DNA of 64,000 nucleotides from Eledone cirrhosa. Its lineage: Eukaryota. The notes beneath the pieces were generated by a model. That model was not told the DNA's origin and did not search any database. It saw only the letters and a program-made list of their open reading frames with translations. The DNA lies in assembly GCA_964016885.1 (NCBI GenBank), contig OZ024742.1, positions 256,308,001 to 256,372,000 on the forward strand. Reading direction: 5' to 3'. A program made the position numbers and the translations under genes. Numbering within the stretch: position 1 is the stretch's first letter; every line of letters starts with the position of its first letter. Of the stretch, positions 1 through 64,000 are shown piece by piece.

Positions 1-52
1 TATATATTTCAAGGGTACCAATACTTCGGTAAGCTTTCATCAGAAACAATAC
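1..52 (-). ncRNA. Type I hammerhead ribozyme motif (family E), cut by the window edge
   Basis: Minus strand reads tgtattgttt-CTGATGA-AAGcttacc gaagtatt ggtaccCTT-GAAA-tatata. Flanks and stem II resemble the complete copy at 39142-39205. Confidence 0.7.
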
Positions 53-692
53 AAAGTTTGTTTTATAAATGTTGTATTTACCAAGAAAAGATACCTTAAC
101 GGTTCAAGTTTTCTTTGGATAGTGAAGGGATAAGAGAAGAAAAGAAAGATATTTCAAATTATTAAGATGAGTATGCAAATGTATAGGGCTGAAAAAAACG
201 TTATTTTAGACGCTATGCAGAATTTAAATAATTAGGATATATGGATATATGAGTAGGAAGAAGAAAAAGAGCTTGTATTTACGTTAATTTAAAAGGAATT
301 AACAATTTGGGGGAATGGTGGCATATGATTCCATAATTTAAATATATTTAGCTATATTATGAGTTATAATATTGTATATATATCAACTAGATTATATGAA
401 GAATTATGGTTGTAAGTATATTTTATCTTATTACATTACAATGGGTTATAAGTATATAAATATCTATATAGATGAGTAATTGAGTTACGAAGGGTGTTGA
501 TTTTTCATTTTACATAAAAAACAGATGGTTCAAGTTGTAAGAGGAGAACAATTTGTAGATTCAAATATTTTGTTCCAACATTTAAAATGTTTTCAGAATA
601 TTGTTAATTTAGCGAAGTTATATAGTTTATCGTACATATTATATCATGTTTATGAAAAGGGAAAGATAACTCCAATCTTGTTTGTTAACCCG

Positions 693-873
693 GATTGGCA
701 GTATCGGTAGAGGGTCGGACGCCATGCTTTCCAGCATAGTTACGTCCCTTTACGATCTGAGTTCAAATCCCGCCGAGGTTAACTTTGCCTTTCATCCTTA
801 CGGGGTCGATAAAATAAAGTACCAGTAATGCACTGGATAATTGCTGGCCTTGTGCCTAAAGTAGAAACAATTA
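693..873 (+). mobile_element. tRNA-derived SINE (octopus-type)
   Basis: A-box-like tggcagtatcggtag, B-box-like gagttcaaatcc, then gccgaggttaactttgcctttcatcc...ggggtcgataaaataaagtaccag. Related copies at 9756-9935, 14340-14490 and 16510-16660. Confidence 0.75.
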
Positions 874-913
874 AATGTGATGAATATAGAGAACATTATA
901 TATTATTTTGTGT

Positions 914-1168
914 GAGATTAAATTTTTAGTCGAAAGATGTGTGAACGTTTGAAGATGAAAAGAAGAGGAAAAACGTAATGTGCATTTCGAAGAACTATCG
1001 TAAACAGGATACATTTTCAGAATGTCAATTAAAGATTATCAATCTACATCTAAATAAATATTGAGAGCGGTATCACTAGGAAAATAATGTCAAAAGTAAA
1101 AAAATATAAAAAAAATATTTAAAAATATTAAAACTTTCACACATCTTTCGACTAAAAAAATTAATCTT
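914..1168. repeat. Foldback/MITE-like unit with about 45-bp imperfect inverted termini
   Basis: gagattaaatttttagtcgaaagatgtgtgaa (from 914) is the near reverse complement of ttcacacatctttcgactaaaaaaattaatctt (to 1168). Confidence 0.55.
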
Positions 1169-1169
1169 G

Positions 1170-1640
1170 AGATGGAAACAGGGAGTCAGAGCAGGGGTGG
1201 GTAACATTCCCGAGATCCACAGACGAGTTCTCTCCAGCGGTCTCTGCCCCTCATCACCGAAGCCATGTCTGCGTCTCCGTGAGACCGGTGTCTGTTGTTA
1301 GGGCATCAGTATATGTCAATCTCGGTATCCATTTTCTAGCGTGTCCGTGTAGGAGCTTCCACAGGAGCAGTGAGTGCAGTATCAGCTCTAGATATCGGTG
1401 ATCATATCTAACTAACCATAGTCTGCTCTGTGTTACTTTCGAGCTGAATTTTGGGAGGCACCCATACAGCTCTGTGTTCTACATTCTCAGTGTATACTGA
1501 TTAACGTTCAGAGCTATCTTCAGCATTGTTATGTAACACCCATCCACCATCTGAGTGAGTTTCTTGGTTAGTGTCCAAGTCTCAGACCGGTACAACAGCA
1601 CAGACTCCACTGTAGCAACGAAGCAGAAGTGTCAGAGTAG
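1170..1640 (-). mobile_element. RTE-clade LINE 3' fragment (degenerate)
   Basis: Minus strand encodes VESVLLYRSETWTLTKKLTQMVDGCY, homologous to the plus-strand copy at 1910-2280. Confidence 0.75.
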
Positions 1641-2279
1641 TTGATGCAGGAGGTGGAGACTGTATCGATAAGAGTTGGGCTGAGAATGAATGAGATTAAG
1701 ACGAAGTATCTGGTACAGAATATTAAGAAGCCAGTGAAGATTACTAATGTAGGCGGGAAGCCGCTAGAATTGGTTGAGGACTTCCTATATCTGGGGGCAA
1801 AGATTGGGAATACGGAAGATTATCTGGTTGAGAGGAAAAGCAAAGCCTGGGCAGCGTGCCATAGCTTGAGATCGGTGTGGATGTCGGACCTTCGTAAATA
1901 CCTGAAGAACCACCTCTTCTTTGCTGTAGTAGAGTGTGTGGTGCTGTACGGGTCTGAAACTTTGACACTGACCAAGAAACTCACTCAGATGGTGGATAGG
2001 TGCTACACGAGAATGCTGAGGATGGCTCTGAACATTAATAAGTATACACTGAGGATGTACGGGAGTCTCTCAAACGTCAGCTCGAGAGTAGCACAGAGGA
2101 GACTGAGATTAGCTGGACATGCTCACCGACATCCAGAGTTGACACTGCACTCAGTGCTCCTGTGGTAGCCCCTGCTTGGACACACTGGAAGAAGGAGACC
2201 GAGGTTGACATATGTTGATGCGCTAAGGACAGACACTGGTATGTTGGAAACCCAGGACATGGCAGCGATGATGAGGGTC

Positions 2280-2282
<3 letters not shown>
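1641..2282 (+). mobile_element. RTE-clade LINE 3' fragment (RT C-terminal part), pseudogenised
   Basis: ORF 1641-2168 has VEDFLYLG, VLYGSETLTLTK, YTRMLRMALN and RRLRLAGH. After a stop it continues GRRRPRLTYVDALRTDTG. Confidence 0.85.
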
Positions 2283-2317
<35 letters not shown>

Positions 2318-2369
2318 GGAATACATGGAATACTGTTGGCTTTTTGCTACAATATTTTCTATACCTTTC

Positions 2370-2407
<38 letters not shown>

Positions 2408-2623
2408 TTTAGACTTTGTTTTATCATGAGTTAAGGCTCTATTGATTTTTCCCTGGATTTCTCTAAATTCTGTTGGATAAATCTATATCCTGATTCCTTT
2501 TGAATTGAGTCTGAATTATTTTTCCCATATCTTATGTTAACTATTTTCCCATTTTGACGCTATAGTCGCATATATGTTATGGAATACTGTTAGCTTATCG
2601 CTACAACAATTTCTATACTTTTC

Positions 2624-2728
<105 letters not shown>

Positions 2729-3179
2729 TGTGTCTGTGTGTATATTCAGAATTACAAATACACACAGGAAAGTATTGAAAATATTGATACTTTTGCCGAT
2801 AACTACTTCATTCTGAAAACAAATATTAACTTTTGTTATCTCACAAATACACCATATCATCATGTTAGCACTGGTGAGTTAATTCAAAAGTAAGATGTAT
2901 ATTTTACAAACCACCAGTAATTCTATTATTTCCGTAAATGTATTTATAGTGTTAAGTTGTATAGGCATGTTAGCATTTGTTTTCACTGTTTCAGCTTTAT
3001 TATGAATTGTATTATTATCTTAAGACATTTTATGCTGTGTCTAGCAATAAGTTGTTCTTTTTAGTATAACTTAGTATTTACCTCTCTGTGATGTCAAACA
3101 TTGTCTCTATAGTTTTTCATGACTTTTTTATTCTTCTAATATCTCTTATTTAGTTTGATGACAACCACTGGATGTAATT

Positions 3180-3445
3180 GTCCAATGGTTATGGTATTCG
3201 CTGGTCAATCTTTTGGACCCAGGTTTGATTCAAATGTGTGGTTGGGTAGATGGAAACCTCTCGGATGGCTCATGTCTACAATTCAAAGGACCGGTTTTGT
3301 CACAAGGTGAAGCCCACTGCGAATTTTGTTAAATGTACATTTGTTTGTGGAATGATCAGCCACTCATGAGATCGTTTCGGGAGCAGGATATTCAGTTTAT
3401 CAAATAACTGGAACACTATTCGTCGAGACTGATCGACATCCATCA
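3180..3445 (+). mobile_element. Degenerate SINE of a second family
   Basis: Segments such as aattcaaaggaccggttttgtcaca and gttaaatgtacatttgtttgtggaatgatcagccact recur in diverged form near 16915-17180, 53350-53470, 53570-53830 (minus) and 55748-56050. Confidence 0.5.
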
Positions 3446-4096
3446 GTGTATCGGTATTGTAATAAGCATGTCTGCAAAGTTGTTGAACGATATGAGCTGA
3501 ACCTTTTCGGTATATACGAGAGTCCCTCTCTTAAACGTTTTTAGATATCTACCAGTGTAAACAGACAACGTCAGCTTTGACTCATTCTTATGAGCAAAGC
3601 GAGTAAAAACGCCCACGTCACCCAGTATCTAGTGATATCGTGTCTGAGACTACACTAGGAGTTAAGGACTCATAGAAGCACTGAGGTGTTTTCAAAGTAC
3701 GTACAACATTGTCTTAATACGATATCTCATTGATATCTCATTTGAAAAAGGTGGGTTAAGAAAGAAATATTGCATATTATGGTGTCCGAAGCTCTTAACG
3801 TACTCGTAAGTTGACGTAAACGTATACAATATCATTATCATAAAATGACATAAATAAAATATGATAAAATAAAGTACCAGTAATACACTGGATAATTGCT
3901 GGCCTTATGCCTAACGTAGAAACAATTATCATAAAATGACATAAAATAATTGTATACGTAACAAAACCAACAACAATAACGAAAACAACAAGCACAAGAA
4001 CTTCTGCTACTACTACTACTACTAATAATAATAATAATACTTCTTTCTACTTTTGGCACAATGTCAGCAATTATTCCAGTGTATTACTGGTACTAT

Positions 4097-7000
4097 AATA
4101 ATAATAATAATGATTTCATTTATTGTCCACAAGAGCCGACATATAGGGGACAATGCAAAAGACTGGGACAGTGAGGATTTACATATACATATATACAACG
4201 TGTAAACAATATAAATAACAATAACAAAGTAACAAGAAAATAGAACAAGACAAATTTCCAGGGTTCACTCAGGTACCCCACCAATCCTGAACGACCCGAC
4301 GCTTCGAGGGCACCCGGGAAGAAGGGCACACCTCTCCTCCTCACCCACCTACAGGCGCATGATCAGAGTAGGTCCACTCACACGGGTCATTCTCGCCACA
4401 GTCAACCACCTTTTAGCAAATGTACGGGGATGGGGGGGGGGGGGCAGCACTTCTCTTTCCACCCTTACTTTCCTTTCCAAGTGAAACTTGAAAAAATTAA
4501 TGAGGGATTGGCCGAAGAGAAACATGTCTGTCTTCAGTCCTTTCCACCTCGTCCACCATACAACCTCTTTCATTACTGCCACCAGGCAGAGGAAAATTGC
4601 CTGTCCTTCCTGGCCAAAATAAGGCGGCGGGTCGATCTTCCCTATGGACTCGGCCGATAGCAAGATCCGTTCTACACGCGACAACAGCTGTTCGACATAA
4701 TTCCACAAGTCAGCAACGCACGGACACTGGACTAGTGCGTGCAAAACGGTGTGTCGCTAAGGGCGCATCTCGGGCAGGTCCGTCTGACAGCACTTCCGTG
4801 CAAGTAGAGTTTATCTCGAACCGGCAGTGCCTCCCGATAACACTACCAAGCGAGGGATTTTGGGAAATTATCCATTGTCTCCGGCTCAAAGTCCTCCGGA
4901 ACCGACTGCTTAGTTCGACTTCGTCGACGCCCAGAGCTTCTGTGATTGCGTCGTCACATTTGCCCACCACTAATCCTCTATAAAACTCGAGATTTGAAGT
5001 TCCACTGAGCGCATTGCCCGCCTGGTAGAGGGCAGTGAGTGCCTGGCAACATTCCAGATGCCAGTCACCCAGTTTCGGTCACTTCTTGACCCAGGACTGC
5101 AGCTCCGAATAAAAGACGAGCTGGGGAAAGGCCCGTCTGAAAAACGGCGACCACACCTGTTCACCGTTTATGCAGAATATCTGGAGACGCCGTAGCCTCA
5201 GCGCCAGTCTGCGCATTATTATCCACACCATGTACAGCCCTAGAGGGTGATGGTAGCAGATGGAGCGCCTCACCTACAGACCCTGACCCTCTCCAGAAGA
5301 ATTTGAAAGGAGCCGTTCCATTGGCGATGCGCGAAAGGGGGCAAAGGACGGCGGTCAGGCGGTAGTAGATCACGGACGCGATTTACGCGTTCGCATCTCC
5401 GCCCGAACTTTCAGTGATAGCTTCCTGGCAGCCAATTTCAAGGTGAGACTGGCTACCGTGCCTGTCACCTCGTCCCAATTCTTATCCACCCGGTTGTCTG
5501 GCGTGAATCAAGCCCCGAGCAACTTTACCATTACGTCCGTCCAGCGCCCAACGACGCTGTTGGACGGCATGGACGTGCCTCTCCAGGTGCCGAGTTACAA
5601 GCCCACCGAATTTTCCAGGTAAGGTCTTACTCCCGTCAACCTTTGATATTCCTCCAATAAGTTGCCAATCACCTCGATTTCTGAGGGGTCCGACCCCATC
5701 ACGGTGGTGTCCGCATAAGCCGACACAACTTTTCCGCGTCCCGGTTCAAACGGTATGCACTGCAACAGCTCCAGGTTCCGCAGTAATGGCTCGAGAGTCA
5801 ATACGTACATAAGGGAGGAGAGAGGGCACCCTTGACGGACCGAATGGGACATCTGAAACAGTTCCGAGAGGTGGCCATTAAATTTGACCACCGAGCAGAT
5901 ATTGCTGTGCATTGCAGCGATCCAGCTTCTGAAGACGGGGCTGAAGCCAGCTGCCTTGAGGACAGCCTCCAGGTACCGATGGTCGACGCTATCGAATGCT
6001 TTCGATTGATCTAAATTGATCAGAGCCCCACCGAAGCCAGGTTTACACCCTACACTCTCTATGATATATCGCATGAGGTGGAGGTTGTCTTGTATGGACC
6101 TGATTGTGCAAGTTTGCGCCTCCCCAACCAAATCCTCGACGACAAGCGCCAACCTCTTCGCTAAAACCTAGGCCAACATATTAAACTCTGTGTTGAGCAA
6201 TGTTATGGGCCCGAAATAGTCTAATGTGTCCCTCTTGTTCTCATCTTTCCTTATCAACATCACTACGCCGCGGCTCACAGAACTGGGAATACTTTCGTTC
6301 TGCTGCCAGTTGTAGTAGAGCGCTGGCATATTTACGTAAAGCTCGTAGGGAAGACCATACAAACCAGGTAACTTGCGCCTTATGCAGCCGAAAAGGGCAA
6401 TCTCGGCTGAAGCAATCGGTCTTTCGCAGAGCTCAGCGTCGGCCGTCGAGAGTTGCGGCAAGCCATCGAGGTAGGGAGTGAACTCCGCCACCGTCTCTGA
6501 CCCGCCGCTTCCCAAGAACAACCGAGCAAAATGTTGACGAAAGGCGTCACACATCCGCTTGTTAGCTCAGCTAGTGTCTGTCTCGGTCCGTCAAAGACGA
6601 AATCGTGGTTTTATTGCCACGATACGCCTCTGTCACGCACCCATGGAATAGCTTTGGTTCCCTCGTTTCTCAGAACACGCGCCTTAGCTCTGACAATGCA
6701 ACCTTCGTGTTTCGCATTGAAGAAATGCTCTAATGCCATTCTCGCCGCTAACACGTCAGCTGCAATGCCACTACAAATAACCTCACCTAACTTATCTACC
6801 AACCCCCCTTTCTATTTTTATCTAACGCTACTTCTTTGCTAAACTCTATTGACATTACTCTAATCTCTCTTTTGAGAGCCCCCCCCCCCATCTATTGTTA
6901 ACGACTCCCCCTGTCAACTTTTTCTGAACTAAATTGTTGACCTGGTCCCTGTAAGCCTTACGTGCCGGAAATAACATGTTCAGCTTCCTAACATACGCGT

Positions 7001-9735
7001 TGCATCTAGGTCGAACATACAGATCACAAACTTGTGATCTGAATAGGCGACCGTTTTAAAATGTGAACAGCTTACACTATATCTGTCTATTTTCCTAATG
7101 AATAACCTGTCTATATACGATCTAGATGACTCTATGCGGTTAGTCCAGGTCCACACTGGCGCATTAGGGAAATCTAGTCGGTACCTGCCAGACAGTTGGA
7201 ACTGGCTGATCAGGTACTTGAAGGTGTGCACCCTCAGCTCCTGTAGGATACACCCACAGTCCCAGTGTGTGTCTAAGATGCAGATACAGTCCCCTGCAAA
7301 CAGTAAATGGCGAGACGTACCCAGAAAGGCTTCCAGGCGTCTAAAGAAGTTCGGCCGTCCTGACCCTGTAGGGGCGTAGACGACCATCAGTCTAAAGGCA
7401 CCACCTTCGTTATTGTTCACGTAAAGGACCACCAACTTACCATCCGGGTCGCCGAAGTTCGACCTTAATTCGAGATCCAGGCCTTTCCTAAACAGCATTG
7501 CCACCCCAGCACCGTTCCCGGCCGACTAACAGAAGCGAAGATCTGATAGTCGTCGAAAATGGGGCTAGTGCGCTCGTGTCGCAAATGCTGGGTTCGTTGA
7601 CGGCAATTACATCCATTTCTAGAAACCTGAGGTCATTGAGCAGGTGACCCTGCTTCAAGGACGTTCTCAGGCCTCGAACATTGAAACTTCATACTCTTAA
7701 TACGGCCATGTTGGCGGGCTGAAAGAGGAAATGTTTCCTTACCCTCCAGACTCTTGTGAAGTTCGTGTGGTTCGACCTCCATAGTTGGTGGGGTTTCTTT
7801 GGGGAACTCCTTTAAAAGTCTTGAAGTGGGTTTTACGTTCGGGTTCCCACGTCCCGAGGAAAGCTGTCTCGTATCTCTTTGTATTAATCGAACGACATTC
7901 GCACCAGAAACAAATCTTCTGGCACTTAGAATGTACTCGATTAAAAAATGTCCCCTCTTTTTGTATTTCTGCACTTCGTGCTACGAGGGCCACCAGTTCC
8001 TTGTTGGCCCTCCTGACGAGCACGCTTTTTTGTATGTTTTGTTGGTGCCATTTTATTTGTTTCTGTAGCTGTGGTGGTGATAGCTTTGATGGTGGTGTTT
8101 CGGTTGTGTCTATGTTTGTTGTGAGTGCGTTGTCTGTGATTTCAGATGTTTGTGTGTGTATTGTTCGTGCGTCTGTTTAGGTTGTTTGCGTTTGGGGGAT
8201 CTGGTGATGGTGATGGTGATGTTGATTTTGGTGCTCTGGGGGAGATGTTTGCATGGGTGGTGTCTGCATTTTTTATAGTGTGTGTATCTTTGGGCTTTGT
8301 TGACATTTTTATTTATTTTTGTGCTTCCTTTTTTTGTATTTTGGGGGATTTTGGTTTTCCCTCAACTTCACTACTGGTAGATGAGGGGTCTGTGTCTGTA
8401 AGTGTGTCCGTGTCTGTGTGTGTGTTCATGTTTTTATTGATGTGTGTACTTTTGCGGGGAGGGTGAATTTGACAACTTTCCTCTTTTCCCCACTGGGTGG
8501 TCAATATTCATGGTGGTCTTTCTATTGGTGTTGTTGCTGGTGGTTTTGCCGGTGCTGGTGTTGTTCCTCGCCCCGGCGTCGGCTGCAGTGGAGTCCTTCA
8601 GCCCCTTGCAATTTTCAGCAGTTGAGGTCAGAAGGCTCGTAAATGGGATTTTCCCCGTAAACGAAACAATGCAGCCTTTTACCCTCAGTCATAATGTGAA
8701 TGACCGTCCCATTCTGAAGACTGATGTGGTCTGGGATTGTTTTGACATTCTCCGGCCTGATCTGGAGAAGTATCTCCAGGTCAACACCGGACCTGTCCTC
8801 TCTGGCAGTTCTTGTTACTTTTATCGAGACGGCATCCGTCCCCTGCACAATCACGGAAGCCCCCACATGTCAAGTCCTGGTGGGAGTCTGGGAATGCGAA
8901 GACGGGCCGTTCTTTTTCACTTGTGAGAGGGGTACATTATGACCTTTCTGGTTTTTTAAGGTGACCTAGCATGTTTCATAGCGAGGGTTTCTGACTTAAA
9001 CAGCACCGAAATGGTGCCGTATTGTCTGCGCCTCGCTATCTATTCGGTGTCACCCATGATGCACCCCAGCGCGACTTCGACATCTGCTAGTGGAATTAAA
9101 GCTGACCTCTTGGTTTCTACAGAGATGCATCTGTAATGCACCGTTCTGTGCTCCACTGCTTCAATAGCTTCTACCGGGACAGTTAAGTTGGCCCAGGTTG
9201 CTCTTGCTTGATGAGCTTCCAGGTCAAAGCTGAAATGTTGTCATGATTGCAGTTGTTGGTTTTGCTGTCGTTGCTGCTGGTGCTGTTGTCGTTCTTGATC
9301 ACGACTGTTTTCTTTTACTGTTTTGGTAATGTAGCTGTTGCTGCTGTTGTAATTTTTGTTCTCACTGTTGTTGGTTTTGGTGTTAGCGATATTGCCTGAT
9401 GTGTTGTTACATTTTTAAATTGTTGCGGGAGGGGCAGCGTTATTAATTTCAAAGCTTGACTCGCTGTCGCAAGACAGCAAATTCAAAGTCGGGGGGCGTG
9501 CCTCCGCCATGTTTTTCTTTCGATAACAATTTTGTTTTAAACACACAAAGTTTAAATATTTGGGCCTATTTGGGCCAAAAGGCCCAAATATTATGGGAAG
9601 TACTTTCATGGTGGCAAAGACTAAAGTCTTATTTCCCGTTTGAAACAAAAATATTAATGACAAACGTATTTCAAACCGTAGAAAAAAACAAACTTATGAG
9701 CTCACGATAGTACGTCCATTCGCTTCAACGACCAA
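4097..9735 (-). mobile_element. Near full-length L1/Tx1-like LINE, disrupted by frameshifts and stops
   Basis: Minus strand. ORF1 starts near 9510 (MAEARPP...). ORF2 starts near 7700 with an APE domain (NVRGL, VYAPT, YIDR, YSDHK), an RT (SIQDNLHLMR, LDQSKAFDSVDH, VRQGCPLS, SAYAD) and a C-terminal HALVQCP. The 3' end has aataaa plus an (ATT)n tail. Confidence 0.9.
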
Positions 9736-9755
9736 TAAAATAATAATAATAATAA

Positions 9756-9935
9756 TTGAGGTAAGGGAAAGTCGATTAAATCGATCCCAGCGAGTGACAG
9801 GTCTTTACTTTATCGACCACGTAAGGATGAAAGGCAAAGTTAACGTCGGCGGGCTTTGAACTCAGAACGTAAAGGGACGTAACCCTATGCTGCAAAGCAT
9901 GGTGTCCGACGTTCTATCGATACTGCCCATCCACT
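9756..9935 (-). mobile_element. tRNA-derived SINE
   Basis: Reverse complement contains ttctgagttcaaagcccgccgacgttaactttgcctttcatcc, same family as 693-873. Confidence 0.75.
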
Positions 9936-11356
9936 GATAATAATGTTTTGGAGCATTAAGACTCACGCCTTTGTATAGTTACATTGCCTGTCTATACATC
10001 GGGGAATCTTACATCTAGGTCCATCTAGACACACTCACTCACACTAGCTTACACACATTCACATACGCACACAGACACACAAACAAACACTTATATATAT
10101 ATTTATCTATATATATATAAACATATATATATAAATTGTTTGTATATTTCTTTACAATTTTATATTAGTCCTACTTGTACCAAAATATCTATTTGATTAC
10201 ATAGAAAATATTTTGCAGCATTTACATAAAGTGTTTGTTTTGTTTGAACAGATTTTATATCTGACAAGATATCTAATCATTTCAGCATTGAATTATATTT
10301 ATTATTTTGTATATTGTATCAAAAATGATGAATATGACGCGTCAAGTTATTCAATATCTGACAAAGATGTAATTCGTAACATTTAACATTCAATAAAAGA
10401 AACCATTTGAATGTTCGTAAATTGAGAAACGAAATACTAAATAGTGAAATACTTATTATTTTACAAATTAAATATTGTATGTTTATGTTCTTCTTATATT
10501 TGTAAAATAGGCGTAGTTATATAGTGAGGAATTATGATCGGTATAGTGTTTATAAACACACATACATTTTAAATGGAATGTTTACGTAAAGTTAAATTTG
10601 TAATTATATGAATTTCAAGCTATTTAAATACGGAACTTGACAAATGGCTTCCTGTTCGTGTCGGTCACCGTCCTGACCAGGACTTATGTTTAATTACGCA
10701 AACACGGAAAGTGTGCCTACCAGCTGATTTGGAATGGCTGATGCAATTGGTCTCTTTGGCTGGCTTATCTCCACGGCAATGCATTCGTTATATCGTGCGC
10801 AGCGTGTAGAGTATACCTCCTCCTTCTACCTTCCTCTTTTTTAATTATCTATTTTTTCTTCTTTCTACCACCAGTTTTTCTCACCATTTCTGTCTTTACG
10901 TTTATTTTTTTTCTTTAAAATACAGTTTCCTTGATACTATTTCCGATTTGTAAAACATATATAACAGGAGAATTCATTGGTAGTTCTATATTTCTTCTGG
11001 TTATGTAACACCCATATGTACAACGCCTCCCTTTTTACCAATTATAGATTGTTACAAAACACACATAGTAACAATACATCTATAATTACGAAACAACCCC
11101 ATTTACAGAATATCCTTGAATACGAAACGACTAACGTTGAAACAAATTACACACATTTCGCTCCACCTGCCTTCTGTCACCATTTGTACGCACCTATTGG
11201 TAGATTTGTTTTGGTGTCGAATGGAATGAATTGCGGTTTCCGTTCCAGCAATCTACAATTTACGTTCAAATATAGGAGATGACATTGCGCTTCAAACTTT
11301 CAGGGTCAATAGGTTAAGCATCTGTCCAGAACTGGTGATGATTCCTCCTCCTCCTG

Positions 11357-11358
<2 letters not shown>

Positions 11359-11451
<93 letters not shown>
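11359..11451. repeat. (CT)n microsatellite
   Basis: Direct inspection. Confidence 0.95.
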
Positions 11452-11452
<1 letters not shown>

Positions 11453-11639
11453 GCATATAGAAAACCAGCGAGATGTATTTAGCCAAATACAAAAGACACG
11501 TTGCATTATGGGAATTAAGGGATCAATAAAAATATATTCAGGGCAGAGTTTTTATGCTAGAGAATGGTTTGTAGTTAGTGAATAGTTATACGGCCATCAG
11601 ATATGATAGTTAGTTGCGATATAAGCGGGAAACTGCCGA

Positions 11640-12940
11640 GCGAATAAGCAATATCGGACGAACAGCGGTAAACCTCCAAGGGAGATGGAGCAATGGGTAC
11701 ACCTGTAGCCTACAAGAAAACTCTCAATCCCGTGACTTATCTATGATGAGGTGAGTAAATACAGCCTCTAAAAGACCATAGTATTCGGGGTATTGACAAA
11801 GTACCAGATTGATGACTGGCGCGTAGAAGACCACCGAAAGCGAAATTGCAATAGAGTGAGAGAATCAAAAAGAGCAATGCCGCATCACCCTTTAGGCGGG
11901 TTAACAAGAGATGGGTTCAGGATTTAGGTAGAAAGGCCTGTTAAACAAATATATTGCAGTTCCCTTTCATGCCGTAACAAACTGTTGATGGGCTTGAGAC
12001 CTATCCTGGAAGTCGTGGCATAGCCGTACAAAGATTGTATCCCAAGACCACAAGGAACGTCCGGAAATGGAACAAATCTTGACAATTAGAATCCGGAAAA
12101 TTACAGCCTTTGCAGGTAAGGAGCAGGAAGTTGTGGAGGAGGCTAGATAAAACCGGCTAGATATAGTCCGAGTGTCCTCAACAAAGTTACGTGGCTCTCA
12201 AACTGTAGATTTGGATATAGAAAGGGAACTCAACTATTCTGTTCTGGCGACAGAAATGACTGCACAGACGAGAGTGGGCTGTCAGAGTGTTCTATGGACT
12301 CGATCACATTAGGAGGGAAATTTACGTCTTGAAGCTTAGGATGAAAGAAAGGTCTCTGTGGGTAGTGCAAGTTTATGCAACAAACAACGATTCCAAGTAC
12401 AGGGGTTCTCTGAAGATGCCATCCGAGAAAAGAAGTAGGTCTATAAATCCTGGTTTTGAAATAACTCCTCCTTCCTGGAGTTACGGCATGTGGAGGCACG
12501 AAGAATCACAGCAAAGGCAGTAAAGGGGTCTAAATTTATGATATGAGTGTACTTTAGGGTTAAGCTTGAAACCGACGTCAGATCATCAATAAAGATGGTC
12601 TGGTAAACCATGCGCCGACTTCGTAATGAGATACCCATCTCCAAACCTGCTATCGTGACCGCGTCTCGGCTTCTTAGCTCTTCACTGAAGTATATCCTCA
12701 TCAGTTGGAGGTAATAAATTGCTGATCACCTATAGCCGATCATGGCATCTTCTGAGGTAACGGAGGTGGATCTGGGAGTGTGTAATAAACTCTCGGAAGC
12801 TGAGATCACAGGAGGAATTCTCTGTGTGAATAACGAGTGCCGGTTGGCCTGGATAACACGAAAGGCACTTAGTTCAATGGCATTCCGGAGGGATATCCCA
12901 ATCATCGTGGGGGAAGATTTCTCAGACACTCCTTCCAGCG
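11640..12940 (+). mobile_element. RTE/Expander-like LINE 5' half (degenerate APE to start of RT)
   Basis: Reads LDIVRVSSTKLRGS, VVQVYATNN and VWXTMRRLR, ending at CRLAWITRK...IPI. Confidence 0.6.
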
Positions 12941-12944
12941 TGTC

Positions 12945-14200
12945 CTGTCAGAAGCAACCATATCAAACTGGACCGGATAGATCCCCAAGCGAGACCAACC
13001 AAGCTCATGGAATGTTATCCAACCATCTCATTCGGGGTCTAACTCTGGGTTTCCTGCCGAGTGGTTTTGTCTGTAAAACCTCTCCAGCGATTGTTTTCTG
13101 AGATATCCTAATCATGTAGTCAAAATACCGGAGCTGTGATTTTTTAATTCGGAAATGAAGTGGATCTACATAGAGTGACTATCTGATCACCGAGAACGCA
13201 CTCTATCGAGTAACATTTCTCTACATACCCTTTGGAGGAACCCCATTTTGGCCAATTGTGTTACCGATCGCATTCATTATTCTTGTCTTTACACAAGATA
13301 CAGGACCATAGGTAAGGGTTGGTATGGAGACCGATTGAAGATAGAGAGTTTGGCATTTACGCCTACCTTACCTCCCTTCTTTTTATTACTGAATGCTGAA
13401 GGTAGCGCATTACTGCACCAGCTCCTGCAATTATTGCTATTACTTTAGTCTCCTACCTTCCATCACTCACGAACAAGGCCTCAATATACTTGAACTACTC
13501 TATCTGCTTCAGTGGATCTCCATTCCCACGTACATGTGCAGGCTTCTTTGTGAGGGCGAGTATCTCAGTGTGTGCAGCTATTGATTGCAAGTCGGAGATC
13601 ACCATATATCGAGTTAAGCAACAACTGAATTTATCTCCACCAGTCATAATACCACTTCCAACCAGGATCTGCATGTAAAATCCTGCTCATGTAAATAATG
13701 AACAGGGGAGGGGACAGTACGTACTCTCGGCGGAGTCCGACGCCTACATTGAATGCTTTCGATTTAGCACCATTTATCCGAACACAAATATTCTGGCGTT
13801 TGTATAGATACATCAGGGGAGCAAGAAGCTGACCATCGATCCCATGCTCCTGCTGAAACTTCCCCATCAGGGCATATGGAACGCGGTCATATGCTTTATC
13901 AACGTCAATAAAACCTCTTGCCCAATATTCCCAGGACTTGTAGAAGGCCTCTCAAAGTGTGAATATTTGATCGGCTGTGCTGCATCCTGGGCGAGTACCT
14001 CACTTTTCATCAGCTATCATGGACTCGACAATCTCCCTATACCGCTTTTTGTAGTGGCCTAATAAGGAGATCCTTCTCTAATTGGAACAAACTATCTTGT
14101 CTCCGTTTTTAAAAATTGGGATTATCATTCCCGGTCGCCATTGCTTACGTGCCTTTCCAGAGATCCAGGCCACTCGGCACACACAAGTCGGTCAGAGAAA
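12945..14200 (-). mobile_element. RTE/Expander-like LINE 3' half (degenerate RT), inverted relative to the 5' half
   Basis: Minus strand reads CRVAWISGKARKQWRPGMIIPIFK, VRINGAKSKAFNVGVGLRREYVLSPPLFIIYM and QVEXFKYIE. Confidence 0.7.
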
Positions 14201-14339
14201 ACCTTTTTTTTTAATATATAGATTCCATAACCCCTTGTGAGTCGTAGAGGCCCCATCATACGGTGTGTCTTGGGAACTTTTAAACCTGGTGGAGCCCAAC
14301 ACTCTCCGGGTTTGAAAACAGCCGATTTTTCTATAGAAG

Positions 14340-14490
14340 AAGAATCGACCCCTGTAGTGGACGGGTACTTTTTTTATCGACCTCGAAAGAATAAAAGGTA
14401 AAATTTACCACAGAGGCGTTTGAACTTATAGTGCACAACGTAGTAGGACGAATAACGTAAAGCTTTCTATCCGACCTTTTAACGACTCCG
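14340..14490 (-). mobile_element. tRNA-derived SINE (diverged)
   Basis: Reverse complement matches the 693-873 family (agttcaaacgcc...ttcgaggtcgataaaaaaaagtacc). Confidence 0.6.
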
Positions 14491-15121
14491 GTTAAAGTTT
14501 TATATGGAAAATAACGGTTTCATTTTACGTCTCTTTAACAACGGTATTTCCACTTGTGCTTTGTATTTTTTAATACCACTGAAAGTAGCGTTGGTAAAGG
14601 CACGTAATGAATAACCATTATTTTTCATATTCATTTTAAGTTACTTGCTATACCAATGGGAAGTCTTGCGATATTATGTTTACGGTGGAAATTGAATTTC
14701 GGATATATTCTGCTTCAATTTTATACACTTTATAAATCCTCGTAAAACAACGATGACCAAACAAACAATACTGACTTAAGAGAAATATAAATAAATAAAT
14801 AAATAAATATATACAAACACATATAAACACACACTAGTAAAATAAGATAGAATACAATAACCAAAACACAGCCACCCAAACGCGAACACACACACCAAAC
14901 ACTATACACACACGCAAACGGATGCGCAGAGAAGAAGACAACAATAAATAAATAAATAAACAGATAAAATATAAAATGGCGTAGACATACATACAACAGG
15001 AGTAACATAATAGTACCACTGATAATGTTGCAGATGTGCAACGAAAAACATTTGTTAGACTATATATATGTGTTTATATCTATATTATATCTGTACTTTT
15101 GTCCGTTGGTCAGTCAATGAT

Positions 15122-15124
<3 letters not shown>

Positions 15125-15202
<78 letters not shown>
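15125..15202. repeat. (CA)n microsatellite
   Basis: Direct inspection. Confidence 0.95.
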
Positions 15203-15205
<3 letters not shown>

Positions 15206-16509
15206 GTGCATACATATATAGAAAATACACACACATATTAATAACTAGATATAGATATATATATATATGTGTGTGTGTGTGTGTCTGTATGTATGTGAAT
15301 GTATGAAAAAGGTAAACAGAAATAGCAAATGAAAAAAAACAGTACAATGAAGAAATATATTATATATAGTGGTAGTAATTAGTAATATTATTTATAATAA
15401 TTGCAGAATAAACGATAATAGTCTTGGGAACTCTATTGAAATATGATTTCAGAGTGATTTTTTTATGAAATTCATAAAACGCAATGATTATAAATAAGTT
15501 ACTCAGAAGCAGAGAATCACACGCATGATAATGATTGCAGTAGAGGCAGTTTTCTTTGATGTTTAATATGAAGCAAATATGCGTTTTGTTTTTTTTCTAC
15601 CCTGAATGCCTAGATCAAACAGTCAATTATAATTATTAGTAAAAAATATGATAGCAGTAATGAAAAGATTATAATTTTATTAAGCTCTGTAAACAAAACG
15701 AAAGAGCTATTTAATTAAGCGAAAATATGTGTTGTAAACAAAATACAATGAAATATTGAGATAAATATTCTTGTTATGTTCCCTGCCAGCTCTGATAACG
15801 ATTGTGAAATTAAAGTGAAAGTGCCTGAGTATTCCATTGACACATGCATCCTTAAAGAATTTCAAAAGTGATTCAGCATGGCACAAAGAGTGATAGGAAC
15901 GGCCCTCTGAAGTTTTCCTGCTGAATGAACTGATGCAACATGAAATAATCACAATGCGTCACTAAGAATCGAAATCTTAACACAACAACCATGAATAGAA
16001 GGTGCAACTAAGTGAACGTTTTACTAACGTATATGTCCATTAGGTAGTACTCCGTGAGATTAAACGTATTACATTGTGTGTGATTTGTTTTCCCCTTTCA
16101 ATTACAGTTACAATTCATTTTTGTCAGTTGATCACATTGGAACAACGTAAAATATCATTTTAAAGAACAGAATACGTGCGTGGCTCCGTAATCAAAATCA
16201 CAACTTCGTTATCATAGCATAGAGATATAAACATTGATAAAATGGTGCGCTATTTTCCTCTCCTGTATCATTTCAAAACTCACTGTTGTGGTTGTCATTT
16301 AAATTGACATATCTCTTGATTAAAGAAAGTTCTGATTAAAATTACTGACGGGTTTGCATACATCTTTGTGGTGTAGGGAATAATGCACCTTATCCATTGT
16401 TTATTTGGAGTTGTATCACTGTCTTGGTGGGTGGGGCGGACTATTGTAGTATTTCTTTGGTTTAGTTCCCGATTGTAATATGCATGATTTCAATTCCCGG
16501 TGGTATTCT

Positions 16510-16660
16510 TTTATATGGCGAACGTCGGATAGAATGTTTTGTGGTAATCTGTTCGGCTCTCTACTGAGTTCAAATTCCACCGAGGTTAACTTTCCCATTC
16601 ATCCATTCGAGATAAATAAAAAAAAAAAATACCAGTCAGTTACTGGAGTCGATTCCTCCT
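16510..16660 (+). mobile_element. tRNA-derived SINE
   Basis: ctgagttcaaattccaccgaggttaactttcccattcatcc...gataaat...taccagt, same family as 693-873. Confidence 0.65.
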
Positions 16661-17484
16661 AAATAAATCATTCTCACTTCAATTCCATTATTCTCTAATC
16701 TTCTTTGGACGAAATCTGTCGTGTTCAGACTTTTAAAGAAGATGTGCTGTGCCAATTTTAAACAAGCCCTAGAAACGCCGAATGGCAATACAGTGAGTCT
16801 AGGCCTCCCACTAGAATTACGATGCAGTCGAGGAAACTAAGTGATTATAATATGGTTTATATAAACGTGATGATATGTGCGCATATGTTTGCGTATGCAT
16901 GTGTCGGTTAAGATGTCACATGGCTCGTTGAATAGTGTTCAGATCAATATCTTATAAGATCAATTCCTAGTACTGCGTTGCGTGCTTGAGCAATAAAATA
17001 TATTTCACGCTGTTTCAGTCCACTCATATGGAATAAATATGTTGTATCTGTGATTCAAAAGACCAGCCATATCATACACTCTTGAGATTGAATCTAACAG
17101 AGGACAATGATAACGCTGCTAGTATTGGAAATGCTTAACCAATTGTACGTTAAATTCACGAAGAGGAGCGGCATCGTTCTTAAAATTAACCTCCACACAC
17201 CATTTTGTAGTGTTTATATTTAAATTTAAATCCACCAACAAAATTATATATCAGGACCATATTTTAATTCAGTATCTCACTAACGAAATAATTACCAATG
17301 TTAGTGAATGACTGAACATTCTTTATTAATCGAAATAGAACTCATTTATATTAACTATAGTCTCTCCCCTCCCTATCTACACACTATATATATATTATAT
17401 ATATAACTATATACAGCACGCACAGACTTAGTTAATCTGAGCGAGATATTTAATTCATACGAGTTAATACGTAGCTGTTGCTAA

Positions 17485-17540
<56 letters not shown>

Positions 17541-18399
17541 AAACTATATATTCCATAACTAACTGTCTATTAATATTGAAAAAAAGAGAAATGTTCTTTT
17601 CTCGTGAAAATCAATATATTCTGAAAAATTATTATTTCCATCATCCTAAATTATAAACCTACCTCTTCGTACGTGAATATTAGATTTCATGTTATTTATT
17701 AGAAATGTATATTTGACGACATATATTGCAAGATATTTGCACTGATGTTGAAATAAAGCACCTAGTCATTTATTGGAAGTTATTGCTATCAGGTTAAATT
17801 GCCCTGCAAGATATATGGATATAGAGAGAACATGGAAATATATATATAATTGTCTGGAAATGCACCGAGATCGTGGTCAAGCCAGTAGAAATAAATATTA
17901 AGATTAAATCTGGTTTGTTTAGTGTAGTTTTGTAGATTGACATCGAAAGTGTTTGACCTCATGCTTAGATATGAGAGTCCTCATGATAATGACGTATGTT
18001 CAATTCATGTAACAACCAGTACCTTGTGTTCAAATCAAAATGAAAGTATAAAACCCATACAAATAACAATACTAAATGATCAGACTCCTAGACTTGACAC
18101 GCAATCAACAAGATGCAATGTTATTAGATTTTCTAATCGCCAATCCGATAATCAACAATAAACAACAGCACTAAGCCAAGCCCGCAACAAATTTGTCATC
18201 AAGTGTCACAAAAGAATCTACCTTGACTGGTATATCCTGCAATCACTTTAACCATCAACATCATCAACAAATTATGGTCAAAGCCTACAATTAGCAGAGA
18301 AAGTGAAAAGTATCAAGAGTTAAAAAGTACCCTTAGTGAACTTTCAACCAATAGAGAGATTAATCTATGTATCAATCTTACTCTTAAATAAAAAGACAT

Positions 18400-20290
18400 T
18401 AATCGACCATATCGGACAAGAAACCAAATAAACAATATATGCGGGCTATCGACGAAATCGGAGGTGAAACTTCACGACAATTTAAGCCCTGCATTTTGGC
18501 TAATTAACGTATGTCTATATAAACAAACAACGACGGTCAATCATTATCTTGGTGATAATAAATTTGTTAACAGAAACAAAAGAACACAAAGAATGTCTTT
18601 ATATATTTCAAAGATAGAAGAAAAGGTGACTGACCTATGAAAAGCTATCGGCCATGTAATACTGCTTATCACATCTAGACAAAAAACATTAAAAAAACAA
18701 CAAAAACAAACTACACTCCTCACCAACAAAGTGTGAAAAATAAAATAGAAATCATGTTTGGAGAGAATACAAGCAGAACTCTTTAATATAAGTTGATCAA
18801 ACTCAAACAGGAAATGAGAGACGTCAGCGATAAACTGCGATATCAGAACATATTTGGCGAAAGCAAAATGATTATTGAAAGATTCACCCGAAAAGAAACA
18901 TTAGTATACAGTATACATTGAAGCCCCATCCCAGAAAGACATATTCACCCCATATTCTTCTTAAGAACTTCTTAAGAAGAATATGGGGTGAATAAAAGAA
19001 GTTCAACAAACATGCAATGTAGTTGAAAGATATCCGAAGAAACTACTGCCCGCGGATTACACCAACAATATACAGTATCAATGATGTTAGCTTGAGACTG
19101 TGATAGGAATATTTGAAGGTAAGAAAAGACCAGGAAGATGCATCTTATCAACCGCTACCAGTAAGCTCACAAGGAGAGGGTACATACACAAAACGCTATT
19201 CCTTCCCCAAAACCAAGAAGCACACTTGGCAAAACATCTACCAACCTATTGTATTCCAGAACTTAATGTATACAATGTATACAGCCTATCTGAACATATT
19301 TCTGTAGCATCAGAGTGACTGTAACAAAATCATCAAAGTTGAGCAAGCAGTTAAGAAGGTAAGAGTTATGGCCTGTATACTAATTAACAAAATTAACTCC
19401 GAACAAGATGCTAGAGGTGCAGTGACATGGGAAGAACTTCGTTACAGTCTGGCTGGACTACAGGAAAGCATTTGATTATGTTCCTAACCATTGGACGCTA
19501 GAAGCCATTCGAAATGCCAAAATCTGTGGTGTAATTGTCAGAACTATATACAACGTATCTCCAATCGGAATTTAAATTGAGAGGAGGGGGCAATATATTT
19601 TCACTCATAAAATAAAATATCGCAGTAGTATATTCCAAGAGGACAGTCTCCGTATGATGTTATTTATACAGTCTGTAAAATTCTCATCTTTATGGTGAGG
19701 AAATTTGTAGCATAAATAATTGATTCAAAAGAAACCAGTAGCACAACATAGGGTCTTTGTGGATAACCTGAAACTGTTTGCCAAGAGGAAAACTCGTATG
19801 TAGAAATACCTTCTCATGTTTACGACATTCTTGAAAGATATCTAAATATAGTGTCGCCAGGACAAGTGTTCGTACATGGTTGTATAGAGAGGTAACACTA
19901 AAGCCAATGAACATCACTATGAATGGCTTCACTGTTTCACCGATATCATAGGAGGACTGCTACAAATACTTAGATATAAAGGAAAAGATATCCTATTGTG
20001 GAGTATATAACAAGGTGTGAGAAACCGGGGAGTAAGCAGTATGAGAAATCTATGGTCTTCTTAACATTCTGAGCCAGTGTTGCCACCGATATTTGGTCTG
20101 ACTTGTCGCTAGATGCAAAGGCGGTACTTCAATAAACACCAAGCGTAGAAGCTCATCCATACATAAAGCATATAATCCCATGCCTGTGAAATACTTACTG
20201 GATGATAACCAAAAGCTCATACCCAGGGAAACTACACAGCAATACCGCAATGAGTCCGTGGATAAAAAGTTGGATGCTCATCAGCAAAAA
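18400..20290 (+). mobile_element. Highly degenerate R4/Dong-like (RLE-type) LINE RT relic
   Basis: Broken frames give TLFLPQNQE...NIYQPIVFQNLMYTMYT, VWLDYRKAFDYVPNHW, IKYRSSIFQEDSL and CYKYLDI. These match the WxDYxKAFDSVPHxW and RGIFQGDSLS pattern. Boundaries are approximate. Confidence 0.6.
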
Positions 20291-20303
20291 ACTAATGCAT
20301 CAT

Positions 20304-20360
20304 TTTCTTCTTCTTCTTCTTCTTCTTCTTCTTCTTCTTCTTCTTCTTCTTCTTCTTCTC
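20304..20360. repeat. (TTC)n microsatellite
   Basis: Direct inspection. Confidence 0.95.
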
Positions 20361-20804
20361 CCTCTCCTTATCCCCACCTTCCTCCTCTTTCTTCTTCGTT
20401 TTCTCCTTCTTTCTCTTATTATTCTTGTAAGAATCATGGGGACAGAGTTCACATGCAGGCCATCTACCTGGTATAGCCGGAGGCAACTCTCTCTAGTATA
20501 TCCGTTTGGATCCGCAAGCGAGACCAGCAGCAGCTCATGGACAGCAGAAGCGAAACATTTGCTCTTGATAGGCTGCAGCCCCCTGTGCTGCATGCCAGGA
20601 AGGAAAATCAGTGCCGCGAAGACTGAGATTGATGCAAACTCTCCCGTTTAATATGTTTCATTTTATAAACCCCAGCAATCGTTAGATGCGATGTTCAGCT
20701 TACCATTCATCAATATATATTTACTAATATTGCTTTTCTTTACTTTATGTAAATAATTATATCTGTAAAAGGGTTTTCGCTGTGCACTGTCCATGTATAT
20801 ATAC

Positions 20805-20862
<58 letters not shown>

Positions 20863-21115
20863 GTATAAATGATCTGATAAAGGTGCATACAATGCTCGAT
20901 ACACATTTCTTGCAGCTGCCTAGTAGGAAAAGATTATACCCACTGTGTCTCTTTCCGTTTCTGAACCCATACTGCGTCTCAAGAAACACATTTAAAGCAA
21001 CGTTATCCATTGATAATGGGATAATTAAATTTGCTACGTAAGATTATTTTGTTATCTTAGCGAATAAATTGTTTTGTAATGCATTGTTTCGTTTTCATAA
21101 TAAAAATAATGTATG

Positions 21116-21177
<62 letters not shown>

Positions 21178-21183
21178 TATACA

Positions 21184-21250
<67 letters not shown>

Positions 21251-21311
21251 ATATATAATATATATATACAATATATATATATATATACAATAGTATAATA
21301 TATATATATAT

Positions 21312-21385
<74 letters not shown>

Positions 21386-21393
21386 TATATATA

Positions 21394-21591
21394 CGTTATT
21401 CCGGGGTTGAATCGGAGGTAACCACAGTAAGTAAGGTACTCAATACATAGCAGAGTATAAACAGTTTTAATATAGATGAGATTCTACAGGGACTAGAATG
21501 TTTCATTCTTTAGAAATCATCAAAGATTCCTGATGATTTCTAAAGAATGAAACAGTTCTAGTCCTGTAGAATCTCATCTATATTAAAATTT
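21394..21591. mobile_element. Family A foldback HHR unit, copy 1
   Basis: About 195-bp unit starting cgttattcc...gttgaatcgg with an internal inverted repeat of about 58 bp. Repeated at 22199, 23621, 25478 and 30650. Confidence 0.85.
21524..21574 (+). ncRNA. Type I hammerhead ribozyme (family A)
   Basis: AGATTC-CTGATGA-tTTC taaa GAAt-GAAA-CAG ttctagtc CTG-TA/GAATCT. Stem I 6 bp, short stem II, stem III CAG/CTG, predicted cleavage after 21568. Confidence 0.88.
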
Positions 21592-21609
21592 ATATATATA
21601 TATATATAT

Positions 21610-21707
<98 letters not shown>

Positions 21708-21731
21708 ATATATATATATATATTGTATATA

Positions 21732-22162
21732 TATTCTATTCTATAGCGATTAGGTCTTCGAAATGTTTATTATAAACATACAGAATATTTTCGAATATCT
21801 ATGTCTATCTTCACATATATACTCGCTATTTCAGAGCATTTAATCCAATTTCTAATTTCTGCCGGACCGGCAACCGCTCTTTCAAACCAGTTCCTGTACA
21901 CAGCTAAGTATTCTATAAGTCTCTAGCTGTGTCATTCTCGATAAAAGCACTGGATATGTAATTCCTGAAGATTTCTAATAAGAATGAAACGCGTAGGTTA
22001 CTTCCCTTGCTTTTGTCGAGAATCTAATTGTAATACGTGACGTATTCTATTCTATAGCGATTAGGGCTTCAAAATGTTTATTATAAAACATACAGAATAT
22101 TTTCAATATTCTATGTCTATCTTCACATATATATCGCTATTTCAGAGCATTTAATCCAATTT
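21732..22162 (+). mobile_element. Family C retrozyme-like element: about 311-nt monomer with about 120-bp direct terminal repeat
   Basis: 21732-21851 is repeated at 22043-22162 (period 311). One HHR inside, flanked by (TA)n. Confidence 0.75.
21958..22001 (+). ncRNA. Minimal type I hammerhead ribozyme (family C)
   Basis: GTAATTC-CTGAAGA-tTTCT aata AGAAt-GAAAC GC GTA/GGTTAC. Palindromic stem III (ACGCGT) is typical of minimal PLE HHRs. Confidence 0.8.
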
Positions 22163-22163
22163 A

Positions 22164-22198
<35 letters not shown>

Positions 22199-22393
22199 CG
22201 TTATTCGGGTTGAATCGCAGGTAACCACAGTAAGTAAGGTACTCAATACATAGTAGAGTATAAAAGTTTTAATATAGATGAGATTCTACAGGACTAGAAA
22301 TGTTTCATTCTTTAGATATCATCAAAGATTCCTGATGATTTCTAAAGAATGAAACAGTTCTAGTCCTGTAGAATCTCATCTATATTAAAATTT
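22199..22393. mobile_element. Family A foldback HHR unit, copy 2 (HHR 22326-22376, plus strand)
   Basis: Same unit with an intact CTGATGA...GAAACAG...CTGTA/GAATCT. Confidence 0.85.
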
Positions 22394-22412
22394 ATATATA
22401 TATAGTATATAT

Positions 22413-22462
<50 letters not shown>

Positions 22463-22496
22463 ATATATATATATATATATATACAATATATATATA

Positions 22497-22543
<47 letters not shown>

Positions 22544-22556
22544 ATATATATATAAT

Positions 22557-22596
<40 letters not shown>

Positions 22597-22646
22597 ATAT
22601 ATATATATATATACATATATATATACAATATATATATATATATAAT

Positions 22647-22684
<38 letters not shown>

Positions 22685-22703
22685 ATATATATATATATAT
22701 ACA

Positions 22704-22762
<59 letters not shown>

Positions 22763-22847
22763 ATATATATACAATATATATATCTACAATATATATATAT
22801 ATATATGATATATTATATATATATATATATATATACAATATATACAT

Positions 22848-22926
<79 letters not shown>

Positions 22927-22994
22927 ATATATATATACAATATATATATATATATATATATAATAATATATATATAATATATATATATATATAC

Positions 22995-23037
<43 letters not shown>

Positions 23038-23091
23038 ATATATATATATATATATACAATATATATACATATATATATATATATATACTAT

Positions 23092-23131
<40 letters not shown>

Positions 23132-23241
23132 TATACAATATATATATATATATATATATACGATATATATATATATATACTATATATATACAATATATAT
23201 ATACTATATATAGATATATAAATATATAATATATATATACG

Positions 23242-23278
<37 letters not shown>

Positions 23279-23468
23279 CAATATATATATATATATATAT
23301 ACGATATATATATATATATATATATACGATATATATATATATATATATACGATATATATATAATATATATATATACAATATATATATATATATCGATATA
23401 TATTATATATATATAATATATACAATATATATATATACAATATATATAATATATATATATATATATAT

Positions 23469-23509
<41 letters not shown>

Positions 23510-23525
23510 CATATATATATATACA

Positions 23526-23556
<31 letters not shown>

Positions 23557-23620
23557 ATATATATATTTATATATATACAATATATATATATATAATATAT
23601 ATATATATTATATATATATA

Positions 23621-23780
23621 CGTTATTCCGGGTTGAATCGGAGGTAACCACAGTAAGTAAGGTACTCAATACATAGCAGAGTATAAAAGTTTTAATATAG
23701 ATGAGATTCTACAGGACTAGAAATGTTTCATTCTTTAGAAATCATCAAATATTCCTGATGATTTCTAAAGAATGAAACAG
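23621..23780. mobile_element. Family A unit, copy 3, truncated after GAAACAG
   Basis: Same sequence, ending inside stem III and followed by TA repeats of opposite polarity. Confidence 0.8.
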
Positions 23781-23816
<36 letters not shown>

Positions 23817-23851
23817 ATATTGTATAATATATATATTGTATATATATATAT

Positions 23852-23915
<64 letters not shown>

Positions 23916-23931
23916 GTATATATATATATAT

Positions 23932-23987
<56 letters not shown>

Positions 23988-24124
23988 GTATATATATATA
24001 TATATTGTATATATATATATATATATATATATTGTATATATATATATATATATTGTATATATATATATATATATTGTATATATATATTGTATATATATAT
24101 TTATATATATATATATATATATAT

Positions 24125-24170
<46 letters not shown>

Positions 24171-24331
24171 ATATATATATATATATATACAATATATATA
24201 TACAATATATATATATATATATACACTATATGTATATATATATACAATATATATATATATATATATACAATATATATATATATATATACAATATATATAT
24301 ATATATATATACAATATATATATATATATAC

Positions 24332-24393
<62 letters not shown>

Positions 24394-24409
24394 ATATATA
24401 TATATATAC

Positions 24410-24453
<44 letters not shown>

Positions 24454-24465
24454 ATATATATATAT

Positions 24466-24543
<78 letters not shown>

Positions 24544-24716
24544 CATATATATATATATATATATATACAATATATATATATATATATATACAATATACAT
24601 ATATATACATATATGTATATATATATATATATAATATATATATATATATATAATATATATATATATATACAATATATATATATATATATACAATATATAT
24701 ATATGTATATATATAT

Positions 24717-24752
<36 letters not shown>

Positions 24753-24788
24753 ATATATATATACAGTATATATATATATATATATACA

Positions 24789-24825
<37 letters not shown>

Positions 24826-24842
24826 CAATATGTATATATACA

Positions 24843-24901
<59 letters not shown>

Positions 24902-24911
24902 ATATATATAT

Positions 24912-24955
<44 letters not shown>

Positions 24956-25200
24956 ATATATATATATATATACACAATATATATATATATATATATATAC
25001 AATATATATATATATATATATACAATATATATATATATATATATACAATATATATATATATATATATATATACAATATATATATATATATATATATACAA
25101 TATATATATATATATATACGATATATATATATACGATATATATATATATATATATACGATATATATATATATATATATATACAATATATATATATATATA

Positions 25201-25245
<45 letters not shown>

Positions 25246-25255
25246 ATATATATAT

Positions 25256-25309
<54 letters not shown>

Positions 25310-25319
25310 ATATATATAT

Positions 25320-25365
<46 letters not shown>

Positions 25366-25374
25366 ATATATAAT

Positions 25375-25410
<36 letters not shown>

Positions 25411-25430
25411 ATATATATATTTATATATAT

Positions 25431-25469
<39 letters not shown>

Positions 25470-25477
25470 TATATATA

Positions 25478-25665
25478 CGTTATTCCGGGTTGAATCGGCC
25501 ACAGTAAGTAAGGTACTCAATACATAGCAGAGTATAAAAGTTTTAATATAGATGAGATCTACAGGACTAGAAATGTTTCATTCTTAGAAATCATCAAAGA
25601 TTCCTGATAATTTCTAAAGAATGAAACAGTTCTAGTACTGTAGAATCTCATCTATATTAAAACTG
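25478..25665. mobile_element. Family A unit, copy 4 (HHR 25598-25648 with a CTGATAA core)
   Basis: Same unit. G8>A change in the core; stem III extended to CAGT/ACTG. Confidence 0.8.
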
Positions 25666-25700
25666 ATATATATATATATATATATATACAATTATATATA

Positions 25701-25759
<59 letters not shown>

Positions 25760-25972
25760 TATACAATATATCTATATATATATATATACAATATATATAT
25801 TTATATATATATACAATATATATATACAATATATATATATATATATATACAATATATATATATATATATACAATATATATATATATATATATATACAATA
25901 TATATATATACACAATAAATATATATATATATAGTATATATATATATATATACAATATATATATATATATAC

Positions 25973-26012
<40 letters not shown>

Positions 26013-26493
26013 ATATATATATATATATACAATATATATATATGTATATATATATATATACAATATATATATATATATATACAATATATATATATGTATA
26101 TATATATATATACAATATATATATATATTATATCTATATATATATATATATATATATATACAATATATATATATATATATATATACAATATATATATATA
26201 TATATATATATACAATATATGTATATATATATATATATATACAATATATATATATATATATATATACAATATATGTATATATATATATATACAATATATA
26301 TATATATATATATATATACAATATATGTATATATATATATATACAATATATATATATATATATATATATACAATATATATATATATATATATATACAATA
26401 TATATATATATATATACAATATATATATATATATATATATATACAATATATATATATATATATAATACAATATATATATATATATATACAATA

Positions 26494-26528
<35 letters not shown>

Positions 26529-26794
26529 ATATATATACAATATATATATATATATAATACATTAGAAACACACAGATACATGCGGACAGACACATATATA
26601 CATGAATGCATCCGCACCCAACTGTGAGTTAAGGGTGCCAACTTCACCGATGTTGCTCAATGAATGACTGGGACAGACCAATTCAGTTGAACTAGACTGA
26701 ACCAGTATCAGAGTTAAAAATACATTATGAAGAGAGAAGAAACATTTAGATATAATTAGTAATAAAATGTATCATACCTAAACTGCTCCTAAAT

Positions 26795-26886
26795 TCCTCG
26801 ACTACGTAGTTTCGTGGCATAAACAAAAAACAATATATCATAAAGATATAGGAGTCCTTGCGAGGTCTGCCGACTTATCAAGAGGA
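26795..26886 (-). ncRNA. Type I hammerhead ribozyme, U3:A8 variant with expanded stem II (family B)
   Basis: Minus strand reads TCCTC-TTGATAA-GTcGGCA-(about 46-48 nt)-TGCCAC-GAAA-CTACGTAG-TC/GAGGA. Confidence 0.78.
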
Positions 26887-27656
26887 TACCTCATTTTACT
26901 AGTCTCAAGAACGCATCTACACGACGTGAGAAAGAATCCCAAAAGGCGGAGGGGGAGATAGTCACGCGATATAACGTGTCGAGAAACAGAGCTAAGCCTC
27001 TTATAACCTCGAAGAAAATACCACGGAGGCGGAGGGGTATTTATATCGAGGCCGCAGAAGAGGTGGTGAAGAAGGCGAGAAGTATGAGTAATGGAAGCTT
27101 TATATATATATATTGTTTTTATTTATGCCACGAAACTACGTAGTCGAGGAATTTAGGAGCAGTTTAGGTATGATACATTTTATTACTAATTATATCTAAA
27201 TGTTTCTTCTCTCTTCATAATGTATTTTTAACTCTGATACTGGTTCAGTCTAGTTCAACTGAATTGGTCTGTCCCAGTCATTCATTGAGCAACATCGGTG
27301 AAGTTGGCACCCTTAACTCACAGTTGGGTGCGGATGCATTCATGTATATATGTGTGTGTCCAGCATTGTATCTGTGTGTTTCTAAATATATTGTTAATAA
27401 CTCCCTCTGGTCGAGCAATCTTTGTAGTGTGGGGGCAGCTGGAAAGCTTCCATTACTCTTACTTCTCGCCTTCTTCACCACCTCTTCTGCGGCTCGATAT
27501 AAATACCCCCTCCGCCTCCGTGGATATTTTCTTCGAGGTTATAAGAGGCTTAGCTCTGTTTCTCGACCGTTATATCGCGTGACTATCTCCCCCTCCGCCT
27601 TTTGGGATTCTTTCTCACGTCGTGTAGACGCGTTCTTGAGACTAGTAAATGAGGTA

Positions 27657-27744
27657 TCCTCTTGATAAGTCAGCAGACCTCGCAAGGACTCTATATCTTT
27701 ATGATATATTGTTTTTGTTTATGCACGAACTACGTAGTCGAGGA
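27657..27744 (+). ncRNA. Family B hammerhead motif (copy with small indels)
   Basis: TCCTC-TTGATAA-gtcagca...tgcac-GAA-CTACGTAG-TC/GAGGA. One A of GAAA is missing, possibly a sequencing error. Confidence 0.65.
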
Positions 27745-27882
27745 ATTTAGGAGCATTTAGGTATGATACATTTTATTAATAATTATATCTAAATGTTTCT
27801 TCTCTCTTCATAATGTATATATATATATATATATATATATACAATAATATATATATAAATATATATAACAATATATATATAT

Positions 27883-27934
<52 letters not shown>

Positions 27935-27953
27935 TATATATATACAATATATA

Positions 27954-28027
<74 letters not shown>

Positions 28028-28064
28028 ATACAATATATATATATACAAATATATATATACAATA

Positions 28065-28095
<31 letters not shown>

Positions 28096-28169
28096 CAATA
28101 TATATATTATATATATATACAATATATATATATATATATATATACAATATATATATATATACTATATAT

Positions 28170-28201
<32 letters not shown>

Positions 28202-28215
28202 CAATATATATATAT

Positions 28216-28259
<44 letters not shown>

Positions 28260-28337
28260 ATATATATATATATATACAATATATATATATATATATATAT
28301 AGATGTTATATACATTATATATATATATATATATACA

Positions 28338-28380
<43 letters not shown>

Positions 28381-28491
28381 ATATATATATATACAATATA
28401 TATATATATACAATATATATATATATACCTATATATATATTATATACAATATATATATATATACAATATATATATATGTATATATATATAT

Positions 28492-28531
<40 letters not shown>

Positions 28532-28624
28532 ATATATATATATATACAATATATATATATATATACAATATATATATATATATATATATATAGAATATAT
28601 ATATATAATATATATATACATATA

Positions 28625-28665
<41 letters not shown>

Positions 28666-28688
28666 ATATATATATATATATACATATA

Positions 28689-28764
<76 letters not shown>

Positions 28765-28784
28765 GTATATATATATATATATTG

Positions 28785-28835
<51 letters not shown>

Positions 28836-28874
28836 GTATATATATATATATATTGTATATATATATATATATAT

Positions 28875-28930
<56 letters not shown>

Positions 28931-29074
28931 GTATATATATATATATATTGTATATATATATATATATATATTGTATATATATATATATATATTGTATATA
29001 TATATATATATATTGTATATATATATTGTATATATATATATATATATATATTGTATATATATATTGTATATATA

Positions 29075-29157
<83 letters not shown>

Positions 29158-29275
29158 ATATATATATATATATATACAATATATATATACAATATATATA
29201 TATATATATATACACTATATATATATATATATACAATATATATATAATATATACAATATATATATATATATATAC

Positions 29276-29309
<34 letters not shown>

Positions 29310-29340
29310 TATATATATATACAATATTATATATATATAC

Positions 29341-29406
<66 letters not shown>

Positions 29407-29418
29407 ATATATATATAT

Positions 29419-29460
<42 letters not shown>

Positions 29461-29623
29461 AATATATATATTATATATATACAATATATATATACAATAT
29501 ATATATATATATATACACTATATGTATATATATATACAATATATATATATATATATATACAATATATATATATATATACAATATATATATATATATATAT
29601 ATACAATATATATATATATATAC

Positions 29624-29700
<77 letters not shown>

Positions 29701-29727
29701 ATATATATATGTATATATAATATATAT

Positions 29728-29777
<50 letters not shown>

Positions 29778-29795
29778 ATATATATATATTTATAT

Positions 29796-29835
<40 letters not shown>

Positions 29836-29956
29836 ATATATATATACAATATATATATATATATATATATATACAATATATATATATACAATATATATAT
29901 ATATATATATATATACAATATATATATATACAGTATATATATATATATATATATAT

Positions 29957-29996
<40 letters not shown>

Positions 29997-30076
29997 CAAT
30001 ATGTATATATACAATATATATATATATATATAATATAATATATATATATATATATATATATACAATATATATATAT

Positions 30077-30118
<42 letters not shown>

Positions 30119-30211
30119 ATATATATATATATATATACACAATATATATATATATATATATACAATATATATTATATATATATATACAATATATATATAT
30201 ATATATATACA

Positions 30212-30242
<31 letters not shown>

Positions 30243-30319
30243 ATATATATATATATATATATACAATATATATATATATATATACGATATATATATATAT
30301 ATACGATATATATATAATA

Positions 30320-30352
<33 letters not shown>

Positions 30353-30367
30353 ATAAATATATATATA

Positions 30368-30400
<33 letters not shown>

Positions 30401-30410
30401 ATATATATAT

Positions 30411-30449
<39 letters not shown>

Positions 30450-30525
30450 TATATACAATATATATATATACAATATATATATATATATATATATATCTAT
30501 ATATATATATACAATATATATATAT

Positions 30526-30561
<36 letters not shown>

Positions 30562-30581
30562 ATATATATATTTATATATAT

Positions 30582-30649
<68 letters not shown>

Positions 30650-30650
<1 letters not shown>

Positions 30651-30845
30651 GTTATTCCGGTTGAATCGGAGGTAACCACAGTAAGTAAGGTACTCAATAC
30701 ATAGCAGAGTATAAAAGTTTTAATATAGATGAGATTCTACAGGACTAGAAATGTTTCATTCTTTAAAAATCATCAAAGATTCCTGATGATTTCTAAAGAA
30801 TGAAACAGTTCTAGTACTGTAGAATCTCATCTATATTAAAACTGA
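30650..30845. mobile_element. Family A unit, copy 5 (intact HHR 30777-30827, plus strand)
   Basis: AGATTC-CTGATGA-tttctaaagaat-GAAA-CAGT tctagt ACTG-TA/GAATCT. Confidence 0.85.
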
Positions 30846-30866
30846 TATATATATATATATATATAT

Positions 30867-30954
<88 letters not shown>

Positions 30955-31096
30955 ATATATATATATATATATATATACAATATATATATATATATATATA
31001 CAATATATATATACAATATATATATATATATACAATATATATATATATATATACAATATATATATATATATATATATATACAATATATATATATAC

Positions 31097-31146
<50 letters not shown>

Positions 31147-31162
31147 ATATATATATATATAC

Positions 31163-31208
<46 letters not shown>

Positions 31209-31302
31209 ATATATATATATACAATATATATATATGTTATATATATATATACAATATATATATATATATATACAATATATATATATGTATATATATATAT
31301 AT

Positions 31303-31342
<40 letters not shown>

Positions 31343-31536
31343 ATATATATATATATATACAATATATATATATATATATATATATACAATATATGTATAT
31401 ATATATATATATACAATATATATATATATATATATATACAATATATGTATATATATATATATACAATATATAATATATATATATATATACAATATATGTA
31501 TATATATATATATACAATATATATATATATATATAT

Positions 31537-31576
<40 letters not shown>

Positions 31577-31645
31577 ATATATATATATATATATATACAA
31601 TATATATATATATATAATATACAATATATATATATATATATATAT

Positions 31646-31691
<46 letters not shown>

Positions 31692-31721
31692 ATATATATA
31701 CAATATATATATATATATAAT

Positions 31722-32977
31722 ATATTTAGAAACACACAGATACATGCGGACAGACACATATATACATGAATGCATCCGCACCCAACTGTGAGTTAAGGGT
31801 GCCAACTTCACCGATGTTGCTCAATGAATGACTGGGACAGACCAATTCAGTTGAACTAGACTGAACCAGTATCAGAGTTAAAAATACATTATGAAGAGAG
31901 AAGAAACATTTAGATATAATTAGTAATAAAATGTATCATACTAAACTGCTCCTAAATTCCTCGACTACGTAGTTTCGTGGCATAAACAAAAACAATATAT
32001 CATAAAGATATAGAGTCCTTGCGAGGTCTGCCGACTTATCAAGAGGATACCTCATTTTACTAGTCTCAAGAACGCATCTACACGACGTGAGAAAGAATCC
32101 CAAAAGCGGAGGGGGAGATAGTCACGCGAAATAACGGTCGAGAAACAGAGCTAAGCCTCTTATAACCTCGAAGAAAATACCACGGAGGCGGAGGGGGTAT
32201 TTATATCGAGGCCGCAGAAGAGGTGGTGAAGAAGGCGAGAAGTATGAGTAATGAAGCTTTATATATATATATTGTTTTTATTTATGCCACGAAACTACGT
32301 AGTCGAGGAATTTTAGGAGCAGTTTAGTATGATACATTTTATTACTAATTATATCTAAATGTTTCTTCTCCTCTTCATAATGTATTTTTAACTCTGATAC
32401 TGGTTCAGTCTAGTTCAACTGAATTGTCTGTCCCAGTCATTCATTGAGCAACATCGGTGAAGTTGGCACCCTTAACTCACAGTTGGGTGCGGATGCATTC
32501 ATGTATATATGTGTGTGTCCCGCATGTATCTGTGTGTTTCTAAATATATTGTTAATAACTCCCTCTGGTCGAGCAATCTTTGTAGTGTGGGGCCAGCTGG
32601 AAAGCTTCCATTACTCATACTTCTCGCCTTCTTCACCACCTCTTCTGCGGCCTCGATATAAATACCCCCTCCGCCTCCGTGGTATTTTCTTCGAGGTTAT
32701 AAGAGGCTTAGCTCTGTTTCTCGACCGTTATATCGCGTGACTATCTCCCCCTCCGCCTTTTAGGATTCTTTCTCACGTCGTGTAGACGCGTTCTTGAGAC
32801 TAGTAAAATGAGGTATCCTCTTGATAAGTCGGCAGACCTCGCAAGGACTCTATATCTTTATGATATATTGTTTTTGTTTATGCACGAAACTACGTAGTCG
32901 AGGAATTTAGGAGCAGTTTAGGTATGATACATTTTATTAATAATTATATCTAAATGTTCTTCTCTCTTCATAATGTA
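31722..32977. mobile_element. Family B element, second copy (HHRs at 31958-32047 minus and 32816-32904 plus)
   Basis: Near-identical to 26562-27817. Predicted cleavage sites at 32304 and 32899 are 595 nt apart. Confidence 0.85.
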
Positions 32978-33048
32978 TATATATATATATATATATATAT
33001 ACAATATATATATATATATATATATACAATATATATATATACAAATAT

Positions 33049-33097
<49 letters not shown>

Positions 33098-33107
33098 ATA
33101 TATATAT

Positions 33108-33197
<90 letters not shown>

Positions 33198-33234
33198 ATA
33201 TATATATATATATATACAATAATATATATATACA

Positions 33235-33307
<73 letters not shown>

Positions 33308-33362
33308 ATATATATATATATATTAGATGTATATATACAATATATATATATATATATATACA

Positions 33363-33397
<35 letters not shown>

Positions 33398-33514
33398 CAA
33401 TATATATATATACAATATATATATATATACAATATATATATATATACTATATATATATATATACAATATATATATATATATATACAATAATATATATGTA
33501 TATATATATATACA

Positions 33515-33553
<39 letters not shown>

Positions 33554-33711
33554 ATATATATATACAATATATATATATATACTATATATATATATATATA
33601 CAATATAATATATATATATATACAATATATATATATATATATATATACTATATATATATATATATACAATATATATATATATATATACAATATATATATA
33701 TATATATATAT

Positions 33712-33755
<44 letters not shown>

Positions 33756-33812
33756 ATATATATATATATACAATATATATATATATATTCTATATATATA
33801 TATATATATATA

Positions 33813-34012
33813 NNNNNNNNNNNNNNNNNNNNNNNNNNNNNNNNNNNNNNNNNNNNNNNNNNNNNNNNNNNNNNNNNNNNNNNNNNNNNNNNNNNNNNNN
33901 NNNNNNNNNNNNNNNNNNNNNNNNNNNNNNNNNNNNNNNNNNNNNNNNNNNNNNNNNNNNNNNNNNNNNNNNNNNNNNNNNNNNNNNNNNNNNNNNNNNN
34001 NNNNNNNNNNNN
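33813..34012. other. Assembly gap (200 N)
   Basis: Run of n. Confidence 1.
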
Positions 34013-34026
34013 TTTTTAACTTAATT

Positions 34027-34060
<34 letters not shown>

Positions 34061-34124
34061 CGGCGATGAATTAGTTTTGTGAGATTTTTAATATGAAATC
34101 GTGTGTCGAAACAGATATTGTTAT

Positions 34125-37712
<3,588 letters not shown>

Positions 37713-37869
37713 TAAGATCCCGTTCAGGGTGAAAGCAGCGATTCTTTGCTTAAACTTTAATCTGTTATTTTAATAAATATTTGCTCTACGGCTCTTATAT
37801 ATTTGATATATATTTATCCTTATCGAGCCCTCTTTGGATTTTAGTCTTCGAATTTATTATTATTACTAT

Positions 37870-37918
<49 letters not shown>

Positions 37919-38002
37919 TATAAATATATATATATATATATTAGAAAGTGAGTTTTTTTTACAAAATGAAAAATAACCGAGGTGTCCTACACGAGTGAAA
38001 GT

Positions 38003-38299
38003 ATAAAGAAAAAGAGATGAAATCGAAAATGCAACTGGAGTCTTATTTTTTTTTTAAATATATATATTTATTTGGTTCCTTTACCAGTTTTGCACTTTTT
38101 CTGCTTTTCAAAAGGTGAGTTGAGATGGAGGGTCTGTGGTTTTTCTCACATATGTGAGAAACACCACAGACCCTCCATCTCAAATCGCCTTTTGAAAAGC
38201 AGAAGAACTGCGAAACCGATAAAGGAACCAAATAAATATATATATTTAAAAAAAAATAAGACTCCAGTTGCATTTTCGATTTCATCTCTTTTTCTTTAT
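38003..38299. repeat. About 300-bp near-perfect palindrome carrying HHR-like motifs in both arms (family G)
   Basis: Centre cacatatgtg near 38152. The right arm at 38188-38225 reads CCTT-TTGAAAA-GCAG aagaa CTGC-GAAACCGATA/AAGG. Confidence 0.85.
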
Positions 38300-38461
38300 A
38301 TATATATATACTTTAATATGTCATTTTAATATATATATATATATATACATACATATGTATACAATATATTAATAAATGGAAACTATATTTATTAATCCAT
38401 AATATTTTTATTATATATATTTCAAGGGCAACCAAGGTAAATTATGGTGCGTTTATATATG

Positions 38462-38542
<81 letters not shown>

Positions 38543-38570
38543 TTATATGTATATATATATATTTATATAT

Positions 38571-39088
38571 AAGTATGTATACGTACATACAAATATGTAT
38601 ACAGACGTACAGTAGTATGTATATATATATATACATACATGCACACATATATATATATGTACGTATGGATTCACCGAACATTTATTATAATGCTCGGTGT
38701 GTTTGTAAACACACATCCCGAATTAAGCCGTAGTGTCTAGTAACCATCGTTGCTCATTTGTTCAACACTGATAAAGGAACGCTGTACAAGTTTCAAGCTT
38801 ATTAGCTATCGTCTGCAACGAATACTTTCCTTCCAGTTGGTTGAACGTCTGAAAGTATATAATTTCCGTATGCATATTAACGGCTGAGCAGCCTAATTTG
38901 CATATCGAATGAGTTAATCGGCCGGGGTACCGAAAACGATAAACGGAAAAAATGAAATGTGTGCATGTATGTATATATATATACATACTACTGTACGTCT
39001 GTATACATATATGTATGTACTTATACATACTTATATTTAAGTAACAGCCGTACTAAGAGTGACAAATGAAATTTCATTTTTTCCGTTT
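38571..39088. mobile_element. Family D element, diverged copy with a short inverted arm (HHR 38780-38820 minus, mutated core CAGACGA)
   Basis: Homologous to 59551-60988. Confidence 0.8.
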
Positions 39089-39141
39089 ATATATATATAT
39101 ATAAGCGTGTATGTCAATATTTATTTATCAAACAAATTTGT

Positions 39142-39205
39142 ATTTTATCTGATGAAAGCGCACCATAATTTGCCTTGGTTGCCCTTGAAATATATATCAT
39201 AAAAT
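39142..39205 (+). ncRNA. Type I hammerhead ribozyme (family E)
   Basis: ATTTTAT-CTGATGA-AAGcGCACCA taatttgcct TGGtTGCcCTT-GAAA-TATATA-TC/ATAAAAT. Stem I 7 bp perfect. An inverted partial copy lies at 38345-38454. Confidence 0.88.
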
Positions 39206-39274
39206 TATTACGGTTTATAAATATAGTTTCCATTTATTAATATATTGTATACATAAGTATATATATAATGAATA

Positions 39275-41625
39275 ATTGAACAGGGACAGAACAGAGAGGC
39301 AGTACTATAAATGTTTATTAAATTCACGCTCAGGAGAGTGGGGGGTAGGTGGGGGACGACGTTTCGGGCATAAGCCCTTCTTCAGGTTAGAAGTGTGTGG
39401 GAACAGAGTTCAAAAGTTGTGTAGGGGAGTGGTGGAGAGACATATACCGAATGGAAACGGTGCGAATGAAAAATTAACAAATAAAGACAAAAAATATAAT
39501 AAATAATAAATAAAAAATAAATAAAAATAAAGCATGATCAAAATACAAGGAAAGAGAAAATTTAAAAATAAAGGCATGATCAAAATAAACTTAAATTAAA
39601 AGGGGGGTAAACAGGTGGTGGAAGGGTGTGGGGTGAGTAGGGTGGTGGCGGGTGGAGTGGGGAGAGGGAGACGGGGTGTCCGAGCGGGGAGGGCTGAAGG
39701 TGGTATGTGTGGTTAGGTGTGCGTGTGTGTGTGTGTGTGTGTGTATGTGAAAGTGAGGGTTGGGGGAAGAACGGGGTTGCATGTTCAGGAAGGTGTGTGT
39801 GGGGGGTGTTTTTGTGGGTCGGAGTGTCTGTGCGTGTGTGGATAGGGGGGTGGGGGGAGAGGAATCAGGAGGCTGAGGGTGTAAATATGTGGTGGGAAGC
39901 ACGTGTGTGTGGTTTAAGCGTGTTGTGGGTGTGGGTGGCGTGTGGATAAAAAAAAAATTGGGGGGGTGTGTGTGTGGGTGAGTTATATAGGTGATGGGGT
40001 AAGAGGATGGTTGAAAAGTTGGTAAGCTCCACGGATGTTTGGAGATTTTGGTTAGAAGTCAATATCGCGTGTGGGTAATCCAAGAAGCGGTGGTCGGAAG
40101 AGGAGAGATGTGGGGTGCGCGCGCAACAGGAAGTGGTCAGCAGTGGGAGTGCTGTGTGGTCAGTTGGTGCTGAGACAGTGGTCGGAAGGGCATAGCAGCA
40201 GTCGGCAGAATGGTAGGGAGGCGAGGATGGGTAGGTGTGAGAGTTGGAGTGAGGAGGGTGTGTGTGTGTGTGTGTGTGTGTGTATTAGTAGGGGTGTTAG
40301 TGGGAGGAGTGAGTGTGGAGCGGGGAGAGAAGGGTGTGTGTGGTTCTATGGAGGGAGTGTGGTGTACTGGTGTGTGTGTAGTTTGGTGAAGAGGTGTTAG
40401 TGGGTGTTAGTATAGGGGGGTGGGGAGGGGTGGAATGCAGGTGTGAGTGGGGGTAGGTGGGGGTAGGGTGTGTAGAGTTGGTGGTGTACGAGGGTGTGTG
40501 GGTATGTGTGCGTGGGGTTAGAGGGTGCTAGTGATGTTAGTTGCGTGTGGGGTGGGTGGTGTAAGTGGGTGCGTGTGTGCGTGTGATAAGGAGGGGGAGG
40601 AGAAGAGGGGAGGGAAGGGATGTTAGTATGTTAGTTGGGGAAGGGTGGTCAGATGAGGGGTGGAGTGGAGGTGTTAGTATTGTTAGTGTGGGGTGGGCGG
40701 TGAAAAGGAGGGGTGTGTTAGTGGTGTTAGTGGGGGATAAGTGTGGGGCGAGGGGGGCGGTCGAACGCTAAAGGAATAAGGGTGGGGAGTTCAGGCCGGG
40801 GGGAGTGTGGGTCTGTAAGATGAAGATAGTGCGTTGTTCGACCGTAAGGCCATGGGCGGGTGTTCCGTGGCACTGGAGTAGGCCACAGACTGTGAGATGG
40901 CGTGCGGAGTGTCCAGGGCCACCAAAGTGGCGGGCGATGGGGGAACTGCCCCCGAGACGAATATCCCGGAGGTGCTCCGTGACTCGGTCCGCCAGGCGAC
41001 GTCCCGTCTGTCCGACATAAGTCGCGCTGCACTCCGTGCAACGAAGTCCGTAGACTAGGTTGGAGGAGGTGCAGCGGAAGGCATGCCGGACCGTGAGAGG
41101 GTGGCCGTTGGGACCCTGGAAGGTGCTGGTGTTGGTGATGTGGGGACAGGTGTTGCAGCGGAGCCTAGAACAGGGGAAGGAACCGGGGGGGACCCGGAGC
41201 GTGGGTTGGGGGGTAGGGAGCTGTGAACGAGGAGGGTGCGGAGATTGCGTGCGCGTTTGAAGGAGGGGAGTGGTGGGGTTGGGAAGATGTGGGAGGTGGA
41301 GGAGTCGGACTGGAGGCGTCGGAAGAGGCGGCGGATGGTGCGGTGGAGGGGTAAGGGGGGGTGTGAGGGTGGTGGAGCGGGGGATAGCACGGGCGCGGGT
41401 GAGAGCGGTGTGGACGAGAGAGGTGGGGGTAACCTCTGCGGATGAAATGGCTGACTAGGGAAAGGGCCTGGGACTCGAAGTCAGCATCTCGGCTACAGAG
41501 GCGGCGGATCCTGAGAAGTTGGGAGTAGGGAATGGAGAGTTTAGTGGGGGTGTGGTGGGAAGAGGTGAAGTCGAGGTAAGAGTGGGAGTCGGTGGGTTTG
41601 AAGAAGGCGGAGGTGACGAGGGAGC
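39275..41625 (-). mobile_element. 5'-truncated Neptune-like Penelope-like element (RT thumb, Cys linker, GIY-YIG, long C-rich 3' UTR)
   Basis: Minus strand reads FFKPTDSHSYLDFTSSH...SIPYSQLLRIRRLCS, FKRARNLRTLLV, PCSRLRCNTCPH and CTSSNLVYGLRCTECSATYVGQTGRRLADRVTEH...PPGLN. Stop at 40768. Confidence 0.9.
39358..39385 (-). ncRNA. Minimal HHR-like core in the Neptune-like pLTR (family F)
   Basis: CTGAAGA-aGGGC ttat GCCC-GAAACGTC. Stem I is only about 2 bp, so it may be non-functional. Confidence 0.65.
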
Positions 41626-44378
41626 ATTAAGAGAAGGATATTATCTAGGTATTTACGACCGTTTCATTGGTAAGTGCAAACTTATATTGCTATACTGCAA
41701 ATAGCAGCCACTCAATTATTGTTCACAGTCCAAATTTTCAAAAATAGTAAGTTACTCTTGAAATAATTCTTAATTTATAGAGAAACACATTTATTTGGAA
41801 TTGTATTTACTAGTATAGAGAGAGAGGAATCAGGTGAGGGGACAAACGGAATCGTATAGAGAGAGAGGAAGAGGGAAGAGGTAGGAAGTAGAGTGACAAA
41901 CTGAGATGGCGGGAGGGGTGGAGGTGAAAGGATTCCTTGGTCAGTTTTGATAGCAGACTTCATGTCGTGGAATGTAGTGAGTTAAAGAGAATTACATTCA
42001 TCATAGTGGCAGGGATGGAGAGAGAGGGAGAGAGAGAGGGGGAGATATAAAGAGATAAATGTATATATATATATATAAAATAAAGATAAAGATAATAAGG
42101 ACAAAAATAAAAGCAAAGAAGGGGGTGAGAAAGAAGAAAAGAAAAGATAGCCAAGAAGGGGAGGGAAGGAAGGAAGAAAATGAAGAAATAGAAGAGGAAT
42201 GAGGCAGAAGAGAGGGATATATGTATTGCTTTTGTGGGTAATTAAAAGGGTTTAGATACAACTAAAGGGTATAAAGTCTAAGTATATGCAGTTTGTCGGT
42301 TGGTAGTAAGAGGTTAAGGGTTCGATTTGTAGTGCGAAAACTTCTCTTTGAGTCTATGGTTACAATAAATAGATCTTTCGATTATATTTCTGAGTAACTT
42401 ATTCTTCGAACTTAAGATGTGCAACAGCTCAAGGTCGCATAATCGACAGCTTCTCATACCACTCCGATATGGGCGCGCGTTCGATAATTGTTTCCACTTC
42501 AGGGTGTATTGATGGTTGCTTTGCCTCAGTTGCTAGGTCTAGTTTGCAAGGGTAGTTACATAACGGTGCTGGGAATGTTTCATTGCTTAACGGTGTGTAT
42601 ACCAACGGGCTTTAAATGTATTCCCAGTCGCTACGATGTTATACCATTTCTGGTTGTCTGATTCCACTGTGCATTGGTAAACCAGATTAGACTGCATACA
42701 TTAATTATGTAATGGACAGGTTTCAGGTAGGTGGCAGTTACATTTCCTGTCATGGGCAACTTTGGCATTATTTCTGGGCTGCGATGCCTGTACAAGTGTG
42801 TTAAGTTGTGTTTGCCTATTAGCGGGTTGTTGTGTATTAGATATTCTGTTGTGTTCGGTGGTAATTGTATTGTTATTGTTGTAAATTTGTGTTTTGTTTT
42901 GTTATGTATCTTTTTAGCGTTAAGCATCTTAATGTGTGCCTCTATATTTCGTGCCGTGGAGTAAAATAGTCTAATAGATTGTGTTAAGGATTTTGCTGTA
43001 TATATGTGAATCTGGAAAGTGCTTATTTATTATTCTAAAGAAGATAGAGGGTAGGTTAGTACTGATAGAGGTGTTAAATATGGGGTTATACCAAATATAT
43101 GTTCTACTGCGTGACTTGTTTGATTTCGATGTTGTATTTCTATTTGCCGTATACTTTGCAGTTCTATGCGTAAGTGCGTGTGTGCGTGTGTTACCGGAGT
43201 TTGTGTTATGCGTGTTCGTGTGCGCTTCACGGAGGCTTTCATCTATATATTCCACTCTATCTAAGTGGCCTGCCTTGTCTAATGCGGTATTGTAGTATTC
43301 TGCATGTTCTTCGAAGATTTGTTGGTTAGACGAAAGGCGGGAGATCGTAAGGGATATGCTTCGTGGAATGGATTTAATTATGGATAATGGATGGTTTGAG
43401 TTACAGTTGATGTATGCTAAGTTTTCATTAATCTTGTGAAAAGGTCGTATTTAGGTTAAGCGTCACGTCTAGAAAGTTAACTGTTTTAGTGCTATACTCA
43501 TACGTTATGCTAAAGCCTAGTTTTCCGAGAGTCATTCTAATATTCTTACGGAGTCTTTCTATGCTCTGGTTATTTAGGTTCTTAACTAGGAGAAGGGCGT
43601 CGTCTTTGTAGATTCCACCGTGAAGGTCGCTAAACTCACTTTGTAAACTATGGGCTATGTAAATACCTACTAAATTGAGCCGAATTGTTAGCTCCCATCG
43701 TGTTTAAGTTATTTAATCTATCCTTACGTTCCCAATAGGCGTTTTCAAATTTAATTATAATTTTCCTAGCAGCTAATATGATTTTTATCTCGTCGTCTGT
43801 TATGTCAGAATTGGTTTTGGCGAATGCTAAGGCTTTATACAAGTTGTTGGGGGATATAGATGAGTAATAATCGTTAATGTCAAATTGTGTAAATTTAGAT
43901 GCTACTTTGTTAGCTATATTGTTAAACCACTTAATTGTTTCGGTAGCGTTACCCATAGTTTAATCACTAGTTTATTCTTCATTTGTGCTATAACTCTGTC
44001 TAATATATATTTACTAATTTTCCCGATGTCCGATTTGGATGAGCATATAAGTCTAATTGTGGGGTTATAATCAAAATTTACCTTGTGGTCCTTGAGGTTA
44101 CATGTGGGGGTACATGGCCTAAGTGGCTCCGTTCTGTCGTCTATTCCTAGGTGTTTGACTATATTGTGTGCCTCGTTGTTGATGTTTATCAGTGTCGCCT
44201 CATTTGTTTTTTTGTATTTCCTATGTAATTCCTTCCGTATGAAGCTATTGTATGTATTAACATCCATCGTATACACATTTGATGTTTTGTCCGCTTTGAC
44301 AATAATTCCATTGGTGGTTGGCAGCTTTTTTAGGAATGTATTTATGTCATTCTGGAGTTTATTATTCCTCCGCTTTTT
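41626..44378 (-). mobile_element. Naiad-like Penelope-like element, 5'-truncated and disrupted
   Basis: Motifs KADKT, LKDHKVNFDYNPTIRLI, IGKISK, WFNNI, FTQFDINDYYSSIS, MGANNSAQ, GIYKDDAL (43599-43610) and IWYNPIFN. These are followed by a CNC..CP..C GIY-YIG domain with a CxLC...CNH tail. Confidence 0.88.
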
Positions 44379-45328
44379 GAATAATAAATAAGCACTTTCC
44401 AGATTCACATAGATACACCAAAATCCTTAACACTAAATCTATTAGACTATCTTACTCCACGGCACCAAATATAGAGGCACACATTAAGATGCTTAACGCT
44501 AAAAGATACATAATAACACCAAAACACAAATTTACAACAATAACAATACAATCACCACCGAACACAACAGAATATCTAATACACAACCACCGCTAATAGG
44601 CAAACAAAACGTAACACTTGTACAGGCATCGCAGCCCAGAAATAATGCCAAAGTTGCCCATGACAAGAACTGTAACTGCCACCTACCTGAAGCCTGTCCA
44701 TTACATAATGAATGAATGCAGTTTGACCTGGTTTTACCAATGCACAGTGGAATCAGAAAACCAGAAAAGGTATTACATCGGAGCGACTGGGAATACATTT
44801 AAAACCCGTTGGTATACACACCGTTACGCAATGAAACATTCCCAGCACCGTTATGTAACTACCCTTGCAAACAAGACCAAGCAACTGAGGTAAAGTAACC
44901 ATCAATACACTCTGAAGTGGAAAAATTATCGAACGCGCCCCAATATCGGAGTGGTATGAGAAGCTGTCGATTATGCGACCTTGAGCTGTTCCACATCTTA
45001 AGTTCGAAGTATACGTTACTCAACAATAAAATCGAAAGATCTATCTATTGTAACCATAGACTCAAAGAGAAGGTTTCGCACTACAAATCAAACCCTTTAC
45101 CTCTTACTACCAACTGACAAACTGAATATACTTAGACTTTATACCCTTTAGTTGTATCTAAACCCTTTTAATTACCCACAAAAGCAATACATATATCCCT
45201 CTCTTCTGCCTCATACCTCTTCTATTTCTTCGTTTTCTTCCTTCCTTCGCTCCCCTTCTTGTTATATTTTCTTTTCTTCTTTCTCACCCCCTTCTTTGTT
45301 TTTATGTTTGTCATTTTATCTTTATCAT

Positions 45329-45416
<88 letters not shown>

Positions 45417-46242
45417 TTCGTTTCTGAATTTGTTTCGCAACATTCTTTATCTGAAAACGTGTGTTGAAACCGATAGTTTTATACTTTGGAAGGGTCATGT
45501 TGCCAATAAGAAACACACGCACCAGTTGCTTTCACTTCAATTTATTATAATAAGAAACAAGATGGCGTAGGACAGAACAAAGGAGAGGCACAAAAACCAA
45601 GATGAGAATCCCCAGTCATTGAAGAGGTCACAGAATGTGAGACGAAAGAACTTTGACAATATATAAACAATCATCTGGTTGTGGAACCAACCAACCAACC
45701 AACCAACCAACCAACCAACCGGAAATTTATAAATTCCTAAATTTATATATTTATTATAATAAATTGAAGTGAAAACACTGGTGCGTGTGTTTCTTATTGG
45801 CAACATGACCCTCCCAAAGTAGAACTATATATATATACATTTATCGCTTTATATCCCCCCTCTCTCTCTCCCTCTCTATCCATCCCTCCCACTATGATCA
45901 ATTTAATTCTCTTTAACTCACTACATTCCACGACATGAAGTCTGCTATCAAAACTGACCAAGGAATCCTTCCACCTCCACCCCTCCCTCCATCTCAGTTT
46001 GTCACTCTACTTCCTACCTCTTCCCCCTTCCTCTCTCTCTATACTATTCCGTTTGTCCCCACATCTTCTGATTGCTCTCTCTCTATACTAGTAAATACAA
46101 TTCCAAATAAATGTTTTTCTCTATATATTAAAAATTATTTCAAGAGTAACTTACTATTTTGAAAATTTGGACTGTGAACAACAATTATAATTGAGTGGCT
46201 GCTATTTGCAGTATACCTGGATAAAATCCTTCTCTTAATGCT
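44379..46242 (+). mobile_element. Inverted 3' copy (GIY-YIG plus pLTR) of the Naiad-like element
   Basis: Reverse complement of 41626-43034 with substitutions. Reads YYIGATGNTFKTRWYTH and SCRLCDLE. Contains an extra insertion at about 45335-45830. Confidence 0.88.
45415..45828. mobile_element. Foldback insertion in a TA tract of the Naiad-like pLTR
   Basis: About 78-bp inverted repeat (45474-45552 versus 45751-45828), absent from the sister arm. Internal (CCAA)n. Confidence 0.7.
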
Positions 46243-46679
46243 TACCTGTGTTTTCTCTTTAATACTTTATACTCCAAGATTGAACGGAATTCTTACAAAC
46301 TTGTGGAGTTACACCTAACCGTACGTTGAAACCATCCATGAAACTGGCTTTCTTAACCAAGAACTGGATCACAATAAGCAATTTTTTGCTTCTCTAACTA
46401 TATATAACGTTTTTCGAATAAGATGGAAAGCCTTCCACTTCGACCATGCGGGTGCTGCTGACTCCGGAAGTACAGCAAACATATATGGATTTACCACCTG
46501 CAACGTTTTTCGAAATATTTACTTCTGCGTTCACAGATTGAATTTCTTTAGTTTCAGAAGATACCGTTAAGGGTGAAAGTAGCGATTATTTGCTCAAACT
46601 TTAATCTGTTATTTTATAAATATTTGCTCTACATTTCTAGATTTAAAATTTATTTCTGGGTTCATTCTACATATAACAC

Positions 46680-47420
46680 ATCTCTTAAACAGTGGGTTTT
46701 CTTAAAGGTGTAGGATTTGCTGATCAGGGATTTTATGGTTGTTCTTGGCTTTTCTACAACTTTAATCTTTAGACTTGTCTTCCTTAGGGGCTTTCTACAT
46801 TGGTTAGCTGATTTCCCTCCAGGGGTTCCATACACGAACATGACATTCTGGTATCTATCATTGCGTTCCCTGAAAATGTTCTGTGTTACTGATTCATTAT
46901 TGCAAATCGGAAGAGAAGAAATAACGAAAATTATGGAACCTAAATTATAATTAATTAATTGATTGGTTGTTTAATTGTTTGCTTGAAAACCTTATTGAGA
47001 GCTACCTTTGAGGCTGTGAATAAATTCCTTTGTTCACACTTTGTTCACCAAAACCCTGATGTGACCTTCCTTCCTATTTGAGAAAGAACACGTGACCTCA
47101 CTGCCAAATTTACTAATAGAGTCGAAAGGCAATTTTGTTTCATATCCCGTAGAAAGTCGATACTCTAACACAAGACCTGTTGATGAAATTAAATCCCCGT
47201 TCCAGCTTAGGATATATTACTGTCTTTCATATACATTACGTAACTTGGAGTGTAACATCTTTCCTAGAAACCTATCGAAGATATTTATCGATTAATATCT
47301 AATACCTATCGATCATGTACAGGTTTGTCTTTAACTTATCTGTATGTTTCGATGTGGTAATATTAAATTGGCAACATGCCTCTGGTCGCATTTTTCATTA
47401 TGTCAATATTACCTAACCTA
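46680..47420 (-). mobile_element. Degenerate PLE fragment, probably Nematis-like RT-EN linker
   Basis: Minus strand reads MFVYGTPGGEIS...KTSLKIKVVEKPRTTIKSLISKSYTFKKTHC, resembling the FVPxTPGGEL...IKVVE...PF..C linker. Confidence 0.45.
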
Positions 47421-47569
47421 TTGTGTTTACTCTGAGAAATCAATTGTTTGATTTCTCTCTCACTAAGTGGTTTGTGCCAGCCCTCAAAAATCGATTGCGA
47501 ATCTTCTACTCCCTGCTGCAACTTCGGTTATATTCATTACAAGCAGAATGGCCGGCGTTGCTCGGGATT

Positions 47570-47706
47570 TGCTCTAGGATTCTTATATATTTGATATATA
47601 TTTATCCTTATCGAGCCTCGTGAAATAAATACGTTTGTTTATATTTTGTTATTGTGTATGCTAAAATATCTGTACACGAATCTATAATTATATATATCTA
47701 TATACC

Positions 47707-47760
<54 letters not shown>

Positions 47761-48140
47761 TAACAGAATAAAGTTTAAGCAAAGAATCGCTGCATTCACC
47801 CTTAACGGGGTCTTCTGAGACTAGAAAAATCAATCTGTGAACGCAGAAAATGAATCGCTGCTTTCACCCTTAACGGGATATTCTACCTAAAAGCAGTATG
47901 AAGTACACTAAGACTAACTGATGTAATTGTTGGCCTTGTTTGTTTATATTTTGTTTTTCTGTATGCAAAAATATCTGTACACGAATATCTATATTAAAAT
48001 AAAATATTAAAGTTTAAGCAAAGAATCGCTGCTTTCAACCTGAAAGGGATGTTCTGAAACTAAAAAAATCAATCTGTGAACGCATATGTAAATATTTCGA
48101 AAAAGTTGCAACAGAGGGAAAACAGGAAGACGATGCTTTG
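47570..48140. repeat. Copies of a short dispersed repeat in both orientations
   Basis: agggtgaaagcagcgattctttgcttaaacttta occurs at 37727-37760 and 46570-46603, and inverted near 47770, 47855 and 48010. Confidence 0.6.
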
Positions 48141-48147
48141 GTTCGTG

Positions 48148-48380
48148 AATTAGTAATAAAATGTATCATACCTAAACTGCTCCTAGATTCCTCGACTACG
48201 TAGTTTCGTGGCATAAACAAAAACAATACATCATAAAGATGTAGAGTCCTTGCGAGGTCTGCCGACCTATCAAGAGGATACCTCATTTTACTAGCCTCAA
48301 GAACGCGTCTACACGACGTGAGAAAGAATCCCAAAAGGCGGAGGGGGAGATAGTCACGCGATATAACGGTCGAGAAACAG
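48148..48380 (-). mobile_element. Family B fragment, diverged (HHR 48189-48278)
   Basis: Homologous to 26755-26990. Core TTGATAG; loop II hairpin tacatc/gatgta. Confidence 0.85.
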
Positions 48381-49489
<1,109 letters not shown>

Positions 49490-49597
49490 GAATAAGGGTA
49501 ATATATATCTGAGGGTACAATGTACCCCCGGAAATATATAGTGTGTCTATGATTTAAGGTGGTTCTATGGTAATAATTTGATATACCAGAACTTAAC

Positions 49598-49851
49598 ATC
49601 AAGATAAGCAGAACAAGTAAAATTCAACCAATTTTTCAAAATAAATCAAAATTAATATACAATTACTTTGCTTTTCCATTAATATCCACGTGATATCTAA
49701 TGTTTTGCAACGTGAAACTGTACAGTTAGGGCCATTTGAATAGGTAAATATTTATATTATATTTTTTAATTTTGATTAATTTTAATTGTATATTAATCTT
49801 GATTTATTTTGAAAAATTGGTTGAATTATACTTGTTCTGCTTATCTTGATA
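49598..49851. repeat. Foldback unit with about 52-bp inverted termini
   Basis: atcaagataagcagaacaagta...aaataaatcaa versus ttgatttattt...tacttgttctgcttatcttgat. Confidence 0.75.
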
Positions 49852-49944
49852 TATATGTATATATATATATATGTATGTATTATATATGTATATATCTATA
49901 TCTATATATATATATACATGTATATATATATGTATATATCTATA

Positions 49945-50452
49945 TCTAACACACACACCCACATACCCACCCACTCGCAACCCCATCATTTGCCGCTACT
50001 CTCTACGCTATAGAATATGTACGGATAGTGGCTGCAAATTCACCCATTTACCTAGGACAAAACGGTCTATCCCCACAAACAGCCACCACCATAATACATA
50101 CTCTAATTTAACACCAACACAACCACCAATAACTCAAACAAGGAATCCACAAATCTGCCGCTTTTCCCTGCGAGACAGATTGTGTTTAGACCGGGATTGT
50201 CCCTTTACCCATCTCCCGGGGACCCGTCGGACAAATGAAAATAAAATTAAAAATAAAAGCAAAAACAAAAACCATAATCTAGATAAAAATAACCACTACC
50301 ACAGTCACCAACAGTCTTCTAAACAGGAAACTTCTTCCTCTTTTTTAGCCATAATGAATCTGGCAAAAGAACTGGAAAAAAACATTCGAGCTATCACCCA
50401 GCACCACTCTCCACTATCACCCCACTGCACAAACTCCCATTGCTGCCATTAA
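49945..50452 (+). CDS. CR1-like LINE ORF1 C-terminal part with two CCCH-type fingers (5'-truncated)
   Basis: CRYSLRYRICTDSGCKFTHLP and CRFSLRDRLCLDRDCPFTHLP (C-x8-C-x4-C-x3-H), directly upstream of ORF2. Confidence 0.7.
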
Positions 50453-53142
50453 CAAACAAACAAATTAACAACACACCAAAACAATTAAAACCATCCACTC
50501 TCGCCTCTACATTTTTGCTTAACGCCCAAGGCATCAGCCCTTCCACCAATACTCAAAAATGGAAGATCAAATTCCTGGAGGACTGGATTGATGTCCATCC
50601 AAACCACATCCCTTTCTTCGTCCTCACTGAAACCCATCTCAGTAACCTCCACTTGGAAGCCGAGGTGAAAGTGAAAAATTTCAAAGCCATCCGTGCTGAT
50701 CGCGCTGGCAGAAGAAAGGGCGGGACTGCCAATTATGTCCATAATTCTTTCTCAACAGAGGCTATGAACATATTCACTAATGGATACTGCGAAGCAGTCA
50801 CTGTATTCAGTCAAACCAACAACCTAATAGTAGTTGGGCTCTATAGGCCACCCCAAACGCCTGTACCATGCTTCAAGGAATGCCTCAACAGCATAAAGTG
50901 TTTCATCCAAGAGTGTCACCCTGACAACATCTTAATGATGGGGGACTTCAACCTCCCCGGAGTTGACTGGTCCACAAACAGCCTGCCATCAGGTTCTTCT
51001 GCCTCAACCTCTGACAGGGAAGCAGTGGAATCGCTTCTTGACTTCATGGATGATTTCTTCCTATCCCAACTGGTGCTCGAACCAACGAGGTGCCACAAAA
51101 ACGTCCTAGACTTAATTTTCAGCAATCACACTGACAATATCCACAATATTGCAGTGGAGAAAACTCTACTCTCTGATCATGACATGGTTCTCTGTGATCT
51201 GAGATTCCACCGTCCAATATACAAACCCAATGTCATATCTCCTGTCCATCCGTTTGACGCTATGGATTCCCACAATGCAAACTGGGAAGCGATCAGTCAT
51301 GATCTTGCACATGTCGACTGGTCCTTCACGCACACTCATACACCCACTAACATCAAAATGTCCTGGCAGACATTTGTGGACACTGTTACAAACATATGTG
51401 CAAAACACACCCCATTAAGAACTATAAACAAATCTAAGAGAAGAATCCCTAGAAATAGAAAAACGCTCATCAGAAAAATTAAGAGAACGAACAAAAAATT
51501 CAACAAGCTGAAATACCGTCAGCAGCAACACATCAACTTGACTGCCATTTCATCACTAGAGATTAATAAACATAACCTCCAAAACAACATAATGTCTCTC
51601 ATCAACAATCAGAGAAGAGCTGAAGAGGCCTGGGCCATTGAGAAGATCAAACTCAATCCCAAAGTGTTCTTTTCACTTGCAAAAAAACACAAAATCACTG
51701 GCTCTACTGTTGGCCCTCTAATTGATGAAAATGGCACTCTTCAAGACAATGCTAAAACCATGGGTGAGATACTGCAGAAACAATACTGCTCTGTTTTCAG
51801 CAATCCTGATATGGCCGATCTGGGCTGTATCGGCGATGTTACTCCCCATTACACCTTATCGGACATAACGTTTGGCGCCCCTGATGTCTTAGCGGCAATA
51901 AAGGAAATCAAGCATAATTCAGCAGTAGGTCCCGATAGGTTCCCTGCTTGTGTCTTGAAGGCGTGTCAACACCAACTTGCATCTCCTCTTGCCAATCTGT
52001 GGCGGAACTCACTGGATGCTGGATATGTACCAGAAAACCTTCTATCCCAGTCTGTTGTCCCAGTTTTCAAAAAAGGAAACAAATCCCTTGCCGTGAATTA
52101 CCGTCCAATCTCACTCACCTCTCATATCATTAAGGTATTTGAGAGAGTGGTGAGATCGCGAATGACCCACTTCCTTGAGAGTAACAATATGGTGAACTCC
52201 AACCAGCATGGATTCCGTAATGGAAGGGATTGCCTGACGCAGCTACTGCATCACTTTGATGACATTTTGAGAGCCTTGGGAGAGGGTTCCAACACTGATG
52301 TTATCTACCTTGATTTCAGCAAGGCCTTTGACAGGGTTGATCATAACATTCTACTAAGAAAACTGTCCAATATTGGTGTCACTGGAAAGCTGCTGCAGTG
52401 GACCAAGAGCTTCCTGTCAAACAGAACCCAACATGTTGTAGTTGAAGGAGTCAAATCCAGCCCAGCCAAAGTCAGTAGTGGGGTCCCACAAGGCACTGTG
52501 TTGGGCCCACTTCTCTTCATCATCTATATTAATGACATCACTGACATCATCAAACACAGCAACATTAAAATTTTCGCTGATGATTCCAAGCTCCAAAAGG
52601 TCATCAATGGCGTGGATAACCGGATAAGCCTTCAGTCAGACCTACTGGCTGTTACCCAATGGGCGGAAAAGAACAACATGTTACTGAACGAAGACAAATT
52701 CGAACTGATCCACTTTGGAAAAGAGGATGCTCTGAAACTCCCGTACTCCCTTCCCTCCGAGGAAACTCTCGTGGCATCTAACAACATCAGAGACTTGGGA
52801 GTAACCGTGGACAGCAACATAAGCTGGGCCACGCATATAAGCAGCAAACTTGACATGGCCCGCAGAATGTGTTCCTGGATCCTCAGAACCCTCCAGTCGA
52901 GAGATTCTCACACTATTATCCTTCTCTTCTCTACTTTTGCCCGACCACACCTTGAATACTGTTGTCCACTGTGGTCTCCCCACACGAAACAAAGTATCAT
53001 GAAACTTGAAGCTCCTCAAAGGGCAATCACGAAAAAGATAGATGGCATGTCAGACCTTGACTACTGGGGTCGACTATTTTATTTTTTTGAGTTTTATTTT
53101 CCATACCACTGTCTGTACACAATCACACTCCTCCCCAAGTAA
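50440..53142 (+). CDS. CR1-like LINE ORF2 (APE endonuclease plus reverse transcriptase); homology ends near 53075
   Basis: 900-aa open frame with LLNAQG, LTETHL, YRPP, MGDFNLP, LDLIF, SDHD, NYRPISLTS, QHGFR, YLDFSKAFD, SGVPQGTVLGPLLF, FADDSK, RDLGV and RPHLEYC. Confidence 0.93.
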   Translation: MLPLTNKQINNTPKQLKPSTLASTFLLNAQGISPSTNTQKWKIKFLEDWIDVHPNHIPFFVLTETHLSNLHLEAEVKVKNFKAIRADRAGRRKGGTANYVHNSFSTEAMNIFTNGYCEAVTVFSQTNNLIVVGLYRPPQTPVPCFKECLNSIKCFIQECHPDNILMMGDFNLPGVDWSTNSLPSGSSASTSDREAVESLLDFMDDFFLSQLVLEPTRCHKNVLDLIFSNHTDNIHNIAVEKTLLSDHDMVLCDLRFHRPIYKPNVISPVHPFDAMDSHNANWEAISHDLAHVDWSFTHTHTPTNIKMSWQTFVDTVTNICAKHTPLRTINKSKRRIPRNRKTLIRKIKRTNKKFNKLKYRQQQHINLTAISSLEINKHNLQNNIMSLINNQRRAEEAWAIEKIKLNPKVFFSLAKKHKITGSTVGPLIDENGTLQDNAKTMGEILQKQYCSVFSNPDMADLGCIGDVTPHYTLSDITFGAPDVLAAIKEIKHNSAVGPDRFPACVLKACQHQLASPLANLWRNSLDAGYVPENLLSQSVVPVFKKGNKSLAVNYRPISLTSHIIKVFERVVRSRMTHFLESNNMVNSNQHGFRNGRDCLTQLLHHFDDILRALGEGSNTDVIYLDFSKAFDRVDHNILLRKLSNIGVTGKLLQWTKSFLSNRTQHVVVEGVKSSPAKVSSGVPQGTVLGPLLFIIYINDITDIIKHSNIKIFADDSKLQKVINGVDNRISLQSDLLAVTQWAEKNNMLLNEDKFELIHFGKEDALKLPYSLPSEETLVASNNIRDLGVTVDSNISWATHISSKLDMARRMCSWILRTLQSRDSHTIILLFSTFARPHLEYCCPLWSPHTKQSIMKLEAPQRAITKKIDGMSDLDYWGRLFYFFEFYFPYHCLYTITLLPK

Positions 53143-53958
53143 GCTTTGTCGGGTTGCCGGCTTAGTCACCGATCACCCAACCATGCACAGTTTGTACTGG
53201 ATTACATGTTACCAGCAGTACTGAGAGTGCTCTGAGATATAAACAATACAATAATGCGCGCGCACTGCTAATCTATCATGTAAAGAAATATTATACACAC
53301 AAATATATGACTATTAATAGAAATGACTTATATATATTACGGGAAGTTGAGTGAACTAATCGTTAGGGTGTACATGTCTTTGGATTGCTTACCATTTGCA
53401 TATTAAATTCATGAGCAGGACGTTACTAAAAGGAATACTCACTTTCGAAACCAATGGACCTCCGTTCTAGTGTTATCATTTATCGTCATTGCCCTCTGGT
53501 GTTTCTGCTAAAAGCATGTCATGTTATAGGATATTCGTCGGTATCCACGACATGGAAAACGTGTTGTTTGAATAACGGAAATGTCCGCTGAAATTAACCT
53601 GAAAGTGGCTAAGCATTCCATTTGCACGTGTGTCTCATTTAACGTATGTTTCGGGAGTTTTAATGAGACATTGCGAGTAGCAAAGAACTTTAATTACAGG
53701 TAAAACTATTTTTACCTAGCAGGGCGAACCATACAAATGTCAAACAAAAATGACTTAACTCAATGTCGCATCACATCGCTAAAATTCGAACTCACGTGCT
53801 TACGATCATGAACCGAATACACGACTTAGCAACAGGTTCTTCATCCATGGTTACATAGGATTTGTCTGGAGGTATAGAGCATCTGTTGTATTTGTAAACA
53901 TATTTATAGGTGATTGGTGTAAGTTTGGAGGAGATATACAACATGGCCAGAAATATTA

Positions 53959-54773
53959 TCTATATATATAAAACTGTGGTTGTCTGTCTGTCTATCGATT
54001 TTGGGCACACATCTCCTCTTAGAATCTCTGACGGAATTGCACCGAAATTGCTATACTTGTACATTGAGCCCTAGCGAAGACATCGGAAAAAAAAAATTTC
54101 AAATTGACCCACCCTATGTGACGAAATCGAATATAATGTATCGATTTCGAGCGTAAGTTATCAGTTATTTCCCTTTGTTCTGTTTACATTGAGCGTCTTA
54201 CGTAAAAAAATTACGCTGGCTTTCTCAGCGTTTAAAATGACATTAACACAATACACGAACAGTTGTCGAGCCAGCAAAATATTGACCTGCACAATTCATC
54301 AGTTCGAACACTAAGCTTCCGTTTCGCTTCATTTCCATTTAAAAGCATTTTAAAACAATATTTTTACTTGAAAACAAGTCTATTTAAAGACTACGTAAAA
54401 CAAGCAAATATTTCAGGCGTGCAGACAGACAGTCGTACAGAGAGGTGATATAGGCGTGCAGACAGACATAACTGATAATTTGGTTACGCTAATGTTTTTC
54501 TCTGCGTTGCAGTGTTTACATTTTCGATCTTTGTTAATAAATAACCAGTGCAGTTTTTATCCCCAGCATCCTCTTTTGTTATAACATTCGGGTTATCGTT
54601 ATGTTTTCTTAACTTCATAAGGCATATTGTTGGTTGAGGGAATATTAATCAAAAACACCACATGCAAGTCTGCACAGTAGACATTACAGTTTTTAAGCCA
54701 AAAAAGAAATTTAACATTGTAACTTTAACACAGCTACTGAGCGACCCCGAGCAACGCCGGGCTTTACTGCTAG
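53959..54773 (+). mobile_element. Non-autonomous Helitron (815 bp)
   Basis: 5' A|TCtatatatataaaa followed by (GTCT)n. Subterminal hairpin cccg-agcaacgc-cggg (54746-54761). 3' CTAG|T. No TSD. Confidence 0.8.
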
Positions 54774-55747
54774 TACTTGATATAGTGAGAACGTATTTTT
54801 TAAAAATTATTTACACTGTGAAAGCATCGATAACATTAGCGCATTCACTAATATTAAATCAATCTGATTGAGGCATTTGCAAGCGACATTGCGTGTTATC
54901 ACATCCACGTCAGTGTAGCATTATTCATTCATTAATATTATATTAATGTAAGAGTGAAAGTTACAAGCAACAAATACTATCACACTCCGGTTTATTAAGC
55001 ACTCCTCGGTGTAGCATAGTTCATTAATTACTATATATTAATGTAATATATATTAATGTAAGCGAAAATTTCTGGCACACTGGTATATTAAGGTTTCCAC
55101 GATGTAGCATAGATATGTTGGTACATAATTATAGTTTTGACGTAACTATATATAATCGAGTATATATGAACGAGTAAGTGTCTGAGTATTCTACGGATGC
55201 ATGTACAACGTCATGGAATTCTCAGAGAGGTTTAGTGTGACACTGCAAATGTAACATGACTGGCTTTACAAACAATATCCGTCCATCCAACCTGACTCAG
55301 AAGCTATGATTTGATTAATGATTCTTGTCGACGGTACTAAGCAGTTCCATAAAACTTAGTGCTCTATGTTTGCATAGCAAATATCTTAAACATTTTACCA
55401 TGCGGGGTCCACAATTATGCTAGAAGCTGATATGTATTTCAGTTATATGTAGGATTAGTGTCAGTTTTAGAGCCATTTAACGAGACACAGCCTGATAAAC
55501 CAGCCATACAAATTACTGGTACAACTGAAAATGCCACTAAGTGTTATCCAAACTTAAATCATATGATGGTGTACTTTTTAAACGTTTAAACATGCTGCCT
55601 CCAGGAATACGAAGATGTATTAAAACATCACTCACTACCAGCCGAAAAATTTGTAAAATTCTGTGAATTTATGTAGCCCGGTAGGTATATTTTGAAAATA
55701 GTCATCGAGAGAATGTATTAGTGATATACTATACTGATATATACGAA

Positions 55748-56050
55748 GGAGAGTAGCTTAGTGGTCATTGTGTTCGGTTCTTTTCGTAAGGTCGTGGAAT
55801 CAATTCAACGCGGTGCTTTGTGTTATTAAGTATGACTTGCTATTTCCCGTTGTTGCAGTTCAGACAGCTGGAAAAAGGTGTTAAATGACTAGTCTTGTCA
55901 CACACGGTACTGTGTCACGGTAAATATCCTGAGAACTATGTTAAAGGTACATGTGTCTGTGAAATGCTCATGAAATTGCGCGTACATGCTGTCTGGTTCT
56001 TTAAACTACTGAAACACCCTGCAATGTAATTGACGAAACTCCAACACACT
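55748..56050 (+). mobile_element. tRNA-derived SINE (second family, diverged)
   Basis: A-box-like tagcttagtggtca and B-box-like ggaatcaattc; body similar to 3180-3445. Confidence 0.55.
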
Positions 56051-56269
56051 CAACCGTCACAACAATCACGGTGGTTCCATATATTTGTGATTAGATTTGA
56101 CCTTCGAGGGATTTTGAATCCCTAGACGGAATTTGAACTGAGGGCATTTATGTAATCTACCATACTACTTGCGTAATAAGGAACATATTCATGCCGGAAG
56201 GGGTCGTAAACCCCTCAGTCAAGACAGGAATTGTTGGTCATAGCAAATATGCATTCAGTACACCCTAAG

Positions 56270-56482
56270 AAGTCGTTGGTGATAGGATGGTTTTCCAGCC
56301 TTTGAAAACTTGCCGAAAAAAAGGTCTAGAAAACTCTCCAACTCTATCAAATTTAGTTAAATACATCCAGTGCAGCAAAGTAAGTGGCTGTCTCGGCTAC
56401 AGCCGGTCGGAGATAACAGAAACTCCCATTAAGTATTGAATTGGTCTGTGGTCAACCACACATCACTTGTTAGAAGAGAAAC

Positions 56483-56512
<30 letters not shown>
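56270..56512 (+). mobile_element. RTE-related SINE/LINE 3' tail with (GAT)n
   Basis: gttggtgataggatggttttccagcc resembles the RTE 3' UTR at 35885; ends in (GAT)n. Confidence 0.5.
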
Positions 56513-56514
<2 letters not shown>

Positions 56515-57590
56515 CCTAATGGATATTATATCATTCTATATGGAAGTGACACCATCAGATGCTATGGTTACATCTCCGATAAGTACTTTCTTAAAATACT
56601 GTACATTTACTCAATATGCAACACAAACATGTCTATAAAATATAACTGGGATAAGAAACTATAAAGTACCGGACCTCCATCAGTTATGCCGGTGAGTATT
56701 CTATAATAGTTCTTCAATCAACAGAACAGATTGCTCCTGTAATTGACGGGCTAAGCATGTGTATCATTAATTATCTTCTAAGTGAGACTAACCCTGGTTC
56801 AGTGTGTGACCTGGTTAAACCGAAATGTGTGTTGATACTATTTATGTAGGTGCATCAGTATTTGGGAAAATGCTATTACTGTTTCATCGGTGAATTTAGA
56901 ATAGTTGGTGCCGAACATTCGTAGAGGACTTAGTTCACGTGATACTGTGATTACCATGGTAGATCGACCAAACTGGTGAAAGTTTGTTGCCATATGCACC
57001 CCAAGGGGTGGGGAGACTGAAAACTTAGAAAAAGTACTGTTTTATTACTTCTTATTATATTAGATTTTGGCAATTGGAGTATTTAGGATTAACTGTTAGT
57101 CTGGCGTATTGTTGTAGAAAAGGGTCAGACTCATTGTTTAAGCAAAAATACTATTGTTGCATTTCCTCTTTCAAGAATCTTCGTCTGTTTTATTTTTTCT
57201 GTCTGATTTATTATGTTTATATTTTCTGTTTTCTCTCTTCAATTAGTATTTCGACGTTGATTTCTGTTTTATTTCTGTGTGGTGTTGATCGTTTGTGTTT
57301 GATCTAATCTCTAGTCTTTATCAACTTGGATATTTCACTAGCGAAAATTAAGTTTGTCATTGTTTCTTGTTTCTAGTTTTATGTTGCCTTATGGGATATA
57401 TCTTTTTGCTAGAGTTTATGATTAATTTGTCGAATATATGTTGTAGACTGTTTACATTGGTGATTGAATTGTTGGTGGGTTTTGCAAAACTTAATTATGT
57501 TTTCCTCGTGGAAAAGCTTCCAAGGCTTTTATATAGTTTGAAAAAACGTTTTTTTCATTTTCTTCATTGATTTTTGTGTATGTCTATCTG

Positions 57591-59550
<1,960 letters not shown>

Positions 59551-59756
59551 AAGTATGTACACGTACATACATATATGTATACAGACGTACAGTTATATGT
59601 ATATATATATATACATACATGCACACATATATATATGCACGTATGGATTCACCGAACATTTATTATAATGCTCGGTGTGTTTGTAAAAAAACATCCCGTA
59701 TTAAGCCGTAGTGTCGAGCAAACATCGTTGCTCTTTTGTTCAACACTGACAAAGGA

Positions 59757-59799
59757 ACGCTGTACTAGTTTCAAGCTTATTAGCTATCGTCAGCAACGT
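59757..59799 (-). ncRNA. Minimal type I hammerhead ribozyme (family D)
   Basis: ACGTTG-CTGACGA-tAGCT aata AGCTt-GAAAC TA GTA/CAGCGT; palindromic ACTAGT stem III. Confidence 0.88.
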
Positions 59800-60176
59800 A
59801 TATTTTCCTGCCAGATTGTTGAACGTATATACTTACCTTATGCATATTAACAGCTGAGAAGCCCAATTTGCATATCGAGTGGGTTAATCGGCCGGGTGCA
59901 CCGAAAACGATAAACGGAAAAAATGAAACGAAATGTTATCTCCCACTCTTAGTACGCCTGTTACTTAAATATAAGTATGTACACGTACATACATATATGT
60001 ATATAGACGTACAATCGTATGTATATATATATACATACATGCACATATATATATATGTACGTATGGATTCACCGAACATTTATTATAATGCTCGGTGTGT
60101 TTGTAAAGAAACATGCCGTATTAAGACGTAGTGTCCAGCAACCATCGTTGCTCGTTTGTTCAACACTGACAAAGGA

Positions 60177-60219
60177 ACGCTGTACTAGTTTCAAGCTTAT
60201 TAGCTATCGTCAGCAACGT
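60177..60219 (-). ncRNA. Minimal type I hammerhead ribozyme (family D)
   Basis: Identical motif, 420 nt from the previous one. Confidence 0.88.
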
Positions 60220-60680
60220 ATACCTTCCTGCAAGATTGTTCAACGTATATACTTATCTTATGCATATTAACAGCTGAGAAGACCAATTTGCATGTCGAGT
60301 GGGTTAATCGGCCGGGTGAACAAACGAGCAACGATGGTTGCTGGACACTACGGCTTAATACGGGATGTTTGTTTACAAACACACCGAGCATTATAATAAA
60401 TTTTCGGTGAATCCATACGTACATATATATATGTGTGCATGTATGTATATATATATACATACTACTGTACGTCTGTATACATATATGTATGTACCTGTAC
60501 ATACTTATATTTAAGTAACAGCCGTACTATGAGTGGGAAATGAAATTTCATTTCATTTTTTTCTGTTTATCGTTTTCGGTGCACCCGGCCGATTAACTCA
60601 CTCGATATGCAAATTGGGCTTCTCAGCTGTTAATATGCATAAGGTAAGTATATACGTTCAACAATCTGGCAGGAAGGTAT

Positions 60681-60723
60681 ACGTTGCTGACGATAGCTAA
60701 TAAGCTTGAAACTAGTACAGCGT
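60681..60723 (+). ncRNA. Minimal type I hammerhead ribozyme (family D)
   Basis: acgttgctgacgatagctaataagcttgaaactagtacagcgt read directly on the plus strand. Confidence 0.88.
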
Positions 60724-60989
60724 TCCTTTGTCAGTGTTGAACAAACGAACAACGATGGTTGCTGGACACAACGGCTTCAAAAGGGATGTTTGTTTACAAA
60801 CACACCGAGCATTATAATAAATGTTCGGTGAATCCATACGTACATATATATATGTGTGCATGTATGTATATATATACATACTACTGTACATCTGTATACA
60901 TATATGTATGCACGTGTACATACTTATATTTAAGTAACAGCCGTACTAAGAGTGGGAAATGAAATTTCGTTTCATTTTTTCCGTTTATG

Positions 60990-61760
<771 letters not shown>

Positions 61761-61763
<3 letters not shown>

Positions 61764-62592
61764 AATAATGGAGCTGCGGCGCTGAAAATGGGTTACATAT
61801 GAACAAGTTTGTCCTCATCAGTGGCCTTCCAACCGTCGTACGCATTTCGTCGCATTAAAGGCCATATACCTCCGGTTGGTGCGAGCAACGGCTAAAAAAA
61901 GTCGTTGGGACACGTAAATAAGGGGGACGCTAGTGTAAACAAACAAAATGGTTTAAGCAACAGAAAGTGATGAAGAAGAAACAAGTCCCAGATTTCTATG
62001 AATATAAATTCGGTGGAATCGTGAACGAGATAATAAAGACCATCAAACCTGGTTGAAATGTGAGCAAGGAAGGAATTTCGCACAGGTCTAACGGGAGGAA
62101 GAAGGGGTCTGGTCTGCGAATTCGGTAAACATAAGTTCTGTGAAGTCGCAGACGAAAGAGAGAGAAAAAAAATTCATGCCGGCTTGGCCAAGTACCCGCG
62201 AGAAAAGGATTACGGACAGGTCAAACGGGAAGAAAGGGGAAGAGGAGAGGTAGTGACAGAGAGTGAGTGAGTGAAAGGTGAGGAAGAGGCTAACAGAGAG
62301 AGAGAGAGAGACTGCCAGAAAGGGTAAAGATACAAAGAACGAAACAGACTGGTGGCAGCGGAGGAAAAAATATATGTGTAAATATGATAATAATGGAGCT
62401 GGGCGCTGCAAATGGGTTTCACTTTCTGTTGCTTAAACCATTTTGTTTGTTTACCCTAGCGTCCCCCTTATTTACGTGTCCCGACGACTCTTTTTAGCCG
62501 TTGCTCGCACCAACCTGAGGTATATGGCCTTTAATGCGACGAAATGCCTACGACGGTTGGAAGGCCACTCATGAGGACAAACTTTTTCATAT
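61761..62592. mobile_element. Inverted-repeat element with split HHR-like motifs
   Basis: 61798-61970 is the reverse complement of about 62420-62592. gataataatggagctg is directly repeated at 61761 and 62386. Confidence 0.7.
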
Positions 62593-62800
62593 ATATGTAT
62601 ATATATATATATATAACGAAGGAAATGTGGTAAGGAACCAGATGGACCATAACGCACCAAATTACTCAATACTTAGGCTAATAGAGTGGGTAATAGGAAC
62701 GAGTAGGACCCCACGGCTGAGCTCAAGCCGTATCGACGGCTAATTCTGCACAATTAACCGTCGAAACGGCTTGAGCTCAGTCGTCGGGGTCCTACTCGTT

Positions 62801-62856
<56 letters not shown>

Positions 62857-63196
62857 TAAAAACAGCACACAATGACAAGGCAACATACAGTTAAAGGGTT
62901 GGAGCAAACAAACCGGGAACAAAATAAACAAGATAACAGGTATTAGACGAAAGGTATGAAATTTGTGCACATGAATATGCAGAATGTGATTACAGTGGGG
63001 ATGTTTACGCCAACCTGTTAAATACGAAGGGATCTGACATTTCGGATGACAACCGTAATGAAATTCTTAGCCTATAATAAAAGCAGTACAGAACAAGAAA
63101 TAAGAAAACATATTGATAGGATACCAAGTCTGTTAATGTCGCTTGAATGGCTACACTCTCACTAATGCACAAATATATACATACACACAGACAAAC

Positions 63197-63227
<31 letters not shown>

Positions 63228-63229
63228 GA

Positions 63230-63770
63230 AAGGATAAAAAGGACGATTGATTATTCCCTCATTGCATTTATTGATAGGTGACGCGCGTTTCGCCACTGAT
63301 CAGCTCAAGGTTCGATCTATATCGATCCTACCCGACTCAATATTCGGCAGCTCGACGGACCCTCTTAAAATGCTATAAGAAAATGAAATACATGCTATGT
63401 GGTAAAGTCAGTGTTTCAAGAGTTTGACAAAATGAGATGTTTTGATTGGTGAGAAGGATCAAGGCGATGTACTGGCCTGTAGTGTATATGGGGGTGGGTG
63501 TGATGGTGAGATGTTGGTGACGGTCTGTGGATGAGGTGGGATGTGGTGTGGTGGTGGTGGTTTGGCCTTGGCATGTAGAGTATGTGGGGGTGGATGTGAA
63601 GATATGGTGGTGGTTAAGGTTATTTAGTGGGATGGGCTGTGGTGTGAGGTTAGTGGATTGTCAGTAGACGGGTTGGCATGTGGGTAGGGGTGTGGTAGTG
63701 GTGCCTTTGTCTATGGTAGCGGCGTTTTTGGTGGTATGGTGGATGTATTGGTGGCGTCAGGTCCTTACAT
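63230..63770 (-). mobile_element. Probable PLE pLTR fragment (C-rich UTR plus degenerate HHR)
   Basis: G/T-rich plus strand like the Neptune-like UTR; minus strand has GAAACGCGCGTC. Confidence 0.5.
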
Positions 63771-64000
63771 AGATACATAGTTAGACGCTCTTCGTCTGAC
63801 AGATACCTTGTATATACGTATACGTACACACATATATGTATTTAGTGCACATATATTGTTGTATAAACACACACAAACCACAACATAAGACACATACGCA
63901 CATCCTTGCCCACACATATCGGCATACGCTCACACACAGCCATATGTATATGTACACACATGTATGTGCATGCGCGCATGCGGACACGAATATGGAGAGT

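Follow-up and report, generated by a model that had tools for sequence, protein, structure and literature searches.

A type I hammerhead ribozyme motif in which the core pair C3:G8 is replaced by U3:A8 occurs once per unit of a tandem repeat of ~590 bases, present in ~6,800 copies genome-wide, and the insertions of this repeat consist of near-identical units that carry an array-wide excess of A>G substitutions and end at two paired positions. We lean towards reading each insertion as the DNA record of one circular RNA that was primed at two sites and copied in a rolling fashion, by which ADAR edits of the RNA would have become heritable. The U3:A8 pair is itself known, and its surroundings, the insertion record, matter more than the core variant.

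The motif lies on the minus strand of the window (the whole 64,000-nucleotide stretch analysed), where it reads from 26886 to 26795 as UCCUC-UUGAUAA-GU(C)GGCA-(48 nt)-UGCCAC-GAAA-CUACGUAG-UC/GAGGA, as the first-pass annotation had described it. Compared with the hammerhead consensus used here (C3 U4 G5 A6 N7 G8 A9 / G12 A13 A14, A15.1-U16.1, H17), three stems surround a core that follows the consensus except for the exchange of C3:G8 for U3:A8. In an alignment of 71 distinct family sequences, from which five chimeric or mis-bounded matches were excluded and to which the copy at 48189 was added, stems I, II and III were paired in 96, 96 and 99% of cells, with stem I open. U3 and A8 are present in 5/5 full copies in the window (Table 1), and a covariance model of the 71 family sequences located two additional 3' half-copies at inversion junctions. 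These five full copies do not count as independent, since positions 26604-27815 and 31768-32975 are 98% duplicates with an identical inversion junction, and the window therefore holds two independent insertions. The copy at 48189-48278 has G at the conserved core position 9 (A9G), which was overlooked at first pass. One stem II C is missing from each plus-strand copy, and the copy at 27657 also lacks one A of GAAA; these small deletions may be decay or assembly error. Searching Rfam over the window gave no match at gathering level, and the 10 weak unrelated hits at E ≤ 10 included no hammerhead model, as expected from the altered core and the long insertion. The earlier prediction that standard searches overlook the motif was thus borne out, the family being invisible to CUGANGA patterns as well. 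Judged from its sequence, we regard the ribozyme motif as real, a predicted self-cutting RNA that is probably functional.

Table 1. Coordinates of the hammerhead motif, its parts and the insertions that carry it in the window.
Feature	Positions	Strand	Description and basis
Type I hammerhead motif, U3:A8 core (full copy)	26795..26886	-	Sequence and family covariance model
Stem I, 5' strand UCCUC	26882..26886	-	Pairs with GAGGA at 26795-26799; sequence, pair counts
Core U3 U4 G5 A6 U7 A8 A9	26875..26881	-	U3 at 26881, A8 at 26876, A9 at 26875; sequence, genome counts
Stem II, 5' strand GU(C)GGCA	26868..26874	-	Bulged C; pairs with UGCCAC at 26814-26819
Stem II insertion, 48 nt	26820..26867	-	One long imperfect hairpin (~26824-26860) plus internal loop to stem II
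G12 A13 A14, then 10-nt palindrome ACUACGUAGU (stem III)	26801..26813	-	Intermolecular 10-bp helix in dimer is predicted
Predicted cleavage/ligation site	26799..26800	-	C17 (26800) / G1.1 (26799), unit position 1; hammerhead consensus applied to sequence
Arm 1 of head-to-head insertion	26555..27101	-	Unit 294-591, then 1-247; ends at ~245 site against (TA)n
Arm 2 of head-to-head insertion	27108..27818	+	Unit 554-591, one full unit, then 1-80; ends at ~80 against (TA)n
Hammerhead with indels inside arm 2 (full copy)	27657-27744	+	
Local duplicate of the two-armed insertion	31718..32978	.	Full hammerhead copies 31958-32047 (-) and 32816-32904 (+)
Independent truncated copy	48148..48381	-	Unit 406-591, then 1-46; full hammerhead copy 48189-48278, A9G

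Pattern counts over the 3.0-Gb genome, whose content points to an animal, indicated that U3:A8 is the family state. The U3:A8 core with its own stem III had 6,802 matches and its reversed control 0, well above what chance would give, against 0 genome matches for the C3:G8 version (CTGANGAG ahead of the same stem III), and the CTGATGA consensus that would have contradicted the first-pass reading was not seen. With fixed flanks, 6,599 wild-type matches stood against 11 non-U3, 12 non-A8, 26 non-A9 and 8 non-U7; core variants thus number 8-26 copies each, compared with 744 for a C>U variant of the stem II bulge, which adjoins the core. Single-site counts alone are no proof of selection, as the tolerant position 7 shows equal invariance; they show only that no core variant was amplified. 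We also considered A9G as an amplified or editing-hotspot lineage and rejected it, the 26 non-A copies being at scattered loci, 13 of them with G. No relatives with a short stem II or a C3:G8 core were found, the few matches being deletion or junction derivatives of this family.

Old copies also bear on the earlier claim that the variant is selected. When an old subfamily was matched with the core left unspecified (194 matches), U3 was present in 99 and A8 in 99 of the 100 matches listed. A comparison of 27 old copies with the young families showed differences in 111 of 564 columns, 0/21 in the core and stem III and 110/522 elsewhere (p = 0.012), such that conservation of core and stem III points to selection. 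Most other loci were picked by patterns requiring an intact core, and their lack of core changes therefore counts for nothing. The implied novelty of the U3:A8 pair did not survive comparison with the literature, as it is already published as a natural variant (PMC3088659; PMC4209133); natural instances described in the available text of these papers include several for which in vitro activity is reported (Perreault 2011, PMC3088659) and ~1,300 U3-A8 hits in Schistosoma mansoni (Cervera and de la Pena 2014, PMC4209133).

The stem II insertion was best described as a single long hairpin, CAAGGAC..UAUAUC-UUUAU-GAUAUA..GUUUUUG, which is 87.8% paired over 15 pairs and has a predicted pairing probability of ~1, with pairing kept mostly via A-U/G-U exchanges and two central pairs usually open. 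This hairpin takes the place of the two mini-hairpins proposed earlier, of which cct-cgca-agg is 68% paired at a predicted probability of ~0; its two C-G pairs are broken in 28/71 and 39/71 sequences, and it is broken in older subfamilies. The tacatc/gatgta double change in the 48189 copy, previously offered as covariation, is present and makes poor covariation evidence, given that gatgta is a common subfamily state (U-G in 35/71) and that T>C alone, a change likely private to this copy, sets it apart from that subfamily. Covariation did appear in the larger alignment at the subfamily level, in stem I (UA 59, UG 7, CG 4) and in the distal hairpin, where the pair flagged at first pass was UG in 35, UA in 24 and CG in 7. 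The covariation score of the whole structure was reached by 0/500 shuffles, which is supportive only, since related sequences can beat shuffles without structure. Copies without the distal hairpin were rare (3 of 4 matches to the short-insertion pattern), and the conserved 48-nt hairpin may act as a protein-binding arm or stand in for the contact between loops I and II. Unconstrained folding of the monomer predicted a partly or wholly inactive fold and not the active hammerhead, and cofolding of two copies gave a double hammerhead with a 10-bp stem III (−60.9 kcal/mol vs. 2 × −23.6). With its palindromic stem III, the ribozyme is predicted from these models to cleave as a dimer.

The repeat that carries the motif has the organization of a non-LTR retrozyme. 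Units are arranged head to tail without terminal repeats, which argues against LTR organization, and each has one type I hammerhead. Cleavage sites in head-to-tail tandem units are spaced 581-607 nt apart, mostly 591-595 nt (the whole unit is also given as 591-597), arrays extend up to 15 units and beyond, and the longest sense ATG-ORF in the unit is 75 aa, making it non-coding. Two very long head-to-head arrays were observed at G000:C1:193445944-193454016 and 193981881-194000613, with 15 and >30 units by spacing. The predicted circular minimum energies of three units were −168 to −174, compared with −137 to −142 for shuffles (sd ~6), making the circular folds ~5 SD more stable than 20 shuffles. 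Base composition shifted from old to young subfamilies, A from 136 to 121 and G from 96 to 113, and no B box (Pol III promoter) was found in the retrozyme. Two contigs from four sequencing runs of unrecorded kind, one of 620 nt (X4, depth 8) that loops back on itself by 593 nt and one of 621 nt at similar depth (X6), were rejected as evidence of RNA because trace DNA of a tandem repeat would give the same picture. We classify the element as a non-LTR retrozyme that probably depends on a Penelope-like enzyme, its hammerhead being a U3:A8 variant.

Insertions terminated at two preferred sites. Their 3' ends fell at unit position ~80 in 62 cases, at ~245 in 48 and elsewhere in 4, and not at the cleavage site; TA-rich DNA followed the 3' end in 83/100 and 61/79 cases, indicating a bias towards (TA)n microsatellites. 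Old copies share the ~80 and ~245 ends. Among 59 head-to-head junctions, to which two locally duplicated loci supply two each, 51 paired an 80 with a 245 end, compared with 1 for 80/80 and 0 for 245/245, while 4 involved another end and 3 were cut by the locus edge. The window's own insertion obeys the 80/245 rule. The insertions thus show the Penelope-like traits of 5' truncation, tandem and inverted arrangement and a tail confined to one end. An autonomous partner was not found when one Penelope-like family (30 loci) and the window fragments were compared, nor was there any terminal-repeat similarity to an autonomous element in the same material, and hits to Penelope-like fragments near retrozyme loci looked incidental. 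The abundant GIY-YIG element in the window was rejected as a partner, as it has its own minimal C3:G8 hammerhead and no similarity to the unit.

That GIY-YIG element, a Penelope-like element that we take to be Neptune-like, occupies 39330-41626 on the minus strand with its hammerhead near 39385, and had 63,797 first-look candidates, one with a 1,022-aa open frame at G000:C1:437218666. Broken reverse-transcriptase-like fragments at 42971-44426 (-) had no Pfam hit and presumably resemble Naiad-type Penelope-like reverse transcriptase, and an open frame of 939 aa at 50323-53142 (+), with domains for endonuclease and reverse transcriptase, represents a LINE-type element. At 59547-60990 and 38659-39087 lies a second family of tandem retrozymes, with units of 420 nt whose hammerhead is of the canonical C3:G8 type (CUGACGA...GAAACUAGUAC); its arms are likewise inverted and its 3' ends fixed at two sites (unit ~216 and ~272), and a first look counted 2,702 candidates genome-wide. 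Yet another repeat family contributes CUGAUGA...GAAA motifs, which may be hammerheads of the minimal kind, at 39130-39200 (+), at 1-70 (-) and in the flank of locus L002. The region 22393-33812 is a ~11-kb (TA)n/(TATACAA)n array that contains nested insertions; within it the retrozyme-bearing block is duplicated at ~5.16 kb spacing, either a real duplication or an assembly artefact. A ~195-nt repeat in the (TA)n array (21394-21590, 22199-22392, 23621-23781, 25478-25665 and 30650-30844) ends in a long hairpin that overlaps a CUGAUGA...GAAAC hammerhead-like core.

We then compared units within and between retrozyme insertions. Unit pairs within a locus (n = 32) differed at 0-7 nt with a median of 1, compared with a median of 18 between loci, and units of one long array (L010) differed from each other at 5-7 positions. 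Substitutions common to all units of an insertion covering the site were classified as array-wide and otherwise as unit-private. In a first set of 61 young loci (52 with overlapping units), with 12 overlapping or window loci left out, the array-wide A>G:T>C ratio on the RNA strand was 35:12 (expected A share 0.38, p = 5 × 10−7) and the unit-private ratio 22:21, with A>G accounting for 22/226 private changes. A second set of 20 loci, newly fetched by means of a C>T marker and having a lineage in common with four first-set loci, gave 9:3 array-wide (p = 0.013) and 0:10 unit-private, with A>G at 0/30. In these youngest arrays (L105-L124), T>C (10) and G>A (6) made up most of the 30 private changes, as wobble misincorporation by reverse transcriptase, their probable source, would produce.

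Polarizing changes on a parsimony tree of 52 loci, with two loci having unrelated neighbouring copies also dropped, yielded 110 array-wide events, comprising A>G 44, T>C 11, G>A 17 and C>T 18, from which a skew of ~6-fold per site was computed; A>G made up 4/81 unit-private changes in the same analysis. A second tree gave A>G 43/106 and T>C 12, with A>G at 31/75 on terminal and 12/31 on internal branches. Recurrent A>G changes were found at unit positions 340 (5 times), 395 (4), 107 and 277 (3 each). Where both inverted arms covered a testable A>G site, G was present in both in 28/31. Some A>G changes formed haplotypes specific to one insertion. The A113G+A114G haplotype was shared by seven units of an insertion with 7 A>G among its array-wide differences and occurred nowhere else genome-wide, A114G alone being found at four other loci on a different background and A113G alone nowhere in the genome; A25G+A30G+A40G was likewise limited to two units of a single insertion genome-wide. 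A sequencing or polishing artefact was rejected as the source of the skew because the skew tracks the element strand and is common to arms on opposite genomic strands. The 420-nt family, which has the same architecture with C3:G8, had 2 A>G among 15 array-wide changes at 29 loci, a small sample chosen by similarity to the window copy.

Sequence context and pairing of the changed adenosines were assessed against the known neighbour preference of ADAR, in which 5' G is depleted, 3' G is enriched and sites lie in helices. G preceded 2/28 changed and 25/107 unchanged adenosines (one-sided p = 0.042), with another site set giving p = 0.13 (two-sided) for 5'-G depletion, and 3'-G was not significant. 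Predicted pairing of changed adenosines was 0.68 vs. 0.58 (p = 0.085); these shifts run the way ADAR preference would predict, and clustering of A>G on branches was not significant (p = 0.21). The genome contains adenosine-deaminase (PF02137) genes, one with an ADAR-like active-site sequence.

From what the sequences show directly, namely the motif and its tandem unit, their copy numbers, flanking (TA)n, paired 3' ends, near-identity of units and the A>G excess, we propose a mechanism that we consider reasonably probable, in which a U3:A8 retrozyme is cleaved as a dimer, likely circularized, likely edited by ADAR and likely copied by rolling-circle reverse transcription into (TA)n by a Penelope-like enzyme. 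Tandem copies would be transcribed by read-through, and neighbouring ribozymes would join via their 10-nt palindromes and cleave at GUC/GAGGA. The released monomer would be ligated to a circle, which would stay stable because a lone monomer is prone to misfolding, and some adenosines of the circle would be deaminated (A-to-I). Both strands of the cut target would then prime cDNA on one RNA, at ~80 and ~245, and each cDNA would round the circle a variable number of times. With two primers and one circular template, every unit of both arms would inherit the same inosine-derived G.

The spectrum of changes is consistent with this sequence of events. Reverse-transcription errors would be private to one pass, DNA mutation would be approximately strand-symmetric, and tolerance of G-U pairs would favour C>T as well. 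A single RNA change read on every pass would explain the departure from each of the three, and such changes are known to be made on RNA by A-to-I editing. On this sequence-based reasoning the A>G excess likely reflects ADAR editing of a circular template followed by two-primer rolling-circle reverse transcription, though a source locus absent from the assembly could explain a single-insertion haplotype. Counting against the mechanism are the predicted inactive monomer fold, the weak ADAR context, the non-significant clustering on branches, the lack of skew in the 420-nt family and the lack of a partner among the elements compared, together with reports, in the available text, that Penelope-type ribozymes cleave weakly (PMC4209133) and that 1/9 Xenopus retrozyme dimers cleaved (bioRxiv 2026.07.22.740005).

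Three other explanations were weighed. That this is an ordinary functional retrozyme, in which the A>G excess stems from selection or from transcription-linked DNA mutation in few source loci, is unlikely but carries the most weight among them. Replacing A-U by G-U keeps helices, and in the predicted circle U is the partner of 18/28 changed adenosines, yet unchanged adenosines pair equally often (65/107), and wobble tolerance predicts more C>T than G>A where 18 and 17 were seen. The rise of G and fall of A from old to young subfamilies and the weak ADAR neighbour signal fit this explanation, as does the transcription-associated A>G strand asymmetry of animal germlines, while the equal A>G share on terminal and internal branches, the limitation of multi-site clusters to single insertions and the ~6-fold skew per site do not.

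It is improbable that the arrays were grown or homogenized in DNA by unequal crossing-over and gene conversion, or copied from linear multimers, with the ribozyme as a passenger and no circle. DNA-level homogenization would spread a spectrum resembling that of private changes and not strand-specific A>G, editing of a linear multimer would vary between units, variants are common to inverted arms (28/31), and the core is kept across ~20% divergence. Local duplications do exist (the window block, L049 and L104), the L010 units differ by 5-7, an anole Penelope-like element is reported to insert in vitro without ribozyme cleavage (PMC11167929), and a local-amplification model is discussed in the available text of bioRxiv 2026.07.22.740005. 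Least credible, and very improbable in our judgement, is that U3:A8 with the long insertion is a non-cleaving, decayed hammerhead serving as a structural signal for the mobilizing enzyme. All other core positions, the cleavage triplet and the palindrome are kept, core variants reach 8-26 copies vs. 744 for the bulge variant adjoining the core, and U3:A8 ribozymes are reported active in vitro (PMC3088659); such decay would nonetheless accord with the predicted misfolding of the monomer, the lack of an evident canonical loop I/loop II contact and reports, in the portion available, that many predicted retrozymes are inactive in vitro (bioRxiv 2026.07.22.740005).

The preferred reading, editing of a circular template copied from two primers, bears on a circular-template model for retrozymes and Penelope-like elements that has so far rested on analogy. 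This young family, of ~6,800 hammerhead copies that escape Rfam and CUGANGA searches, supplies countable genomic evidence in the form of identical units, variants across inverted arms and near-strict pairing of 3' ends, and suggests that marks of RNA editing re-enter germline DNA on a large scale. If true, A-to-I editing would account for ~40% of lineage changes in the element, more heritable variation than any other single source, and the two-primer, rolling-circle retrotransposition so far hypothesized for animal retrozymes would be directly documented in the genome. Literature screening, which covered titles and abstract openings and mostly fell outside subscription journals, found neither editing fixed in retrozyme or retroelement copies nor two-primer insertion of Penelope-like elements, and the available text of two papers names editing merely as a possible source of retrozyme RNA heterogeneity (PMC7229834; PMC4918200). 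We consider the novelty of the editing and two-primer record provisional.

The element resembles metazoan non-LTR retrozymes as far as these are described in the available text of PMC7229834 (Cervera and de la Pena 2020) and bioRxiv 10.64898/2026.07.22.740005 (Li, Clavereau and Pollet). It is non-coding and tandemly repeated, each unit holding one type I hammerhead; its G+C is low (0.42), its circle is predicted to be highly paired, its copies number in the thousands, and its ~590-nt unit falls inside their range of 51-972 bp. Tandem cDNA from a circular template is the mechanism proposed for them in the same sources. The present retrozyme departs from them in its U3:A8 core and in the 48-nt hairpin of stem II; fixed, paired 3' ends and array-wide A>G are not encountered in the accessible parts of those descriptions. 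The Penelope-like signature (Craig et al. 2021, PMC8557442) is similar in its tandem or inverted 5'-truncated copies, (TA)n and one-end tail, although the tail is ~165 nt here and 30-40 nt there according to the text available, and the Penelope-like enzyme of Frangieh et al. (2024, PMC11167929) is comparable in having two internal reverse transcription starts and extending both DNA strands. In contrast to Penelope-like elements as these sources portray them, the retrozyme unit has no ORF, and both arms carry molecule-specific variants.

The closest ribozyme counterparts are the Penelope-like hammerheads of Schistosoma mansoni (PMC4209133), which, in the available text, share U3-A8, the short stem I, G10.1-C11.1, the enlarged bulged helix II, the palindromic helix III and the dimer-dependent design. 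The present motif differs in its full 10-nt stem III palindrome and much longer stem II hairpin, and belongs to a young, homogeneous, non-autonomous tandem unit, in contrast to the heterogeneous single motifs described there. The same compensatory pair was reported by Perreault et al. (2011, PMC3088659) along with palindromic stem III dimers, including a 10-bp stem in Aedes, and the several scattered examples in the available part of that work compare with a family of ~6,800 copies here.
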